A stretch of 64,000 nt of DNA from positions 82,622 through 146,621 of the forward strand of contig JBHLPR010000001.1 in assembly GCA_048939245.1 (NCBI GenBank), written 5' to 3'. How positions within the stretch are numbered: the first letter of the stretch is position 1; each line of letters opens with the position of its first letter. The translations under genes were made by a program, and so were the position numbers. Of this stretch, positions 1 to 64,000 are shown piece after piece. Source of the DNA: Promethearchaeota archaeon. Its GTDB lineage: Archaea > Asgardarchaeota > Hermodarchaeia > Hermodarchaeales > Hermodarchaeaceae. The notes beneath the pieces are model-generated. The model made no database searches. It saw only the letters and a program-made list of their open reading frames with translations, and was not told the DNA's origin.

Positions 1-2781
1 TGGAACTAGGCTACTTAACTTGGGAACCGTATTCACACCCGTTTCAGTCCAACGACTGAGAATTTGTCCTGAAGCGCTCAATTTGTATACGATTCCTTGG
101 AATGGATCAAAACAGAAAAAGCTACCATCCTGATTTCGATGTAAATCTCTAACACTCGAATCAGTTGTTGGAGCAGTTAGCGTCTTTATCATTTGAGTTG
201 ATGATAAACTCCAGATAGAAAGTCCCAAATTAACATCAATGACCGTAAGATATCCATTATCCGCTGTAACAGAATAGATGAATTGAAATTGACTTGCCCC
301 TGCTCCAGATTCACCCCAGGTCCTCAAGAGGGTACCTTCCATTGAATACTCATAGAATACAGGGGTGCTGTCACAGGCGACAATGATTTTCTTTTCTAGC
401 TCATCGATAGTCAAATCTTGAATAAATACATTTGAAGGAGGTATCATCCAATAAGCCACCTCTGTACCATTTACATCGATTTTTCTAATTTCATTCTCAT
501 AGAATTCAATAAGCGAATTGTTCCAGTATTCTATTTCACAAACTTCCTCCGTTCCTATTTGTTGAAGCCCATTGGTCGTAGTATTGAAGCCGTAAATAAA
601 TCCTGAATAATAATCGTAATCGGAAACAACAAGGTAGAAGGTATCTTCTCCATTAAAACAGATGTCTAAAATATGATCCCAGCCCATTGATGGAAAAAGG
701 AGCCATTTCTCTCGTTTGTCATACTGTTGAAGAATATCTTCGGATTCGAGATGGAGAAAGCTGTTTGTCCAAAGAGGCCGTTCAGGTGGGTTGATTAATA
801 GTAAGGCTTCCCATTCTTGGTCTGTTAACCGATTATTAATTGGTTGGGTAAATTCGTAATAGCTGAAGACAAGCCCCACAAAAATTAACGGGTTATCTCC
901 TGGAAGCTCATGAATCACTAACAATGGGTTAAATGGTCCTACTCCTTCCTCTAAAACACGGTCAGATTCCCAGTCGGAAAAAATATCGGCGACGAGCATG
1001 GGTTCCTTATTCCCATACTTGCCTGGACCTTCCCCAAAATCTCGAAGGAGCTCCTCTTCAAGAGTCGCTAGTGGAATCCCGTCTTTGACTTTTTGGGCAA
1101 TATTCTCATAAGAATTCACTTCGCCAGCCAGAAAGTTAAGATGTTGGCTGATGCGACTTGTGGTGAGGTTTGTTTCTATGAGAAGCGTGTGAAGATGAGA
1201 AATAAGCTCACGTAGTTCTGAGTAAAACTCTGGTATGGGTTCAGCAATTGCTGCTGCTGACGGAACTCCATAGCTTCCCCCTTGCTTAGCATAGAGTATA
1301 TAATCGTGGCGAAGCTGTGTATACGAACCTAAGGCGGTGTTGAGCTTTTCATCTAACCAAGCTGTTGTGTTCATGAAAGCTGGATAAGAATCATCAAAAG
1401 GTTCTACAAGCGTTGCAAGAAGTTTAAACCAATTTGTGTAAATACATGACTGCCAATCGGTTTCAGTATAATTCGCTTCTATATCAGCTCTCAATGCCCG
1501 AAGTGTGGGTTCTAATGCTGGGTAAGCTTTTGTCTGTTCAGTTATCAATTCTAAGGCACGTTGAGATCCTGCCATGGTATACATTGATTCTAACGCTGTG
1601 GGTAACATCCTCCCCATAATATTCGGGTCTGTGGTCTGTTGATATGCTGCTCCGTCAGGAATCCAACGTTCACCCATCACCTGACAATATTTCGAAGGAC
1701 TCATCCCCGCGATTGGGACTATCTGTGATACCGGGTAGACCTCCTTTTGAAATTCTTCTTTTAGTAAAGTGACATTCGCTTCAGACTCTAATATATTTGG
1801 TACAAAAGAGAGTCCAAACACTGAATCAACAGCGTATTGGATGAGTGTCGGTGTAACGCTATCTGCATAACCAGCAAAACGTCCAGTTACATTATAAATC
1901 ACCGACCATAAATCGCCTATCCGGCTGTCTCGGAGCATCTCTGAGAAAAGGACAGCCTGACGGATATGGCGTGAAGTAAGTGAAAGACAAAATGTATCGT
2001 CCAATTGGAAAATGCGACGACCCAACCATTTCATACACCGAAAATAAGCTTCAAGAGTGGCGTTCCCCGCATAATGCCCGCGGGGTTTGTATTGCGTATA
2101 ATCTTCACCAGGATAGTACTGAACTAATGATGCATCAAGAATATTGGTAACAAATGAATCTACGTCACTGGATGCATATCCTGGAACTGGCCAGCTATCA
2201 TTTAACAAACGACAAGCAACAGAAAACAATACAACATTCCCATACACAGCAGCAGTCACATTGAGCAAGGTGGGAGGTAATGCTGCATACATCACAACAC
2301 TCGCATTCTGCAACTCATGAACTAAAATCTCAAGCATTCCAATAAGATGGCCTGCCTCAACCATTTTCAAGATATCTTCATGTACAACATGGAATGCATG
2401 AAGCCATGCATCCGTGGTAACGATAATTGGAATATCCCTCTGAACCCAGTCAGAGTAAACCTCTCCCAATGACTCATATCTATGATTCCCCAGAACTAGC
2501 ACTCCTTCGGTAAGTAATCGTGCTTCTTCGTCTGGTGAAAGATCAAACAGGGTTCGGATATCATTTAGATTGGAAGGCTGGGGAAACGGCAAGTCTATCT
2601 TCATCGCTTTTTGGTTTCTGATACCGGCTGAATTGGATGAAGACGATCCCAAAGCGAGAGTCCAAACTGGCAAAAATAGGCTACACGCGAGAAGGTGCAC
2701 TAAAAAGACCGACCACCTTCTACGACGTAAACTCCTCAAAGTAATCCCACTAAGTATCCAACTGCACTCATTCTTATTCAT
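1..2781 (-). CDS. DUF3160-family secreted/anchored protein with C-terminal NHL-like beta-propeller repeats (3' end cut by window edge)
   Basis: This ORF is absent from the supplied track because the frame runs off the window edge. My own minus-strand translation from the ATG (complement of 2779-2781) stays open to position 1, giving 927 codons. The N-terminus RRRRWSVFLVHLLACSLFLPVWTLALG looks like a signal or anchor. QYKPRGHY and YTQLRHDYILYAKQ are hallmark DUF3160 motifs. The distal part carries an NHL-like repeat (WGESGAGASQFQFIYSVTADNGYLTVID). Confidence 0.7.
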   Translation of the reverse strand, partial: MNKNECSWILSGITLRSLRRRRWSVFLVHLLACSLFLPVWTLALGSSSSNSAGIRNQKAMKIDLPFPQPSNLNDIRTLFDLSPDEEARLLTEGVLVLGNHRYESLGEVYSDWVQRDIPIIVTTDAWLHAFHVVHEDILKMVEAGHLIGMLEILVHELQNASVVMYAALPPTLLNVTAAVYGNVVLFSVACRLLNDSWPVPGYASSDVDSFVTNILDASLVQYYPGEDYTQYKPRGHYAGNATLEAYFRCMKWLGRRIFQLDDTFCLSLTSRHIRQAVLFSEMLRDSRIGDLWSVIYNVTGRFAGYADSVTPTLIQYAVDSVFGLSFVPNILESEANVTLLKEEFQKEVYPVSQIVPIAGMSPSKYCQVMGERWIPDGAAYQQTTDPNIMGRMLPTALESMYTMAGSQRALELITEQTKAYPALEPTLRALRADIEANYTETDWQSCIYTNWFKLLATLVEPFDDSYPAFMNTTAWLDEKLNTALGSYTQLRHDYILYAKQGGSYGVPSAAAIAEPIPEFYSELRELISHLHTLLIETNLTTSRISQHLNFLAGEVNSYENIAQKVKDGIPLATLEEELLRDFGEGPGKYGNKEPMLVADIFSDWESDRVLEEGVGPFNPLLVIHELPGDNPLIFVGLVFSYYEFTQPINNRLTDQEWEALLLINPPERPLWTNSFLHLESEDILQQYDKREKWLLFPSMGWDHILDICFNGEDTFYLVVSDYDYYSGFIYGFNTTTNGLQQIGTEEVCEIEYWNNSLIEFYENEIRKIDVNGTEVAYWMIPPSNVFIQDLTIDELEKKIIVACDSTPVFYEYSMEGTLLRTWGESGAGASQFQFIYSVTADNGYLTVIDVNLGLSIWSLSSTQMIKTLTAPTTDSSVRDLHRNQDGSFFCFDPFQGIVYKLSASGQILSRWTETGVNTVPKLSSLVP

Positions 2782-2845
2782 TCAGGGTTTTTATAATTAG
2801 TTCTTGTGTTCGATTCTATCTTCACAAGCTTGGCTAGTCAATCCA

Positions 2846-3811
2846 TTATTTGCTCTCAGTATCCTTCTTAGACGTGAAGAATTGGGTGAGGGCTGGTCGG
2901 GTGGGTTTGTAGTCTTTCTCGATTAGACCACTGTCTATGAATTTTTTCAACTGCAGAGCTTGTTCGATTCGGAAATCAAGACCATTGTGCTCATCTGATT
3001 TGGATTCACACACAATGCTCACTTTATCAATGAAATTCTGTTCGCGAAGAACGGATAGAAACAGCTTCCAGGGGACATTACTCCCCCCATTCAATGGAGC
3101 ATGACGTACTTCCCCCCATCGGTTCGCAAAAATGCCTGAAAGATGTATTGGGAGGCGCCAGCGTGATAGGTCAATCTGTTGCTCAATGAGTTCCAGCCGT
3201 CGTAGAATACCACCTTCCGAAGTAACATCTCCACCGCGGGCGAAATCATGAGCAAAATCCCAGCAGAAAAGGCATCCTGCTTCTCCTGCAACTTCACAGA
3301 CTTCGTCGAAGCTTCCAAAACCAGCAATCTTTCCAGCCACTTCAGGGGCGGGGACAGCAGTGATCTGATCATCTTCTATCTTTGTCATGATTTCTTTTAA
3401 TCGTCGTAAGACTCGATGTTTCGCTTTGGTCTTTTTGTACCGTGAACCGGGATGGAAGGTAACATGTGTTGCTCCTATAAGGTCAGCGATATGTAAGCAA
3501 CGAGTCATGTGGGCGCGACTGGTTCGGAGCTTTCCCTTTTCCCTAGTGGTCAAGGAGATAACATAGGGACCATGGATACTGACATGGAAGTCTTGGAGTT
3601 GATTCCCAATATTCTTCGCCCGTTCTTTGGAAGGATAACCGGGTAAGCCACCCCGGGGATTCCCTAGGACATTAGAGAGGCATAGAAGTTCGGTAGCTCT
3701 CAGCTCTTCAGCTCGCAGTCGGACTAATACCTGGTTGATGATTGAATCTGACGTGAAGGTGCTTAATGGGAAGGCTGCGAGTCCCACGATGGATTTAGGG
3801 GCTTTTAGCAC
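2846..3811 (-). CDS. Endonuclease IV-like / xylose-isomerase-like TIM-barrel protein
   Basis: The 321-aa ORF starts with GTG. Its motif series resembles the AP endonuclease 2 (Nfo) family: IHGPYVISL, HVTFHPGS, APEVAGK, FCWDFAHDFARGG, IHLSG, RHAPLNGG. Confidence 0.55.
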   Translation of the reverse strand: MLKAPKSIVGLAAFPLSTFTSDSIINQVLVRLRAEELRATELLCLSNVLGNPRGGLPGYPSKERAKNIGNQLQDFHVSIHGPYVISLTTREKGKLRTSRAHMTRCLHIADLIGATHVTFHPGSRYKKTKAKHRVLRRLKEIMTKIEDDQITAVPAPEVAGKIAGFGSFDEVCEVAGEAGCLFCWDFAHDFARGGDVTSEGGILRRLELIEQQIDLSRWRLPIHLSGIFANRWGEVRHAPLNGGSNVPWKLFLSVLREQNFIDKVSIVCESKSDEHNGLDFRIEQALQLKKFIDSGLIEKDYKPTRPALTQFFTSKKDTESK

Positions 3812-4113
3812 GGTGTGTTCGCCTATCTGTGTTTGGTGCGAGTCTGCCTTTAAGTGTGCGGAATAAGGGATTTGATGTATCTACGGGGAAGCAGTTGGCT
3901 TCTGATTGAATTCGAAAGGTTTATATTTGTGAACGATTCTAATCTTCTAAAGAACGAAAAATTTCTATCGTTTGGTAAACGTCTACAATCGTAAAATAAC
4001 CGAACGGAGTCGAATGATATGAAGAAAAAATATGATACTGAATGCTGTGTTAGAGAGAAAATGCTTGCGCAAATTTACCGTTATAGGCGTATTTGCTAGG
4101 GGTTGAAAGTGAA

Positions 4114-4836
4114 ATGTCTTGGTTTGGACGAAAGAAAGACAAAGAAGGAGATTCGAAAGAAGAACTTCGGGAAGAAATGGAACGCTTAGAAAAACAGATG
4201 CAAGATCTGCGAAAACGGTTAGAGAAAGAGGGAAAGACCCCCGAACATGATGAACCTCGGGAATCCCGGGAACATCCAAGATCGTCCAGGTCTCGAAAAG
4301 GTGTTCGAGTTGCATTTGATAATGAAGCCTTTGGTGATGAAATGGCAGAGTTTGGTCGGCAGATGGGTGCTGCGGGTAAGGAATTAGGCGACTACATTAA
4401 GCTAGTGGTTTCCGATGCTATGCGTGGGGCCAATCGCGCTATGCGAAGCGTGTTTATTGGACCGGATGGTGCTCGGTTAAATATTGATGAAGCTGGAGTC
4501 GCTTTTGGCAAATCTGCTGGTGAAGCTCTTCGAAAGGTACCAGCCAATCAGGCGGAACGGTTACTTTCACCGCTAGCCAGTGCAGAGCGAATTGAACTTT
4601 TGTATTTGCTTGCAGAAGAACCCCGCTACCATCAAGATCTTATGGAGTTATCTGGATTAAAGCCAGGGACACTCCCTCATCATCTTAAGCAATTAGAAGA
4701 AGCCGGGTATGTCACCCAGGAACGGGTGCGAGGACGTTATCTGATTACAATCCCTGGTCGTATGGCGTTAAAACTTGCAGAGTATCTCCATAATCAGATG
4801 GTTTCAGGAATTGGAAAGGGTACGGAAGAAGACTAA
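4114..4836 (+). CDS. ArsR/SmtB-family winged-helix regulator with long charged coiled-coil N-terminal region
   Basis: The C-terminal segment ERIELLYLLAEEPRYHQDLMELSGLKPGTLPHHLKQLEEAGYVTQERVRGRYLITIP is an ArsR-type wHTH. The N-terminal ~160 aa are Lys/Glu/Arg-rich. I placed the start at the first ATG (MSWFGRKK); the track ORF opens at 4093. Confidence 0.7.
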   Translation: MSWFGRKKDKEGDSKEELREEMERLEKQMQDLRKRLEKEGKTPEHDEPRESREHPRSSRSRKGVRVAFDNEAFGDEMAEFGRQMGAAGKELGDYIKLVVSDAMRGANRAMRSVFIGPDGARLNIDEAGVAFGKSAGEALRKVPANQAERLLSPLASAERIELLYLLAEEPRYHQDLMELSGLKPGTLPHHLKQLEEAGYVTQERVRGRYLITIPGRMALKLAEYLHNQMVSGIGKGTEED

Positions 4837-4851
4837 TGAGTGTGATGTCAA

Positions 4852-5490
4852 ATGAGTTCTAGTTCAACTTGGGGTAATCGGGACCAAGAATTGGTTCTTG
4901 GGGCATTAGCTGGAAAGGTGGTTCACCCGACAGATATTGCGCAATCAGAGAAAGCCTTGCTCAGCGTTAATGAGGGCACACTCTATTTTCCGATTTTCTA
5001 TCAACAGAAGGAAGTTGGCGGGGTCTTCATAGGATTTGGTCAAGCTATTATTGATGCCATTGCTGAAACCCATCGGGGTGCGGTCGGACGAAGTCACAGT
5101 TTTAATTGGAATGGTAGTCTTCTTTTGTTATGTGAAGACGGCGAATGGACACCACCTAGTACTTCCCATCCGAAAGAGAAGGATTTGAACCAATTTCATT
5201 TGGAATCCGCTGATGACGCTTATGAAAGGGCCCAGGAAATATTCAACCGGTTCTTTGTGAATAATCGAAACTGGTTTACAGACACCTTCATCCAACGGCA
5301 TCGTGGCTGGGTTGCAACTATCTTAGACACCCAATATGGGAAATGTGGAATAATTGCTAGTGAGAATCGATTAGTGTTCAAGAAAGGCGATCTGAAAATT
5401 GTATTGAGTGGTAATAAACTGGTACAAGTAGAAGGTCGTAAGAAAGTCTTTGTCGCTGGAAGAGCTGGAAAAATCGTCCGCTTCGGTTAA
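4852..5490 (+). CDS. Hypothetical protein (212 aa), no recognisable domain
   Basis: Clean ORF 15 bp downstream of the ArsR-like gene and in the same orientation. A hairpin plus T-run terminator follows it. Confidence 0.5.
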   Translation: MSSSSTWGNRDQELVLGALAGKVVHPTDIAQSEKALLSVNEGTLYFPIFYQQKEVGGVFIGFGQAIIDAIAETHRGAVGRSHSFNWNGSLLLLCEDGEWTPPSTSHPKEKDLNQFHLESADDAYERAQEIFNRFFVNNRNWFTDTFIQRHRGWVATILDTQYGKCGIIASENRLVFKKGDLKIVLSGNKLVQVEGRKKVFVAGRAGKIVRFG

Positions 5491-5549
5491 TCATAGGTAG
5501 GTCCGAAGCGGGCCTCTCTTCCCACTTTTTAAATTTTAGTAGTTTTTTT
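5478..5549 (+). terminator. Putative terminator (9-bp stem ccgcttcgg/ccgaagcgg spanning the stop codon, followed by T5 and T7 runs)
   Basis: The inverted repeat lies at 5478-5486 / 5503-5511. T-runs lie at 5526-5530 and 5543-5549. Archaeal termination is typically oligo-T dependent. Confidence 0.45.
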
Positions 5550-5680
5550 AGAGCAATATCCGAGTCCAACTGTGAGTCAGTGGAAGAGCTTTTGAGGAGA
5601 AACATCCATGAACAGATGAATTTCGTCTGTGCTTCATCTCCGAAGACGGTGACGAGTCGGGCCTAAAGGAGTATTGCATC

Positions 5681-8600
5681 ATGGCATCATCAGATCATGA
5701 TACTTTAGTGAAAGCGTATAATGCACTTTTCCAAACTGCACGAGATGACCTTCAAGAAATTGCTAAACATCTTACTAAAGCAAAAGGACAAGGCCTTCTG
5801 GATATCTTGGAACAAATTTCTGAATTGCTTCAACGAATTGAATCGGCGTCGGAAGTTCCGCAGCTTGAAATTGAGGTTGCCCGGTCGATTGCTCGTGACT
5901 ATGACACAATTGCCCAGCGTTGGCGAGAGCTAGAACAATATTTTGCAGACCAGATTCATTATGATGATTATGTATACCGTTCTGATGAAGAACGGGCTGA
6001 AGCAGCTGAGAAAGCCCTCAGCGTGATTCATGGCCAAGCGTTGCAGGCATTGGACGCTGCAGGAACAATGTTTGGCATTGCACGCGAATGGCGACGTGCT
6101 GCTAAAAGTTTCAGTACTGTAGTTCAGGCTCGAAAAACAGCTGCTGCTCCTTTGACTGCTATTCCGGCAATAATTCGCGAATACCGGTGTTATGAGCACC
6201 TTGACGATTCGGCGAACGTGTTGATAATTGGCCGAGCAATTCAGAAATTGCTGAATAGCGTGTCTGAGGATCTTTCTACTGACGATATCGCCATACTAAG
6301 AGAGGCTGTGGGCTTCTTCCGGAAAACTGCTATGACAGCGGTATCAAACCGACAGAAGGACCCTGATGTGAATATTCCTATTGCTGCTGTATATCTCTGG
6401 AATGAAGCCGAGGCGTTAGCTCTTATTACTCCACCAGACGATGATACAACGCTTAATCGATTTCGAGCACTTGCGGAATTCTTTGAACAGATTGGAAAAG
6501 AAGAACTGACTAAATCGGAACCTTCTATTCAGCGCTTTGTTGCCAGTTATATGGAAGGGGCTTTTGCTTATTTACGCATTACACGCGACTTCGAAGGATT
6601 CACAGTTGAAGAAGCTAAACAACACTGTCTTCATCTTACAAAGTTTGCTGCGGATTTCGTTCTCACCTTGATGGAACGACTGGGATACCAACGGGTAGCG
6701 GTCGTGGAGGATTCAGCAAAAGCGGTGAAAGGGCTCATCGCGATTTTCGAGATGGTTAAACGAGGATATCAGGGCTCAAAGGCTTTTGAAGAATTGGCCA
6801 CGCAAGCAGGGACGATCCTTGTTCAAGCACAACAACGCCAAGATCAACCACTCATTGACCTAGCAATGGTCTATCGCTGGCTTTGTGAAGGTTCAGCCCG
6901 GGGTTTATACGTTATCTGCTTGAAACTCATTGCTGATCTCTACCGAGTAGGAATTGTAAGTGATGTCTTAGATATTGGATCCAAAGAAGAACTTCGTCAA
7001 AGAATTCTCGACCTCGTTGCGGTTTCAGATCAGGATGAATTATTTGATTTACTAATCGATGCAGAAGTTGAATTCGATGATGTCGTCGATTTGTTCAAAA
7101 GCTTGGATCTTTATTGGGTTGCCGCTATCTGTAAACTCTGTCAAGGGCAACTTCGACAAGATCTCAGTTATCTTGAGGCGGAAACAGAAACAATCCTTTC
7201 CCCCGGAACTTCAGGGGCTACCGAAGATGAAGGGGATGAAGTGGATGCCATGCCATTTTGGGGAGCAGCACCATCTCGAGACTTTACTACTGCCGCAGAG
7301 TTATTCTCTCAAGCCTATCGACTTCAACGTGGTTTCGAAGAAAGTGTCTATGATGAAACAAAGGAATCTTGGATGCCCTATCGTGATCCAGACGATATTC
7401 GGCGAAGAGCCGCTTATAGCAGCTGGCTAGCTGGACTGGCAAATCTGGAAGAAGGCAATACTGAGGATGGTGGACGCGCCCTATTTAGTGCTAAAAATGC
7501 TTACGAATTGTTAAATCGGCATCATGAAGCGATTTCCTGCCTAGAAGTATGGCTAAAAGAACTCGTAACTACCATTAGCTCTGATGAGGGAGGTGGCGCA
7601 CGACCAACTGAAGAACGATTACAAGAAGTTCTGAATGTCTGCGATGAACTAGTTGGATTATACTCTATTCGTCGCAAAACATCAGATACCGTGACAGACA
7701 TTCTTAACATTGTTGGATTCCTTCAAACCCATGTTGGACTAGAAAATTGGACATTAGATGTATTTCTTCGTGCCCTCGAATATACACGTGAATCCCTCAA
7801 AATCGCTTACCCCCTTGGTATTCCCAACACCTCTTTAGAAAAACTGCGCTTCCTACGAGATGAACTCAAAGAATTCCTTAATGGCGATTTCGCAATCGGA
7901 ATTTACCCCGATTTCAGAACCGAAACAACGATCTATTTTGAAGCTGAGACTCCAGTCAAACTTGCTGTTCTTAATGTTTCAGCAAAAGAAGCTGCAAATC
8001 TGAGCGTTCGCCCCATGGGCGTTCTTCCTCATATTTCTCCAAGTAGCACCCAACCATGGAAAGCCTCTAGGGATTCATCACAGGTTACAATGAAAAACTT
8101 CTACATCGGATCAGATGATGATGCTTTTGAGATTTCTGACACAGTCTATTATAGAAAACCAGCTGATGCCTTTGGTCCACCTCGTCCGATTCCTGTCGCA
8201 CTCGATAGTGCAGTCACTCCTGACCTAGAGTCTGATTCTCCTTCTGAGCAGATTTCAGGTGAACAACCCTGGCTAGGAGTAATGTGGACAGGAGACTACA
8301 GTGGATTGGCGCTGGGTACGCTTAAGGGTGTCACTGAAGAACCTGCTGGCCCCGAAACACCCATTTTAACCATAGATGAATTAAAACAAGCTGCATTTTT
8401 CACCGTCTTTACAAAGTCCGCTCGCGAAGGTAATATTCTACCAGGTCAAGTATTTCCCGTAAGTTTTGGAATCTATCGTCATGGAACAGATGACCTTCTC
8501 GGCATTCAAACCTTATTCTTTAAGATCGCTAGTCGTCCGAAAATCCTTAAAGCGGAAACAAACTGGGCTGAGAATATTGGCGATAGATGGGAAGAAACCT

Positions 8601-10540
8601 TTGGAATTACCTTTGAGAAAGGAGCCCATCTTCCGATGTATGTCCCTCGGTTTGCGCCCGAATATGAAAGTAAAGTTTATGTAAACCCCCAAAACCTCAC
8701 TCCAACAATAACTTTGGGCTCTGATGCTGTTGAACTTACTCAATACCTCCAACAGGTTCCGTACAAGTTTAGACTTCGCTACAAAGGTAAACGCGAGCTT
8801 CAATCAGGAAATAACTACTTAGTCGAAAGTAACATCACACTCGAAATGCCGATACCCGAAAAAATCGGCGGTGAATATGAATTTCTCCACATCAAAACAC
8901 CTCCCCGTATACTAACGGCAGACGAACTCGCAATGCCTCGGCTTCGAAATGGGGTAAACTTTCAGGAACTTTTCTATGGCACCGTCTTCATCGGGGATGC
9001 CAAATATGATGGGGAATATTTTGTTTATCGCCTTTGGGTATGTTTCGAACCAGGTGAGCAGAATCCTGCCCCTGGGGCCAACTATCGGCAGGGGTGGACA
9101 AATCATCGCCTCGACATCTTCCTTGATCCTAAAACATGGGACCCTCGCCTGCTCATAACTGACTACTATGTTGAATTTGAAGACGGGCGGAGTGAATGGG
9201 TAGAAGCCCTTTTCACATTTAGAGCAGCTAGTTCTACTCTCTTTGGCATCCGTCGATTAACCGCTGATCTGAAGCGGGAAGCAAACCTCGCCTCATACCC
9301 AGATTCTTTTGAATCAGAAATTCGGTATGCTCTTACCCCCCTTAATGTTGATGCACAAACCCCTTTGAAAATCACTGGATTTGCACTCGGACAACGTTTA
9401 GGATTTATCGAACTTGTACGTGCAAGTTGGGCACGTAATAAACAAGACGGGCCAGTGATATTCAAGCCTCCCAGAGCGCATTTATTCCGGGACTACTGGA
9501 GCCAACGTTATGAACATGGGCTTTATCGTGATGACTGGCAGGGCGAAGACCACACTAATCAATATGAAATGAAAGGAAATGATCGTAGTGGAGGGCAATC
9601 AAAGTATATTCGAGGATTTCGAGAAAGGGCCTTCCCCCATGAAATTGGTATCATGACTCGTGCCAAGGATCGTTGTGACCTTCTCATCACCCCTCCAGGT
9701 GATGGTGAAACTACCATTATCCGGAATCTCGTCAATCCACGAAAAATCGAGCTCTGGACCCGACCTCATGTTAGCTTCAGCCGACGATTCAACTTTATCG
9801 CCAAACACTTTGGCAAACCACCTAAAATCCACACTGCTAGTCTTTACTTCTATAGTACTCGCCGTGAGCTTAATCCTTACTTCAAAACCCGCGTTCGTGG
9901 CAAAGACCAATGGATCTACTATCCTGAACCGCGCTACTGGAATGGGAAACAGTGGGTACCGATTCCCCAAAACTTTAACGCTGCCGAACATCCCGAAAAC
10001 CTCGCCCACGGTATCAACACCTGGCTCGAAGCCGATGCCTACTGGATTTATCGCTATGTCTGGTATTGGCCCCTTGAAATCACTCTACCGCTTCCCCACG
10101 ACGACTGGGAGCGGGCTGACATCTGGGTCAATGCCCGTACTGGAAAAATTGAATGGATTTCGTCAGATTATCATTGGCGTGAATTGTGGTATCAGAATGC
10201 GGTTAAGGTAAGTGGTGTGAATCCCATCATTGATTTCCTGTTCAACTGGAATACTCCCGAACCACTTACAGTGAAAGATGGAGCTCCAATCCACAAATCT
10301 ATCGCTCCCTATTTTGAAGAAGGGAAAACGGTAGGAGAGTTTGCTGATCAGTTACCGTGGATGTTCGCTCGCTTCAAACATAGCACTGAACATATGCATA
10401 AACTGCATTCCTCTTTCTGGGGTCGTAACAAAGTTAAACTGGTATATGGCACTTTAGGCATTCTCATCGTCCTACTCATCCTCTTCCTCTTCCCGCCCAC
10501 TCGGAACTTCTTACTTAGTCTCCTTGGGCTACTTCCCTAA
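5681..10540 (+). CDS. Giant orphan protein (1619 aa): helical N-terminal half, beta-rich Trp/Tyr-rich C-terminal half, single C-terminal hydrophobic anchor
   Basis: Uninterrupted 4.86-kb ORF with AAAGGAG 12 nt upstream of the ATG. The N-terminus is hydrophilic (MASSDHDTLVKAYNALF), so there is no signal peptide. The last 33 aa are LVYGTLGILIVLLILFLFPPTRNFLLSLLGLLP. I recognise no family motif. Confidence 0.85.
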   Translation: MASSDHDTLVKAYNALFQTARDDLQEIAKHLTKAKGQGLLDILEQISELLQRIESASEVPQLEIEVARSIARDYDTIAQRWRELEQYFADQIHYDDYVYRSDEERAEAAEKALSVIHGQALQALDAAGTMFGIAREWRRAAKSFSTVVQARKTAAAPLTAIPAIIREYRCYEHLDDSANVLIIGRAIQKLLNSVSEDLSTDDIAILREAVGFFRKTAMTAVSNRQKDPDVNIPIAAVYLWNEAEALALITPPDDDTTLNRFRALAEFFEQIGKEELTKSEPSIQRFVASYMEGAFAYLRITRDFEGFTVEEAKQHCLHLTKFAADFVLTLMERLGYQRVAVVEDSAKAVKGLIAIFEMVKRGYQGSKAFEELATQAGTILVQAQQRQDQPLIDLAMVYRWLCEGSARGLYVICLKLIADLYRVGIVSDVLDIGSKEELRQRILDLVAVSDQDELFDLLIDAEVEFDDVVDLFKSLDLYWVAAICKLCQGQLRQDLSYLEAETETILSPGTSGATEDEGDEVDAMPFWGAAPSRDFTTAAELFSQAYRLQRGFEESVYDETKESWMPYRDPDDIRRRAAYSSWLAGLANLEEGNTEDGGRALFSAKNAYELLNRHHEAISCLEVWLKELVTTISSDEGGGARPTEERLQEVLNVCDELVGLYSIRRKTSDTVTDILNIVGFLQTHVGLENWTLDVFLRALEYTRESLKIAYPLGIPNTSLEKLRFLRDELKEFLNGDFAIGIYPDFRTETTIYFEAETPVKLAVLNVSAKEAANLSVRPMGVLPHISPSSTQPWKASRDSSQVTMKNFYIGSDDDAFEISDTVYYRKPADAFGPPRPIPVALDSAVTPDLESDSPSEQISGEQPWLGVMWTGDYSGLALGTLKGVTEEPAGPETPILTIDELKQAAFFTVFTKSAREGNILPGQVFPVSFGIYRHGTDDLLGIQTLFFKIASRPKILKAETNWAENIGDRWEETFGITFEKGAHLPMYVPRFAPEYESKVYVNPQNLTPTITLGSDAVELTQYLQQVPYKFRLRYKGKRELQSGNNYLVESNITLEMPIPEKIGGEYEFLHIKTPPRILTADELAMPRLRNGVNFQELFYGTVFIGDAKYDGEYFVYRLWVCFEPGEQNPAPGANYRQGWTNHRLDIFLDPKTWDPRLLITDYYVEFEDGRSEWVEALFTFRAASSTLFGIRRLTADLKREANLASYPDSFESEIRYALTPLNVDAQTPLKITGFALGQRLGFIELVRASWARNKQDGPVIFKPPRAHLFRDYWSQRYEHGLYRDDWQGEDHTNQYEMKGNDRSGGQSKYIRGFRERAFPHEIGIMTRAKDRCDLLITPPGDGETTIIRNLVNPRKIELWTRPHVSFSRRFNFIAKHFGKPPKIHTASLYFYSTRRELNPYFKTRVRGKDQWIYYPEPRYWNGKQWVPIPQNFNAAEHPENLAHGINTWLEADAYWIYRYVWYWPLEITLPLPHDDWERADIWVNARTGKIEWISSDYHWRELWYQNAVKVSGVNPIIDFLFNWNTPEPLTVKDGAPIHKSIAPYFEEGKTVGEFADQLPWMFARFKHSTEHMHKLHSSFWGRNKVKLVYGTLGILIVLLILFLFPPTRNFLLSLLGLLP

Positions 10541-10631
10541 CCATATAGAAAGCCTGCCCAACAATATCAAGCTTTAAGAACATCCGACACCCACCTCTTT
10601 ATCATTCTGTAAACCTAAGTATCCGTTTAAG

Positions 10632-11837
10632 GTGATTAAGTTGAAAGCTGAAGATGTAAAGCATGTTACTGTCCTTGGCGCAGGACTTATGGGTCATGGC
10701 ATCACCCAATCCTTCGCCCAAGCTGGTTACCCAGTAACCATGGTTGATATCAAAGACGAATTTATCCAAAAAGGCCTGGCAAATATCAAATGGAGTCTTG
10801 GTAAATTTCTCGAAAAAGGCAAAGTCTCCCAAGCTGATCATGATGCTATCCTCAAGCGAATAAGTGTATCAACGAACCGTGATGAGACGATTAAAGAAAC
10901 TGATCTTATTGTGGAGGCCATTCCAGAAATTCTCTCACTTAAACAGGAAGTATTTGCTGATATTGACGCAAAGGCTCCCAAACACACTATTCTTGCTACA
11001 AATACCAGTTCCCTTCCCATTACAGATGTCGCTGCCTCCACCAAACACCCCGAAAAAGTGGTTGGTATGCATTTCTTTTCACCTGTTGTACGGATGAATA
11101 TTGTTGAAATCATCAAAGGCGAGAAAACTTCCGATGATGCAGCAAAAGTCATCTATGCTTTGACTGAGAAGATGGGCAAAGAGCCAGTGATGTGTAACAA
11201 AGATGTCCCTGGCTTTATCGCGAATGGCGTTCAGATGTTTCCACTAAATTTTGTCGGGCAGCTAATTGATATGGGCAAGTTTACACCAGAGGAAATCGAT
11301 TCTGCAACCACAATGAAGTTGGGGCTTCCCATGGGCACTTTTGGACTCTTAGACTTTGTCGGCATTGATGTGGTCTATAATGTGCTAAAGTTCATGACCA
11401 CACGGATTCCTGGAATGAAAATGGCCAAATGCCTTGAAGAGAAAATGCAGAAAGGCGAATTAGGCGCTAAAACTGGGAAAGGCTTCTACGAACATCCTGG
11501 AAATCGCTGGCAGCGTCCCACGATTTGGTCCCAAGAATTAGCAGACAAGTTCGACCCACAATTAGTCGTGGTCATCGGCATAAATCGGGCAGCCGAATTG
11601 GTTGCTGATGATGTTGCTTCGCCAGCTGATATTGACAAAACTATGAAACTAGGCTTTAACCAACCAGTCGGAACACTTGAGCTCGCTGACTCCCTGGGCA
11701 TCGATGCTGTCGTTGAAAAACTCGAATACGTTGCTAAAGAATACGACGACTTCTATGCTCCTCACCCACTCCTTAAAGAAATGATAAAAGATGGTAAGCT
11801 AGGGATGAAGACCAAAGAAGGATTCTTCAAATACTAA
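10632..11837 (+). CDS. 3-hydroxyacyl-CoA (3-hydroxybutyryl-CoA) dehydrogenase
   Basis: The N-terminal Rossmann motif is VTVLGAGLMGHGITQSFAQAGYPVTMVDI. The conserved NTSSLPIT and HFFSPV blocks are present. The 401-aa length fits an extended or duplicated C-terminal dimerisation domain. Confidence 0.85.
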   Translation: MIKLKAEDVKHVTVLGAGLMGHGITQSFAQAGYPVTMVDIKDEFIQKGLANIKWSLGKFLEKGKVSQADHDAILKRISVSTNRDETIKETDLIVEAIPEILSLKQEVFADIDAKAPKHTILATNTSSLPITDVAASTKHPEKVVGMHFFSPVVRMNIVEIIKGEKTSDDAAKVIYALTEKMGKEPVMCNKDVPGFIANGVQMFPLNFVGQLIDMGKFTPEEIDSATTMKLGLPMGTFGLLDFVGIDVVYNVLKFMTTRIPGMKMAKCLEEKMQKGELGAKTGKGFYEHPGNRWQRPTIWSQELADKFDPQLVVVIGINRAAELVADDVASPADIDKTMKLGFNQPVGTLELADSLGIDAVVEKLEYVAKEYDDFYAPHPLLKEMIKDGKLGMKTKEGFFKY

Positions 11838-11920
11838 TCAATTACTAGTAGCATGTATAAGGATTAGAATATCTTTTTTCTCCATCTTCTATCCGCTAGC
11901 TATCGAAGGGGAATACACGC

Positions 11921-13234
11921 TTGCAGATCCGAATCCAAATGGGCATGGGGTCCTTCGAATTTATGATAAATGCCCGGCGAGCAATTTTCTACACCTTCCT
12001 TACCCTGTTTATGGCAGAAATACTTGGAGCGAATTTCATCCAACTAGGGCTTGTGATTACGTTACCAATGCTTGCTAACGCTGCAATGCAAGCTTTTGTT
12101 TGGGGGCGGGTAAGTGATTGGATTCGACGCCGTAGATTACTAATTGTGATTGGGGAAACCTGTGCGGGTCTTGGCTATCTTATCATTTGGACGAATATTT
12201 CAGTTTGGACAATTATTATCGGACTAACCATCATCGAAGCAATCTGGTCAATGTCGAATACTGGGTGGTCTGCCTTATTTGCTGATTTAACCAAAATACA
12301 TGAACGTTCGACTTTAATGGGTCGTATTAATGCGGTGGGTATCATCGGACGTATTTTTGGGGCAACGGTGATTGGATTCTTGTATGATTTTCCACTTCCA
12401 GGCGCTGGTTTCTTTTGGGTCTTCCCCATCGCCGCGGGAATCATGTTTGGTAGCGTTGTCACACTGGTTGCAACTGTTCCTGAAGTACAGCATCCATTAG
12501 GTTCTAAAGAACTCTCACAACCAACCCAGTCATCAGGCTTGAAACTAAGTTGGCGGGACCGATATCCCAAAAATTATCTCGTTTTTCTTGGTGTCTGGGC
12601 GTTTATTACGGTGGGGTGGGTCTGTTATCTCTCACTGTTCACAATCTATCTCCGAGCTGGGCTCAATCTTAATTCCATCGAAATCAGTCTTGTCCGTAAT
12701 GTTAACTCAGCCGCTGGGTTGATCGCAGCTCCAGTTGCAGGTATTCTTGGTGACCGAATTGGTCGAAGACCAGTCATCATTGGGGCTCTAATTATTCAGA
12801 CCATCACTTCCATTTTCTACGGCTTCGTAAACACACTGATCGGAATGTTAGTGGTTAATGGAGCTAATGGCATCGTACGACCCACTATTCACACCCTTGG
12901 TTATGCACTAGCTGCTGATATGATTCCTGAAACTCGACGTGGTGAACTCTTCGGTTTGTATAATGCTGTCTGGACAATCTCATTTGGTACATCACCCACT
13001 GCGATTGGTGGAGTTTATGCCACATGGCGAATGGATGGATACCTGAATCTAGGTGCCCCAACCGTGACTGCAGCCACTCAGGCTATTGTTGACACTTTCT
13101 TCCTCTCAGCTGGTCTTGTCATACTAGGTATCTTTCTATTCGGATTTGTGGTCAGGGAACCAGAGCAAAAAGAGGGAGAACCAGACATAATTCATGATGA
13201 AGAACCAATCGCAATAATGGATACGTTAGACTAA
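11921..13234 (+). CDS. MFS transporter
   Basis: About 12 hydrophobic segments are present. MFS loop motifs are GRVSDWIRRRRLL and GILGDRIGRRPV. An alternative ATG start lies at 11939. Confidence 0.8.
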   Translation: MQIRIQMGMGSFEFMINARRAIFYTFLTLFMAEILGANFIQLGLVITLPMLANAAMQAFVWGRVSDWIRRRRLLIVIGETCAGLGYLIIWTNISVWTIIIGLTIIEAIWSMSNTGWSALFADLTKIHERSTLMGRINAVGIIGRIFGATVIGFLYDFPLPGAGFFWVFPIAAGIMFGSVVTLVATVPEVQHPLGSKELSQPTQSSGLKLSWRDRYPKNYLVFLGVWAFITVGWVCYLSLFTIYLRAGLNLNSIEISLVRNVNSAAGLIAAPVAGILGDRIGRRPVIIGALIIQTITSIFYGFVNTLIGMLVVNGANGIVRPTIHTLGYALAADMIPETRRGELFGLYNAVWTISFGTSPTAIGGVYATWRMDGYLNLGAPTVTAATQAIVDTFFLSAGLVILGIFLFGFVVREPEQKEGEPDIIHDEEPIAIMDTLD

Positions 13235-13285
13235 AATCATCTATCATCTCATCGGGTATTCAATTCTAAATTTCGAGGTAAGTTA

Positions 13286-13939
13286 GTGACTCCTTTCCTT
13301 CTCTTTCTATTTGGTGTAATCCTCATCTCATTGAGTGGGGCCCTCGCGCCTGGGCCACTCCTATTCACAAATCTTTCCAATGCTCCTCGTTGGGGATGGA
13401 AAGGTGGTATCTGGCTTTCACTAGGACATACCTGTGTTGAGTTGCCTGTTATTCTTCTCATTGCCTTCGGTTTAAGTTTCGTTATCTACATACCATTCGT
13501 TCAATTCACCATCGCTAGTCTCGGAGGTATCGTCCTACTATTCTTCGGAGTCTTACAAATTCGAGAAGCCTTAGCATCAACAGAAAAAATTGAACAAGAG
13601 GATTTAGCAAAATCAAAGCCAACCCGTCATCCATTCTTCATTGGTTTGATCTTCTCTGCCCTCAATCCTTTCTTCATCGTTTGGTGGTTTACCGTTGGTG
13701 CTACTATCGTTCTCACAGCACTCCTCTTTGCCGCATTAGGGGGTGTCTTAATCATGTTCTTGTCCCACGTCTGGATCGACTATGCATGGTTAACAGGAAC
13801 TGCATGGGCAACACAAAGAGGATCACATCTAATTGGTTCGAAAGGATACCAAGTTCTCATCGCATTTTTTGGGTTACTTCTAATCTATTTTGGAATCCTC
13901 TTCTGCTATAATGCATACCTCCTTGTAAGCCTACTTTAG
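13286..13939 (+). CDS. LysE/RhtB-family amino-acid exporter
   Basis: The 217-aa protein has about 6 TM segments. The N-terminal ISLSGALAPGPLL motif and overall layout are typical of the LysE family. Confidence 0.7.
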   Translation: MTPFLLFLFGVILISLSGALAPGPLLFTNLSNAPRWGWKGGIWLSLGHTCVELPVILLIAFGLSFVIYIPFVQFTIASLGGIVLLFFGVLQIREALASTEKIEQEDLAKSKPTRHPFFIGLIFSALNPFFIVWWFTVGATIVLTALLFAALGGVLIMFLSHVWIDYAWLTGTAWATQRGSHLIGSKGYQVLIAFFGLLLIYFGILFCYNAYLLVSLL

Positions 13940-15519
13940 TCTTCGAGGGCTTGGCCAAATCCGCCCCCACCAGGGGTTTGGATGCTAATAATATCCCCCT
14001 TTTCTACCGTTAAAGTTACTTTTCCTGGAATTTCCTTCCATTTTCCATTATGCCAGTGGCGATTCTTTCCAAGGCGTCCGGGAAGACCTCCCTGTAATCC
14101 CCAAGCTCCAAAACGGCGCCGTTCACTCTGTACAGAAACAACTGCATTATCCACAAGAATTTTGATATCCCGTCGGATCCCCCATCCCCCTCGATATCGT
14201 CCTTTCCCTCCGCTATTTGGAATCAGATGATAACATTCAACTCGAAGCGGATAGGTGCTTTCCAGCGCTTCAATTGGCGTATTCGCGGTATTAGTCATAT
14301 GGCTGTGAATCCCATCAATTCCATCTTTGGTAGGACGAGCACCCAGACCTCCCCCAATCGTCTCGTAAAAGGTGAAGGCTTGGGTAGTCCCAGGGATAAC
14401 TCCCCCAATTGTCAGATTATTCATCGTGCCCTGACTTGCAGCTGGAATTTTGTCAGGAAGTGCATTCTTTAGCGCTCCCAATAAGACATCCACAATTCGC
14501 TGGGAAGTTTCAACGTTACCTGCAGATACAGCGGCAGGAGGAAGCGGATTGAGAACCGATCCCTCTGGGGCAATTACTGTCAAGGGTGAGTAACATCCCG
14601 CATTTACCGGAATTGTGGGATCTGTTACGCATCGAAGAACATAATATGAACAGGACAAAGTGACGGCTAACGGAGCATTGACATTCCCTCGAGTTTGTTT
14701 GCTACTTCCTGTAAAATCGAAGATAATCTGTCGCTCTTTGATTGAGACTTTGACTTTCAATTCAACGGGTTTTACAGATATTCCATCGTTATCCAGGTAA
14801 TCAGTGAATGTAAAATCCCCCTTGGGTATTTGTCCAAGTTGTTGAAGCATCCGTTGACGTGAATATGCATGAAACTCGTCAAAAAATGTGGATACAGTGG
14901 ATGTGGAATATTTAGCTAGGACTGATTCAAATCGGGTGGTGCCTGTTTTATTAGCCGCAATTTGAGCTCGGAGATCCCCTTCTCTTTCAAGCGGTGTGCG
15001 GACATTGGCGAGAAGTAATCGCCAAAGTCCCTTGTTAACGATTCCTTCCGCGACGAGTTTGGTGGGTGGGATTCGTAAACCTTCTTGAAAAATCTCGGTT
15101 GCTGCTCCAGGCATGGAGCCGGGGGCTGATCCTCCAACATCTGCATGGTGCGCACGATTTGCTACAAACCCTGCAATGGTTTCATTGAATATAACTGGAG
15201 AGATGATAGTAATGTCAGGAAGGTGTGTTCCTCCCTCATAGGGATCATTGAGGATGATGATATCGTCCTTTTTCCAGACAGAGGTCGGAAAAACTTCTAA
15301 TGCAGCTTTAACCGATTCAGGCATGGCTCCTAAATGAACAGGGATATGCTCAGCCTGGCTGATCATCTGCCCCTTTGCATCAAAGGCAGCCGCAGAGCAA
15401 TCTCGTCGCTCTTTGATGTTCGGTGAATATGCAGTTCGAACAAGAGTGGCACCCATTTCTTCGGCAACTGAGATAAACGCATTGCGAAGAACCTCGAAAG
15501 ATATGGGATCCGTTTTCAT
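13936..15519 (-). CDS. hyuB: Hydantoinase B / oxoprolinase family protein
   Basis: The N-terminus DPISFEVLRNAFISVAEEMGATLVRTAYSPNIKERRDCSAAAFD is the classic Hydantoinase_B signature. It overlaps hyuA by 4 bp. Confidence 0.9.
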   Translation of the reverse strand: MKTDPISFEVLRNAFISVAEEMGATLVRTAYSPNIKERRDCSAAAFDAKGQMISQAEHIPVHLGAMPESVKAALEVFPTSVWKKDDIIILNDPYEGGTHLPDITIISPVIFNETIAGFVANRAHHADVGGSAPGSMPGAATEIFQEGLRIPPTKLVAEGIVNKGLWRLLLANVRTPLEREGDLRAQIAANKTGTTRFESVLAKYSTSTVSTFFDEFHAYSRQRMLQQLGQIPKGDFTFTDYLDNDGISVKPVELKVKVSIKERQIIFDFTGSSKQTRGNVNAPLAVTLSCSYYVLRCVTDPTIPVNAGCYSPLTVIAPEGSVLNPLPPAAVSAGNVETSQRIVDVLLGALKNALPDKIPAASQGTMNNLTIGGVIPGTTQAFTFYETIGGGLGARPTKDGIDGIHSHMTNTANTPIEALESTYPLRVECYHLIPNSGGKGRYRGGWGIRRDIKILVDNAVVSVQSERRRFGAWGLQGGLPGRLGKNRHWHNGKWKEIPGKVTLTVEKGDIISIQTPGGGGFGQALED

Positions 15520-17582
15520 TGGATTCCCTCCAAAACTATATTTCCGCCTTGTTGAACGCTGGCGCTGGTATCTGGGTGAATCACCGTAGTGGAATCCAGT
15601 TGCTCAATAATAGCTGGCCCTTCAATGAATGCACCACTTCCCAATGAAGAACGTTCGTAAATCGGCGTTAATGTGGAGTGGTTTAACTCCTCAAAAAACA
15701 CCTGTCTTTTCAGACGAACTTTTGGAGTGCCTTTTTGTTTGGAGAGTTGGACTGCTTTGAGCTTAGGCATAGGTCCTTGAGCAATTACACGAAGATTAAC
15801 AATCGTAACCTTTGCGTTAGGGGCAGCAAATCCGTATTGTGTCTGATGTTGAGTATGAAAACCTTGCTCCAATTGAGTCATCCACTTCCTTGATATTCGA
15901 CCCTTCGGGACCGGTAATGTGATTTCGTATGCTTGTCCTGAATAACGAAGATCTGCGAGACGTTGAAGTTTCATAGCCTTTTGTGTTATACCTTGAGCTG
16001 ATAGTCGGTCTTTTAGCTCGTGTTCAAGTTGCAAGAAAATCGAATTGATTCGGGAGAGATTAGGGGTTTGGGTTGATTCAAGAATAGTGTGGCTTTGATC
16101 AGTGCGAAGATTTGTTGTTAGTAAACCCAGAGCTGAATGCAGGCCAGGCGCATTAGGAATAATAACACGGGGAATTCCAAGATTTTTTGCGAGTGCCCAC
16201 GCGTGCATTGGTCCTGCGCCTCCAAATGCCACCAATGCAAAATCACGAGGGTCATATCCACGTTGGATTGAGATTACACGAATAGCGCGTTCCATATTGG
16301 CGTTGACCACACGGATTACACCGTAGGCACATTCTTCAAGAGATAAGCTGAGTGGCTTTGCTAGTCCTTGTATCGATTGAGACGCCAGTTTAGTGTCTAA
16401 TGCCATGGTTCCTCCTAAGAAATAGTTAGGGTTAAGGCGTCCTAAGATGAGATTTGCATCCGTAACCGTAGGCTCTACTCCACCTAGCCCATAAGCTGCA
16501 GGTCCTGGTTCTGCCCCCGCGCTTTGGGGGCCTACACGCAAAATCCCTCCTGCATCTATCCACCCGATGCTTCCTCCTCCTGCCCCAACGGTCTCCACAT
16601 CAACCATAGGTAGTCTGCAGGGCAATTCGTCAATATGTCCTTCTGTTGTCTCTCGAATAGTACCCTGACTAATCAATGCGACGTCTGTGCTGGTTCCACC
16701 CATATCAAAGGTGATGACGTTTTCATGTTTTGTGACCTGACTCGTATAACGGCCACCTAAGGTTCCTCCTGCGAGACCACTGAATAAGAGTCGGGCTGCC
16801 TGATCTTCCGCTAGGTGAGATTGGAGAACACCACCATGACTTTGCATCACCAGCAATGGTGTCATTAGCCCAATCTCCTGTAAAGCAAGTACAAGCCGTT
16901 GTAGGTAGTTAGTGAGGACTGGGGTGACATAAGCATTCAATACTGTAGTGGACATTCGTTCATATTCACGGTATTCAGGTAAAATGGTGGAAGAAACGGA
17001 AATTGGAATCAATGAATCCTGCTGTCGAAGCTCTTCTGCGAGTTCTTCTTCATGCTGTGGATTCTGAAATGAAAAAAGAAGACATATTGCGACAGCATCA
17101 GAATTGAGGGCGGCTTTTTTCACTGCGATTTTAACTTCTTTTTCGGTTAATGGATTCAGAACCTCTCCGTCAAAACAAATCCGCTCGTCTACCCCTATTA
17201 TCTTGTCGCGGGATACAAGTGGATGCACTCTATCGACATATAAATCATACAATGTAGACCGTTGTTGACGTCCGATTTTCAGAAGGTCCTCAAATCCTTT
17301 CGTCGTGATAAGACTTATCGTGGAGCCTTTTCTTTGAAGAACAGTATTGGTTGCAACAGTGGTACCATGGAGTAGATATTGAATCTTTTCAGCTGGAATT
17401 TTTGATTGTTCTAATGCTTTTTGAATCCCTTCTAATACACCGATTGACGAATCCTTGGGTGTTGATCGGACTTTTACGTGCCACCGCGTTCCTTTAGAAT
17501 CAATTAACAATACATCGGTAAAGGTGCCTCCAACATCAATACCGATACGTACTGGCTCTTTATCAAGACCGTGTTCATGCAT
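15516..17582 (-). CDS. hyuA: Hydantoinase A / oxoprolinase family protein
   Basis: IGIDVGGTFTDVLLID is the ASKHA-fold N-terminus, and DMGGTSTDVALI is the second phosphate motif. The 688-aa length fits. Confidence 0.9.
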   Translation of the reverse strand: MHEHGLDKEPVRIGIDVGGTFTDVLLIDSKGTRWHVKVRSTPKDSSIGVLEGIQKALEQSKIPAEKIQYLLHGTTVATNTVLQRKGSTISLITTKGFEDLLKIGRQQRSTLYDLYVDRVHPLVSRDKIIGVDERICFDGEVLNPLTEKEVKIAVKKAALNSDAVAICLLFSFQNPQHEEELAEELRQQDSLIPISVSSTILPEYREYERMSTTVLNAYVTPVLTNYLQRLVLALQEIGLMTPLLVMQSHGGVLQSHLAEDQAARLLFSGLAGGTLGGRYTSQVTKHENVITFDMGGTSTDVALISQGTIRETTEGHIDELPCRLPMVDVETVGAGGGSIGWIDAGGILRVGPQSAGAEPGPAAYGLGGVEPTVTDANLILGRLNPNYFLGGTMALDTKLASQSIQGLAKPLSLSLEECAYGVIRVVNANMERAIRVISIQRGYDPRDFALVAFGGAGPMHAWALAKNLGIPRVIIPNAPGLHSALGLLTTNLRTDQSHTILESTQTPNLSRINSIFLQLEHELKDRLSAQGITQKAMKLQRLADLRYSGQAYEITLPVPKGRISRKWMTQLEQGFHTQHQTQYGFAAPNAKVTIVNLRVIAQGPMPKLKAVQLSKQKGTPKVRLKRQVFFEELNHSTLTPIYERSSLGSGAFIEGPAIIEQLDSTTVIHPDTSASVQQGGNIVLEGIQ

Positions 17583-17660
17583 CTTGTTCCCGCAACAATC
17601 TCGTTAATTACTGTGATAAAGGCTTCTACCTTTACTATAACAATAACAGTCTTTTTTTAG

Positions 17661-17981
17661 ATGCAGCCTAATTTCATACAACAAAGGCAGGCTATGTGTA
17701 TGACTACCGGACAACCATCATCGATTAATTTGCACTCTTGTCAAGCACTCAAACCAAGTCGACGACAACCCTCCGTGTTAAAAACGATTAGCTATAAAGC
17801 ATTCATCATTCCCGTTATACTGATGATTATTGGCGGTCTAATTTGGGGGCTCACAGCTTTTCTTAGTCCCTCAAATCTGCCTCTCATCCTCTTAGGGCAA
17901 ATCATTTTCATGATTGGGATGTTTGTCACAATTATCCTCGGATTTTGGGTAATGACGATAGTCCGAATGCCCCCTCGCTAA
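17661..17981 (+). CDS. Possible small 2-TM membrane protein
   Basis: The C-terminal 60 aa form two hydrophobic helices. The N-terminal part is odd, so the true start may be internal. Confidence 0.3.
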   Translation: MQPNFIQQRQAMCMTTGQPSSINLHSCQALKPSRRQPSVLKTISYKAFIIPVILMIIGGLIWGLTAFLSPSNLPLILLGQIIFMIGMFVTIILGFWVMTIVRMPPR

Positions 17982-17997
17982 CAGATCTCTTGTCCTC

Positions 17998-18468
17998 TCA
18001 GTCTCCCTCATTCAGGGTATTGTTATCCATTCCAACCTTTAGTTTGTGTTTCACTATGGGTTCGAACCATTCAGGTCCCAATAACCTACCAACAACCACT
18101 CCTGGCATAATGGCAAGGAGTTGCACCATGAATAACCGAACTGAAATATCAATGGCTATCATTATTAGAATATCCAACAAATTCCAAGCCGCATAAATAG
18201 CGATAGCTAATGAAAGAATTCCGAAGAGAAAAAGAAATCCCATGAAGACAGCTAATAAGCCACTCATTATGGCATAGTGAATTTCAGTGCTATACATACC
18301 AATTATAATTCCAATTAGAACAACAAGCAATCCAAAAATCACGACATAAATAAGATTCACAAGAAAAGCGAAAACTGCAGCCGTGATTAAGAGTCCCCCA
18401 CCGAGAATTGAGATGGCGGTTCGGATATACAGAGAAAGTCGTTCCTTCTGAGGTGCTGTTAGTTCCAT
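17998..18468 (-). CDS. Integral membrane protein (156 aa, ~4 TM)
   Basis: The ORF is strongly hydrophobic and starts 1 bp after the stop of the upstream 18470-18994 gene, so they form a pair. Confidence 0.55.
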   Translation of the reverse strand: MELTAPQKERLSLYIRTAISILGGGLLITAAVFAFLVNLIYVVIFGLLVVLIGIIIGMYSTEIHYAIMSGLLAVFMGFLFLFGILSLAIAIYAAWNLLDILIMIAIDISVRLFMVQLLAIMPGVVVGRLLGPEWFEPIVKHKLKVGMDNNTLNEGD

Positions 18469-18469
18469 T

Positions 18470-18994
18470 TTAGCTCACTTCCTCCACACCAGTCCAAGGC
18501 ATGATAAAGTGTCGAAAAACCACATACAACCATGCTCCAACATAAGCGCGCATTGGATACTGGAATAGCCAGTTCCATTGCTCGCTGAGTTCTGCATTAA
18601 CAATTGATTCTATAGCATCACCAGTGAACGTGAAATTTTCCCAAATAGTGGTTTCTTCACCAGGTGCTAAGATGATATCACCAAATGTATCTCTGTATGC
18701 AATTAATTGATCATTCAAGTAGACCACGAAGGCATATCCTTCAATGCGAATCAGCTTTGAACCATTATTCTTCAAGGGTAATTCGATGGCAATGATTCGA
18801 GTTGTCGAATTAGGTGTTATTTTTAGAACGCGACTTATTTGAGGAGCGAACTCATTGGTAGTATCATACACACCCACAAATTCCATGGAGAGAACAATAC
18901 TTACAATCCCAGACACTACTATAACCAAAAAGAAGATGGCTGTAACTAGTTTCTGGTAGCGTTTCTGATTTAGTAGTGCTTTGATTCGTTTCAT
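18470..18994 (-). CDS. N-terminally anchored protein with LEA_2/NDR1-like beta-sandwich pattern
   Basis: A single TM (LVTAIFFLVIVVSGIVSIVL) is followed by ITPNSTTRIIAIELPLKNNGSKLIRIEGYAFVVYLNDQLIAY. That stretch resembles LEA_2 domains. The assignment is pattern-level only. Confidence 0.45.
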   Translation of the reverse strand: MKRIKALLNQKRYQKLVTAIFFLVIVVSGIVSIVLSMEFVGVYDTTNEFAPQISRVLKITPNSTTRIIAIELPLKNNGSKLIRIEGYAFVVYLNDQLIAYRDTFGDIILAPGEETTIWENFTFTGDAIESIVNAELSEQWNWLFQYPMRAYVGAWLYVVFRHFIMPWTGVEEVS

Positions 18995-19153
18995 TTGGGG
19001 GCGTCACTCGCCCTGCGACAAAGTGTCTTCATTGTAAAAAGGTTACTGTCAATGCAAAGAGACTGTCAATTACCTATCATGCTAATAATTGCTACTTGCA
19101 CCATAAGCAAAGCTTATAAAAGCCTAGTCTGAATTGGCAAGACGCTTGGATAA

Positions 19154-20152
19154 ATGCTGGAGGCTAAGCATGTGGGCCTACGTGAGTTCGTAATACGGCG
19201 TATAATTAACAGCTTCATCCTTATTCTCGGCGCCATCATCTTCAATTTCTTCGTTTTTCGGATGATGCCCGGTGATCCTGTCTCGATTTTAATAAGCCCC
19301 TCAATCGATATTAACCAACAAGAACTTGCAGATGCACTTCGCGCCATGTGGGGCTTAGACCAACCCCTCCATGTTCAATTTGGTCAGTATATCGTAAATA
19401 TGTTTACCTTCAACTTCGGAATTTCGTTTTCTGAAGGGAATCGCCCCGTGGTTGAATCTATTGCCGCTCGTCTTCCCAACACATTACTTCTGATGGGTAC
19501 CGCGGCAATTGTCACCATCGTCATCGGCATCGCCACTGGTATCGCCGCTGCGTCTAAGCGAGGCGGCGCTTTTGACATGGGCATGGTCACCACAGCGCTG
19601 GTCCTCTATTCAGTTCCCACCTTCTGGCTGGGGATGATGTTTATCCTACTCTTTGGCTTCTACATTCCTATTTTCCCAATGGGGGGCACCGTTAGTGTAC
19701 CCGCCCCGACTGATCCACTTGCTTATTCCTTGGATGTGGCATGGCACCTCGTACTTCCTGCCCTCACCCTGGCACTGGTTTCTTATGGTGGCTACATGCT
19801 CGTCATGCGGAACACCCTCATTGATGTGCTCACCGAAGACTATATCGTCACCGCCCGCGCTAAAGGCGTCGATGAACGCACGGTCTTATACAAGCACGCC
19901 CTCCGGAATGCGATTCTTCCCTTGGTGACCATGATTGCGTTAACCTTCGGGTTCCTCATTACCGGAGCGACCTTAACGGAAACGGTGTTTAACTGGTATG
20001 GTATTGGACGGTTGATATTCGACTCCGTCATTGCTCAGAATTATCCGGTCTTGCAGGCGCTTTTCTACATCATGGCGTTAACCGTGATTGTGGCGAACTT
20101 CATTGCCGATATTCTCTATGGCTTCTTGGATCCCCGTGTTCGATATGACTAA
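19154..20152 (+). CDS. oppB: Oligopeptide/dipeptide ABC transporter permease (OppB/DppB type)
   Basis: The N-terminus FVIRRIINSFILILGAIIFNFFVFRMMPGDP and the EAA-like loop EDYIVTARAKGVDERTVLYKHALRNA are diagnostic. Confidence 0.9.
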   Translation: MLEAKHVGLREFVIRRIINSFILILGAIIFNFFVFRMMPGDPVSILISPSIDINQQELADALRAMWGLDQPLHVQFGQYIVNMFTFNFGISFSEGNRPVVESIAARLPNTLLLMGTAAIVTIVIGIATGIAAASKRGGAFDMGMVTTALVLYSVPTFWLGMMFILLFGFYIPIFPMGGTVSVPAPTDPLAYSLDVAWHLVLPALTLALVSYGGYMLVMRNTLIDVLTEDYIVTARAKGVDERTVLYKHALRNAILPLVTMIALTFGFLITGATLTETVFNWYGIGRLIFDSVIAQNYPVLQALFYIMALTVIVANFIADILYGFLDPRVRYD

Positions 20153-20157
20153 TCTAG

Positions 20158-22254
20158 ATGGTGAATAACTTGGTTCGATGGAATGAGTACCGTGATAGGC
20201 TCTTAGGCTTTTGGAGAGAGTACCGAAAAAGCAAGATGGGTATCGCTGGAATCAGTATCATCCTTTTCTTCACTGGTATGGCTCTTACTGCACCTCTTAT
20301 AATGCCTTGGCCAAGCCCAATTTTGCCACAACAGGCTCCACCAATCGCCGCACCAATGTGGCTCCTACCTTTAGATCCTATAGGCTTTACCACAGTGTAT
20401 CCGATTGAAAATGGCAATTTTGATGACAGTGACGCTGGCTGGTTCTATAACGAAACAATACAATCTGAAGGATATAATGTTGTGAATAATTCAGAGTTCA
20501 ATGATAATGCGGATGAATGGAATTCCCTGATAGTAAATGGTGGAGGGATTACCTCTGCTGCCTATAATCCTTCAGCGGGTTCAACGACCTTTGGTGGGAG
20601 TGGGCCAGGCTGTTTTGAAGTCAGTTACGATGATACTAGCATAGTAACAGCCTATGGTGTTACAAACATTTACATCGAATACCAATTTAACTGGTTTGAC
20701 GACAAATTTCCACCTGGATTAATGAGTTTTCACCCATCGTTAGTGAGAGTTGGATACTCGATTGAATTCAACATGGACAACACCTTCGATGAAGTTGAGC
20801 AATTCGAAGCTCGTCTCGCCGTTGAGCTCATGAATTCATCTTTAATTCCCTATGAACTCCATTCTCAGGTCTATACGGTGACGGGTCTTCGACCATGGTC
20901 CAGTCAGAGTTATGATATGCCCCAACGAAACGCCACAAGTGTGTTTTCTGCAACCGATCTAATGATATTGCGGTTCAATATCAGGATGTTTAACCCCTAC
21001 GGCCATGATACTCCGGATGTAACTGTTCGCTTGGATGATATTCAATGTCAAATTCGTGCTAGCTACGCTGACCAGAGTGATAATCCCCTGATGGTTGGAC
21101 AGTTTAGTAGCACCGATGGAAGTAATGCGAGTGGACCTGGAAGCTACCTCTTTACTTACGAGGACACTGATAATACAACAGCACATTATGGCTCGACTGC
21201 TTGGGTGGAATATGCATTCGATTGGAATGAGTTAGATACACCAGAAGAAGTCTACTACACTTACTACTATACAGTAGAAGCGGATGGCAACTGGGGTGAC
21301 GCTCACGTCAATATTATCCAAGAATGCTATGTGGACAATACTGGAGAAACCGAAAACCTCTACTATTCCGATAACATTTATAGTGACCGTGCCTGGGGAC
21401 CGGGTCCAAGAGTGATATGGAACGTTTTTGCGAGAAGTAACACCTTTGGCAATAGGGGAACACTGAGAGTGCGATTCCGTGTTCTTATCACCGATCCAAC
21501 GCCCGAAGATACCGTAAGAATATCTGTCGGTGTAGACGACTGCGAATTAGAAGTATTAGGCAACTACTTCGGAAATCTCGGTGCTGGAGTATATGGAGAA
21601 GACCTTTTTGCACAATTACTATGGGGGGCAAGAATCGCTCTATTGGTAGGTCTCTGTGCAGCTTTCATTGCGGTCTTTGTAGGACTCATCGTTGGGCTCA
21701 TCTCAGGATATTTTGGGGGAATCGTTGATGAAGTCCTCATGCGAGTAACCGATTTCTTCCTAGTCATTCCAGGTCTTCCACTGATGATCGTATTGGCTGC
21801 TATTCTCGAACCCCGTTGGTATAATATTGTCTTAGTGATAGCATTAACCGGATGGACGGGAACTGCCCGACTTGTTCGATCTCAGGTTCTTGCTGAAAGG
21901 CAAAAAGCCTATGTTGAAGCCGCACACGCCATCGGCGCAAGTGATCTTTACATTATCTTCCGCCACATATTACCCAATGTTACGCCTCTTCTCTTTGCCC
22001 AGATTACCCTTGGAGTAGCTGGATCAATACTATCCGAAGCGGGTCTCAGTTTCCTTGGGTTAACGCATCCTTATGACGTGAGTTGGGGTCGAATGCTACA
22101 AGCTGCTGCGACTGGAGGCGCATATACACAAGGTGCTTGGTGGTATCTCTTCTTTCCTGGTATGTGTATCGTCTTACTAGCGATGTCATTTACTCTTGTC
22201 GGATATGCAGTCGATGAGATACTCAATCCACGCCTTCGAATTCGCAAGGAGTAA
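20158..22254 (+). CDS. oppC: Oligopeptide ABC permease (OppC/DppC type) with ~400-aa extracytoplasmic insertion of two jelly-roll (CBM4_9-like) modules
   Basis: The canonical OppC core covers res ~480-698 (GEDLFAQLLWGARIALLVGL ... YVEAAHAIGASDLYIIFRHILPN). TM1 lies at res 27-47. The loop between them is ~430 aa, whereas typical family members have roughly tens of aa. Confidence 0.85.
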   Translation: MVNNLVRWNEYRDRLLGFWREYRKSKMGIAGISIILFFTGMALTAPLIMPWPSPILPQQAPPIAAPMWLLPLDPIGFTTVYPIENGNFDDSDAGWFYNETIQSEGYNVVNNSEFNDNADEWNSLIVNGGGITSAAYNPSAGSTTFGGSGPGCFEVSYDDTSIVTAYGVTNIYIEYQFNWFDDKFPPGLMSFHPSLVRVGYSIEFNMDNTFDEVEQFEARLAVELMNSSLIPYELHSQVYTVTGLRPWSSQSYDMPQRNATSVFSATDLMILRFNIRMFNPYGHDTPDVTVRLDDIQCQIRASYADQSDNPLMVGQFSSTDGSNASGPGSYLFTYEDTDNTTAHYGSTAWVEYAFDWNELDTPEEVYYTYYYTVEADGNWGDAHVNIIQECYVDNTGETENLYYSDNIYSDRAWGPGPRVIWNVFARSNTFGNRGTLRVRFRVLITDPTPEDTVRISVGVDDCELEVLGNYFGNLGAGVYGEDLFAQLLWGARIALLVGLCAAFIAVFVGLIVGLISGYFGGIVDEVLMRVTDFFLVIPGLPLMIVLAAILEPRWYNIVLVIALTGWTGTARLVRSQVLAERQKAYVEAAHAIGASDLYIIFRHILPNVTPLLFAQITLGVAGSILSEAGLSFLGLTHPYDVSWGRMLQAAATGGAYTQGAWWYLFFPGMCIVLLAMSFTLVGYAVDEILNPRLRIRKE

Positions 22255-22268
22255 GGAGGAAAAAGAAA

Positions 22269-23246
22269 ATGGCTGTACTTGATGTAAACCACCTCAAGGC
22301 TTACTTTTTCATCGAAGCAGGTGCCGTTAAGGCTGTTGACGACGTATCTTTTGAATTAGAACGGGGAGAAACGCTCGGTTTAGCAGGAGAATCTGGTTGT
22401 GGCAAATCAACCACAGCTTACGCGCTCCTCAACCTCCTTCCTTACCCTGGACGCATTGTTGAAGGAGAAGTATTGCTTGATGGTGAAGATCTCACAAAGA
22501 AATCTCCTTCTGAGATGCGGAAGATACGTTGGGATGAAATCTCAATGGTCTTTCAAGGAGCAATGAATGCACTGAACCCAGTCCTGCGCATTGGTGACCA
22601 GATTGTTGAGGCTATTGTGCTCCATGAAAATGTTTCAACTGATGAAGCGTACAAGAAAATGGAAGACATCCTGGAAGTCGTGGGTGTTGATCCAACCAGA
22701 GCCCACAACTATCCCCATGAATTTAGTGGGGGAATGAAGCAGCGTGTCATGATCGCAATGGCATTAGTCACTGAACCCAAAGTCCTCATTGCTGATGAAC
22801 CCACCACTGCTCTTGATGTAACCGTTGAGGCACAAGTTTTGAAACTTCTCAAAAGTCTACAACAAAAATTTCAGCTATCCATTATCCTCATTACACATGA
22901 TCTTGCCACCATCGCCGAAGCGTGCGATCGCGTAGCGATTATGTATGCGGGACAAATTGTCGAACTAGCTGATGTAATTACCATCTATAAGGAACGGCTT
23001 CATCCCTATACCGAGGGTCTCATTCGATCAGTCCCCAGCTTATTGGGTACAGAAAAACTCGTACACATTCCTGGCGCTCCACCTGGGCTGGTCAACCCTC
23101 CCTCTGGGTGTCGCTTCCACCCACGTTGTCCGATAGCAACAGAAATCTGTACTCGAGAAGAACCAGAATTTCGGGAAATCAAAGAGAAGCATTTCGTCGC
23201 ATGCCATCATGCAGATCAACTCTGGGGTAAAAACGTCTGGAAGTAA
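22269..23246 (+). CDS. oppD: Oligopeptide ABC transporter ATPase (OppD type)
   Basis: Walker A is GESGCGKST, the signature is FSGGMKQR and Walker B is LIADEPTTALD. The C-terminal Cys motif is GCRFHPRCP..C...C. A strong AAGGAGG sits upstream. Confidence 0.9.
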   Translation: MAVLDVNHLKAYFFIEAGAVKAVDDVSFELERGETLGLAGESGCGKSTTAYALLNLLPYPGRIVEGEVLLDGEDLTKKSPSEMRKIRWDEISMVFQGAMNALNPVLRIGDQIVEAIVLHENVSTDEAYKKMEDILEVVGVDPTRAHNYPHEFSGGMKQRVMIAMALVTEPKVLIADEPTTALDVTVEAQVLKLLKSLQQKFQLSIILITHDLATIAEACDRVAIMYAGQIVELADVITIYKERLHPYTEGLIRSVPSLLGTEKLVHIPGAPPGLVNPPSGCRFHPRCPIATEICTREEPEFREIKEKHFVACHHADQLWGKNVWK

Positions 23247-23251
23247 TAACT

Positions 23252-24271
23252 TTGGCTACAACTGAAACTCTAATCAAAGTTCGGAACCTGAAAAAATACT
23301 TCCCGGTTCGCCGCGGTCTTATCGCTCAACTCGTTAGTCGCGAACAGATTTGGGTGAAGGCAGTTGACGATGTATCCTTCGACATTATGAAAAACGAAGT
23401 CTATGTGCTCGCGGGCGAATCTGGCTGTGGTAAGACAACCACAGGTCGTGTTATTCTAAACCTCACACCACCCAGTGATGGAAGCATCACCTATCAAGGT
23501 ATGGATTTAACTGAAATCACCAAACAGGAAATGAAAGCCCTTCGTCCCAAACTCCAAATTATTTTCCAAGATCCCTATGAGAGTCTCAATCCCCGACTTA
23601 GTATTCATGATAGCATTGGAGAAGCACTTCAAGTCAATCGGCTTGCAGAAAGCCGCGAAGAATTAACTGAACGTATCAAAATGGCTATGGAAGATGTCCG
23701 ACTCATTCCCCCTGAAGACTTCATATATCGATACCCTCACATGCTCAGTGGTGGACAGCGTCAACGTGTTGTCATTGCTCGTGCAATCGTTACACAACCC
23801 GAATTCATTGTCGCCGACGAACCCGTTTCTATGCTTGATGCTTCCATACGTGCTGAAATTCTCCAGCTCCTCAAAGACTTAATCAAAAAATATGATCTCA
23901 CCTATCTTTACATCACCCACGACTTAGCCTCTGCTCGGTATATCGGGGACCGGATTGGCATCATGTATTTGGGAAAAATTGTAGAGTATGGTCCCGTCGG
24001 ACGGGTAATCGATAATCCCAAACATCAATACACAGCGATTCTCGTTTCTGCGGTTCCCATTCCCGACCCAACTCTAGTTCATACACGACGCGCTCCCGTC
24101 GGTGAAGTTCCTTCGCCGATTAATCCACCACCAGGCTGTCGGTTCCATACCCGTTGCCCCTTGGCGGATGAGAAATGTCGACTCGAAGAACCTCCTTTCA
24201 AAGAGGTTGAAAAAGATCACTATGCTGCCTGTTGGCATTGGTTTGATCCCAAACAATGGGAAGACGAATGA
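23252..24271 (+). CDS. oppF: Oligopeptide ABC transporter ATPase (OppF type)
   Basis: Walker A is GESGCGKTT, the signature is LSGGQRQR and Walker B is IVADEPVSMLD. The C-terminal Cys motif is GCRFHTRCP..C. Confidence 0.9.
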   Translation: MATTETLIKVRNLKKYFPVRRGLIAQLVSREQIWVKAVDDVSFDIMKNEVYVLAGESGCGKTTTGRVILNLTPPSDGSITYQGMDLTEITKQEMKALRPKLQIIFQDPYESLNPRLSIHDSIGEALQVNRLAESREELTERIKMAMEDVRLIPPEDFIYRYPHMLSGGQRQRVVIARAIVTQPEFIVADEPVSMLDASIRAEILQLLKDLIKKYDLTYLYITHDLASARYIGDRIGIMYLGKIVEYGPVGRVIDNPKHQYTAILVSAVPIPDPTLVHTRRAPVGEVPSPINPPPGCRFHTRCPLADEKCRLEEPPFKEVEKDHYAACWHWFDPKQWEDE

Positions 24272-24344
24272 GCTCTATCTCAGTTCGATATCGCTTAGTT
24301 CAAGCGTTCCTGTGTTTCACTCAATTATGTACTCCACTAGGCTA

Positions 24345-25094
24345 TCACTGGTTGCGAAATAGCTGTTGGATGATTTCTGGTGCTTGAGGCGTGGCTTGTT
24401 TCAAATATTTGTCCTGGGAAAACAGGTCAAAGAATTTTGCCATCTCCCGGAGCTTGCCTACAACATCCAAAATGGTCCGTTTCTCAAAATCCATCTGTTT
24501 GATTACCACTTCAATATTTTCAAAAGTGGCATTCTCGAAAATCTTTGCTGCTTCTGGGACTTTTGGAATTTTCTTTGTAGCCAAGCAGATGAATGTATCT
24601 GCAAGACTTGAATAAAGGTCTTTTATGGACTCAAGAGTTCCCGTATATTGTTTTCCTTGGAGCAATTGATACGTCACTGTAAGCTGTAAATTCTTCAAAA
24701 TGTATTGTTTATTCTCAGGATATTCTACGATGATTTCTGGGGGAAGATTAATGGGATCGATTAATCGAAGAGCATACATTTCCGCCTCCGTCTCCACAAG
24801 GCCTTCAGCTATCAATGCAGTCTGCATTTCTTTCCGAGCATAATGCCAAACTAGATTTGTATTGATATTCCTGCCCTCAGGAATGATGATAAAATGCAAA
24901 CTTATCCCAAGGCCATACTGGCTTTTTGGACCACTAAGAAGAAAAGGCGTTCCCGTGTCAATGGGTAACGACGCCACATTGGAATCCATTTTTTCCGAAG
25001 GCTTACGTGGTACGGTTGTCTTGAATAATTTTAAGAGAGGAACAAACATCGTTGAAGACGGCGGCTTAGGCTTTCGTCGATAAAAAAACGACAT
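24345..25094 (-). CDS. Hypothetical protein (249 aa)
   Basis: Clean ORF 57 bp downstream of the small wHTH gene on the same strand. No motif recognised. Confidence 0.5.
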   Translation of the reverse strand: MSFFYRRKPKPPSSTMFVPLLKLFKTTVPRKPSEKMDSNVASLPIDTGTPFLLSGPKSQYGLGISLHFIIIPEGRNINTNLVWHYARKEMQTALIAEGLVETEAEMYALRLIDPINLPPEIIVEYPENKQYILKNLQLTVTYQLLQGKQYTGTLESIKDLYSSLADTFICLATKKIPKVPEAAKIFENATFENIEVVIKQMDFEKRTILDVVGKLREMAKFFDLFSQDKYLKQATPQAPEIIQQLFRNQ

Positions 25095-25151
25095 AGCTGG
25101 TCACTACTCAATCAACAAAATATGGCTTGCTATTGGTCGAAGTAATTAATA

Positions 25152-25406
25152 CTAACGGTTCATACGACGATCAACATGAAGCATGAACAGGGTTTGTCGT
25201 AAATCAGTGAGATTTGGTACCCGGGCAACCACGCCTTCAGCGACCAGTCGCTTCAACGCATACCGAACAGTTCGGGGGGCAAGATTGGTGTTTTTGACGA
25301 TGTCTTTGCTGGTCATTGGACCATTACTTTCAATAACATGAATGATCTTTGAAGCACTCGGCGGTTCCTTGTGACTTCTAAACCACTTCACATTGCCACC
25401 CATCAA
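25152..25406 (-). CDS. Small winged-helix DNA-binding protein (84 aa)
   Basis: MTSKDIVKNTNLAPRTVRYALKRLVAEGVVARV is a typical archaeal wHTH recognition-helix and wing layout. Confidence 0.6.
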   Translation of the reverse strand: MMGGNVKWFRSHKEPPSASKIIHVIESNGPMTSKDIVKNTNLAPRTVRYALKRLVAEGVVARVPNLTDLRQTLFMLHVDRRMNR

Positions 25407-25527
25407 ATCTTAAACGTTCCATTTTTAAAAGCGTTTCGAATACGGAAACGACAAAAGACGAAGAAATCTTCACAAATTCACTGGTTCCTTATAAAGCCCA
25501 TTAATCTTGGATGAAAAATACACATTA

Positions 25528-25538
25528 ACCTATAAAAA
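25528..25538 (+). promoter_or_regulatory. Candidate TATA box for the S8 protease gene
   Basis: The sequence cctataaaaag lies ~63 bp upstream of the ATG at 25601. A perfect 6-bp inverted repeat cctact-gtaa-agtagg follows between the box and the start codon. Confidence 0.3.
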
Positions 25539-25600
25539 GCTCATCAAACCACTATTTCGACAACCTACTGTAAAGTAGGACAACGGATGGAAAAAACAAA

Positions 25601-28600
25601 ATGAATGGAAGTTTGCTTCTTCCGAAGCGATCACAAACAGCACTATGGTTTTCAACGATTCTATTAGTTTCAATGTTTGTCGGTATCTCCGCTGCACCAA
25701 TAAGTCAGCTCCTAGCGCCTGCATTTACATCATCAACTCCTTCAGTGTTACCAGAGAATTTCTTCAATGGGAATCCTACAACTTCAATGCCAAAGGATGT
25801 CATTGATCCACTCGCAAACATCAATAAGAACTTACACTCATGGATTGAAACCGGAAGCGTGCCCTCGAATATTCGTAGTCGAGACGGCGCCTCCGCTGTT
25901 ATTCTTGGTGTAACATTAGATGTCGATTGGGATGAACTGGAACTCCTCATGGACATTAAAGATGTCTTCCAGGTAGGCCCAGGTTATCTTGTACAAGGCT
26001 GGGTTTCTACTCCCAAGAACCTCAAAGCAATTAACGCCCTTGATTACACTGGTATGATTACTGGTGACGAGTATATCGAATTTCGATCAGATTCTAATCA
26101 AGACCAACCCGTGGTCGACAAATATGTTGTGCGAGACATAATTGGCGTCGACGATATCGAAACCTACTATCCTGATATCAACGGAACAGGTGTCACAATT
26201 GGTATCTGCGATACAGGTGTTGACTTTGGTCACACTGATCTAGCTGGTCAACTTGACCGCGATGGTGGCTTACCCACCACTTTTGATCCTGGTGGAAATG
26301 GCATCATGATCACTAGCTACGCTCTTCCTGTGGTTGGTGGATATCTCCTAACAGAGGGTCTTGATTTCACCATGTGGGTCGCCGCATTCGGTGGCACACG
26401 CTTATCCAACACCACCTATGGCATCTACACTCACGATTTATTCGTTGGTGGATTTGGCGGAATCACAAGCATGTCTGGCTTTTATAAAGTCGGTATGGGT
26501 CTTATTGTTGGCTCAGGAGTTGCTCGCAACTTCTTCGTCTTCATGCTTGTTGACTCAACAACACCCTTTGTCTATGACACGCTTTACATCGACTGGGAAA
26601 CCAGCTGGGCTATAACCGCAGACTATAATGGCATAGCAACCAGCGTTTCAGCAGACTGGGACTTCACCAATAACGCACCCCACCAATGGGGAGACGGGAC
26701 AGAAGTCCTTGCCTTTGACGCGGATAGCGACGGTTATAATGACTACAGCGCTGGAAATCTTGGTTGGACCAACGATATCTATGACCTCATCACTGGTGAC
26801 CTAATCGGTGGTATTGATCCTCAGGGTCGAGGATTTGCCCACTTCCACGATAGTGCATACCATGGTACATGGTGCGCTGGTTCTGCTGCTGGTGCAGGAA
26901 TCCAGACGATGGACATCTACGGGAACGGCACACTCTACAATCTTCCTGGTATCGCTCCAGGCGCGAAGGTCATGGGCTTAATGACACTAACAGGCGGCGA
27001 CTACCTCACCACCTGGTTCTGGGGCGCCGGATATCATCCAGCAACCAGTCCTCCATCGAGGCCTTGGTGGCTCTGGACGTATACGGGTGCTCACCAAGCC
27101 GATGTCCTCAGTAACTCCTGGGGCTATGTCGACGAATTCTTTGGTGGCGCATACAACTTCTTCTGGGGTGTTGACGGCTACAGTGGCATCGTTGACTTTC
27201 TCTCCTGTGGTGGTCTTGAAGACTGGAACGATTATGCTGGTCCACCTCATCCAGCACCGGTCTTTGTGTTCTCCGCAGGAAACGCAGGTCCTGGTTATGG
27301 TACCAGTGGATCACCGGCTGGCCAAACGGCTATTATGGTCGGTGCAAGCACCACCGCCCACTACGCCCAACCCACCTACAACAACGACAGTTCACTCGGT
27401 GCCCAACCCTACGACCAAATTGCTGACTTTTCCAGCAACGGTCCTTTCCCACAATCTAGTCCACTGCCAGATGTGGTAGCTCCTGGAGCCTACGCTTTCG
27501 ATATTTCTCCATTAACCCTCGCTTACGGTGATGGAGCTGAAGCCTGGACAACCTGGGGTGGAACCAGTCAATCTGCACCCTTCACGGCTGGTGTCGTAGC
27601 GCTCATGAAACAAGTGAATAATGTTGCTCAACCCGATCCAGCAACCCGAGTCGGAGGCATCTATGAATCGCTCCTGAAAGCCTCAGCGGATGACATCGGT
27701 CAACCGGCCCTTCGACAAGGGGCTGGCCGCATCAACGCCTATCGGGCTATCGAAATGATGTTTGGCAATGCCACAGACCATTTCGGAAATCCGCTAGTCT
27801 ACATGTGGAGTGACAATACCTTCGGCGAATGGGGAACCTATGGTGATGTGTCTGGCTGGTGGCGCGCCTGGTACATGAACATGTATTACGGTGTGGTTGC
27901 TGGCACCAACACTTACAGTGACGGCGACAGTTACTATCACCCAGGTGTTTCTGGCTTCGCCGGTGCACCCAACGTCACTTGGTATGATGCAGGATTCACC
28001 ACACATTCCATGAAAGCTGGTGATACCAAGGAACTTCAGGTAGGAGCTGGGTTAGCTGGTGGGACGGTAGACCTAGACAGTATGAGCGCTGAATGGTTCA
28101 CACTTGTCAACGAATCGAGTCAGACCTTCACATCTCTCAGCACGTATACAACCTATCCACTCTTTGCAACTGGACACTTCGATAAAGCCTTCCAGGCACA
28201 ATTCATGGCCGCTGACTACGCCGTGATTCACCTCAACTATGGTGCCGACAACTTCGAAGAGGTCTATTTAACCAATGACCTATTCATGGCCAACTACGTG
28301 TTCCTCCATGACTGGAACGACACCAACGGTAACGGTATCATCGACTATCAAAGCGCTGATTCTGTTGGTGAAGTACGCCGTGTCAGTTACGACCAAACTG
28401 CCACTAATTGCCACCAAATCCATGTTGGCAATCCTGGTGCACAATGGAATGGCAACCGCAACGCAACCATCTACTACCACGATGTCGGGAACGAATTCTT
28501 CCTGTGGCGGTCACTTGAAGTTACCGTTACAATTCGACTCTTCAACCGTGTAACATGGAACTGGTTCAGCTTCGTCCAAGACTCTGGACAAATTTGGAAT

Positions 28601-30376
28601 GTCACCGTTGACGTACCCAGTGGAGCCTCACCCGGTTACTACTCTGGGTTTGTTACGGGAACCTACAGTGGATTCACCAAAGAATTCCCCGTAGTTGTCC
28701 GAGTTGATGGCGATGTTGCCCCTGGCTCAAGTCTCACATGGGGCGGAACAGATGGTCATCCCTATGACAACGGCGCTATCACTGGTGGTCTAGACTGGGA
28801 TGGACGCCACCGCACAGGCGAATGGCGATTCTACATCATCGATGTCACCGACGACCTTGATACAGGTGATAACATTACCACGTGGATCATGACCAACGTG
28901 ACATGGATGGATCCCGACACTACAGTCGATATCTTCTTCCTCATGACAGGCTACGGAAACAATGCGTGGCTCGGTGGAGATTGGTTCAGTTCTGACACCC
29001 AATACGTGACCGGTGGTCGCTGGGATGGTGAATCAACTTCACCAACCAGTCAGGTTCACTTCACCGACTTCGCTTGGGGTGCAGGAGTCTCTGGTACATC
29101 TCGTGGATGGTTCATGCTAGTTCTCCATGTTTCCCGCTATGGTGGAAACTATATCCCTGAGAACCTTACTATCACCGTTACACCAGTGAACAATGCCACC
29201 TTGCCTTCTTACGTCGATTACTCCTTTGCTGGATTCCCGGCTGGTGTGGGCGATGTGAATGTTACCACCTCAACGATTACTAATCAAGAAATTGTTGCAG
29301 ATGGTAGCTATACAGGACCACACGCCAGTCTAACTGCAACTCTCGATCCATACTCGGTTCCTGGATTCCCATCAGTTGAAGTTGACGCTGTGGATCTTCA
29401 GTACCGACTCTCCGATGTTCGAACCTTCACTGGATGGTTCGTTGAAAGCAACTGTACACCTGATTCCAACTATGGTGGCCCACCATGGGATGCCGAGTTC
29501 GAATGGGAAGGAATCGCAGCAGGCATGGCTCTCACTGCTTATTGTGAGTGGTATGCATCACCCGACCTCCTCACACCAGACATTGACTTCTTCCTCTATG
29601 CGCCCAACGGACAAGTCTTCGGCAACTGGAACCCCTTCGATACTCCTGAACTCATCGAAGTCATTGCTCCAGTTAGTGGAACCTACATTGTCGGAGTAGA
29701 CTACTTCGATGATGACTCCGCTTCACCCTATGCATGGGGTCCATGGGACTACATCTACTTCGAAGCTGAATGTAACGCCCAGGCAATTATCAGCAACCCT
29801 GCACCAGGACTTACAGTGACGGTGGACACCCATGATCTCGGCTTGAACACTGCGGTTGACGTTGTGCTCAAAGGCTTGACGGGAACTTCTCTTGATGCAA
29901 CCACACTGATTGAGGTGGCGTATCCGAATGTGACGTTCACCAACTACTTTGAACCCACAATCAGCATCACCAATCCAGTGACCGGTGACGTCAAAGGACC
30001 CGGACCCTTCGCCATCAACTGGACTGCCAGTGATACGAACTTGGATGAGACCCTTTCATTCCAAGTTTACATGAGCAACAACGCGGGAGTCAATTGGAGC
30101 CTTGTAGTGGCTGGAACCACTGATTTGAGCACCGTTTGGGATCCCGATGGATTCTACGGAATGAATGCCACTGACCAGATGATGGCCCGTGTCATCGTTA
30201 CCGATGGAATGTACACCGTAACCGACGAAACTGGTATTTTCACACTGACACCAACACCAGCACCTGGACCACCACCACCGTACGAACTCTACGTGGTTAT
30301 CGCAGTAATCGTCATCGTGATCCTCATCTTGCTGACGACCTGCATCCTCAAACGACGCCAAGTAGCAAAAACCTAA
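25601..30376 (+). CDS. Giant membrane-anchored S8 subtilisin-family serine protease (1591 aa)
   Basis: A signal peptide is present (LWFSTILLVSMFVGISAAP). The catalytic triad and oxyanion residue are intact: GICDTGVDFGHTDL (Asp), YHGTWCAGSAAG (His), FSAGNAGPG (Asn), WGGTSQSAPFTAGVVAL (Ser). The C-terminus is a PPPPYELY linker, a TM segment (VVIAVIVIVILILLTTCIL) and KRRQVAKT. Confidence 0.9.
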   Translation: MNGSLLLPKRSQTALWFSTILLVSMFVGISAAPISQLLAPAFTSSTPSVLPENFFNGNPTTSMPKDVIDPLANINKNLHSWIETGSVPSNIRSRDGASAVILGVTLDVDWDELELLMDIKDVFQVGPGYLVQGWVSTPKNLKAINALDYTGMITGDEYIEFRSDSNQDQPVVDKYVVRDIIGVDDIETYYPDINGTGVTIGICDTGVDFGHTDLAGQLDRDGGLPTTFDPGGNGIMITSYALPVVGGYLLTEGLDFTMWVAAFGGTRLSNTTYGIYTHDLFVGGFGGITSMSGFYKVGMGLIVGSGVARNFFVFMLVDSTTPFVYDTLYIDWETSWAITADYNGIATSVSADWDFTNNAPHQWGDGTEVLAFDADSDGYNDYSAGNLGWTNDIYDLITGDLIGGIDPQGRGFAHFHDSAYHGTWCAGSAAGAGIQTMDIYGNGTLYNLPGIAPGAKVMGLMTLTGGDYLTTWFWGAGYHPATSPPSRPWWLWTYTGAHQADVLSNSWGYVDEFFGGAYNFFWGVDGYSGIVDFLSCGGLEDWNDYAGPPHPAPVFVFSAGNAGPGYGTSGSPAGQTAIMVGASTTAHYAQPTYNNDSSLGAQPYDQIADFSSNGPFPQSSPLPDVVAPGAYAFDISPLTLAYGDGAEAWTTWGGTSQSAPFTAGVVALMKQVNNVAQPDPATRVGGIYESLLKASADDIGQPALRQGAGRINAYRAIEMMFGNATDHFGNPLVYMWSDNTFGEWGTYGDVSGWWRAWYMNMYYGVVAGTNTYSDGDSYYHPGVSGFAGAPNVTWYDAGFTTHSMKAGDTKELQVGAGLAGGTVDLDSMSAEWFTLVNESSQTFTSLSTYTTYPLFATGHFDKAFQAQFMAADYAVIHLNYGADNFEEVYLTNDLFMANYVFLHDWNDTNGNGIIDYQSADSVGEVRRVSYDQTATNCHQIHVGNPGAQWNGNRNATIYYHDVGNEFFLWRSLEVTVTIRLFNRVTWNWFSFVQDSGQIWNVTVDVPSGASPGYYSGFVTGTYSGFTKEFPVVVRVDGDVAPGSSLTWGGTDGHPYDNGAITGGLDWDGRHRTGEWRFYIIDVTDDLDTGDNITTWIMTNVTWMDPDTTVDIFFLMTGYGNNAWLGGDWFSSDTQYVTGGRWDGESTSPTSQVHFTDFAWGAGVSGTSRGWFMLVLHVSRYGGNYIPENLTITVTPVNNATLPSYVDYSFAGFPAGVGDVNVTTSTITNQEIVADGSYTGPHASLTATLDPYSVPGFPSVEVDAVDLQYRLSDVRTFTGWFVESNCTPDSNYGGPPWDAEFEWEGIAAGMALTAYCEWYASPDLLTPDIDFFLYAPNGQVFGNWNPFDTPELIEVIAPVSGTYIVGVDYFDDDSASPYAWGPWDYIYFEAECNAQAIISNPAPGLTVTVDTHDLGLNTAVDVVLKGLTGTSLDATTLIEVAYPNVTFTNYFEPTISITNPVTGDVKGPGPFAINWTASDTNLDETLSFQVYMSNNAGVNWSLVVAGTTDLSTVWDPDGFYGMNATDQMMARVIVTDGMYTVTDETGIFTLTPTPAPGPPPPYELYVVIAVIVIVILILLTTCILKRRQVAKT

Positions 30377-30379
30377 AAC

Positions 30380-30413
30380 AGAGGGGTAACCCCCCTCTCC
30401 CCTTTCTTTTTTT
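30380..30413 (+). terminator. Hairpin plus T-run terminator after the S8 gene
   Basis: The stem agagggg-taacc-cccctct is followed by cccctttcttttttt. Confidence 0.5.
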
Positions 30414-30522
30414 ACTCATTTTGAGAGGACCATCGCTATACATAGGATGACTTTTTTTGAGGTTCTGGTTCGGAAGGCATAAAAGCCCTGCAAAGAATTT
30501 CGTTTTTACTGGGTGATTTCAG

Positions 30523-31089
30523 GTGGCACACCGAATACAACGAATCGGATTATTCTTCGGATCTCATCTTGTCTCCGGCATCTTAACATTCTTAGCAATG
30601 TATGGAGTGGCTAATATCGGTTTAGCTCTTCAGGTGATTCTTTTCGAAGTCAATCCTCACTATTCTTGGATACTTCTTGCACTCCTCTTTTTTTCATGGG
30701 TTCTTACACTAATGGTGCTCCCGATCCAAGCAGGAGTACAAATTTGGAGTCTGGTGCAATTCCAACCGACCCCACTTCTCATCACGTATTATTTTCAGTA
30801 TGATACGACCACAAATCTTCCCCATCGATTTCTGGATCCAGTGCAAAGTCGGATTGGGCTCACAACCGTAATTCTCCTCCTGATCGGTGGTTTGGTGGCT
30901 TGGCCTATCTACTCTTTTTATGGCGCCTTTATCCTTGTTGTGCGATTTGGTGCGCTATTGTTCACTTTGGAATTTGTCATCTTGTTCATCCAAGGATTGG
31001 CTGTGGGTGTCTCAGCTGTTTTCGTCGCGTATTTCATTCTCGCCTCATTGGGAGTGTTAGTTCTCCAATGGCGGCGGCGAGGAAGATGA
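30523..31089 (+). CDS. Multi-pass membrane protein (188 aa), unknown function
   Basis: The ORF starts with GTG and has 5-6 hydrophobic segments. It ends RRRGR. Confidence 0.5.
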   Translation: MAHRIQRIGLFFGSHLVSGILTFLAMYGVANIGLALQVILFEVNPHYSWILLALLFFSWVLTLMVLPIQAGVQIWSLVQFQPTPLLITYYFQYDTTTNLPHRFLDPVQSRIGLTTVILLLIGGLVAWPIYSFYGAFILVVRFGALLFTLEFVILFIQGLAVGVSAVFVAYFILASLGVLVLQWRRRGR

Positions 31090-31104
31090 AAGAAAAGGGG
31101 ATTG

Positions 31105-32391
31105 TTAATCCAATTTCTTGGAAAGTAAACCACCCAATTTGCGAATACCAGCATCAATAGTTTCTGGGTTATTATATGAATAGCTAATACGCATAGTGTT
31201 CAATGCCCGTTCTACGGGTACCAACTCGTCTTGGTCTGGACGGTAGCTCAGACCCATTAATGGATAAAATGCCACTCCAGGCACGTAAATGATGTCATTC
31301 GGAAGAGCAACTTTTTCCAGGAATTGTCTGGCATCAAAGTTTTTGTTTTCACTTTCCCACCAGATAAAAAAGCCTCCTGTGGGATCCGTGCGATTACCTG
31401 ATGGAAAAGTTTCATCAATGGCTTTTCGCATCGTATCGGCTCGTTTCTTATAAATTTCTAAGGCTTGGGGGAGCACTTTGTCAATGTGTTCCCGATAATA
31501 AACATCCAGCATTCTTTGTACGATGGTAGGGCTACAAAGGTCAAGAAACCCTTTGTCCTTGTTAATCTGTTCACGGACTTTTGGTGGAAAAACGCTGTAT
31601 CCAATTCGCAAAACCGCTGCTTCTTTACTGCTGGTTCGCAGATAAGCTACATACTTATTTTCTGTATCCATGGCTTTTATCGGCTTTTCGCGGGGTTCAC
31701 GGAATTGGATTTCTCGGTAGGCGCCGTCTTCAACAATAATAATCTGATGTTCCATGGCAAGGTTGAACAACGCTTCGCGGCGTTTCTGAGGGACCGTTGT
31801 TCCCTTGGGATTATCAGAGTCGGGGACCAAATAAATCATTTCAGGCTTTTTTCCAAGTTCCTTTTTGCAGCTTTTAATTGCTTCTTCAAAATATTCGGGG
31901 ATAGCCCCTTGAAGATCGGTGGGCACTGTGACAACTTGTGCACCAAGTTTAACAGCAGGTACTAAAAAGCCCAAGTACGCGGGACTGGTGGTTAGGATGA
32001 TATCACCCTGGTCGATACAGGTATCTATCATCGCATACAAGGCTTGTTGGGATCCAGTGGTAATGACGATATCCTCTTCCGGCTTCTCAGCGGGAAGCGT
32101 AATGTCATCCTTCTCAATCAACCGCTTTGCTAAGGTTTTTCGCAGAAATGACTTTCCACCCGTAGGACCATAATTAAAATCATCAATCACCCGCTCCTCA
32201 TTTCCTCCCTTAATTTCGGAGAGCTGTTCATGTCCCAGATCAATCAGAATCTGTGCAAGCGTCTCAATTGGGAGTGCGCCAGGTTTCCCACCCCCAAAAT
32301 AATAGGGGACATTATACTTGAGTAGCCGCCGAATTTCAGACTCTGGAATGAATGAAGTCCAAGCTGCAAACTCATATGGTTCCTTACTCAT
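31105..32391 (-). CDS. PLP-dependent aminotransferase, class I/II
   Basis: The fold-type I layout is present. The PLP-lysine context is LRTSSKEAAVLRIGYS (compare SFSK..PGLRLGY). The 428-aa length fits. Confidence 0.8.
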   Translation of the reverse strand: MSKEPYEFAAWTSFIPESEIRRLLKYNVPYYFGGGKPGALPIETLAQILIDLGHEQLSEIKGGNEERVIDDFNYGPTGGKSFLRKTLAKRLIEKDDITLPAEKPEEDIVITTGSQQALYAMIDTCIDQGDIILTTSPAYLGFLVPAVKLGAQVVTVPTDLQGAIPEYFEEAIKSCKKELGKKPEMIYLVPDSDNPKGTTVPQKRREALFNLAMEHQIIIVEDGAYREIQFREPREKPIKAMDTENKYVAYLRTSSKEAAVLRIGYSVFPPKVREQINKDKGFLDLCSPTIVQRMLDVYYREHIDKVLPQALEIYKKRADTMRKAIDETFPSGNRTDPTGGFFIWWESENKNFDARQFLEKVALPNDIIYVPGVAFYPLMGLSYRPDQDELVPVERALNTMRISYSYNNPETIDAGIRKLGGLLSKKLD

Positions 32392-32481
32392 TTGTGATTA
32401 ACACCTGTTAATAAAGGAGGCACCTTCATGAAGCGCTCCCTGATATTATCAATTTATTGCGTGGCGGTTCAAAAAGGGGGA

Positions 32482-33006
32482 TTATTGTTCAAGCTTTTCA
32501 ATGATTTGTTCTGTTAGCATTTGAAATGCATCTTCGACCTTATCGCCACTCATCGCACTAGTCTCAACGAAGGAACAGCCATAGCGTTCGACCCATTTCT
32601 GAATTTCCGCTTTCTTTATTTCACGCTTTTTCTTCAAGTCCGACTTGTTACCAATTAAAAGGATTTCAACATCACCAGCATGTTCTCGGATTTCTCGCAT
32701 CCACGTCTCGATTGCTTCAAGGGTATCCGGTCGTGTGAGGTCGAAAACTAACATCGCACCATCAGTTTGTTTGTAGAAGCTTGAACGATAAGGCGCAAAA
32801 CGTTCTTGGCTGGCAATATCCCAAATGATGAGTCGCGCCACCTTATCTTCGAGTTCAATGATTTTGTATGCAAAGTCTACTCCAATTGAGGCTTTATATT
32901 CGCGTTCAAAGCGGTTTTCAACGTATTTGAGAATCAAGCTGGTTTTACCTACTGCAGGATCACCGACTAAAAGTATCTTAAACTCATAATAGGGCTGTTT
33001 GGCCAT
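32482..33006 (-). CDS. Rab/Ras-like small GTPase (174 aa) with atypical G3 motif
   Basis: G1 is GDPAVGKT, switch I is KASIGVDF, G3 is WDIASQERF (canonical WDTAGQE), G4 is GNKSD and G5 is ETSAM. There is no C-terminal Cys for prenylation. Confidence 0.85.
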   Translation of the reverse strand: MAKQPYYEFKILLVGDPAVGKTSLILKYVENRFEREYKASIGVDFAYKIIELEDKVARLIIWDIASQERFAPYRSSFYKQTDGAMLVFDLTRPDTLEAIETWMREIREHAGDVEILLIGNKSDLKKKREIKKAEIQKWVERYGCSFVETSAMSGDKVEDAFQMLTEQIIEKLEQ

Positions 33007-33043
33007 TGTTCCACACCCGTGCTTAATTTACCATGTTTTTTTT

Positions 33044-33060
33044 CCTATTAAATTAATAGT
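33044..33060 (-). promoter_or_regulatory. Candidate TATA-like promoter element for the GTPase gene
   Basis: The palindromic AT-rich sequence cctattaaattaatagt lies ~40-55 nt upstream of the ATG at 33006. No oligo-T run lies between it and the upstream ABC gene stop. Confidence 0.3.
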
Positions 33061-33129
33061 ACACATCTGCCTCTCATGAACCATCTAAAGGATTGCTTGA
33101 AATCTAACATACTCTCCTTAAGGCTGTAG

Positions 33130-34113
33130 CTATTCTGCTGCTTCTTCTACAGCGAGGTTGGTCCAACTCTTTGTGCGAAAGAAATCATAGAAACTCGCTT
33201 CAACCACAGTTAGTTCGCGCGGAACTAGGTTCTGTCCTCTTAAAGCTTTGAGAAAATCTGGTATATGGTTATGAGGGTACTCCACAAAGGCTTTGAGGCT
33301 TCCTCGACCGGATCGGATAGCCGTTTCGACGAAGGGGATTTCTTCGACCTGCCGGAGGGTATCTTCGGTGAGCCTATCAAATGTTACTTCAATCGCTTCA
33401 CCGCCTCCAGTAAGGGACTGGATCAGCTCATCAGGGTGTCCTTGAAGGGAGATTCTACCTTTTTCAAGGAGAACGACTCGATTGCAATATTCGACGACTT
33501 CCAGGTCATGGGAGATAAGAACCATTGAGGTTCCAAAGTGGTAATTGAGTTGTTTAAGATAATTGAGAAGTTCGTGCCGGAGGTGGGCATCGAGACCTGT
33601 AGTTGGTTCATCCAAGAGTAGAATCGGTGGCTGGTGAATCAGACCAACGCAGATAGAAACCCGTTTTCGTTCCCCACCACTAAGAAACTTGACTGGTTTT
33701 TGCATCAGATCCTCATCAAAGCCTAGTATATCCAAGAGTTCAATAGCTCGCTTTCGTATTTCTTTTCCTTCGAGAGCATACATTCGTCCAAAGAAGTGAG
33801 CGTTCTCCAAGGCTGAAAAAGGAAAGTAAAGACTTTGGTCTTCATGCTGAGGGACATACCCTGTAGCATAATGAATTGCGGTTGCTTCCTTTGAAACATC
33901 ATATCCTGCAATTCGGGCATACCCTGAATATGGTTTCAATTGAGCCGTCATTACCCGTAAACATGTTGTCTTACCAGACCCCGACGCTCCAATGACACCC
34001 AGAATTTCTCGTTCCCTAGTGTAGAAAGTGATGTCTTCAAGAATTTTTACTCGACCAATCTTCACTGCGGTTTGGTTGAATTCAATAATTTTGGGGGGCT
34101 TTTGCTCTGTCAT
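33130..34113 (-). CDS. ABC-2-type transporter ATPase
   Basis: Walker A is GASGSGKTT, the signature is LSGGERKR and Walker B is LLLDEPTTGLD. An extra C-terminal ~90-aa domain is typical of ABC-2 ATPases. The start lies 4 bp from the stop of the upstream giant gene. Confidence 0.9.
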   Translation of the reverse strand: MTEQKPPKIIEFNQTAVKIGRVKILEDITFYTREREILGVIGASGSGKTTCLRVMTAQLKPYSGYARIAGYDVSKEATAIHYATGYVPQHEDQSLYFPFSALENAHFFGRMYALEGKEIRKRAIELLDILGFDEDLMQKPVKFLSGGERKRVSICVGLIHQPPILLLDEPTTGLDAHLRHELLNYLKQLNYHFGTSMVLISHDLEVVEYCNRVVLLEKGRISLQGHPDELIQSLTGGGEAIEVTFDRLTEDTLRQVEEIPFVETAIRSGRGSLKAFVEYPHNHIPDFLKALRGQNLVPRELTVVEASFYDFFRTKSWTNLAVEEAAE

Positions 34114-34117
34114 GAAT

Positions 34118-37100
34118 TTATACCCCCGTCTCCTTTGCTAGTTCCCGTAACCGTTTAAGCATATTTTCGAGTCGATTAGCTGGTTCACCTGAGGTGATTC
34201 TCAGTTTCTCGATACGATCCATACGACGGTCGGTTAGAGTCCACTCTATTTCGCGGATAAGCGCTTGGGTCGTATTCAACGTATTATCAATATTTTGAAT
34301 GGTTTGTTCATCAAGGGTTGGTGTTCGCATCCTTCGTTTTCGACGGTACTGGTTTGTGAAGTAGAGACTGATGATGAGGATAGTGAAAAGTGTGACAAGG
34401 AAAATTTGGATAATCATGATGGTGAGGTAATCTGGCTCTTGGGGAGGTGGCGGTTTCTCTGGGGTAGGAAGATAGTAGAAATGCATGAAAGTCGTGGTAC
34501 TCGAATAATCGCCTGGAATAGTGAAGACAATGATTGAGAAAGTTTGAGGGGTGTTTACGGATTCATCGAGTCCAGTCCAGTTTGCAAAAAAGAACGACCC
34601 ATAGCGCCCCTCTGTCACTTCGAAAGCAATGAAGAATGATTGGGTACGATTCGGAAGAACATAGACAACAAACATGGATAATCCTTCGACACCATCTCCT
34701 GTAGTGTTATATGCATCAATAACAAAACCGGCATCATTCCCAATATAAAATGACGAATTCATACCTCCTGTAATCCGAAGGGTTAGGTGGACAGTTTTTC
34801 GGAACAAATAGTGAATAGTTTGATTAACAAAGCGGAGATTATCGAACTTAAAAAGATACGAATTCCCAAACACAGCAGAACAGCCCAAAACATAGAGTTC
34901 TTTATTATCATCATTCAGGTAGATTCCAAAGTTAGTTCCATTGACCCATGCAAAGGGTTGGGCCGTTCCGATATCAGTAAGAACGGTGCCTTCAATAGTG
35001 CTTATGCTATTTACTCCAGAGGTAAATGGAGCTGAAGGGTGCAATTCAGTGGTATTCAATCCTGTAACTCTCCCCCCCAATTGCACGCCATAACTTGAAA
35101 GCAACTGATTTAAAGTTGTATGATTCGATGATTCGGGCTGATCAGCCAGTACCAAAACTTTGAACCCATTATCAATGAATTCTGAAATCGCGGAGGCCTC
35201 ATTCAGAGTAAATCCTTTTTCAGGGTCACAGAGAACGAGTCCATCAAATAACTGAAGAATTGTTGAGTTGATTTCAGAAATCAGAGGGATCTCTGAGAGA
35301 TTGAGTTGTGCTGAGGCGAACAACTCTCGTAATCGCGAATAGCCTGTGAAAAGGCTATCTCCAATTTCATTAAACAGGGAAAAGAGTACATCAAGATTCA
35401 AATCAGTAAAATCAAAGTCTTCAAGATTCGACAAGTTCAGTCCTTGATTATGAATGGAATCAAAGAGAATGACAGCTTTGGGGTAGGTCACATTGATAAT
35501 AAAGGGGAGGGTGAACTGCCAACCATCAGAGGCGCTTAGACTTAGGTTTCCATAATAAGGTCCCGCTTCAATGAACGTGGGAATGAAGAAGGTGATCTGG
35601 AATTGGGTTCCGACAACTATGTCTGTGATCTGTTCCTTGGCAATCTCGGGTGGAGTATCCCATTGTGTGATATTCCGATCAATAGGAAAATCAAAGGCAC
35701 TCTCATAAAACTCAGCAATTCTGACCGTGAGCGAGTTAATGGGGGTTGTGGTGAGAAGAGTGAAATTGTAGATGGCGTAATCATTAGGGAAATAGAGCAT
35801 CATAGGTCCAAATGGAAGGATGTGGGGAATCAGTAACCGCATTCGAGGTGGTGAACTTATGAACACATCACGGTATACGAAATTGTCCAGGGGATAAAGA
35901 TCTTGAGGACTTGTGTTGAGAATGAGATCAAAGTCGATGGCAGGTGCGACAATCCATCCTGCGAAATAGATGTCTGAGACTTCAGGGTTCCATTCAACCG
36001 AAAGTTTCTGAAATTGGAATGGCTTAAAGATGCCCAATTGAAAATACCGCGCAAAGATAGTACCCCCGAAAGGTTGTGAACGATTGGTGAAATATGCGGC
36101 AATCGAATCGACACCAGCGTCTCCAATATTGAGTACAATCACCGATGTTTGATAAGTTGAATTTGTAGTTCCTGTGCGCGCTAAGTCTTTTTGAATCATA
36201 CAAAGATCAGTGAGCGGAACCGCAACTGAAGCATATTCTGTCTGGTTAATACCATGAACTAACGCTGTGAAATTTTGTCCAAAGCCGAGAGTCATCGAAA
36301 TATTCAACGTGCCTGTTTCTGCTGGTAGATTTCCTAATTGCCATTGAGTGGCAAAGCCCACGCCTTCATCGCTTGAGTAGGTAGGTGTCCCATTTAGCGT
36401 TTCATTTTGTAATTGATCACTGACCTCGTCATAAGCTCCCACTTGAACACTTGAGAAAGGATTTGAAGCATTGATGCCAATAAATTGGTCAATACGGGTT
36501 GTTTCATTTATCGGAAGGACATCTCCACGGATATTAAACATATGTGATGTAGCGTTATAGAATCCTTGCTGAATCGACGTATCATTGGCACCACTGAATA
36601 GGTCGAAATCCCACAGACTATAAAGCCGAATATTGTTGACATTTTCTGACCCAATATTAATGAAAAAGAATGAGATGCGAAACGCATTGGCTGAAGGACC
36701 TGAACTGATTTGCCAAGTCTCAATACGGGGAATTATAAGCAGGTTCTCAAAAGACAGGATACCTGTTGTGCGGACATACTCGCCATAAGGTAAACTGGTC
36801 CAATGGAATTCTTGTTCAATGTCGAGAAAAGTAAAGGGAACTGGGTCATTATCTCCAACGGCAAGATAGAACATCCCAAACAACATGTGAAATAAGGTCA
36901 TGTTGGTGATACTACTCGTAACAAGGGCTCCAATTGCAGTAGAATATGTGCTCATGAGCAAGGTCACATTTTCTGCAGTAGCTTCACTAATGATTAACCC
37001 ATAATAGGGAAGTCCAAGACCGACACTTCGTGCTCGATAATCAGATGAAAATGGATTATGCAGTTCGGATAACTCATTATACGCACGACTTGCACTGAGA

Positions 37101-38509
37101 AGACCTGCCCCCTCAGCATTAGGCTCATTAAAAAGTGGTATTGCTCCTCGACGAATCCCGATTGATAACGCTTCTGGGGTAGCGAATCGGCACCCCTCAA
37201 GAATAAGACAGGCGACACCAGCTGTAATTGCTGAGGAAGCAGCAGTTGTACTTGCTAGAGTATAATTCTCATTGAAAGGCGTACCGAAAACACTTCCTCC
37301 AATAAAATCGATGTCCTCCGGAGAGATATCAATTGAGATGTTACCAATCGCAGTTGGAAAAATATTGTATAACGATGCTGAAATGATATCAACGCCCGGT
37401 GCAATTAGATCTGGTTTTGTGCGAAAATCGAAGGTAGGCCCACGACTACTGAAATCAGGGACCAGACCTGTTGCTGTATCGTAAGCACCCACAGTTAATG
37501 CTGCCAAAGATTCTCCCGGTGACATAATGGTTAGGTGGTTTGGTCCCCTATCTCCTGCAGCGCAGATTACTAGAACACCACCTTCTGTAGCTTTCATAAC
37601 TGCCTCCGAGAGGGGATCTCCGGGCATGCCAATTGTTGAGAACGGTAATAATATGATATCTGCACCATTGGTCAAACTCCATTCGATACCTCGGATTATC
37701 CAGGAGGAATAACCCGTTCCGTCGCTCAGAATCACTTTTGCGCTCATTAGTTGCGCTCCTGGGGCAATCCCAGTATAGTTTCCCTGAGACGCTGAACCAG
37801 TGCCTGCAACAAGGGCAGCACAGTAGGTACCATGGCCATTCAAATCAAAAGGAAATGGATCTCCTTCAGCAAAGGACACCTGTGCTAGAACTTTGGGGTC
37901 ATTAGTTGTTTCGTTGTCATCCATGTCATCAAGGTCTGGGTGTGTAACATCGATACCAGTATCTAAGACCGCTACAATTGTATGGGAACCATTTAAACCA
38001 AGATTGTATAATGGGGTGGCATCAATGGTCTCTTTAGGGTGGATGTAACCGTTTGAGGCAATAGGACTTTCTGAATCATATCCTTCAGGGCTATCAAGTT
38101 GAAATTTAAAATCGGTCCAGACTTTTTGGATTTGAGAAAGCCCTGCGAGGTTCTTAAGCTCCCCGACAGTCGTTTGAAAAGAGAGAGCATGTATTAGTTT
38201 GTGATAAGTTCTGATTTTAGCCATTGCTGCAGTCTGAAGGATAGCCCGTTGAGCAGCTCGCCAATTAGTCCTTTCCGACAACTTGGCTACAACATCTACG
38301 GAGGCATTCGGGTCATTTGAAGCTGAAATAAAATCTAAGAGTGGCTTTGATAACTTAGACTCGGGGTCTGTTACCTGTGTGAATTTCGTGAAGAACCGAT
38401 TTGAAAGTTGACCTGCAGCAAAGACGGCGGTGACTAATAACAAGATCACTAGTAGTAATGCTGAGAGCGAATCCAGATTCCTCGGCGTCTTCTGCTTCAG
38501 GTGTTGCAC
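34118..38509 (-). CDS. 1463-aa double-anchored surface protein: I9-like propeptide + degenerate S8 subtilase-like domain + GldG/ABC-auxiliary-like module + TM + cytoplasmic coiled-coil tail
   Basis: The N-terminal anchor is LSALLLVILLLVTAVFAAG. The subtilase Asp (VAVLDTGIDVTHPDL) and His (NGHGTYCAALVAG) are present. The oxyanion position reads AAGDRG and the Ser position reads STTAASSAITAG. Res ~1009-1238 resemble ABC_transp_aux. The C-terminus is PPPPQEPDY, a TM segment and a 79-aa charged tail. Confidence 0.8.
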   Translation of the reverse strand: MQHLKQKTPRNLDSLSALLLVILLLVTAVFAAGQLSNRFFTKFTQVTDPESKLSKPLLDFISASNDPNASVDVVAKLSERTNWRAAQRAILQTAAMAKIRTYHKLIHALSFQTTVGELKNLAGLSQIQKVWTDFKFQLDSPEGYDSESPIASNGYIHPKETIDATPLYNLGLNGSHTIVAVLDTGIDVTHPDLDDMDDNETTNDPKVLAQVSFAEGDPFPFDLNGHGTYCAALVAGTGSASQGNYTGIAPGAQLMSAKVILSDGTGYSSWIIRGIEWSLTNGADIILLPFSTIGMPGDPLSEAVMKATEGGVLVICAAGDRGPNHLTIMSPGESLAALTVGAYDTATGLVPDFSSRGPTFDFRTKPDLIAPGVDIISASLYNIFPTAIGNISIDISPEDIDFIGGSVFGTPFNENYTLASTTAASSAITAGVACLILEGCRFATPEALSIGIRRGAIPLFNEPNAEGAGLLSASRAYNELSELHNPFSSDYRARSVGLGLPYYGLIISEATAENVTLLMSTYSTAIGALVTSSITNMTLFHMLFGMFYLAVGDNDPVPFTFLDIEQEFHWTSLPYGEYVRTTGILSFENLLIIPRIETWQISSGPSANAFRISFFFINIGSENVNNIRLYSLWDFDLFSGANDTSIQQGFYNATSHMFNIRGDVLPINETTRIDQFIGINASNPFSSVQVGAYDEVSDQLQNETLNGTPTYSSDEGVGFATQWQLGNLPAETGTLNISMTLGFGQNFTALVHGINQTEYASVAVPLTDLCMIQKDLARTGTTNSTYQTSVIVLNIGDAGVDSIAAYFTNRSQPFGGTIFARYFQLGIFKPFQFQKLSVEWNPEVSDIYFAGWIVAPAIDFDLILNTSPQDLYPLDNFVYRDVFISSPPRMRLLIPHILPFGPMMLYFPNDYAIYNFTLLTTTPINSLTVRIAEFYESAFDFPIDRNITQWDTPPEIAKEQITDIVVGTQFQITFFIPTFIEAGPYYGNLSLSASDGWQFTLPFIINVTYPKAVILFDSIHNQGLNLSNLEDFDFTDLNLDVLFSLFNEIGDSLFTGYSRLRELFASAQLNLSEIPLISEINSTILQLFDGLVLCDPEKGFTLNEASAISEFIDNGFKVLVLADQPESSNHTTLNQLLSSYGVQLGGRVTGLNTTELHPSAPFTSGVNSISTIEGTVLTDIGTAQPFAWVNGTNFGIYLNDDNKELYVLGCSAVFGNSYLFKFDNLRFVNQTIHYLFRKTVHLTLRITGGMNSSFYIGNDAGFVIDAYNTTGDGVEGLSMFVVYVLPNRTQSFFIAFEVTEGRYGSFFFANWTGLDESVNTPQTFSIIVFTIPGDYSSTTTFMHFYYLPTPEKPPPPQEPDYLTIMIIQIFLVTLFTILIISLYFTNQYRRKRRMRTPTLDEQTIQNIDNTLNTTQALIREIEWTLTDRRMDRIEKLRITSGEPANRLENMLKRLRELAKETGV

Positions 38510-38515
38510 TCTTGG

Positions 38516-40180
38516 TTACACCTCCAATTGTCGACCGGTGATTAAAATAAAGTAATCAGTCATATCCACGCCCATTTTTGGCTTGACGCTCTTAATTTGG
38601 ATATCTTGTGCTTGCAGTGCTCGGACAACTCGCTCTGACATTTCAATCAAAGGTACTTCACTGAAAATCTTGATGAGTTCCCCTCTCTCTAAGACATGGA
38701 TAATGCCTTTCACATCCTGAAGCAGTGACGCTATCCCAGGTCGGGGTTGCTGAAGAATGATTCCAACTGCATAGCCCTTTCCAGGAAGAGACGCTTTTAA
38801 TTCCGCTGGGCTTCCAAAGGCTACAAGGCTGCGTTCTCGCATGAACACACCCACGATATCACAATACTCAGCTTCTCCAGGATAATGGGTAACAACTATC
38901 ATGCTAGTGCCATATTCTTGATTCAAATAATCCAAATAATCCCACAGCTCACTTCGCATATCAGGATCCAATCCGGAGGTTGGTTCATCTAAAATGAGTA
39001 ATTGAGGCCGGTGAACCATGGAAATAGAAATTGAAGCCCGGCGCTTTTCACCTCCAGAAAGAGTTCTAACACTCTGATTTCCTTTTTCAAAAATCCCCAT
39101 TTCACGAAGGAGTACTTTCCCTCGGCGTACTAGTTCCTGTTCAGGTATTCCATATTGTTTCCCAAACTCAATGATGTTTTCCAAAGGCGTAAAATTCTGA
39201 TACATATATCCTAAATCTTGTGGAACAAAGCCGAAGATTGGTTTTACCTGTTTTCGTTGAGTTGATTTTACTCCACCGATGATAACCTGACCTCGAGTGG
39301 GGATTATATCACCAATTAAGGCACGAATTGTTGTGGATTTTCCTGATCCCGATTCCCCGATAATTCCCATAATTTTTCCACTTGGGAGTTTAAAGGAGAC
39401 ATCACGGATAATGTCAAAGTTATCATCGACGGTAAATGTGAGGTTTTCGGCAACAACGACATTCTCCACTTTACCCCGTGTACGAGCATATGCTGGTGTG
39501 AAGAGCATTTTTTGTGCAAGGATGTCAGGAACAATACTGATTAATTCCCGCATAATTTCGGGAGCAGTTTCTCGACCCCCAATTGTTAATATCTGTGCGG
39601 TATCATCAGACGTGGAGTGGGCTGGTGTCGTACGTAATTCCAGCAATCCGACTCTGAGACGTTCCATCCTAGCGTTTGTCACAGTGCCTTGGATATGCCT
39701 TTCCTTACCATTCTCATCGAGTCCCCATATTTGAGCATCAACTTCTGTATATGCAAGTAGTTCTTGGACACGTTTCACCGCATGATCAATTTCCTCTCCA
39801 TCATAATAGAAATCGTCGTGAATGTTTCGTCGAAGCCAATTCATCAACACCAATTGTTTTGCGGCCACTTCTTCTCGTTCGGTTCTCTCTGATCCAATTG
39901 TTAAAACGCTACCTTTGAGACTCTCAGGCCCTTTCTTTACTGAATTCACTAAAAGAGCGATTCGTCTTTGGCGTCCTCTTCTGGTAATATCAAGTAATCT
40001 TCCCTCGATGGCGATTTCCTCATCAGAGCTGCGGAGCTTACCTGTAATCTGTGAATGGAGTTCACGATCACTTCGTTCCTCAATCCAATCTAAAGCATCA
40101 TCGAACCGTGAACCTGCAAAATAGTTCTTCTCAACAAATACGGGAACATCAGTTAATGTTTGCATTCCACTCACATCCAT
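38516..40180 (-). CDS. ABC-2-type transporter ATPase with 239-aa N-terminal extension (internally duplicated module)
   Basis: Walker A GESGSGKST lies at res 275-283. The signature is LSGGEKRR and Walker B is LILDEPTSGLD. The N-terminal extension has two related ~50-aa units ending VLTIGSERTE and ILTIGGRETA. Confidence 0.85.
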   Translation of the reverse strand: MDVSGMQTLTDVPVFVEKNYFAGSRFDDALDWIEERSDRELHSQITGKLRSSDEEIAIEGRLLDITRRGRQRRIALLVNSVKKGPESLKGSVLTIGSERTEREEVAAKQLVLMNWLRRNIHDDFYYDGEEIDHAVKRVQELLAYTEVDAQIWGLDENGKERHIQGTVTNARMERLRVGLLELRTTPAHSTSDDTAQILTIGGRETAPEIMRELISIVPDILAQKMLFTPAYARTRGKVENVVVAENLTFTVDDNFDIIRDVSFKLPSGKIMGIIGESGSGKSTTIRALIGDIIPTRGQVIIGGVKSTQRKQVKPIFGFVPQDLGYMYQNFTPLENIIEFGKQYGIPEQELVRRGKVLLREMGIFEKGNQSVRTLSGGEKRRASISISMVHRPQLLILDEPTSGLDPDMRSELWDYLDYLNQEYGTSMIVVTHYPGEAEYCDIVGVFMRERSLVAFGSPAELKASLPGKGYAVGIILQQPRPGIASLLQDVKGIIHVLERGELIKIFSEVPLIEMSERVVRALQAQDIQIKSVKPKMGVDMTDYFILITGRQLEV

Positions 40181-40186
40181 CTGCGT

Positions 40187-41374
40187 TTACGCTAGTGTTC
40201 GTTTCCTCCATAAGACCAAGATGGAGATGAAAATTCCTCCAATTATGTAAATTAGAATCCGTACAATTTGCTCCCAGCTTGTAATCAATGGGAGTCCTTT
40301 GAATGCAGTTTCACGGATTAGCTGCATTCCAAGGTTCATTGGGAGAAATTCCGAGATAATTCCCACATCAATGAACATGCCACTGAGAATCATCATACCC
40401 AATAGTAGGAAAAGAAATCCCTGGTTGGCTTGAAGACGAGAGGTTGAGAATGAGGATATAACAACTCCTGATACTGCTCCAGCTAATGCCATTGAGCTCA
40501 CAACAATCATGAGGGTGAAAAGGTCGGTGCGAAGATTCAATTGGAATCCAACAATCCACAGCACCAATAATAGGATTCCTTGTATCGTTCCTATGATGGT
40601 ATACGCGGCTATTTTTCCAAGAATCACTTCTACTTTACTTGTGGGAGTTAGCAACATTCGGCGAAGTGGAATATCTCCCACAATCGATTGACAGGAAATT
40701 AAAGCAATTGCCATAAAAATACAAAAGACAACCAGAAACGCTCCAACTTGAATTGCTAGGGTATCACCCTCAGGGACAAACTCGATCTCAGGAATGGTGA
40801 GAATATCACTTCGAATCCAACCTAGTTTTTCTCGAAATATCAATGTAGCTTCCGTCACAGCGATGATCGCATCGCCCTGCCCCTGTAGTTGCGTATTACT
40901 TGTATGAATATAGACAAATGCCGGGAGATTCATAGATAACGCATGTTCAAACCCATCCTCTATAACCAGGTACGCATCAATCTCAGTGTAAAAGAGAGCT
41001 GTATAAGCCACAGATTCATTTTCAAATGTCATCACAGTGACTTCTTCAAGATTTGCAAGCGTAGCCGTAAAATTCTGGGACAAATCTAAATCTGGATACG
41101 TATCAGTGGTGTCAAGGTCCACAACACCAAATAGCATTGGAACCGTTTCTGCCTGTATATCATTTTGTTGAATCGCTAAAGCAAGAGTACCTATTGTAAT
41201 AATAGGTAAAAGAAACACTAGAAGCATCGCTGTTCGATCTTTGATGATTGTTTGAATTTCCTTCCGCGTGAGCGCTAGAATTCGTTTCAGTGGTTCAGTA
41301 GCACTCATGGTGTTTAACCTCTGCTTGACTATCGATATGCCCCATAAAGATTTTTGGTTGAGACTGCCTTTCAC
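40187..41374 (-). CDS. ABC-2-family permease with large first extracytoplasmic loop
   Basis: TM1 is followed by a ~150-aa loop and then 5 TM segments, an ABC2_membrane_3-like layout. The start is more likely the ATG at 41308 (MSATEPLKR, with GAGGT 9 nt upstream) than the GTG at 41374. Confidence 0.8.
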   Translation of the reverse strand: MKGSLNQKSLWGISIVKQRLNTMSATEPLKRILALTRKEIQTIIKDRTAMLLVFLLPIITIGTLALAIQQNDIQAETVPMLFGVVDLDTTDTYPDLDLSQNFTATLANLEEVTVMTFENESVAYTALFYTEIDAYLVIEDGFEHALSMNLPAFVYIHTSNTQLQGQGDAIIAVTEATLIFREKLGWIRSDILTIPEIEFVPEGDTLAIQVGAFLVVFCIFMAIALISCQSIVGDIPLRRMLLTPTSKVEVILGKIAAYTIIGTIQGILLLVLWIVGFQLNLRTDLFTLMIVVSSMALAGAVSGVVISSFSTSRLQANQGFLFLLLGMMILSGMFIDVGIISEFLPMNLGMQLIRETAFKGLPLITSWEQIVRILIYIIGGIFISILVLWRKRTLA

Positions 41375-41511
41375 CCATGGCTATTTGGTTCTCTACAAAA
41401 TCTTATCTAATTAGCCTGACGTGACCAAAGGTTTTTTCTGTTATCTCTCAAAGGGACAATGTAGTCAAACCTCTACAGAATAATAATCAATTATATAGCA
41501 GGTTAGATTGT

Positions 41512-42429
41512 ATGCGGGACGAACAACCGCCGAGTAAACCAGCGGATGTTATGGCTTGGGCTAAGCGATGGCAACCTAAATGGCAAACGAAGATCACGTT
41601 TCCTGAGAATGCATTCTTTGTGAGTCTATTTGATTTCATAAATCGGACCGATGATTTAGATGCTACAATTATCACCAGCGATCATAAGTTGTTGTTGCGA
41701 TTCGAACATGCATATGATCCCGAAGGCTTCCTGTATTCGATGCGCCTACCTGATATTGATGCCACCATTGAAATCGTCCCATATAAGCCCGATTATGGTG
41801 TGCTGAAGAAACGAACCTTCACAAATCGAGCCAAGGAATTCGACCGGTTTGCCCAAAATGAATTGCTCCGCATACCCACCGAGTATCAGGGGGGGCAAAT
41901 ACGAACATTGGCTGAAGTCATGGAACTACTAGATTTTACAAAGGAAGTCATTGAGATCACTCGGGACACCCTCTTTGGTAATCCCGATCCCTCCAAATAT
42001 CGATACCTCAAAAACCCTGTTTCATTTCTTAATCTCCAAAACGGTTGGATTGTAATTCCTGATGACACCATGAAAATCAAACTAAATCTGGGTGTGGAAT
42101 ACGAACATGTCTTTCGACTATCCTACCGCTTTGATCAAAAAGAAGGACCAGTTGTTGAAAATTATCAAAAATACCAGTCTGCGCTTCAACGTCTCTCAAC
42201 GCAGACTATTCGACGCGTTTTTTCAAATCTGGGAACCTATACGTCCATAATCCATAACCCCTTTTTCAGTGATATCAGCCAACGCTTTCCCGTCAGATAC
42301 GTTGCCTTGAATAATGGGTTACTGGTGGCTTCGTTAGGGGAAGGATCTGATTGGGAAAAAGGCACCTTCGAATTCTATAAACCTACGGAAAGGAAGGATC
42401 GGTTATTCGGTTTACTGGAACCAGAATAA
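41512..42429 (+). CDS. Hypothetical protein (305 aa)
   Basis: Clean ORF divergent from the ABC operon across a 137-bp AT-rich spacer. No motif recognised. Confidence 0.5.
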   Translation: MRDEQPPSKPADVMAWAKRWQPKWQTKITFPENAFFVSLFDFINRTDDLDATIITSDHKLLLRFEHAYDPEGFLYSMRLPDIDATIEIVPYKPDYGVLKKRTFTNRAKEFDRFAQNELLRIPTEYQGGQIRTLAEVMELLDFTKEVIEITRDTLFGNPDPSKYRYLKNPVSFLNLQNGWIVIPDDTMKIKLNLGVEYEHVFRLSYRFDQKEGPVVENYQKYQSALQRLSTQTIRRVFSNLGTYTSIIHNPFFSDISQRFPVRYVALNNGLLVASLGEGSDWEKGTFEFYKPTERKDRLFGLLEPE

Positions 42430-42459
42430 TCGACGATGAAACGACGGCTATTTACGGTC

Positions 42460-42843
42460 TTATTCTTCGCTTGGTCGATTATATGCGTCTTTTATCCGAA
42501 CGATATCTCCGAACATCTGGGTGCTAACTTCTAATATGAGGGTATCCTCGAGGGGGTGAATTTGGTGACGCATTCCGGGTGGAATTTGCACCGTTTCACC
42601 AGGTTCGAACACTTCATCCTTGGAACCGTAGATTAAACGGATTCGCCCTGAAACAATATAAAAAATTTCATCTTTTTTAGTATGATAATGTAATGAACTC
42701 GCCTTCCCCTGATGAAAAAAGAGTTCCTTAAGCTTTAGACCGCGGAATTTTCCCAGTGGACGTTCATATCCCCATGGTTTTTGCTTCTTTTCACCGAATA
42801 ACACCTCACTGGGATTCCCCATGTTTAGTCTTCGCTCCAACAC
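42460..42843 (-). CDS. Cupin-domain protein (phosphomannose-isomerase type II C-terminal-like)
   Basis: The cupin motifs are KPWGYE...LKELFFHQGKASSLHYHTKKDEIFYIVSG...GETVQIPPGMRHQI. Confidence 0.7.
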   Translation of the reverse strand: MLERRLNMGNPSEVLFGEKKQKPWGYERPLGKFRGLKLKELFFHQGKASSLHYHTKKDEIFYIVSGRIRLIYGSKDEVFEPGETVQIPPGMRHQIHPLEDTLILEVSTQMFGDIVRIKDAYNRPSEE

Positions 42844-42861
42844 TGTTCCTAATCGCGTTAA

Positions 42862-43296
42862 CTATAATCCCTCGTTAATAATGCGATCAATAATCCGTTG
42901 TAGTTTCTCATTCCCCTTGATACGTTCAGGTCGCCAGGCTCGTCCTTCATAAACTCTTTCCGGTTCATCTAGGATTTCAGCCATTGCGTTTTCTAAGGAT
43001 TTTGCAGCGCGAGCATCCAATCGAGCACATTCAGCAAAGTAATCACAATTTTTCACAGTGCACACACTCCCCACATCTAATCGATAGATTCCCGGTTGTA
43101 GAGGGATTGCCTTTACTTGAAGTGGGCAGGTGTCAGTATCATCAGAGAAAATCCGGACACCATCTTCTTTATCAATTACTTTCATACGGGAGCCAATTAT
43201 CCGGTGCGCCCCCTGCTTTATCTCTTCAAGGGTTGCCACAACAACTACGTCACCAAATTGACCTTTCTCTGGTTTCTTATTCATCCGGTGTCGCAT
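42862..43296 (-). CDS. Hypothetical protein (144 aa)
   Basis: ORF 18 bp upstream of the cupin gene on the same strand. A perfect 7-bp inverted repeat cactagc-gct-gctagtg lies at 43311-43327, just upstream of the start. Confidence 0.45.
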   Translation of the reverse strand: MRHRMNKKPEKGQFGDVVVVATLEEIKQGAHRIIGSRMKVIDKEDGVRIFSDDTDTCPLQVKAIPLQPGIYRLDVGSVCTVKNCDYFAECARLDARAAKSLENAMAEILDEPERVYEGRAWRPERIKGNEKLQRIIDRIINEGL

Positions 43297-43386
43297 CCAC
43301 GATTCTTCGTCACTAGCGCTGCTAGTGATATTCTCCTAAGTTTCATCGCCTTATATGCCTTTACGTCACTTTTGGACGGTTAGCCT

Positions 43387-43596
43387 TTAGTTTCCAAGAT
43401 ACAATAGAAGGCAAAGCAAGAACATCATAGCAGCAAACAGCACTACAACAACAGCTAACTCAATTGTAAAAAGAGCACCTAAAGGTGTCCCAATAATAAG
43501 AACTGGATAGACTAGCAAGGTAATCAGAACAATAAGAAAGACAATACCGATCAACCATCCACGACGCCGACGACTGAACAACATTATAGGGTTCAC
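43387..43596 (-). CDS. Small 2-TM membrane protein (69 aa)
   Basis: Two strongly hydrophobic helices follow the basic N-terminus SRRRRGW. Confidence 0.4.
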   Translation of the reverse strand: MNPIMLFSRRRRGWLIGIVFLIVLITLLVYPVLIIGTPLGALFTIELAVVVVLFAAMMFLLCLLLYLGN

Positions 43597-43762
43597 CCTT
43601 AGAAGGTTAGCGTCACACTCTTTGACCAGTTCCTATAAGCCTTTCGTCAGAGTCACTGAATTTCAAGGGTCCTGTTGAGAGCAAACAACCTCACTCAAAT
43701 CAGGAAACCTTATGTGAGTATCCCCTCAAGAGGAATTACCCAGATCATCGGGTGAAACCATT

Positions 43763-44785
43763 GTGCTTCTTTCAACGATTTCCCTTGCCGCGATTCTTAC
43801 TCTTTTAAGTGGTGTTCTATCAGGAATTGGACATTCGATACAACGTTATGGACTTGACAGATTACCTGAACTGACCCCCCGCGCTTTTTACCAACGCCAC
43901 ATGCGTCTTCTCTTTGCCCTATTCACGACCCCAATATGGCTTTTAGGGGCGATTCTCGCTGTTTCTGGTGCCTTAATGCGTTGGCAGGCTTTTTCTTCAG
44001 GGGATGTCAGTTTCCTCAAACCTCTAACCAATATCAACATCCTCATCGTCATTGTTGTGGGTGTCCTGTTTCTAGGTGAAATCATCCGGCGAGTCGAATG
44101 GGCTGGCATCGCTTCACTACTCACCGGCGTTTTCGTTCTCAGCCTATTTGCTCAGGAACGATTCATTGAAACTTACAACGTGTATTGGTATAGCATTTCT
44201 TCTCTTGTTTGCTTTCTACTCGTAATCCTTTTCGCCTTTATCGGCACTCAACTGAAACGAACCGCTCGTGAAAAAGAACTCTTCTTCGCAATTGGTTCAG
44301 GAATACTATATGGCATCGCCACAATTTTCCTAAAAGCTATGACTATTGAGGTCATCCAAGTCCTTGGCTATTTCAGTGTCTTAGATCTACTCTCATTAGT
44401 CATCCTCATTACTCGACCCTCCTTCTGGCTATATCTTTTCAGCTCAATAATTGCCTACTTTCTTCTCCAATGCGCCTATTCTCGCCGTCGAGTCTCCGTT
44501 GCCTTCCCTGTAAACAACTCACTTTCCACTCTGGTCCCGATTCTTATAGCCTCACTCGTATTTGGTGACTCACTCCTCATCCTCATCGAGGACATGATTA
44601 TCTTTCCGCTCTCCTATCTCCCCGTCCTTGGCATCATAACCATTCTCATCGGAGTTCTCCTCCTTCGACGATTCCAAGCGCAACATCCCACCACAACCCA
44701 AGATACAAGACTGCTAGAGAACACTAAATCTGAGGAAAACATTAAAGGACTTTCAAAACGAGCCCAATATCTACTCGGCCTCTAA
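43763..44785 (+). CDS. DMT/EamA-like 10-TM transporter
   Basis: The protein has two 5-TM halves. The first half ends GEIIRRVEWAGIASLLTGVFVL, a typical EamA terminal helix. Confidence 0.5.
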   Translation: MLLSTISLAAILTLLSGVLSGIGHSIQRYGLDRLPELTPRAFYQRHMRLLFALFTTPIWLLGAILAVSGALMRWQAFSSGDVSFLKPLTNINILIVIVVGVLFLGEIIRRVEWAGIASLLTGVFVLSLFAQERFIETYNVYWYSISSLVCFLLVILFAFIGTQLKRTAREKELFFAIGSGILYGIATIFLKAMTIEVIQVLGYFSVLDLLSLVILITRPSFWLYLFSSIIAYFLLQCAYSRRRVSVAFPVNNSLSTLVPILIASLVFGDSLLILIEDMIIFPLSYLPVLGIITILIGVLLLRRFQAQHPTTTQDTRLLENTKSEENIKGLSKRAQYLLGL

Positions 44786-44811
44786 TATGTGAAACCACAG
44801 GTGAATACGCG

Positions 44812-46122
44812 ATGGATCGATTTCTTCCCCAACTCGATGAGGCATGTAACGCAGGGTACGATTTTGTGAAGCAAGGACCCATTCTTCTCAAACGTACTGA
44901 TATCAATTCTGTTATGCCCAATTCAGGCACCATCCTCAATGACCGTCGAATCCGCGAGGCTCTCTTGACAAGTATCGAACTCAGAAAAACCGGTGCAACT
45001 GCTATCACTGAAGGGGCCCACCAATCCCGCAAGGGAAAATCGGACTTCTATCCCACCATTACACATACACGAGTCTTGAACCAGCTCCTCAAGGAAGAGC
45101 ATCCAGCTGCTTACAAGGAGTGGGAGTATGTATTCAATGAAACCTGCTGGGATGTATCTCAATTTGAGCTATTAATTCACGGCAAAAACGTTCTAAGTAA
45201 TAATATCCGCTTTGCTCCCTGGGAGTTGAACACTCCTACAGATTTGGAATCCATTCCACCCATTCGTTTAATTGAGAAACTCCAAAATGCTGGGGCTAAA
45301 ATTGGTTATGTGCAAGACGCCTTTGCCTCCGCTCATCGGGGTGGGAAGGGTAAAGACACTTCTATGTATGCTTTACCTACGTTTCTCAAGAAGCGGCAAA
45401 TCCCCGTTTTTCCATCTCGTGCTTTTGTCAACGAGATGCGAAAGTATGCAAAAATCAACAAGTTAATCTCTCAAAGCAAACGAGTTGTCATCGCATTATT
45501 TGGTGGAAAAATCAAAGATTACATCGATGTATTATCACTTTACAAACGTCGGGACAACACCGAATTTCTTGCCGGTTCCCTCCTGAGCCTTATCTTTCTG
45601 AAAAGCCAAAACCCCTCACTCAGTTTTGGCGTCAATGACGAACGGTTCTTCAACGATATCGGTGCAAAAGAACTCACGGAGTTCGCAAAGCACTATACAC
45701 CAAATCGGGTTCACCTGGCTGAGGATTTGCTCCTTTCCACTCCTGAACACACGATTACACAATCCTTAGGACCTAAAGCTAAAATCCGAGACGACGTTCA
45801 AGGTATCGGACCCGCTACCGCAAAAGCATTTGCGGATTTGGTTCAGGGTGCCCAACTGCTCATTGTCAACGGATGTCCCTGTAATATTACCCGATTTGAA
45901 GATTTTGGGGCTCCCTTTACTGAATTCCTTCAACTGACCCGAAAACAGAATGGTGGTCTCACAATCTATGAATGTGGTGGAGATGCAATAACCGCTATTA
46001 AATTCACGAATGTGGCCACAGATGTGAGTTCAACCGCTGGAAAACTTGGGCTCCTTGCACCAATGATCGAAACAGAACAAGACCTGGAATTATATGCTCC
46101 TTCCATCATTCCTTTCCTTTAA
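44812..46122 (+). CDS. pgk: Phosphoglycerate kinase (divergent archaeal type)
   Basis: The PGK motif series is KRTDINSV (RxDxN), NDRRIREALLTSI, GAHQSRKG, LSNNIRFAPWE, YVQDAFASAHRGG, GIGPATAKAF, IVNGCPC and ECGGDAITAI. Confidence 0.7.
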   Translation: MDRFLPQLDEACNAGYDFVKQGPILLKRTDINSVMPNSGTILNDRRIREALLTSIELRKTGATAITEGAHQSRKGKSDFYPTITHTRVLNQLLKEEHPAAYKEWEYVFNETCWDVSQFELLIHGKNVLSNNIRFAPWELNTPTDLESIPPIRLIEKLQNAGAKIGYVQDAFASAHRGGKGKDTSMYALPTFLKKRQIPVFPSRAFVNEMRKYAKINKLISQSKRVVIALFGGKIKDYIDVLSLYKRRDNTEFLAGSLLSLIFLKSQNPSLSFGVNDERFFNDIGAKELTEFAKHYTPNRVHLAEDLLLSTPEHTITQSLGPKAKIRDDVQGIGPATAKAFADLVQGAQLLIVNGCPCNITRFEDFGAPFTEFLQLTRKQNGGLTIYECGGDAITAIKFTNVATDVSSTAGKLGLLAPMIETEQDLELYAPSIIPFL

Positions 46123-46175
46123 AGCATTATCAGTAAAACACATATTTGCGCTGCCGATAAGATTGGGCTTCAGAC

Positions 46176-48269
46176 TTATTCGATGGTACGTCCACAATGA
46201 CTACAAAACGTGGCATTCGGCGGCAATGGAGCTCCACAATGCCAACAAAACCCAGTTCGAACAGGTTTCTCATCCGCAAGACTTGATTCAACCGATGACC
46301 GATAATCAGGCGATGATGGACTTTGGGGTCGAGAGTCTGCAGGTGTCCACAAATACTCCTGGTCCTTATGCCTTCTCCGTTGAATACGTACACACACAAA
46401 GAATACAATTATTAAAATGACGGCAGCAGCGAGGATGACCCAGATAATCATTCCAACCCCAGTCACCACGAGAGAATAGTAAGCCCCAGTGTTGTCATCA
46501 GTGACATTGCGTCCACCAGCATCGATTACACTCACAAAATAGTTGACAGTCACTCCTGGCAAAAATGTACCCATCGCCCCTTCCCAGGTATCTCCACCAA
46601 GAAAGACCATGTCAATATGATACCATCGAGTATCTCCCTGGCGTTGATAAAAAATCGTAGCATTGACAATCCATGTATCATCTGTTACTTCAAGAGTGAC
46701 AATCACAAGATCCCCAAATCCAGGAACCTCTGGGCTGTGACTTACATGTGTAATAATAGGGTCCTCCAAATCCACAACGAACTGAGAAGTAATTGATAAC
46801 CGGCGCCCTGATCCAGCAAGTTCCATTATTAGGGTAGCATTATGAAGACCCGAAGTAAGTCCAGAGATATCCTGACTAGTGCCCAACCCTGTATATACTA
46901 GACCATTATCGAGGTATAATTCGTAATGATCAATTCCTGGACCTGCGGCAGTACCCGTCCATTCAATTGTGAAATTCGGTGAGAGAACGGCACTACCATC
47001 TATAGGTGAAAGAAACTGCATGAAGGCCCGTAATATTGTGACATTGTAAGAGCTACCTACTGTGTTCTCAACGACCATGGAAAATTGGCCTATGGACGAC
47101 ACGTAGGAATCCACTTGTCCCAAACCAATACCGAATGCCCCATCGTCAACAGTGGAAGTTCCAGGATGAGAATCAATCACCTTAACAATTCCTTTTCCAG
47201 ATTGAAGCGACTCATCAATGTAGGTAATAACGACTCCTTCACCACCTGCTCCAGCCCAGGGAAGTGAAGCATCGTAGCCAATTTTTCGCCGAACTTCTAT
47301 GAGGAAGTATTGTTCAGCGGTGATATTAATTCGAACTAGGTGAACACCTGAAGTACTCTGTTCAAGCGGATCAATCACAGTGGTTAGATCTGATGCGACT
47401 TCTACCGTATTGGTTGCATTCACCCAACCAAGTTGGGATTTACACCATCCCATCATGTGGGCGGGCTGGTCTCCTAAATCCATTGGACCATTCCAAGACC
47501 CTTTAGCCATTAACCCCCAATGACCGACATATTCTGCACCAGTATAATCTACATCATATAAATCGGGTAAACCCAAATCATGTCCAAATTCATGTGCCAG
47601 TACTCCCACAAAGGAAGGGTCTCCTGGCAGGCTTTCTTCGGGACTCACTGAAGCGCGGTGGATACTTACTCCATCATTTGTTGGTTCATTGAAATTCCAC
47701 CATTCACTGGACCAATAATCTCGCCAGTCATGACTCAATTCTTGTCCTTGACCTGCATGAATAATCGTTACTCCATCATAGTTTGAAAAATCCACAATCG
47801 GATCCGCTAGATCAATTGCTTCCGATATTAGATCGAATTTTGGATCACTCGGAAATGAGGTCCCATCAACATAATATTCACGATTATTTGATAGGCTGAG
47901 CCAGGGTGTAGCATCACCGGATACTTGGACCAATCCATAAGATACTTCGTCGATATAATCTTCAAGGGCGTTTATGGCATTTGTCAGAACTTCGGAAGCG
48001 TCGAAAGTATGTGTCTTATCTGTGAACTCAACTAGAATAACTATCAGATTCTTTGTTCCAGTAACCTGTTTTGAAGAATAATAAGTGTCCTGGGCAGGTG
48101 GACCATCAAGTCCAATACGCGCAGACATAGGCAACGAGGCTGGCTGTTCAAATACTGGTGTATTTGCTGAAACGTTTAGAAATAGAGGGATTGTCAGTGA
48201 AATTAGAAGGATTGACAATAACATAAATGCGGATGTATCTCGTAGCTTTTGGCTTGTGACATAAATCAA
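46176..48269 (-). CDS. M6 (immune inhibitor A-like) zinc metalloprotease, membrane anchored, with cytoplasmic zinc-ribbon tail
   Basis: A signal peptide is present. VLAHEFGHDLGLPDLYD is the M6-type HEXXH context. The C-terminal TM is VGMIIWVILAAAVILIIVFFVCV. The 70-aa tail ends CWHCGAPLPPNATFCSHCG. Confidence 0.85.
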   Translation of the reverse strand: MIYVTSQKLRDTSAFMLLSILLISLTIPLFLNVSANTPVFEQPASLPMSARIGLDGPPAQDTYYSSKQVTGTKNLIVILVEFTDKTHTFDASEVLTNAINALEDYIDEVSYGLVQVSGDATPWLSLSNNREYYVDGTSFPSDPKFDLISEAIDLADPIVDFSNYDGVTIIHAGQGQELSHDWRDYWSSEWWNFNEPTNDGVSIHRASVSPEESLPGDPSFVGVLAHEFGHDLGLPDLYDVDYTGAEYVGHWGLMAKGSWNGPMDLGDQPAHMMGWCKSQLGWVNATNTVEVASDLTTVIDPLEQSTSGVHLVRINITAEQYFLIEVRRKIGYDASLPWAGAGGEGVVITYIDESLQSGKGIVKVIDSHPGTSTVDDGAFGIGLGQVDSYVSSIGQFSMVVENTVGSSYNVTILRAFMQFLSPIDGSAVLSPNFTIEWTGTAAGPGIDHYELYLDNGLVYTGLGTSQDISGLTSGLHNATLIMELAGSGRRLSITSQFVVDLEDPIITHVSHSPEVPGFGDLVIVTLEVTDDTWIVNATIFYQRQGDTRWYHIDMVFLGGDTWEGAMGTFLPGVTVNYFVSVIDAGGRNVTDDNTGAYYSLVVTGVGMIIWVILAAAVILIIVFFVCVRIQRRRHKDQEYLWTPADSRPQSPSSPDYRSSVESSLADEKPVRTGFCWHCGAPLPPNATFCSHCGRTIE

Positions 48270-48426
48270 TACTTTTCTCCTCTGCTATCCATCTGCTCCA
48301 CAGTGTGCGAATCGATCTGCTCAGGAATTGAGCATGTTGTTCACAAGGGTCTAAGAAACTTCTCTATAGCGCAGTCATAAACTTTCGGTTCTGTCTATTC
48401 AAAGAACAAGTTTACTGGTTCCCTCG

Positions 48427-48465
48427 CAAAAACACCCACATCTCAATACTCTTAGATACTAAGAG
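48427..48465 (-). terminator. Putative terminator downstream of GTPase gene (7-bp stem, then T5 on the minus strand)
   Basis: The hairpin ctcttag-ata-ctaagag lies at 48449-48465. The complement of caaaaac at 48427-48433 gives gtttttg on the transcript. Confidence 0.35.
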
Positions 48466-48495
48466 ACTAACTGAACAGTGGGGAAATCAGAGCTA

Positions 48496-49056
48496 TTATT
48501 TACCTCGCTCTTGCTGATGGGCTTGGTAAATCATTGAAGCTAAGGTGGTGAAGGCTGCACTGACCTGATGACCAGTTTTCGCTGAGGTCTCTTCGTATTG
48601 AAATAGGCCCAGTTTCTTGGCTATACTCTCCCCTTGCGCTCGAGTGATTTTCCGTTCTTTCTCCAAATCTGCCTTATTGCCAAGTAATATTAACAGTGGC
48701 TTAGGTCCCACGGCTTCACGAAAGGCTTCAACCCACTTTGGAAGAGCATCAAGGGTCTGAGGGCGAGCTAAATCAAAGACCAAAATTCCTCCAGACGCTC
48801 CCTGACAATAACGGGTGCGTAGGTCTCGGAAAATATCCTGTCCTGCTAAATCCCAAATTAAAAGTTTGAACAGGTGTGAGCCAATCTTTGCATCATAAGT
48901 ACTTATATCAATCCCAAGAGTTCGGATATAATCCCGCTCAAATTTACCGGTGACATATTTGTTAACAAGACTCGTCTTCCCAACCGCGGCTTCTCCGAGA
49001 GTGACTAGCTTATATACTGCATCAAATCGTTTTTCTTCATCAGGAATTTTACTCAC
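48496..49056 (-). CDS. Rab/Ras-like small GTPase (186 aa), canonical motifs
   Basis: G1 is GEAAVGKTS, switch I is YIRTLGIDI, G3 is WDLAGQDIF, G4 is GNKAD and G5 is ETSAK. There is no C-terminal Cys. Confidence 0.85.
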   Translation of the reverse strand: MSKIPDEEKRFDAVYKLVTLGEAAVGKTSLVNKYVTGKFERDYIRTLGIDISTYDAKIGSHLFKLLIWDLAGQDIFRDLRTRYCQGASGGILVFDLARPQTLDALPKWVEAFREAVGPKPLLILLGNKADLEKERKITRAQGESIAKKLGLFQYEETSAKTGHQVSAAFTTLASMIYQAHQQERGK

Positions 49057-49152
49057 TGCCCAACCTCCATATCAGCGAAAGGAAATCTAGTTTAGTAATG
49101 GTGAAGTCTACATTTAATTGTTGTCAAATCTCTCACACAAAAAAGTTCCGAC

Positions 49153-49545
49153 TTACCTTTTTCTCGATAAGGTCTTCGCTAGCTTCTTCTCGTAGTTCTC
49201 ATACAAGTCCAATAGCTTTAGCCCTAATTGTGTTAAGGCTGTCCCCCCTTTTCCATCACTGTGACCACGTCTTTTCTCAACAATAGGTGCGCCGATCCGT
49301 TCTTCCACTTTTTGAAGATAACCCCATGCAAACCGATAAGATGGAGAGTCCATTTCACCCAATGTATCTTCAGGAAGAGATTTCAAGGCTTGGCTAATCG
49401 ATCCTTTCTCCATAATGCCTCGTAAAAGCAATGCACCTCCACGCCCAAGAATGTGCTCTCCATTCAACTCAAGCCACAATTTCGCTTGGGGCTCTAATTT
49501 TTCTATTATCGTTTCTTCTTCATTTACCACTTCAGACACCTTCAA
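49153..49545 (-). CDS. ModE N-terminal-domain-like winged-helix protein (no Mop domains)
   Basis: ILGRGGALLLRGIMEKGSISQALKSL...SYRFAWGYLQKVEERIGAPIVEKRRGHSDGKGGTALTQLGLKLL matches the ModE/LysR-type N-terminal HTH pattern (SYRxAW ... GGxGGGG-like loop). Confidence 0.65.
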   Translation of the reverse strand: MKVSEVVNEEETIIEKLEPQAKLWLELNGEHILGRGGALLLRGIMEKGSISQALKSLPEDTLGEMDSPSYRFAWGYLQKVEERIGAPIVEKRRGHSDGKGGTALTQLGLKLLDLYENYEKKLAKTLSRKR

Positions 49546-49701
49546 TGAAGACGTGATTCACCAGTTCTTTAAACTAAATAGCCTCTTGAAGGCTGCTTAT
49601 TGTTTCTTCCAATACTTCAAATAACTACTGGCTCATAAATCCCCTGAATCCGAAGCTCTTAATGTAACCAACGAGATAATTACAGCCTAGGAGAATTCTT
49701 A

Positions 49702-50454
49702 ATGTCTTCACCTGCTCCTCCACGAATAATCGTTAACTCCGTAAAAGCCATCCTTGGTGAAGACTATTCAATTCTCTCCTATGAAAAACTTCCCAGTCGC
49801 CGAAACGACGTCTTTAAAATCATTGGCGTAGACCCATCACACACTTCTCCTACCCAAATTGTGGCAAAGCTCTACAAACAAACAGGCATCGCCCATGAAA
49901 CATCTATTCTCCAAAAAGCGCATCAACACAATCTACATGTTCCTGCTATCATCGGCACAACAGCTACGGTTCTCATTCTGGAGTACATTGACGCCCCTAA
50001 CCTTTGCGATCTCATTACGTTGTATCCTGATAGAATTCTAGGGCATATGTTGGCTTCATGGTTGGCTCAATATCATGATGTCTTTAATCAAGGAAATGAT
50101 CAGGTCCTACTCAAAGGTGATGCCCGTATCCGTAACTTCCTTGTTCAAAAAGACTACATCATCGGCGTTGATTTCGAAGAAAGTCATGTGGGGGTCTTTA
50201 TAGACGATCTTGCCATAGCTTGCGCCTCAATCCTGGATACTACACCAATCTTTACTAATACTAAAATGGAATTATGCTTAGCCATCATCAGTCAATATGG
50301 AAAACTTCGTCAAATACCGAACTTGCACAAGTTAAAAGAAACGACTCAAATACAAATGATACAGGTGTTACAAGACACCGCTAAACGCCGAGGAAATCCT
50401 CCTCAGCTAATAACCTCCATCAGCCGGTTTCAAGAAACTGGTCTCCCGTCTTGA
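49702..50454 (+). CDS. Protein-kinase-like fold protein (APH/Bud32/RIO-like)
   Basis: Candidate motifs are the beta3 Lys in IVAKLYK, the hinge LILEYIDAPNL, the catalytic loop LLKGDARIRNFLV (canonical HGDxxxxN) and the metal-binding IIGVDFEES. Confidence 0.5.
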   Translation: MSSPAPPRIIVNSVKAILGEDYSILSYEKLPSRRNDVFKIIGVDPSHTSPTQIVAKLYKQTGIAHETSILQKAHQHNLHVPAIIGTTATVLILEYIDAPNLCDLITLYPDRILGHMLASWLAQYHDVFNQGNDQVLLKGDARIRNFLVQKDYIIGVDFEESHVGVFIDDLAIACASILDTTPIFTNTKMELCLAIISQYGKLRQIPNLHKLKETTQIQMIQVLQDTAKRRGNPPQLITSISRFQETGLPS

Positions 50455-50642
50455 ACCAAACGACAAATACTCCGTTATAGGTACTATAAATTTAGGCAAT
50501 CGTATACTATCTTGTGAAAATATGGGTTATGTCGATTTTCGCACTCAGTAGCAACCAAAAGCCTTTAAGTCGGCTGCATGAGAAGCCACATAACTCCCTT
50601 GTGGAGTATCATCAATAAAAACGTTAGGAGGCATTATGAGTT

Positions 50643-50984
50643 ATGGCAGACGAAGGAACAGCCCGAACACTTGTCACTATTGGCGCCTGGCTTCAGTTAA
50701 TCTTCTGGTTAATCGGAATAGCAGGTATTGTACTCACGTTCATGATGTTCCTACCTTTCTGGGACCCATTGATCATGATTGTTTTTCTCATGGCCGTTGC
50801 AATCTATATTCTGATTACCATCTTCGGAATCATCTTCTTCATCCTTTGGTTCCGCTGGCGTCATGATCCCAGTGCACATAAGACAGGTCTTATCGTGACA
50901 GGTATACTTGGGCTAATCTTTGGCGGTGTCCTTCCAGGACTCCTCGTCCTAATTGGTGGAGCAATCGCTCCCTCAGAAGCTTAA
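50643..50984 (+). CDS. Small integral membrane protein (113 aa, 3-4 TM)
   Basis: The ORF is hydrophobic and has AGGAGG upstream. A hairpin plus T-run follows it. Confidence 0.5.
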   Translation: MADEGTARTLVTIGAWLQLIFWLIGIAGIVLTFMMFLPFWDPLIMIVFLMAVAIYILITIFGIIFFILWFRWRHDPSAHKTGLIVTGILGLIFGGVLPGLLVLIGGAIAPSEA

Positions 50985-50985
50985 G

Positions 50986-51033
50986 CCGACCCAAGCTCTA
51001 GGCTTGTTGGTCGTTCCCTTTTTTTCTTTTTTA
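50986..51033 (+). terminator. Imperfect hairpin plus double T-run terminator
   Basis: The imperfect hairpin cgacccaagc...gcttgttggtcg is followed by ttcccttttttcttttttaa. Confidence 0.5.
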
Positions 51034-51183
51034 ATCCGTTGAGCGGAGCAAAGAACCACCTACTCCATTCATTTCAATCTTCCAAAATTCTATCTTGCAA
51101 AGGCATGGCGGAACCTTTATGGTCTATGGATTATGCTTTGAAACAGAAAACGGAATCTAATTAGATTTTGGAGGTTATGATTA

Positions 51184-52215
51184 TTGGGTGTTAAGCTTGC
51201 GCCCCTCATAACGCCTCAAATAATGACGTTAGAGGAATTGCGTGGTCGTTCGTTCGCAGTTGATGCAGCTAATCAGTTGCATCAATTTTTGGCCCTTATC
51301 CGAACACCAGATGGAATACCTCTTAAAGATCGACAAGGCCGAATTACATCTCATCTTGTGGGTTTACTTTACCGCACCACACGGCTAATCACCGAATATG
51401 ATTTGAAACTCATCTTTGTTTTTGATGGGAAACCCCCAGATTTGAAATCCGATGAAATCACCAAGCGCCGTCAGCAGCGTAAACGCGCTGAACGTGAATA
51501 TAAGGAAGCCGTTGCGAAAGGCGATATGAAAACCGCTTGGTCTAAAGCTGTGGGAACAGGACGCCTTACTCGCCAAATGGCTGAAGAAGCACAACAGGTC
51601 TTATCCTATCTGGGAATCCCTTATGTGCAAGCTCCTGGTGAAGGTGAAGCGCAAGCAGCATATATGGTTCAACGAGGAGACGCCTGGGCCACCGCAAGCA
51701 GGGATTTTGATACTCTTCTATTCGGAACACCGCGTTTATTACGCTACCTTACGCTCACGGGTCGAAAACGCTTACCGAGTAAAGGTACCAGTGTCCCACT
51801 CCAACCCGAACTCATTGACCTTCACAAAGTCTTTGCTGAAAATGGGATCAATCGGGAACAACTCGTCGATATGGCTTTGCTCATTGGAACAGATTTCAAT
51901 GAAGGGATTCCGCAAGTAGGTCCGAAAACTGCATTGAAACTCATTAAAGAAAACAATAATCTAGAAAATTTGCCCAGTAAAATTCTCGAACAACTCCCTC
52001 CAAACTATCATAAGATTCGACGAATTTTCTTAGATCATCCGATTACCGATGAATACGATATTACGACCAAACCGATTAATAAGGATGGATTAATTGAGTT
52101 TCTCTGCCAAGAACGCGGTTTTTCCGAAACTCGAGTGACCAATGTGGTGGATCGGCTTCTTAAAGCGAAGGATTCACAACGCCAACAGAGCCTAGACGGC
52201 TGGACGAAAAGTTAG
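51184..52215 (+). CDS. fen: Flap endonuclease 1
   Basis: MGVKLAPLI...AVDAANQLHQFLALIRTPDG..L.D..GRITSHLVGLLYRTTRL...IFVFDGKPPDLK gives the XPG-N and XPG-I motifs. The start is TTG with GGAGGT 9 nt upstream. Confidence 0.9.
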   Translation: MGVKLAPLITPQIMTLEELRGRSFAVDAANQLHQFLALIRTPDGIPLKDRQGRITSHLVGLLYRTTRLITEYDLKLIFVFDGKPPDLKSDEITKRRQQRKRAEREYKEAVAKGDMKTAWSKAVGTGRLTRQMAEEAQQVLSYLGIPYVQAPGEGEAQAAYMVQRGDAWATASRDFDTLLFGTPRLLRYLTLTGRKRLPSKGTSVPLQPELIDLHKVFAENGINREQLVDMALLIGTDFNEGIPQVGPKTALKLIKENNNLENLPSKILEQLPPNYHKIRRIFLDHPITDEYDITTKPINKDGLIEFLCQERGFSETRVTNVVDRLLKAKDSQRQQSLDGWTKS

Positions 52216-52220
52216 TCTGC

Positions 52221-53828
52221 CTATGTGGCTAAAATATTGGACCAAAAGGTAGCAATCTGCTCTCGAGTCTCATAATTCAATAAGGTATAATTAGCTAATT
52301 GCCGGGTTCCTCGTTGGACATGTTCAGCACTAAAGGGGCGTCGTACCCAATTCGAACGCTCTGCGGTTTCGTCAACTTGTTGTCGAAAGAAGGGATTGGA
52401 ACGAATTTCTGTTCGCATTAGTTGAATCAGTTGTTCTCCAAACACCTCATCAAACAAGCTTACCTTCGGTTGAGCAGCACTGTCGGCTTGAATTTTCAAT
52501 GGAGGAATTACTCCATACTGTCCTTCTCCCTGACCAATTTTCACGACAAAAAGTGGCACAACAACTTGCATCAAGGGCAGGTATCCCTGTAAGGTATCTG
52601 CAGGGGCGCTAATCGCTTCGAATCGTCGATGTTCCTGCTCTACTCGATTTTTTAAATTCTGGATCATATCCTTCAATGAGGCATGCAATTTAATGGTTGC
52701 CTCACGAATCATATCTAACTCAGATAGCTCGGATCCTACAGCCACTTCCGGTGGAATGGGTTCTGAATAGACAAGGGTTCCCGTTGGAAAAGGTGGTCGA
52801 GCTGCTTCTTGTGATAGGTCAGACTGCGATTGGTCACGACTCCATTCGAAGCGAGTTCGGGCATCCCGTAATTCTTCTGTCTTTTCATCTAATTCAGTCA
52901 ATGCTTGCTGGATAGATAATTGGAATACATTAGCGGTATTTTCTAACTCCACCAACCGTGTTTTTACATTGGCAATATGCCATTCGACTTCGGTCGGTTT
53001 CGCTTTAATTGAACTAACCAGTCGTCGGCATTGCTCGGTAGAGAGGCCAAGAGTATTGGCTAATCGGGCAACAACTTCTGCCAATTCTTTTGAGATACGC
53101 TCTTTTTCTCTATCAAGTTCTATCGTTGGTTCATCTGCAAAGAAGGACGGTTGTGGTTCACTTTCGATTTCACGGGCTTCCCAGCGAAGAGATGCCCCAT
53201 GTGACATTCTATCTCTCCGGGCATCTAGCAGCCGAATATTTTCTTCAACGAATTCATCAACCAGACTCTCTGCCTGGCTTAATTGGGCTAGGTTTCCGTC
53301 AAGCCGGGCGCGTTCATTGCGGAATAGAATTCCTACATCATGAATCTCTTTTGTAGATAATCGAGAAGGCAGACACAGCTCCTCGCCTGGAGGAGCAATC
53401 GTGGTATCGACCAGAACTCGAATCGGATCAATCATGGTGGGGAGCATTGCATTTCGAATCACAACCAATTCTGAACCAGGTTTCTCGAATGCTTGGATGA
53501 ACTCACCCAGCAATTTGGGGACTAACTCAATACGTTCCACATTTCGGAGTTCAGCACGCATTTGAACCAATGATGGAATGGATGAATGGCGAACTGAAAT
53601 GGTGGGTTCACCCACCCCACTAATGATCAAACTGCGCCCAGGTAGAGCATGAACCAAATAAAATGGCAAATATACTGGAGAAAAATAAGCAAAAGGCATA
53701 GGCTCTCGTAATTGATTTCGTAGAAACATTAATGCAGTGGCTAAATCCGCTTCTGGCGTTGAAGAAAAACCATCTTTCATGGCTTCAGGAGGACCCCGGA
53801 TAAATGCTGCAACTTTCGTAATCGCCAC
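52221..53828 (-). CDS. Hypothetical protein (535 aa) with central coiled-coil
   Basis: Long clean ORF convergent with fen. The central ~200 aa are heptad-like and Glu/Arg/Leu-rich. No motif recognised. Confidence 0.6.
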   Translation of the reverse strand: MAITKVAAFIRGPPEAMKDGFSSTPEADLATALMFLRNQLREPMPFAYFSPVYLPFYLVHALPGRSLIISGVGEPTISVRHSSIPSLVQMRAELRNVERIELVPKLLGEFIQAFEKPGSELVVIRNAMLPTMIDPIRVLVDTTIAPPGEELCLPSRLSTKEIHDVGILFRNERARLDGNLAQLSQAESLVDEFVEENIRLLDARRDRMSHGASLRWEAREIESEPQPSFFADEPTIELDREKERISKELAEVVARLANTLGLSTEQCRRLVSSIKAKPTEVEWHIANVKTRLVELENTANVFQLSIQQALTELDEKTEELRDARTRFEWSRDQSQSDLSQEAARPPFPTGTLVYSEPIPPEVAVGSELSELDMIREATIKLHASLKDMIQNLKNRVEQEHRRFEAISAPADTLQGYLPLMQVVVPLFVVKIGQGEGQYGVIPPLKIQADSAAQPKVSLFDEVFGEQLIQLMRTEIRSNPFFRQQVDETAERSNWVRRPFSAEHVQRGTRQLANYTLLNYETREQIATFWSNILAT

Positions 53829-53958
53829 AATACCACCCTAACCGCATACTGGATGATACCTTCGCCGCTAAAAGACACAACGAAGGGGCAAAGTATAATC
53901 TTTTTGGCTAATGACCCCCCCAAAGGTAGATTATACAAATCTTCGGAACTGAACACAT

Positions 53959-55332
53959 ATGACCCGAAATATTGTCGTAATCGGATGTGGAACAGCTGGC
54001 GCTGCTACCACGTTGATGGCACGAAAAACCAGTCGTGATGCCACTATCACTGTTATTCAAAATGAACCTATTCCTGAATATAGTCGCTGTGGGCTTCCAT
54101 ACACCATTAATCGTGCTATTCCAAATATCGAGGATGTTATCATCCATCCAACTTCTTTCTACACGGGGAAATTAGTACGCGCTGATTTACGGTTGAATAC
54201 CGAAGCCACAAAGATTGACCCGAAAAAGAAAGCGGTGACCCTTAAAGATGGCGATGGAAACCTGGAACCCCTCTCCTATGATGCCTTAGTTCTCACCACA
54301 GGCGCCCGACCGAGCAGTCCACCAATAGACGGTTTGGATGCTTCACATGTATATCGCCTTCACACCCTCGAGGATGCGAAAAATCTCCAATCGGTTGCCA
54401 AAAAAGGGAAGAGAGCTGCCATTATTGGCGCAGGGCTTGTAGGGTTGGAAACTGCTGAATCCCTTCACTCCCTTGGCTTGAAAATCACCATTATAGAATT
54501 CCTACCCCAGGTACTTCCTGCGATGATCGATGAAGAAATGGGGACACTTGTTCAGGAAAAAATGGACGCTGTTGGCATCACTGTCAAACTCAGTACTATG
54601 GCAAAGAAAATCAGTAAATCCCATGTTCTTGTTACGGATCGGGAAACTAAAACCGAGGAAGAAATTGCAGCTGATTTGGTCGTGGTAGCCACAGGAGTTC
54701 GTGCAAACACTGACCTCGCTAAAACCGCCGAAATTCAACTGGGAGAAAGAGGTGGCATCCTGATCGATAATCGCATGCAAACTAATGTGCCTAATATTTA
54801 TGCGGCAGGAGACTGTGCTGAACACACGGATTTAGTAACTGGCCAGACCATCGTATCCGGACTGGGAAGTGTTGCACTCCGACAAGGAGAAGTCGCTGGA
54901 ATCAACGCAGCGGGGGGAAGTGCTGAATTATCTGGCGTTCTTCTTGCTCGAACCACACATCTATTCGGGCTAGAAATTGCTGCGGTCGGACCCACTCGTG
55001 TTGCTGCAGAAAAAGCAGAACTACCAATTCTTTCTGGGAAATTCAAAGGAAGTCGAACAGCTGAATATTATCCCAGTGAAGAAGATGTAACTGTGAAGCT
55101 TATCGCTGACAAAAATACTGGTCGGTTCCTTGGGGGTCAGGTAGTTGGTCCTTGTGCCCATCAACGTGCCAATGTCTTCAGCACAGCCTTGTCAGCTAGC
55201 ATGACAATCCGTGAAGTTGCAGATCTTGAAACCTGTTATGCTCCACCTGTGGCTCCAATCCGTGAACCATTCGCTATGGCTGCACAAATTCTTGCCCTCC
55301 GCTATGAACGAATACAACAAAAACGTAGCTGA
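53959..55332 (+). CDS. NADH oxidase / CoA-disulfide reductase family flavoprotein
   Basis: The FAD-binding motif is IVVIGCGTAGAATT. The redox Cys context is EYSRCGLPY (Nox/CoADR SxxxCGLPY). The NAD-binding motif is AAIIGAGLVGLE, and AAGDCA is also present. Confidence 0.85.
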   Translation: MTRNIVVIGCGTAGAATTLMARKTSRDATITVIQNEPIPEYSRCGLPYTINRAIPNIEDVIIHPTSFYTGKLVRADLRLNTEATKIDPKKKAVTLKDGDGNLEPLSYDALVLTTGARPSSPPIDGLDASHVYRLHTLEDAKNLQSVAKKGKRAAIIGAGLVGLETAESLHSLGLKITIIEFLPQVLPAMIDEEMGTLVQEKMDAVGITVKLSTMAKKISKSHVLVTDRETKTEEEIAADLVVVATGVRANTDLAKTAEIQLGERGGILIDNRMQTNVPNIYAAGDCAEHTDLVTGQTIVSGLGSVALRQGEVAGINAAGGSAELSGVLLARTTHLFGLEIAAVGPTRVAAEKAELPILSGKFKGSRTAEYYPSEEDVTVKLIADKNTGRFLGGQVVGPCAHQRANVFSTALSASMTIREVADLETCYAPPVAPIREPFAMAAQILALRYERIQQKRS

Positions 55333-55358
55333 ATTCCTCTGCACAACTAACTGCGGGT

Positions 55359-56639
55359 TTACCTGACTTGAAGGTAATGTACTGAACATGAGATGCAGGG
55401 GTCATAGGCTCGGATGAGCATATTCAATTGTAGCTCCGTTTCCTCATGAGATTTGCCTTGCAGTTGTCGAATCAGAGCGTGTACATCAGCTTCGATGTTG
55501 CTATAATTCATTGCTGTCGGGGTGATGACGTTTGCAGCAGTTACTTTGCCTTTTTCATCGATAGAGTAATCGTGGATGAGTAATCCTCGGGGTGCTTCCA
55601 CCGCCGCGGCACCTGAACCATTCCTAACTTTGTAATCGATTGTTCCCGCTTTCAAATTTTTATCTGCTAACTCCTCAATAATCACGATGGCTTGCTCAAC
55701 GTAATGAAGGTATTCGATTGCCTGACTGACATTGTTGTGGAAACTGTCATAACTGGGAATCTTGAAGCCAACCTGATGCATCATAGTCTTCGCCTCATCG
55801 AGGAGTTGATTGGATGCAACATTCAGACGTGGAAGGGCACCAACAAAATAGGGCGTTCCCTCAATTTCGCTGAATTTCGCATGGGCATAGGGGACATTTC
55901 GTTCTTTGATAAGGGAAGGATAGTCGTCTTCAGGAATCTCCAAGCCTGTATCTGTGGTTAGGGCACCATCATGAAGGGGAAATTCAGCGAGATTTTTGAG
56001 CGCGAGGTATTGGCTTTGCCGAATGAGTTGAGGTTCAGAGAAAGAGGCGAGCAACTCAATTTGGTCCTTAGCGTCAGCGATTGCACCTTTGAGACTTTGA
56101 CGCATGGATTTAAGTTGCGTCTTGCTAGGCACATGTGTGAATCCCCCGATGACTGCACAGAGGGCATGCGTATGTCGCCCTCCAATTAACCCCATCAAAT
56201 CGTTGCCCAATTTTTTCAGTCTTAACGCTCGACTAACTTCCTCTTGATATTTGGGAAGAAGCTCAATGACATTTCGAGCACCTAAGTAATCTGGGAGTGC
56301 TAAGAAGTTAATATGGAGCGCATGACTTTCTAGCATGTCACCTATCAGCATAAGTTTTCGAAGGGCAATGGTTTCTTCTGAAGGTTCGATCTGCATGGCG
56401 GCTTCAACACCTCGAAGGGCTGCCACTGCATGTGACTGGCTGCAAATCCCGCAGATTCGTGACATGATATGAGACACCTCATCGTAAGTGTGACCTCGAA
56501 GAAAGGACTCAAAGAGCCGAGTGCCTTCGGTTATCTGCATTTCTACACGAGGTTTTTTGCCTTTTTTCACTTCAACAAGGAGGTTTCCATGACCCTCTAC
56601 ACGGGCAATGTGCTTAACATCAAAGGTTACTTTAGCCAT
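55359..56639 (-). CDS. hydA: [NiFe]-hydrogenase large (alpha) subunit, group 3b-like
   Basis: The protein contains ARVEGHG, the N-terminal Ni-binding motif RICGICSQSHAVAA, and the C-terminal DPCISCSVH followed by a 5-aa extension. The 426-aa length fits. Confidence 0.9.
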   Translation of the reverse strand: MAKVTFDVKHIARVEGHGNLLVEVKKGKKPRVEMQITEGTRLFESFLRGHTYDEVSHIMSRICGICSQSHAVAALRGVEAAMQIEPSEETIALRKLMLIGDMLESHALHINFLALPDYLGARNVIELLPKYQEEVSRALRLKKLGNDLMGLIGGRHTHALCAVIGGFTHVPSKTQLKSMRQSLKGAIADAKDQIELLASFSEPQLIRQSQYLALKNLAEFPLHDGALTTDTGLEIPEDDYPSLIKERNVPYAHAKFSEIEGTPYFVGALPRLNVASNQLLDEAKTMMHQVGFKIPSYDSFHNNVSQAIEYLHYVEQAIVIIEELADKNLKAGTIDYKVRNGSGAAAVEAPRGLLIHDYSIDEKGKVTAANVITPTAMNYSNIEADVHALIRQLQGKSHEETELQLNMLIRAYDPCISCSVHYLQVR

Positions 56640-57433
56640 TCAATATTCAACCTCTTTCGGAGCTCTTTTACAAAATCTTCAGAAGCCGCATTAAACATTC
56701 GGAATTTATGAACGATTGTGTCAAAGCTTGCACCCTTAGCAGAAAACATTTCAATTTCTGAATCGACGTTTGCCTGGGGAACAGGACCCCAACACCCTTC
56801 ACAGGGGAAGCCCACACTCGGACACAGAGCTCCACAGCCAGCACGGGTAATTGGTCCTAAACAAAGTTTGCCTTGTTTCATCAGGCAAGCATTTTCCTTC
56901 AAGCGACATTCAACGCAAACAGCATAGTTCTTCTTTAGCGGTTCTCCTCCACTGAGCAAGGCAATGACCATCTCAATGAATTCCTCACCATTAATCGGAC
57001 AGCCCTGCAATTCGTAATCAACTTTCACATATTCTTTAAGGGGCAAAACGTTAGGCAAAGTCTTCACATGGGATGCATCAGTATAGACATTTTGTTTGAG
57101 CTCCTCAATATTACGACCATTTCGCATGGCATTAACCCCGCCTGTAGTCGCACAGGCTCCCATGGCAATCAGAATTTTTGTTTTCTCACGGAGTTCTTTT
57201 AATTTCTTAAGCTCATCCTCATTAGTTACAGATCCTTCGATGAAGCAAATGTCATAGGGTCCAGGATGGGTTGCTGAACTGCCCATACGAAACTGGACCA
57301 GGTTAATGGCTCCTAGAATATCCAACAACTGTTCTTCTTGGTTAAGGATTTCCAGCTGACAACCAGCACAACAAGTGAAACCAAAAAAGGCAACGACAGG
57401 TTTCTTTTCATTTTCTGCCATTCTGTTTTTCAC
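56627..57433 (-). CDS. hydD: [NiFe]-hydrogenase small (delta) subunit
   Basis: VAFFGFTCCAGCQLEIL provides the proximal-cluster Cys, and additional Cys clusters lie in the C-terminal half. It overlaps hydA by 13 bp. Confidence 0.85.
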   Translation of the reverse strand: MKNRMAENEKKPVVAFFGFTCCAGCQLEILNQEEQLLDILGAINLVQFRMGSSATHPGPYDICFIEGSVTNEDELKKLKELREKTKILIAMGACATTGGVNAMRNGRNIEELKQNVYTDASHVKTLPNVLPLKEYVKVDYELQGCPINGEEFIEMVIALLSGGEPLKKNYAVCVECRLKENACLMKQGKLCLGPITRAGCGALCPSVGFPCEGCWGPVPQANVDSEIEMFSAKGASFDTIVHKFRMFNAASEDFVKELRKRLNIEWLK

Positions 57434-57443
57434 CTAGCGTATA

Positions 57444-58301
57444 TCAGACTGCACCTCGCAGATTCTTGGCTTCATCATAGCGAAAGACCGGGCCATCTTG
57501 ACACACAAATTTCGTGCCGACGATACAATGACTACAATGCCCTACTCCACATTTCATTCGCCGTTCTAAAGACAGGTAAATTTGGTCATCAGAAAAATGA
57601 TGGTTATGAAGGTCTCGAATCACAAATCGGTACATAATAGGTGGACCACAGATAAGCGCAATTGTATTCTTAGCAGACACCGTCAATCGATCAAAGAGAG
57701 TCGTTACAACACCAATATTCCCTGCCCAACAGTGTTCGTCATCGCGATCAACAGTAGCTACGTATTCTACATCTCGACGATTTCCCCACAGATATAGGTC
57801 ATCTTTGTAAAGGAGTTCTTCAGGACACCTGGCTCCATACATAATCTGTAATTTTGCATACTTGTTGCGGTTCTCTAGCACCTCAAGAATCGCAGGACGT
57901 AAGGGGACAAGTCCTATTCCCCCTGCAATCAGAAGCACGTTCTTCTCTAGTAATTCATCCATGGGCCAACCAACTCCATAAGGGCCACGTAACCCAACGT
58001 GTGATCCCACCGGGAGTTGATTGAGCGCATTTGTAAGGTGACCTACATTTCGAATAGTTAATTGTAAGGTGTCAGTTTTACTTGGACATGAGCACACACC
58101 AAAGGGCGCTTCACCAAATCCGAAAACCGACAAGAGCATAAATTGCCCTGCAGTGAATTTGAACTCTCGTTGTTGTTGGGCATCAACATATTTGAACGTG
58201 TATAATTTTGTATCAGGGGTTTGTTCCTCTGTATGAATTAATTCTGCCAAATTATGTTGATAGGGATTTTCTGAGGTTTTAGCAGAGGTTGGAATAGGCA
58301 A
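57444..58301 (-). CDS. hydG: Sulfhydrogenase gamma-like subunit (FAD/NAD(P)-binding, 2Fe-2S)
   Basis: The ferredoxin-reductase-like fold is indicated by RLYTFK-type FAD motifs and LLIAGGIGLVPL. The C-terminal Cys motif is CGVGHCSHCIVG...C. Confidence 0.85.
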   Translation of the reverse strand: MPIPTSAKTSENPYQHNLAELIHTEEQTPDTKLYTFKYVDAQQQREFKFTAGQFMLLSVFGFGEAPFGVCSCPSKTDTLQLTIRNVGHLTNALNQLPVGSHVGLRGPYGVGWPMDELLEKNVLLIAGGIGLVPLRPAILEVLENRNKYAKLQIMYGARCPEELLYKDDLYLWGNRRDVEYVATVDRDDEHCWAGNIGVVTTLFDRLTVSAKNTIALICGPPIMYRFVIRDLHNHHFSDDQIYLSLERRMKCGVGHCSHCIVGTKFVCQDGPVFRYDEAKNLRGAV

Positions 58302-58303
58302 AT

Positions 58304-59395
58304 CTAATTTCCTCCTTTTTGAATATCAGTTAATAGTTCAACCATATCGATGTCAGCCGGACACGCGCGAGTACATCGTCCACACCCTACGCATCCAATC
58401 TGGTTGATTTGTTCTGGTTCCGCTCGGAATTTATGATAAATCCTGAACCGAACCCGGGAAGGCATGGTTGGTCGAAAGTTATGTCCACCTGCCACTAAAG
58501 CAAAATCTACCAACTGACAGGAATCCCAGGTACGAATTCGTGCGCCTTCCTTGAGATTGAGGTCCACTTCATCATGAACATCAAAACAAAAACAGGTGGG
58601 GCACACCATTGTGCAAGATCCACAACCAAAACAGCGTCGCCCATACCGATTCCACATTTCAGCTTCATAGCTGGCATCTAATTGGGTTGGGAGTTTGCTG
58701 AAATCTCGAATTGGACTGAGAAACTTGCTTTCTCGTTCCTTTAAGGATTTAGCGACTTGGTTTACTTGTCTTGACTTAGCCTTGGCGAAATCTTCCTTCG
58801 CGTAGTCGATAATTTTCTGTCCTATTTCAGTGAGTACTTGGAAATAATAGGAATCCTGCATTGGAGTAACCATTATATCAGCACAATCTGTGGCCCCTAG
58901 CGTTCCTGCGGACATACAGAATGAGTCTTCGCAGGGTGTCATACAATGTATGCCAATAATGATTCCTTCCTCTCGCCGTTTCGATCGATAGGGATCAGCA
59001 TAGATTTGGGTCAAAATTGCATCATGAAAATTAATTGCAGCTAGATCGCAGGAATGAACTCCAAAAACGAGGAACTGCTTACCATTCCAGTCAGGTTGAT
59101 CAGCCTTCTCAGATAAGGTATCATAAATTTCGAGTTTTGGGCTTCGGGTAAAGGTGAGAGTTTTCTGTCTCGGAGGAAAGAAATACTTCTTAGGGGGGAG
59201 AATTGTTGTATCATAATCTAAACGCAGTTCTTCTTCGTCAATTATTTTATCGAATTTATATTGCGACTGAGATGCAATGGGTCCATATACAGTGAGAACT
59301 TGGATGAGTCTCTTCACAAAGACGGGAAGCTCTGATTTCTTTAGAATATAGCTAGACCGTTTAGAGGACTTGGACATGGTTCTCACCTTATTCAT
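58304..59395 (-). CDS. hydB: Sulfhydrogenase beta-like subunit (AsrA-like, 4Fe-4S)
   Basis: The Fe-S cluster motifs are CFGCGSCTMVCPTCFC and CVGCGRCTRACP. The gene order beta-gamma-delta-alpha and the subunit sizes (363/285/268/426 aa) mirror Pyrococcus furiosus hydBGDA. Confidence 0.85.
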   Translation of the reverse strand: MNKVRTMSKSSKRSSYILKKSELPVFVKRLIQVLTVYGPIASQSQYKFDKIIDEEELRLDYDTTILPPKKYFFPPRQKTLTFTRSPKLEIYDTLSEKADQPDWNGKQFLVFGVHSCDLAAINFHDAILTQIYADPYRSKRREEGIIIGIHCMTPCEDSFCMSAGTLGATDCADIMVTPMQDSYYFQVLTEIGQKIIDYAKEDFAKAKSRQVNQVAKSLKERESKFLSPIRDFSKLPTQLDASYEAEMWNRYGRRCFGCGSCTMVCPTCFCFDVHDEVDLNLKEGARIRTWDSCQLVDFALVAGGHNFRPTMPSRVRFRIYHKFRAEPEQINQIGCVGCGRCTRACPADIDMVELLTDIQKGGN

Positions 59396-59613
59396 GGAAA
59401 TTTAGTGTTTGTGCGCTACTTCGGTTACGATTCTGAGAGGTTAAAATGTCTAATGGTAGTTCAACATGCCTGCTTTTTTTTGCCTTTTGAACAGACTACG
59501 AAGAGCCAACATGGCTTTATAAGCAAATATTTGAGCGATAAAGAAATAATTAGGAGTAACCTAAGAGAGAAGGAGTGGTGAAGGTTACATTCGCCTAATA
59601 TCGGGGTTATTCA

Positions 59614-61497
59614 ATGGAGGTCAACAAACAGCAGGAATCTCAATCAGAAAAGCAACCTTCTGTTGCTGAATTATTACAGATCTCGTCACCTGCAGTTAGC
59701 CTATATTTCGAATTAGCTGCAGAACCAATTTCCTACCCAAAATCTGAGATTCAAGAAAATCACGGACTATCCACAAAAAAAACAGAGCAACTACTCAATG
59801 AACTTCAGACTTGTGGTCTCGTCCGACGGAATCCAGATGAAACCTACGAAGCCGTTGCTCCTATTGAAGCGGTGATGATCGCTCTTACACGGATACGCGA
59901 TCTCCTACACCAACTCCGAAACAACTTTCCCGAACGAATTGAAACTGGTATTCCTGGTATCAGTGCAAGTGTGAAAAAGGATGTTGAAACGCTCCCATAC
60001 CAATTAGAAGCTTTTCGAACCAATATCGATAAAGCACTGGATGCGGCTTTTGAAGGCTTTCGAGGAAAGGCTCATACTCTGAAAGCTTCACCCACTTTTA
60101 ATGCCTTTACAGGTGATCTTCAAGATCAACTTCTAGCGATAGTTGATGAACGAATGATGGAAACCCGCAACCAACTAAATGCTTTCGAATCCATTGAATC
60201 GTTCATCAACGTACTCAACAAACTGAAAAATGATGTCTTTGACATCGTTAATATCTCATTATCTGACATGCGAGAACAATCCTTCCGTCTCCACGAGTTG
60301 GATGAGTTCCGCGAAACCCTAATTGAACTCTGGAATGTCACCCCCTCAGTTGTTGAAGAGCATCTCGCAGAATTTGAACAGGAAATGAGTACTTTGGAAG
60401 CCTCACTTGGGGATTTGATGGAAACCAAATATCGATTAGGTGCTTTCAAAGGGGTCATTGAAAATTTTGCCCAGGATCATATTGTGACTGCAGTAAAGAG
60501 CTTGAAAGTGAATTTCCAAGTATCTTTAACCGAAGCAATTCAGGACCATTTACAAGAAGCCCAAGAACGCTTCGAAGAAGTGGCTAAAGCTGCCAATCAA
60601 GAGTTTGATAAATTACGAGAGCAGCTCGCTGAATGGGTGAAGAATGCCTTGGATTTAGCTTTCAATGAAGTAATTCAACGACACCAAAAGGCTTCGACCG
60701 AATTGGCCGATCGTCTTGCAGAACTTACTCACAAGTTTCAGGAGAAATTTTCTGTGGGACTTGCTAATTCCTTGAAAAAGGTTCAACTCCAAGCTCGTGA
60801 ACTCGATACACAACTTGCCCAGATTCCTGATATTCTCGACCAACTACGTGTCCAAGAATTTACTCCCCACTTGGATCAACTCGTAGCTCAAAGTGAACGG
60901 CATTTGACCAAAATTACCCATGACATTCCGAAATCTTTTGTTGAGTGGCGCACAGGTTACATCTTGGACACAAATCGCCAAATTGATTCTGTTTTTAAGG
61001 AAGCGGAAGGTCAAGTCACCTTAGCTACTCAAAGTGTCAACCAATTCTGGCGCCGTTCAAAAGAAACGGAACCTTCCACCTTTGACCTCTACCAATTTGT
61101 AATCGGCGAAAAAGCCTTCCAGTCGCAAATGGCCAGCCAGATAGCCCGCGCCCGTAGTCGCCTTTTCATTATTCTACCTCGAGCAACCCGGTTGAAAATC
61201 AAGCTTCTGAAACTGATTCCAAGTGACGTTCGGGTTCGAATAGTCGTCGCGGATACACCTGCATCGAAAGCAGTTGAAAGTATCCTACGTATCGCGAAAA
61301 AGAATTCCAATTTCCAAGTGCGTCATGATCCTCGAGGCGATATTTGGGGAGTCATCCATGACTCAGAAGAAATCCTGCTGGGAAACTCATCTAAGGGTAC
61401 AGCAAACATTGTCGGTATAACTTCAAGTCACGAAGACCATGTAGAACTATTTCGGTCAATCATGGAGACGCGCTGGTTGCACGCCCATAACCTCTAA
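59614..61497 (+). CDS. TrmB-like regulator homologue with ~350-aa coiled-coil insertion (627 aa)
   Basis: The N-terminal wHTH pattern is SEIQENHGLSTKKTEQLLNELQTCGLVRR..YEAVAPIEAV. The C-terminal block LFIILPRATRL...VRIVVAD...WGVIHDSEEILLGNS resembles the TrmB C-terminal domain. The middle is heptad-rich. Confidence 0.5.
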   Translation: MEVNKQQESQSEKQPSVAELLQISSPAVSLYFELAAEPISYPKSEIQENHGLSTKKTEQLLNELQTCGLVRRNPDETYEAVAPIEAVMIALTRIRDLLHQLRNNFPERIETGIPGISASVKKDVETLPYQLEAFRTNIDKALDAAFEGFRGKAHTLKASPTFNAFTGDLQDQLLAIVDERMMETRNQLNAFESIESFINVLNKLKNDVFDIVNISLSDMREQSFRLHELDEFRETLIELWNVTPSVVEEHLAEFEQEMSTLEASLGDLMETKYRLGAFKGVIENFAQDHIVTAVKSLKVNFQVSLTEAIQDHLQEAQERFEEVAKAANQEFDKLREQLAEWVKNALDLAFNEVIQRHQKASTELADRLAELTHKFQEKFSVGLANSLKKVQLQARELDTQLAQIPDILDQLRVQEFTPHLDQLVAQSERHLTKITHDIPKSFVEWRTGYILDTNRQIDSVFKEAEGQVTLATQSVNQFWRRSKETEPSTFDLYQFVIGEKAFQSQMASQIARARSRLFIILPRATRLKIKLLKLIPSDVRVRIVVADTPASKAVESILRIAKKNSNFQVRHDPRGDIWGVIHDSEEILLGNSSKGTANIVGITSSHEDHVELFRSIMETRWLHAHNL

Positions 61498-61597
61498 TCG
61501 AAGTAGGATGGCGTAACCGACGAGCTTTTAATTAGAAGAGAATACGAATTGCCTTAGCTGCCAACAGTCTAACGATTTTAAAATCGGTGACAAGTTA

Positions 61598-62995
61598 ATG
61601 ACGGTTCGGAATATAATCGCGGAAATCGACAACCAATTTGATATTACACTCCGCCAGCTTCAAAATTTTCTCCGGCAACCCAGCATTAGTGGTACAGGTG
61701 CCGGTATCAACCGAACAGCCTATCAAGTCTACAAAAAATTACTAGACTTGGCATTTGATACAAAAATTATACCCACCTCAAGTAACCCAATCGTATTTGG
61801 AAAGAATTACTCAGCAGGAAAGAAAGCACCGACGATGCTAATTCATACCTCAATTGACGTGATGACAACCAAAGGAGAAGCTTGGTGGTCGGTTCCCCCT
61901 TTCGCTGCTGAAATCAAAGACCAAGCCCGTTTCGGACCTAGTCTAATTGCCAGAGGCGCTTATACACAAAAAGCTACTTTAATGGCCCTTCTCGAAACAC
62001 TAACCGTTATCCAAGATGTTGGCGACAAATTGCCTGTAAATCTACTCCTTGTAGTAGACAGCGAGGAAGAAAGTGGGAGTCCCAGTCTCGGGAAATTTGT
62101 GAAGGACAATCAAAAAGAATTGAATAAAGCAGACGCGGTTTATTATCCGTTCTTCGCCACTGATAGGCGAGGAATAGCCCGCTTATTTTTGGGAACAAAA
62201 GGGGTTATTTTTCTACGCCTACACTGCCAGGGGCCTTCAACACGGGATCTTCACTCAGCTGAGGTAGGATGGATTCGCAATCCTGCACATATTCTAGCAA
62301 AAACACTAGCAAGTCTTGTCGATATTCATGGACGCCCTTTAATCCCTGGGTTGCTCGATGATGTTCGTACGCCTTCAGAAGATGATGAAAGGCTTATTGC
62401 ACACCTAGCTGAATCATTTGACCCTGGTATCGCCGCCCTTCAATTAGATGTCCGAAATCTCAGCATTGAAGCCGATTCAATGGAAGACCTCCTAAGAAGG
62501 TTCCTTTTTCACCCTACTGTCAATATTTCTGGCATCCAGACAGGATATGTGGGTGAATCATTTAAAACCATTCTACCCCGAGAGGCTTCCGCTCACATCG
62601 ATATCCGCCTCACACCAGATGAAGATCCAAACAAAGTATTACAAGTCGTCAAAGATCATATCGCAAGTCTTGGTCTAGCAAAACTTGTTGACATCGAGCT
62701 TGGATACACGATGAACTGGGCAAAAACCTCAGATAACACACCTATTGTCAAGGCTTTAATGAAATCCTACTATGAAGCAGGCGTTGATAATGTTGAAGTC
62801 TGGCCAATGTTTCCAGCCAGTGTACCACTTTATGTATACGCTGATCCACCATTAATGAAACCCTTCGTTATCGGTGGCTTAGGACATGGAGGGCATGCCC
62901 ATGGCCGCGACGAATATGTTGTAGTTGAAGGTATTCGCCATTTCCAAAAAGGCTTCACTCATTTTCTTCACGAATTCAGTCAAATACAAAGGTGA
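61598..62995 (+). CDS. M20-family metallopeptidase (dipeptidase/ArgE/DapE-like)
   Basis: The block IHTSIDVM...W..PPF is present. The metal-binding acidic block is VVDSEEESGSPSL. The C-terminal HGGHAHGRDEY and the 465-aa length also fit. Confidence 0.8.
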   Translation: MTVRNIIAEIDNQFDITLRQLQNFLRQPSISGTGAGINRTAYQVYKKLLDLAFDTKIIPTSSNPIVFGKNYSAGKKAPTMLIHTSIDVMTTKGEAWWSVPPFAAEIKDQARFGPSLIARGAYTQKATLMALLETLTVIQDVGDKLPVNLLLVVDSEEESGSPSLGKFVKDNQKELNKADAVYYPFFATDRRGIARLFLGTKGVIFLRLHCQGPSTRDLHSAEVGWIRNPAHILAKTLASLVDIHGRPLIPGLLDDVRTPSEDDERLIAHLAESFDPGIAALQLDVRNLSIEADSMEDLLRRFLFHPTVNISGIQTGYVGESFKTILPREASAHIDIRLTPDEDPNKVLQVVKDHIASLGLAKLVDIELGYTMNWAKTSDNTPIVKALMKSYYEAGVDNVEVWPMFPASVPLYVYADPPLMKPFVIGGLGHGGHAHGRDEYVVVEGIRHFQKGFTHFLHEFSQIQR

Positions 62996-63012
62996 TTCAG
63001 CGGCGAGAAAGA

Positions 63013-63828
63013 ATGACGCTTCGAGTCGAACTCCTAATTATTGGTAACGAAATCCTTTCAGGACACACACTAGATACTAATTCCCAATGGCTTGCACAGC
63101 GTCTTCTCGAGCTTGATCTCCCTGTGCGTCAAATCGTTGTTATTGAAGATCGCGTCGAACTTATCGTGAAAGCCATCAAGGCAAGTTTTGAACGTAAAAC
63201 TACACTTCTAATTACTACTGGAGGACTCGGTCCAACCTTCGACGATGTCACTGCTGAAGGGCTAGCCCATTCTATCAACGCACCTCTAAAACTCCACACT
63301 CGTGCCCTCCAAATGGTGAAAAAACGATACCAAGAACTCAAAGCTCAAAAACTAGTCGAATCAAGTGAGATTACCCCTGCTCGCGAGAAGATGGCGCGGC
63401 TTCCCTCCGGCGCTGAACCTCTCTCCAATAGTGTTGGGACCGCACCAGGTATTCATCTCCAAGTAAAGAATTCCCATATATATTGTCTACCCGGTGTTCC
63501 TCAAGAATTGTATGCCATATTCATGGAAGGCGTTGCGCCACAACTTGCTTCATTCGCTGAGAAAGTAGTTGTTCATGACCTCATACATGTACCCATCCTT
63601 GATGAATCAGTTCTCGCTCCCCTGATCGATAGCCTTATGCAAGACACACAAGGGGTCTATTTGAAATCACTCCCAAGACCCTACCAAAGTAGGCAACCTC
63701 TTCGCGTGGCAATCACAGCCACAAAATCAACAAGAGCCCAAGCAGAACAACTCCTTTCACGAACAATTGACAAACTCAAAAAAATTTCCTATGCGCACCG
63801 GCAACTCGAGCCAAAGCTAGACGAATAA
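63013..63828 (+). CDS. CinA N-terminal / MoaB-Mog-like molybdopterin-binding-fold protein
   Basis: VELLIIGNEILSGHTLDTNSQWLAQRL ... LITTGGLGPTFDDVT ... LPGVPQE is the COG1058 (CinA-N) pattern. I placed the start at the ATG at 63013; the track ORF opens at GTG 62992 and overlaps the M20 gene. Confidence 0.75.
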   Translation: MTLRVELLIIGNEILSGHTLDTNSQWLAQRLLELDLPVRQIVVIEDRVELIVKAIKASFERKTTLLITTGGLGPTFDDVTAEGLAHSINAPLKLHTRALQMVKKRYQELKAQKLVESSEITPAREKMARLPSGAEPLSNSVGTAPGIHLQVKNSHIYCLPGVPQELYAIFMEGVAPQLASFAEKVVVHDLIHVPILDESVLAPLIDSLMQDTQGVYLKSLPRPYQSRQPLRVAITATKSTRAQAEQLLSRTIDKLKKISYAHRQLEPKLDE

Positions 63829-63872
63829 AAAAATATCAACAGACCTTGGATAGGGATTAACAGAAAACGAGT

Positions 63873-64000
63873 CTATTCGTCTCCTAGTTCAATCCCAAGC
63901 ACTTCATCTAATTTATGCTCGGTCTTCTTTTCTAATTGCACTATGGACTGTTCAAGAAACTCCTTGACTGTTCGTTTACTATCTGGGTGCTCTGCTTTCC
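63873..64000 (-). CDS. C-terminal fragment of an unidentified gene entering from the right window edge
   Basis: The minus-strand frame is open from 63998 to the TAG (complement of 63873-63875). It translates as KAEHPDSKRTVKEFLEQSIVQLEKKTEHKLDEVLGIELGDE. The fragment is too short to classify. Confidence 0.25.
   Translation of the reverse strand, partial: KAEHPDSKRTVKEFLEQSIVQLEKKTEHKLDEVLGIELGDE

Follow-up and report, generated by a model that had tools for sequence, protein, structure and literature searches.

What kind of system is encoded when an ABC-2 permease, two non-identical ABC ATPases and a giant subtilase-headed protein occupy one closely packed run of genes? We addressed this for such a locus in a 64,000-nucleotide stretch of a Hermodarchaeales genome (the whole of the DNA analyzed, hereafter the window). 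On balance, we favor the reading that the four genes encode a single Asgard-specific ABC-2 complex of the GldAFG-like kind, in which the giant protein would serve as a non-catalytic, glycosylated accessory subunit. This proposal draws on four direct results: domain identities, the loss of catalytic residues, gene linkage and sequon enrichment.

A conserved four-gene unit in Asgard archaea

The minus-strand layout in the initial annotation was reproduced to the exact coordinate (Table 1), with gaps of 6, 6 and 4 bp in the order permease, long ATPase, giant protein and short ATPase, and SD-like motifs (GGAGGT and GGGGGT) precede the third (giant) and fourth (short ATPase) genes. A protein identical to the giant is on record at NCBI alongside more than 100 full-length relatives, which indicates genuine genes rather than chance ORFs. 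The true start of the permease is probably the ATG at 41308 (M23), yielding a 373-aa product, because its closest relatives are 373 aa long.

Table 1. Features of the four-gene unit and its immediate flanks in the window
Feature	Position	Strand	Remarks or basis
ABC-2 permease ORF	41374-40187	minus	395 aa as called, GTG start
Long ABC ATPase ORF	40180-38516	minus	554 aa
Long ATPase, N-terminal extension, ~240 aa, cytoplasmic	39461..40180	minus	TrmB-effector-domain-like, PF11495
Long ATPase, NBD + ~90-aa C-terminal domain	38516..39460	minus	DrrA/ABCA-type
Giant protein ORF	38509-34118	minus	1463 aa, GTG start
Giant 1-38, N-terminal hydrophobic segment	38396..38509	minus	hydropathy segment 10-38
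Giant ~46-160, I9-like subtilase propeptide	38030..38374	minus	alignment to 3afg
Giant 161-470, S8 domain predicted to lack catalysis	37100..38029	minus	PF00082 + 3afg alignment
Giant 471-1009, stalk, ~5 beta-sandwich (Ig/MG-like) domains	35483..37099	minus	AF2 model
Giant 1010-1238, GIFT domain, alpha/beta (GldG/IFT52/OST48/S1P type)	34796..35482	minus	Pfam, profile, fold
Giant 1239-1348, membrane-proximal beta-sandwich	34466..34795	minus	AF2 model, pLDDT 88
Giant 1349-1387, PPPP linker + single C-terminal TM helix	34349..34465	minus	sequence, hydropathy 1359-1387, modelled helix
Giant 1388-1463, charged three-helix cytoplasmic tail (IDNTLN...DR..K...GV)	34121..34348	minus	predicted helices
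Short ABC ATPase ORF	34113-33130	minus	327 aa
Short ATPase, NBD + C-terminal domain	33130..34113	minus	DrrA/ABCA-type
Ras/Rab-like small GTPase	32482..33006	minus	Ras family E 4.9e-51; 123 bp downstream of unit
Divergent 305-aa soluble protein	41512..42429	plus	no known family; upstream in Hermod-type loci only

The four genes are a conserved unit in many Asgard archaea. Of the 52 loci that could be assessed, drawn from Hermod-, Thor-, Jord-, Freya- and Helarchaeota genomes, 48 have all four side by side (43 colinear and 5 others), bearing out the expected synteny in related genomes, and 28 further loci with short flanks all fit the same adjacency. The linkage is retained in the Jord and Freya lineages, where the giant gene and the ABC genes are divergently oriented, in the Hel lineages, where both ATPase genes lie on the opposite strand, and across classes at only ~30% protein identity; in four Jord-type loci, no ABC genes lie within 8 kb of the giant gene. 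The class Heimdallarchaeia is not represented among the named relatives recovered here: a record labelled Hodarchaeota falls in the Hermod-type clade, and the match of a Heimdallarchaeaceae protein to the giant is limited to the S8 domain.

The position of the small GTPase is likewise filled in seven related loci, but it is a neighbor in this clade only, so its membership of the unit is uncertain; the Thor and Ran lineages feature a 2200-aa surface protein in its place. The 305-aa neighbor shows neither a Pfam match nor a hydrophobic segment. A fifth gene follows the short ATPase in 48 loci, overlapping the ATPase stop codon; in the Thor locus L001, its product is a type I surface protein that combines FG-GAP-like propeller blades and 23 TSP3 calcium repeats with a single TM helix and a cytoplasmic domain of 120 aa.

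Architecture of the giant protein

Hydropathy analysis of the giant protein recovers exactly two hydrophobic segments (residues 10-38 and 1359-1387). The N-terminal one is the least conserved region of the protein (15% identity between clades), and its uncharged hydrophobic run, with a median of 16 aa in 59 homologues, gives way in most cases to Pro or polar residues. Such a short, poorly conserved run is typical of cleaved signal peptides, and we consider a cleavable signal peptide most likely, which renders the earlier description of the protein as double-anchored doubtful.

The profile alignment of the following region spans residues 18-418 of the pro-form of Tk-SP (3afg), propeptide included; the I9-like propeptide proposed earlier is upheld by this alignment, albeit without a Pfam I9 match in that region. 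Peptidase_S8 (PF00082) matches residues 174-448 (E 2.7e-43), so the subtilase-like head called by the initial annotation is a real S8 domain; what had been missed is the family-wide loss of its catalytic Ser and oxyanion Asn. The alignment to 3afg places D183 and H226 at retained catalytic positions, D320 at the oxyanion Asn and A423 at the nucleophile Ser. Across the 59 homologues, the nucleophile is missing in all but one, Asp replaces the oxyanion Asn in every member, and the His or Asp of the triad is additionally lost in 10. Judged by these residues, the head is a catalytically dead pseudoprotease, unlike another S8 protein of the window (1591 aa), whose D/H/N/S set is intact. It is nevertheless the most conserved domain of the giant protein. 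The window is also rich in protein-catabolism genes, including an Opp/Dpp peptide importer, the intact S8 protease and M6 and M20 peptidases.

The ~500 aa that the initial annotation left as beta-rich sequence (residues ~470-1008) are indeed all-beta in the AF2 model (pLDDT 87.5), and Foldseek matches them to multi-beta-sandwich proteins only (TM 0.14-0.19). A sequence search of this stalk against the PDB gave no match, and there are 34 matching clusters among 1.84 billion representatives, at a constant position within 1400-1780-aa proteins; by sequence, the region is family-specific.

The proposed GldG-like domain at residues ~1009-1238 was recovered by Pfam, profile and fold searches alike. 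IFT52_GIFT scores 30.0 bits (above its cut-off of 27.2) and ABC_transp_aux 32.6 bits over residues 1046-1145 (just below its cut-off of 34.7); in a scan of 24 family members, they match 23 and 22, respectively. Profile searches of the PDB retrieved IFT52 (E 1.7e-14), S1P (E 0.006) and WBP1 (E 0.055), and Foldseek retrieved IFT52 (TM 0.73), OST48/Wbp1 (E 3.5e-13) and S1P (E 5.5e-6), while no match was obtained to the NCBIfam GldG equivalog. The GIFT domain, the adjoining beta-sandwich and the TM helix co-align to OST48/Wbp1 chains over ~447 columns. The PPPP linker and the 79-aa charged C-terminal tail noted earlier are both present; the tail (17 K/R and 12 D/E; 76 aa when counted from residue 1388) is predicted to be helical (pLDDT 85-90) and is 73% identical within the clade. 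The giant carries 35 N-X-S/T sequons against 12.7 expected (z 7.2), an enrichment absent from the two ATPases, which supports a location outside the cell.

The ABC-2 core

The permease belongs to the ABC2_membrane_3 family (PF12698, E 2.2e-22), with six TM segments and an extracytoplasmic loop between TM1 and TM2 (residues ~71-201), which hydropathy puts at ~130 aa instead of the ~150 aa first estimated. The NBD of the long ATPase matches ABC_tran (E 5.7e-28) and TIGR01188 drrA (E 4e-52, profile positions 4-302), and all of its catalytic motifs are intact: 13 orthologues show no change in Walker A, Q-loop, signature, Walker B-Glu or H-loop. The short ATPase matches ABC_tran and TIGR01188 drrA (E 4.8e-53), and its closest solved relatives are the NBDs of ABCA4, ABCA3, ABCA7 and ABCA1 (E ~6e-47). 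From their sequences, both ATPases look catalytically competent; with 33% identity between their NBDs, they are distinct ABC-2-type enzymes, as had been proposed. The view that this is not a nutrient importer also holds: a binding protein is lacking, and both the permease and the NBDs fall into the ABC-2 and DrrA/ABCA exporter type.

The N-terminal extension of the long ATPase resembles a TrmB effector domain on the basis of a single Pfam model, PF11495 (23.9 bits against a cut-off of 22.2 in the window; 10 of 13 orthologues matched, best E 3.5e-9); a profile search of PDB sequences with the extension retrieved no TrmB structure. It is kept in all non-Hel lineages and replaced in Helarchaeota. 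This extension and the giant's tail are either both present or both absent across lineages, both being gone in Helarchaeota, a co-variation that amounts to one evolutionary event. The tail is a candidate docking site for the long ATPase.

Proposed mode of action and its alternatives

Extending these results to assembly and stoichiometry, tail-ATPase docking, mode of action and substrate, we infer a complex in which a permease homodimer, its loops facing outward, would be served by a heterodimer of the two DrrA/ABCA-type ATPases, one of them bearing the TrmB-like, sensor-like cytoplasmic extension, and a single copy of the giant protein would act on the outside as dedicated accessory subunit. 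The giant would most likely be a type I membrane glycoprotein, anchored by its C-terminal helix after signal-peptide cleavage, with the GIFT domain and beta-sandwich at the membrane within reach of the permease loops, and the ~5 beta-sandwich domains forming a stalk with the subtilase domain at its tip. As its serine nucleophile is gone, this tip could not cut; being dead and under the strongest selection, it is probably a binding module, and its propeptide would probably stay on the mature protein because a dead protease is unable to process itself. With the tail probably docked on the long-ATPase extension, ATP hydrolysis would most likely power an ABCA/Wzm-type export or extraction step, in which a substrate that is amphipathic or bears glycans travels outward and reaches the giant's GIFT-proximal face; the ectodomain may change conformation along with it.

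Alternatively, nothing is transported, and the ATP cycle of the asymmetric ATPase pair reshapes the giant's ectodomain through the permease loops, helix and tail, resulting in regulated adhesion or surface assembly; in Thorarchaeota, the co-encoded 2200-aa integrin-like surface protein would be acted on likewise. ABC systems such as NosDFY, FtsEX and MacB do act on outside partners, and the tracking of the ATPase extension by the conserved tail, the two non-identical ATPases against one permease gene, the fifth gene (a type I surface protein in Thor L001) and the Foldseek resemblance of the stalk to integrin legs and MG-domain arrays are consistent with this. However, the permease is a 6-TM ABC-2 protein as opposed to the 4-TM FtsX/MacB type of known mechanotransmitters, the NBDs are nearest to true lipid exporters, and the integrin-leg matches (TM just 0.15-0.18) are generic to beta-sandwich arrays, so that we regard this reading as rather unlikely.

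A role linked to glycosylation appears less probable still. Here, the GIFT-beta-sandwich-TM module would handle lipid-linked oligosaccharides like OST48/Wbp1, flipping or presentation of these would fall to the ABC-2 core, and the TrmB-like domain would sense a sugar in the cytoplasm. TrmB effector domains bind sugars, ABC-2 exporters frequently move lipid-linked glycans, and the ectodomain is strongly enriched in sequons. Moreover, sugar binding has been proposed for GIFT domains (PMC7226087), and residues 1000-1463 find their best fold matches in the human and yeast oligosaccharyltransferase subunits noted above, whose chain identities were confirmed. Against this, the OST48 superpositions reach TM scores of only 0.32-0.35 (rmsd ~15 Å), the DDOST family gives no sequence-level match and WBP1 only the marginal one above, AglB/STT3 and glycosyltransferase genes are absent from the window, and Asgard WBP1 homologues have been published from Heimdallarchaeia only (PMC10307638), the very class outside which our named relatives lie.

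The database name "S8 family serine peptidase" and the abundance of protein-catabolism genes in the window could suggest a scavenging extracellular subtilisin-type protease lying beside an unrelated ABC-2 efflux pump. We consider this very improbable, given that the GIFT domain is a hallmark of ABC-2 accessory subunits (PMC5682007). The residue census and the survival of four-gene adjacency through deep divergence and rearrangements likewise argue against it. Least credible is a RiPP/bacteriocin export and immunity module: in lantibiotic-type clusters, membrane-anchored subtilisins (NisP type) do occur together with ABC-2 immunity pumps (NisFEG/SagGHI type), and the best NCBIfam match of the permease is the SagH family, but that match (35.7 bits) falls far under the cut-off of 450, leader-peptide processing is beyond a dead S8 domain, and neither the window nor the surroundings of the 80 loci contain precursor-peptide or modification-enzyme genes.

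Returning to the favored GldAFG-like complex, we know of no substrate for GldAFG itself, and the analogy therefore conveys little mechanistic information. In build, the four-gene complex would be similar to bacterial GldA-GldF-GldG, with a permease, ATPases and a GIFT-type accessory; GldG is a 559-aa transmembrane partner of GldA and GldF, encoded downstream of gldF (PMC5682007). The initial annotation knew of no characterized system with a subtilase and a GldG-like module in one protein; a precedent is the eukaryotic site-1 protease, which both profile and Foldseek searches retrieved and which has an arrangement of prodomains, S8, beta-sandwich, GIFT, TM and tail (PMC11231238), and the giant protein shares this domain order with the human Golgi enzyme.

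A four-gene unit conserved across Asgard lineages

We found that the giant protein is encoded by the third gene of a compact unit (Table), in which an ABC-2 permease, an ABC ATPase with an N-terminal extension (the long ATPase), the giant protein itself and a second, short ABC ATPase follow one another with intergenic gaps of 6, 6 and 4 bp. The initial annotation had called four minus-strand ORFs with gaps of 4-6 bp, and an ORF check bore out their coordinates; a GGAGGT motif stands ahead of the third gene and GGGGGT ahead of the fourth. The GC content of the unit (0.42-0.44) resembles that of the remaining window, and a horizontal transfer island was rejected on this ground. An identical giant protein is on record at NCBI, where it is labelled "S8 family serine peptidase [Promethearchaeota archaeon]", and its nearest named relatives are from Hermodarchaeota (69-74% identity), which assigns the window to a Hermod-type Asgard archaeon.

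Table. The four-gene unit and other genes of the window
Feature	Position	Strand	Length (aa)	Remark
1619-aa ORF	5681-10540	+	1619	no Pfam match at E <= 1e-4
Opp/Dpp-type peptide ABC importer	19154-24271	+		two permeases and two ATPases
S8 protease	25601-30376	+	1591	three genes from the unit
Ras/Rab-like small GTPase	32482-33006	-		123 bp downstream of short ATPase
Short ABC ATPase	34113-33130	-	327	four-gene unit
Giant protein	38509-34118	-	1463	four-gene unit
Long ABC ATPase	40180-38516	-	554	four-gene unit
ABC-2 permease	41374-40187	-	395	four-gene unit
M6 (immune inhibitor A-like) metallopeptidase	46176-48269	-		C-terminal zinc ribbon
Second Ras/Rab-like small GTPase	48496-49056	-
NiFe-hydrogenase large and small, FAD/NAD-binding and 4Fe-4S subunits	55359-59395	-		four-gene cluster

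Scanning one genome per species across 185,579 species recovered 232 relatives, of which the best 80 loci were analysed; these come from Hermod-, Thor-, Jord-, Freya- and Helarchaeota and from unclassified Asgard MAGs, and a Ranarchaeia locus fetched apart from them (L003) also displays the colinear unit. Gene order was counted at the 52 loci with enough flanking DNA: 43 feature the colinear order permease, long ATPase, giant, short ATPase (median gaps of 3, 4 and -8 bp), five retain all four genes adjacent to each other in a rearranged order, and at four, of the Jord type, the giant gene stands alone. The other 28 of the 80 loci have short flanks, and all of these are compatible with the same unit. 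Four-gene synteny, for which a search of related genomes had been named as a check, is thus found at 48 of the 52 assessable loci, where, as in the window, the giant gene adjoins ABC-2 permease and ABC ATPase genes. At the rearranged Jord and Freya loci the ABC genes are divergent from the giant gene, and at the rearranged Hel loci both ATPases lie on the strand opposite to it. That the linkage is kept through such rearrangement, at about 30% protein identity, argues for function and not mere operon inheritance. The four Jord-type loci with a lone giant gene (L031, L039, L045 and L048) encode it at full length, including the tail, with no ABC genes within 8 kb; either their partners are encoded elsewhere or these giants are paralogues that work alone. 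This conserved machine of four or five genes, confined to Asgard archaea in the searches made, is a defined target, and it is probably among the largest surface structures of the Asgard cells that carry it. To our knowledge, very little is known of Asgard cell envelopes.

Some neighbors of the unit are clade-specific. The position of the Ras-like GTPase downstream of the short ATPase is occupied in seven related Hermod-type loci, with a 2200-aa surface protein there instead in Thorarchaeota. A fifth gene, absent from the window, overlaps the short ATPase stop codon in 48 Thor/Ran loci; its Thorarchaeota representative (L001, 13413-20147, + strand) encodes a type I surface protein of 2244 aa and 19% Asp, with a signal peptide, FG-GAP-like propeller blades, 23 TSP3 calcium-binding repeats, one TM helix and a 120-aa cytoplasmic domain, which scores above the Pfam cut-off for BBS2_Mid and is integrin-alpha-like in outline. 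A 305-aa soluble protein is encoded divergently, upstream of the unit, in the window's clade. Further away, one permease of the Opp/Dpp importer is 698 aa long and has a large insert that separates the N-terminal TM domain from the core, and there is no substrate-binding protein gene beside the importer genes.

Domain architecture of the giant protein

The subtilase head of the giant protein (S8 domain) is recognized by Pfam as Peptidase_S8 (PF00082; residues 174-448, E 2.7e-43). It aligns pairwise with Thermococcus Tk-SP (3afg) at E 1e-48, and a profile of 24 homologues aligned with residues 18-418 of pro-Tk-SP (3afg), its propeptide included, at E 5e-78; the Pfam I9 propeptide model matched none of the 24 family members. 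D183 and H226 of the triad are present in the window protein. In the alignment to Tk-SP, GTS is replaced by TTA, placing A423 at the nucleophile position, and the oxyanion motif AAGN by AAGD, placing D320 at the Asn position. The deposited 3afg chain likewise has Ala at the nucleophile position, and we take this chain to be the engineered S359A pro-form. Across 59 homologues, the nucleophile position is occupied by Ala (44), Thr (12) or Phe (2), and by Ser in a single protein; the triad His is kept in 52 and lost in 7, and the triad Asp kept in 56 and lost in 3. The oxyanion Asn is found in none, being Asp in all 59. With these catalytic residues missing, an active protease was rejected; the initial annotation had not noted the loss. 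The S8 domain is nonetheless the best conserved region of the giant, at 74% identity inside the clade and 49% from one clade to another, and judging from its sequences it is a pseudoenzyme maintained by purifying selection. D320 is invariant while the other former catalytic positions drift; an invariant Asp replacing Asn points to a new role for the former active site and suggests that it gained a function such as metal or cation binding.

The 1591-aa S8 protein of the same window keeps D, H, N and S, which indicates that the catalytic loss is specific to the giant family. This protease, whose position near the unit is conserved in the closest related locus (L004), combines its intact Asp/His/Asn/Ser set with an insert of about 200 aa between the Asp and His motifs, and may be the real extracellular protease of the region. 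More than 100 Asgard proteins carry the label "S8 family serine peptidase" yet are without the nucleophile and the oxyanion residue, and surveys that count them therefore credit Thor- and Hermodarchaeota with too great a capacity for extracellular proteolysis.

Hydropathy detects exactly two hydrophobic segments in the giant, at residues 10-38 and 1359-1387. The N-terminus is its least conserved region (15% identity between clades), and among the 59 homologues the uncharged hydrophobic run found there has a median of 16 residues, reaches at least 19 in only 11 and is usually followed by Pro or polar residues. The segment has the appearance of a signal peptide that is cleaved off, not of a lasting anchor, and the giant is accordingly most likely a type I membrane protein, as are OST48 and S1P (the eukaryotic site-1 protease, MBTPS1/SKI-1). 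The C-terminal TM helix is clear from both hydropathy and the AF2 model; of the double anchoring proposed initially, the second anchor is made doubtful by this short, poorly conserved and signal-peptide-like run. The ectodomain lies outside the cell; it bears 35 N-X-S/T sequons where its composition predicts 12.7 (z 7.2), an enrichment that is absent in both ATPases. On the cytoplasmic side, the tail (residues 1388-1463) displays a motif, IDNTLN...DR..K...GV, conserved in the aligned sequences of the window's clade, Ranarchaeia and Thorarchaeota, and its identity of 73% in the window's clade is level with that of the S8 domain. In the Jord and Freya loci, tblastn matches extend to the giant C-terminus, and the Helarchaeota giants stop about 15 residues past the TM helix.

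Between the head and the GIFT module, residues 471-1009 (the stalk) are modeled by AF2 (60-sequence alignment, pLDDT 87.5) as all-beta, with about five sandwich domains. Foldseek retrieved for it only multi-sandwich proteins at TM scores of 0.14-0.19 (alpha-2-macroglobulin MG domains, integrin alpha legs, transglutaminase barrels and ciliary ASH-domain proteins), which points to a generic stalk without an enzyme fold. An alpha-2-macroglobulin-like protease trap, suggested by the top match, was rejected, as the TM score is 0.16, the alignment is confined to generic MG/Ig domains and a thioester domain is lacking. The stalk found no match in a PDB sequence search, and in a HMMER scan of 1.84 billion representatives it occurs in only 34 clusters, where the proteins are 1400-1780 aa long and its relative position is always the same.

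The AF2 model of residues 1000-1463 (pLDDT 88.2) comprises an alpha/beta domain (about 1012-1236), a beta-sandwich (about 1241-1348), the TM helix (1361-1393) and three tail helices. A GldG/ABC_transp_aux-like module had been predicted at residues 1009-1238, and Pfam, profile and fold comparisons all confirm it as a GIFT domain. On residues 1046-1145, IFT52_GIFT scores 30.0 bits against a cut-off of 27.2, and ABC_transp_aux 32.6 against a cut-off of 34.7, rising to 35.2 in a relative (P0112); in the 24 members, Pfam matches were to IFT52_GIFT (23), ABC_transp_aux (22), DUF4350 (18) and MBTPS1_4th (4), the last in Hel clade members only (best E 2.2e-11) and not in the window protein. The top Foldseek matches are the OST48/Wbp1 chains of the human and yeast oligosaccharyltransferases (6s7t_G, E 3.5e-13; 6ezn_G, E 6.7e-11; about 447 columns, TM scores of 0.32-0.35), with the N-terminal GIFT domain of IFT52 (E 2e-10, TM score of 0.73) and the S1P ectodomain (E 5.5e-6) also recovered. 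Against PDB sequences, a GIFT-module profile built from 20 loci matched IFT52 (1.7e-14), S1P (0.006), WBP1 (0.055) and OST48 (0.6). Against a collection of 5.8 billion proteins, a GIFT-module profile gave eight matches, mostly fragments of the giant family, and recovered three stand-alone GIFT proteins of 560-660 aa; one of these (P0154) has no ABC genes in its neighborhood.

The ABC core and its predicted assembly

The permease is a member of the ABC-2 families (PF12698 ABC2_membrane_3, E 2e-22, with PF12679 and PF01061 matching too), with six TM segments by hydropathy and a loop at about residues 71-201; a PDB sequence search matched no solved structure. It probably starts at M23 (41308), which would match the 373-aa length of its relatives. 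Both ATPases are recognized by Pfam ABC_tran and, along their full length, by the drrA subfamily model (E ~1e-52); across the NBD and C-terminal domain the two share 33% identity. Walker A, Q-loop, signature, Walker B-Glu and H-loop are canonical in both, and their NBDs, which are of the DrrA/ABCA type, are predicted to be catalytically competent. Among solved structures, the short ATPase comes closest to the NBDs of ABCA4, ABCA3, ABCA7 and ABCA1 (E ~6e-47).

The long ATPase has a 240-aa N-terminal extension that every non-Hel lineage conserves and that is matched by the TrmB effector-binding domain (PF11495) in 10 of 13 orthologues (best E 3.5e-9). Against the PDB, the single sequence had no match and its profile only a chance match to enolase, with no TrmB structure, so that the assignment as a TrmB-effector-like, sensor-like domain, with Pfam as its one source, is of moderate strength; against the collection of 5.8 billion proteins, the extension gave one partial match only. 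In Helarchaeota (L002, 4878-6758, and L072, 4694-6556, both - strand) it is replaced by a winged-helix array with matches to PCI, E3_UFM1_ligase, DDRGK and TrmB HTH, and the short ATPase of these loci is longer (406-418 aa). The giant's tail and the TrmB-like extension appear and disappear together across lineages; this co-variation counts as one evolutionary event and thus gives a hint, no proof, that the tail docks on the extension.

We posit that the products assemble as permease2 : long ATPase : short ATPase : giant, with the GIFT/beta-sandwich foot of the giant beside the permease loops and its tail upon the ATPase, such that ATP hydrolysis would act on, or through, the giant protein. We lean modestly towards this four-protein complex. 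For its activity we favor, with lower confidence than the complex itself, an ABCA/GldAFG-like outward transfer of an amphipathic or glycan-bearing substrate to the giant's foot. The main rival, pure mechanotransmission, would likewise have hydrolysis act on the giant, and we consider it unlikely: the permease falls in ABC-2 families, it has no 4-TM FtsX-type match and it does not conform to the 4-TM type VII layout (MacB/FtsEX/LolCDE). A sub-variant to which the top Foldseek matches point, the handling of glycans in the manner of OST48, appears distinctly improbable, as there is no DDOST Pfam match among the 24 members, the profile values for WBP1 and OST48 are poor and no AglB gene lies within the window. 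That the giant is the protease of its annotation, or that the genes form a RiPP-immunity cluster, for which precursor and modification genes are absent, is close to excluded.

Relationship to known systems

We read the giant as an ABC-2 accessory subunit of the GldG type whose architecture is that of S1P, each of these kinds being already known. In the GldA-GldF-GldG system of Flavobacterium, an ABC-2 permease and ATPase similarly adjoin an anchored protein with a GIFT/ABC_transp_aux outer domain, and by analogy our unit would work most like this combination of an ABC-2 pump with a GIFT accessory subunit (PMC5682007). However, GldG is about 560 aa long and has neither the subtilase nor the beta-sandwich stalk of the giant, and Gld features one ATPase, whereas the Asgard unit has two different ones, one with the TrmB-like extension. 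The Asgard unit is also archaeal and without a link to gliding, unlike the gliding-associated Gld, and no GldG model is among the giant's NCBIfam matches (E <= 0.1), so that it is not a GldG equivalog. The core resembles the DrrAB/ABCA exporters in its drrA-type ATPases, in the nearness of the ABCA1/3/4/7 NBDs and in a 6-TM permease whose TM1 and TM2 are separated by a large outer domain; the Asgard version differs in its separate polypeptides, in a heteromeric NBD pair that includes an N-terminal sensor-like domain and in a dedicated giant accessory subunit. The clostridial germinant receptors CspC and CspA also have a subtilase fold that has lost the triad and act by binding, not cutting, and weak NCBIfam matches to CspC and CspBA were found at giant residues 326-390. 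Their lineage is unrelated and their setting is the spore coat; they lack a membrane anchor, a GIFT domain and an ABC partner, and are a functional analogy only.

Among eukaryotic proteins, OST48/Wbp1 is the best fold match for residues 1000-1463 and shares with the giant a type I topology in which a GIFT domain and a further lumenal domain are joined to a single C-terminal TM helix with a short tail. The inter-domain geometry differs (rmsd ~15 Å), and the partner of OST48 is STT3, whereas the genomic partners of the giant are ABC transporter genes. Asgard WBP1 homologues were reported in Heimdallarchaeia only (PMC10307638). None of the named relatives of the giant family found here is from Heimdallarchaeia; one labelled Hodarchaeota groups with the Hermod-type sequences, and the match to a Heimdallarchaeaceae protein is confined to the S8 domain. 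By both profile and fold, no solved protein is closer to the GIFT domain than IFT52, but IFT52 is cytoplasmic and soluble, in the ciliary transport train (complex B), whereas the GIFT domain of the giant is extracellular and membrane-tethered.

The initial annotation knew of no characterized fusion of a subtilase with a GldG-like module, a claim overturned by S1P, which is built of a signal peptide, prodomain(s), S8, a P-like beta-sandwich, GIFT, a single TM and a cytoplasmic tail, the same domain order as in the giant (PMC11231238). S1P is active (D218/H249/S414/N338), whereas the giant family is without the Ser and Asn; it has one P-like beta-sandwich against about five, plus one after GIFT, in the giant, and it has no ABC partner. 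The S8 domain of the giant is itself closest to archaeal Tk-SP and not to S1P, which is absent among its 60 best solved relatives. The S1P domain order, together with IFT52 and OST48 as closest solved relatives, opens the question of where eukaryotic GIFT-domain proteins came from to phylogenetic testing. It is conceivable, if a long shot, that membrane-anchored GIFT proteins of eukaryotes have their prokaryotic stem in the Asgard family, with the S1P architecture derived from an archaeal ABC-2 accessory subunit; under such a scenario, the GIFT modules of OST48 and IFT52 might share that descent. In the literature searched, no paper connects Asgard archaea to site-1 protease or IFT52, and this descent, if true, would be a new eukaryote-signature link begun inside an ATP-driven surface complex. 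For ABC biology, the unit would join an ABCA/DrrA-like core and heteromeric ATPases with a sensor-like domain and an accessory subunit reaching both sides of the membrane.

Follow-up and report, generated by a model that had tools for sequence, protein, structure and literature searches.

A subtilase-fold head that lacks the catalytic serine in a giant surface protein of a conserved Asgard ABC-2 operon

The question raised by this locus is whether a domain that is clearly related to the subtilisins still acts as a protease. The gene concerned (34118..38509, minus strand, like all features of the protein and its operon given below) lies in a window of 64,000 nucleotides from an Asgard archaeon, starts with GTG and encodes a protein of 1463 amino acids. 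Public databases annotate every member of its family as 'S8 family serine peptidase' or 'subtilisin family serine protease'. A sequence-only reading had proposed that both the nucleophile and the oxyanion-hole residue are replaced, and that the domain is a pseudoprotease repurposed as a binding or scaffolding head.

According to ORF reading, Pfam searches and AF2 models, the protein consists of a pseudo-subtilase head, a β-sandwich stalk, a GIFT domain, a transmembrane helix and a coiled-coil tail, in that order. It begins with a hydrophobic segment (residues 15-33, 38411..38467), by its sequence a putative signal peptide or signal anchor, followed by an I9-like propeptide (about residues 40-140, 38090..38392) and the nucleophile-less subtilase-fold (S8) domain (residues 161-480, 37070..38029). 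The stalk (residues 481-1040, 35390..37069) is modelled as all-β domains with a pLDDT of 83, for which Foldseek yields generic matches to multi-β-sandwich arrays as well as the ectodomain of site-1 protease (S1P). It is followed by the GIFT, or GldG-like and GATase-like, domain (residues 1041-1260, 34730..35389). The C-terminal transmembrane helix (residues 1362-1384, 34358..34426), seen in sequence and model and with PPPP just before it, leads into a basic juxtamembrane stretch and a cytoplasmic coiled-coil tail (residues 1385-1463, 34121..34357), a region that forms long helices in the model and is 77% identical among near homologues. Overall, a doubly anchored surface protein is predicted, with the N-terminal segment serving as signal peptide or signal anchor.

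Concerning the catalytic residues, PF00082 matches residues 174-448 (E=2.7e-43, 148.8 bits against a cut-off of 21.8 bits), and the four diagnostic motifs VAVLDTGID, NGHGTYC, AAGDRG and TTAASSAITAG start at residues 179, 224, 317 and 421, respectively. The equivalents of subtilisin Asp32 and His64, Asp183 (GAT, 37961..37963) and His226 (CAT, 37832..37834), are kept. Asp320 (GAT, 37550..37552) occupies the position of the oxyanion-hole Asn155, Met329 (37523..37525) that of Gly166 at the floor of the S1 pocket, and Ala423 (GCT, 37241..37243) that of the nucleophile Ser221. Rechecking the ORF placed Asp183, His226, Asp320 and Ala423 exactly where the sequence-only reading had put them, and the formal alignments confirm the assignment of the latter two to the oxyanion Asn and nucleophile Ser columns.

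These alignments agree with each other. A phmmer search of the PDB pairs ASTTAASSAITAG of the head with APGTAMATPHVAG of Tk-SP, deposited as a Ser-to-Ala mutant, and the family profile sets 'tTaasAaivAG' opposite 'GTAMATPHVAG' of Tk-SP and 'GTSMASPHVAG' of Vpr. MAFFT and hmmalign against the intact S8 proteins P0119-P0121, which carry SGTSMATP and AAGNSG, return identical catalytic columns, and a profile alignment with subtilisin BPN' likewise sets Ala423 at Ser221. The idea that the nucleophile has merely shifted fares badly: no HMM, profile or fold evidence supports Thr422, Ser425 or Ser426 at the nucleophile elbow, Thr422 being the equivalent of subtilisin Thr220 in the profile alignment, and columns 425 and 426 holding Ser or Ala, predominantly Ala, across the family. 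The proposed replacement of the nucleophile thus survives this test, and the Asp-His-Ser triad of an active S8 peptidase is broken in all alignments, with its oxyanion Asn absent as well. The insertion of some 25 residues suggested ahead of the Ser block is also real and family-specific: residues 379-403 (37301..37375, model pLDDT 58-73) stand opposite two residues of Tk-SP, leaving about 23 extra, and appear as an 18-residue gap in the family-profile alignment.

The AF2 model that includes the head (pLDDT 83.7, pTM 0.87) shows the α/β subtilase fold which, together with the PF00082 match, places the domain among the S8 proteins; Foldseek gives target-normalised TM-scores of 0.87-0.90 to subtilisin BPN' and Savinase, with rmsd of 2.1-2.5 Å. 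By DSSP, the helix that bears the former Ser position begins at residue 422, and this helix start, the Foldseek matches and the profile alignments make the model consistent with Ala423 at the position of Ser221. The propeptide was correctly described as retained and I9-like: it is modelled as a β-α-β-β-α-β unit at pLDDT 92-96, the model's best fold matches, over 425-479 columns, are pro-Tk-SP and unprocessed pro-subtilisins, and the family profile also aligns to the Tk-SP propeptide. Since Pfam Inhibitor_I9 gives no significant match in the 1463-residue protein, and only a weak one (E=0.087) in the homologue P0034, this assignment rests on fold evidence. Within the ectodomain, conservation is lowest in the propeptide, at 18% identity in distant homologues.

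A single substituted gene could reflect a sequencing or assembly error or a decaying pseudogene, a reading for which the sole argument is that Ala (GCT) lies one base from Ser (TCT). The survey of the family, covering 116 full-length homologues from Asgard archaea at 29-77% identity, together with the alignments and the genome sampling, refutes it, and we give it practically no weight. The ORF is intact over 1463 residues, all 27 members of the query's own clade have the same residues, which also recur across the family, full-length open frames exist in dozens of independent genomes, and of 151 genomes sampled from the phylum, 58 carry the family as a single intact ORF. Moreover, no part of the protein is better conserved than the head, which has 50% identity in distant homologues against 24-28% (about 26%) in the other domains. 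The comparison of homologues hence strengthens the view of a protease fold that was repurposed rather than left to decay, as the substitutions are old and family-wide and conservation peaks in the head. With the fold kept, a catalytic residue missing and the gene intact and conserved, the protein answers to the definition of an S8 pseudoenzyme, a 'non-peptidase homologue' in MEROPS terms.

The same survey points to an old loss. All nucleophile-less heads fall in one clade (SH-aLRT 99), apart from intact S8 proteins, which shows that the nucleophile was lost in a single event, in the ancestor from which a large clade of Asgard archaea descends; the loss marks that whole clade and not one gene. 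As more than 100 relatives across the Asgard archaea share this loss, the protein is probably a non-protease, old and conserved. The columns behave differently: in the 116-homologue family the oxyanion position is invariant (Asp in 115 of 115), while the nucleophile position drifts among Ala, Thr, Ser and Phe (75, 32, 7 and 2 members, respectively), with at least 17 changes on the tree and Ser at four isolated tips only. The Met222 column is Ala in all 116 members and the Gly166 column Met in 103 of 116. That Asp would be universal at the oxyanion position in the wider clade was rejected, given Asn in 5 of 19 representatives of the sister clade B.

Could the head nevertheless be a hydrolase of a non-canonical kind, with, for example, water or a Thr (T421 or T422) acting together with His226 and Asp183, and a sedolisin-like Asp320? 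Asp183 (109 of 113 filled rows), His226 (103 of 114) and the invariant Asp320 are under tighter conservation than a structural role alone calls for, which leaves room for some remaining or altered chemistry, or for the former active site to bind an ion or a ligand. In addition, the Thr-Thr dipeptide at 421-422 is near-invariant (T/S in 112 of 116 and T in 110 of 116, respectively), the head is the most constrained region, and S53 sedolisins do carry Asp where subtilisin has Asn155. It should also be noted that Thr in 32 and Ser in 7 homologues at the nucleophile column speak against a dead enzyme, and that Asp, His and Ser are all present together in four homologues. However, a working active site is hard to reconcile with a nucleophile column that drifts freely, even to Phe, or with the fate of His: 11 family members, one 8-member Thorarchaeota subclade among them, have Ser, Pro, Arg or Glu instead, clade B has Arg or Ser throughout, and both groups retain gene and operon. 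Thr422, in turn, aligns with Thr220, which does not face His64 in subtilisin, the S1 floor is filled by Met, and sedolisins themselves still require Ser. On balance, we regard such chemistry as quite improbable.

The genes around the protein are conserved too. The operon opens with an ABC-2 permease (40187..41374, PF12698), followed by a long ABC ATPase with a TrmB-like N-terminal extension (38516..40180), the giant gene and a second, short ABC ATPase (33130..34113), both ATPases being identified by domain search, and each of the three neighbours recurs at loci L001, L002 and L003. A Thorarchaeota genome, a Helarchaeota-type genome, a third Asgard lineage (P0034) and sister clade B share the operon, so that relatives, too, have the gene next to those for an ABC-2 permease and ATPase. 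The GIFT region matches PF23355 IFT52_GIFT above its cut-off (E=3e-7, 30.0 against 27.2 bits), PF09822 slightly below (E=6e-8, 32.6 against 34.7 bits), DUF4350 weakly, and IFT52 (5fms) with E=6e-4 by sequence and a target-normalised TM-score of about 0.7 by fold. A general rule by which dead heads belong to an ABC operon and live heads do not was discarded: intact P0190 is stand-alone, but intact P0200 directly follows an FtsX permease and an ABC ATPase. Our literature search returned general work on archaeal DUF4350 and GldG-like proteins, and none on Asgard pseudo-subtilases or Asgard GIFT proteins.

Taken together, we consider it probable (about 0.8) that the giant protein carries a true subtilase fold with its propeptide, devoid of serine-protease action, as a binding or scaffold head on a GldG-like auxiliary subunit of an ABC system. 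The lack of proteolytic activity is inferred from classical subtilisin mutants: Carter and Wells reportedly found in 1988 that S221A lowers kcat by about 10^6. Substitutions of Asn155 are known to lower it by 10^2-10^3. With Ser to Ala, oxyanion Asn to Asp and S1-floor Gly to Met, the domain would be unable to act as a serine protease. As constraint has since been stronger on the head than on the other parts of the protein, the head would work as a non-catalytic module, most likely for binding or docking. It would sit at the tip of the auxiliary subunit, held by the N-terminal segment and the C-terminal transmembrane helix, the subunit forming part of an ABC-2 transporter with the permease, the long ATPase with its TrmB-like domain and the short ATPase. 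The propeptide probably remains covalently attached, since self-cleavage requires Ser, unless another protease removes it.

A bolder version, which we consider unlikely, casts the head as the ligand sensor of an Asgard-specific ABC machine that shares a prodomain-S8-GIFT-TM ancestry with S1P, with intact versions in Baldrarchaeia and Ranarchaeia. A peptide or protein would be bound in the remodelled cleft formed by Asp183, His226, Asp320 and Met329, and the signal would run along the GIFT domain and the membrane helix into the conserved coiled-coil tail, which would hand it on to the long ATPase at its TrmB-like domain.

A different partner is offered by the S8 paralogue at 25601-30376, 8 kb away, whose catalytic motifs were rightly described as intact: ICDTG, YHGTW, SAGNAG and GGTSQSAPFTAG are all present. 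The pseudo-subtilase might be its regulator, substrate or partner, in the style of the pseudoproteases CspC/CspA and the active CspB under their control. The two lie close together and encode large surface proteins of S8 fold with a C-terminal anchor. In favour it can also be said that they are the only two S8 genes of the genome, and that processing in trans is conceivable for a dead head unable to remove its own propeptide. Elsewhere, though, the homologues examined have no S8 gene within their 6-7 kb flanks, the conserved partners are ABC genes and not a protease, and the S8 domain of the paralogue is very divergent and broken up by large inserts. Hence we find a partnership of this kind very improbable and retain the ABC-associated binding or scaffold head as the preferred reading.

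For well over 100 Asgard proteins, the name serine peptidase is very probably a misnomer, which would inflate the extracellular proteolytic capacity predicted in metabolic reconstructions of Asgard archaea. The drifting nucleophile, the Asp-fixed oxyanion position and the filled S1 pocket form a pattern that indicates where a ligand would bind.

Among known systems, the nearest by sequence and fold is Tk-SP, a subtilisin-like protease of Thermococcus kodakarensis (PDB 3afg/9ues), with E-values of 1e-48 (single sequence), 1e-99 (family profile) and 1.9e-32 (fold). With it and the classical subtilisins (MEROPS S8A) the head has the fold in common, I9-type propeptide included, and the DTG and HGT motifs are kept; it differs in Ser to Ala, Asn to Asp, Gly to Met, the insertion of about 23 residues, and the fusion to about 980 further, membrane-anchored residues. 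The region behind the head recalls GldG / ABC_transp_aux (PF09822) of GldAFG-type ABC-2 transporters and the archaeal DUF4350 proteins of arCOG01314 (PMC5898192), to which it is similar in a putative GIFT/GATase-like domain, extracytoplasmic bulk, terminal anchors and ABC-2 gene neighbours, whereas GldG has neither a subtilase head nor a long β-sandwich stalk nor a cytoplasmic coiled coil.

The order of parts is matched by the catalytically active eukaryotic S1P (MBTPS1; PDB 8uw8, 9csd; PMC11231238), which comprises prodomain, S8, β-domain, GIFT, C-terminal transmembrane helix and basic tail. Its ectodomain ranks second in Foldseek for the C-terminal model (E=2.3e-10, 433 columns), and Helarchaeota-type members exceed the PF23090 MBTPS1_4th cut-off. 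The stalk is much longer here, however, and S1P works outside any ABC system. Membership in the S1P family was rejected, as the triad is broken and the S8 affinity unremarkable, domain order and GIFT fold alone being shared; a search with an intact archaeal S8-GIFT relative found no specific kinship, S1P coming about 36th with a match confined to the S8 domain. As far as domain order and fold go, the prodomain-S8-GIFT-TM layout gives a clue to where the unusual GIFT domain of S1P came from.

The best-studied prokaryotic precedent of a repurposed subtilase is the clostridial CspC/CspA pair, subtilase-fold germination sensors that have lost catalytic residues and are conserved and functional in sensing or regulation (PMC6636752, PMC7200643). 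The likeness is one of analogy, not orthology: Csp proteins are soluble bacterial spore proteins working with an active paralogue, without ABC operon, GIFT domain or membrane anchor, and belong to another lineage with another substitution pattern. Pseudo-subtilases are thus already known as a kind, and the Asgard family is a further variant, which offers a clean natural case of a protease fold recruited as the non-catalytic ectodomain of an ABC system.

The giant protein is the 1463-residue product of a minus-strand ORF (34118-38509). Its gene lies third in a compact operon on the minus strand: an ABC-2 permease (40187-41374) comes first, then an ABC ATPase of 554 aa that carries a TrmB-like extension at its N-terminus (38516-40180), and a 327-aa ABC ATPase (33130-34113) follows the giant protein. 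A Thorarchaeota genome and a third Asgard lineage share this order, and a Helarchaeota-type genome has the same genes rearranged, with adjacency retained. Downstream of the short ATPase, the Thorarchaeota genome and one other genome (L001 12413-18431, L003 12166-18185) carry a further giant ORF of >2100 aa without Pfam match; in the window, this slot next after the operon is occupied by a Ras-family GTPase gene (32482-33006).

The subtilase-fold (S8) head matches PF00082 over residues 174-448 (E=2.7e-43, Pfam). The catalytic-column residues named in the sequence-only reading, Asp183 (GAT), His226 (CAT), Asp320 (GAT, within AAGDRG) and Ala423 (GCT, 37241-37243, within TTAASSAITAG), are exact in the ORF, codons included. 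In a phmmer comparison with the PDB, YTLASTTAASSAITAG pairs with YTAAPGTAMATPHVAG of the Thermococcus kodakarensis subtilisin-like protease (Tk-SP), which puts Ala423 on the nucleophile because the aligned entry is a deposited Ser-to-Ala mutant. A family profile of 61 members sets 'tTaasAaivAG' opposite 'GTAMATPHVAG' of Tk-SP and 'GTSMASPHVAG' of Vpr, and 'AAGDdGp' opposite 'AAGNSGP', and alignment to intact S8 proteins, by MAFFT and by hmmalign, returned identical catalytic columns. Since the formal alignments agree, Thr422 is the counterpart of subtilisin Thr220; judged on sequence comparison, the assignment is independent of the by-eye reading. HMM and profile alignments searched for a Ser or Thr at the nucleophile position found none there, so the pseudoprotease claim is not refuted on this point. 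The proposed insertion of ~25 aa ahead of the Ser block is real as well, with residues 379-403 facing 2 residues in Tk-SP (~23 extra).

Residues 40-520 were modelled with AlphaFold2 from the 61-sequence alignment (mean pLDDT 83.7, pTM 0.87). The top PDB fold match of the model is ProN-Tk-SP (E=1.9e-32), several unprocessed pro-subtilisins are among the best matches (425-479 columns aligned), and mature subtilisins give target-normalised TM-scores of 0.87-0.90 with rmsd of 2.1-2.5 Å. From these matches both the I9-type propeptide, which had been described as retained, and the catalytic-domain fold are intact. In the model, residue 422 opens the helix that bears Ser221 in subtilisin, so Ala423 lies at the helix N-terminus.

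A search of 5.8 billion proteins yielded ~115 full-length homologues (29-77% identity), most of them annotated as S8 serine peptidase; all named ones belong to Asgard archaea (Thor-, Hermod-, Hod-, Hel- and Ranarchaeia, and 'Promethearchaeota'). Counted over 116 sequences, the oxyanion (Asn155) column is Asp in 115/115, the Ser221 column Ala in 75, Thr in 32, Ser in 7 and Phe in 2, the Met222 column Ala in 116/116, and the Gly166 column, floor of the S1 pocket, Met in 103/116. Asp32 is Asp in 109; His64 is His in 103 and elsewhere Ser, Pro, Arg or Glu. In the tree of full-length proteins the nucleophile column changed at least 17 times, with Ser at four isolated tips only and Ala in 27/27 members of the query's own clade. 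Among distant homologues the head is 50% identical, versus 24-28% in all other domains and 18% in the propeptide, which strengthens the proposal of repurposing; by this measure of constraint, the head is not decaying. The family is solid and widely distributed: of 151 genomes that sample the phylum, 58 encode it in a single open frame (22 of 52 genera). That the giant protein is an artefact or pseudogene has a negligible chance, and this explanation is considered refuted.

When the portion outside the S8 head (residues 470-1463) was used for an exhaustive HMMER search, a sister clade of 1540-1780-aa proteins emerged in Hodarchaeales and 'Promethearchaeota', in which Arg or Ser replaces the His and the nucleophile column is mostly Gly. 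Its genes also lie within ABC-2 operons, where those at L005 (6001-10896) and L007 (6001-10611) are accompanied by two permeases of the ABC-2 type and two ABC ATPases; the oxyanion position is Asn, not Asp, in 5/19 representatives. The S8-head tree unites 47/47 nucleophile-less representatives in one clade (SH-aLRT 99) separate from intact S8 proteins, a topology that fits a single ancient loss of the nucleophile. Intact S8-GIFT proteins occur in Ranarchaeia, Baldrarchaeia and Bathyarchaeota; one such gene is stand-alone, and another lies downstream of FtsX-permease and ABC-ATPase genes, therefore ABC linkage is not exclusive to dead forms.

In subtilisin, S221A lowers kcat by ~10^6 and Asn155 substitutions cost 10^2-10^3 in kcat. 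Combined with a filled S1 pocket, the nucleophile and oxyanion substitutions would be expected to abolish serine-protease activity, autoprocessing included, so that the propeptide probably remains attached. A cryptic non-serine hydrolase is improbable, given that the His is lost in subclades that retain the gene and its operon. The strong constraint on the head, the invariant Asp320 and the near-invariant neighbouring loop DYLTIMSPG point to an old cleft kept for non-catalytic binding of a ligand, ion or partner. That the head is not a serine protease and is functionally retained we hold at a probability of about 0.8. The reading we favour is that of a non-catalytic binding or docking module carried by the GldG-like auxiliary subunit of an ABC-2 system, with lower confidence in the specific binding role.

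The S8 paralogue at 25601-30376 (+) is the only other S8 gene in the genome and, as first read, intact, with DTG, HGT, SAGNAG and GGTSQSAP. Its catalytic domain is split by very large inserts (Pfam match over residues 195-699 for a 288-position model), and its C-terminus has PPPP, a transmembrane helix and a basic tail, as in the giant protein. A role of the giant protein as partner or regulator of this paralogue is quite unlikely, as no S8 gene adjoins the homologues inspected in other genomes (6-7 kb flanks).

MEROPS includes non-peptidase S8 homologues. Pseudo-subtilases such as CspC/CspA (PMC6636752, PMC7200643) and GldG-like archaeal proteins (PMC5898192) have been discussed previously; our literature search found no description of an Asgard pseudo-subtilase family or its substitution pattern, nor of an S8-GIFT fusion within ABC-2 operons.

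In a second model (pLDDT 83.2), residues 470-1463 form several β-sandwich domains, an α/β (GIFT) domain (~residues 1041-1260; 34730-35389, minus strand), one more β domain, a transmembrane helix (residues 1362-1384) and a C-terminal cytoplasmic coiled coil. The α/β domain passes the cut-off for PF23355 (IFT52_GIFT), with PF09822 (ABC_transp_aux) just under its cut-off, and resembles IFT52 in sequence (E=6e-4) and fold (target-normalised TM-score ~0.7). The 35 N-x-S/T sequons of the ectodomain (34385-38392, minus strand) suggest a heavily N-glycosylated surface protein. The cytoplasmic tail (residues 1385-1463; 34121-34357, minus strand) combines a basic stretch with the coiled coil, contains the motif IDNTLN and is conserved like the S8 head among near homologues (77%); the TrmB-like N-terminal domain of the neighbouring long ATPase is a possible contact.

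Eukaryotic site-1 protease (S1P, MBTPS1) is a parallel in architecture, and its ectodomain (9csd_A) ranks second among the fold matches of the second model (E=2.3e-10, 433 columns); Helarchaeota-type members score above the cut-off for PF23090, which describes the GATase-like fourth domain of MBTPS1. The S1P loop that follows the oxyanion Asn lacks order unless the GIFT domain packs on it (PMC11231238). The equivalent loop in the giant protein, AAGDRGPNHLTIMSPG (residues 317-332; 37514-37561, minus strand), is near-invariant across the family, and its residues 325-332 have pLDDT <50 in the head-only model; by analogy, a similar head-GIFT contact is plausible in the giant protein. The S8 sequence affinity of these proteins to S1P is not special. 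The giant protein and the proteins at L002 (7001-10837) and L006 (6001-9774) share with S1P the order prodomain, S8, β-domain, GIFT, transmembrane helix and basic tail.
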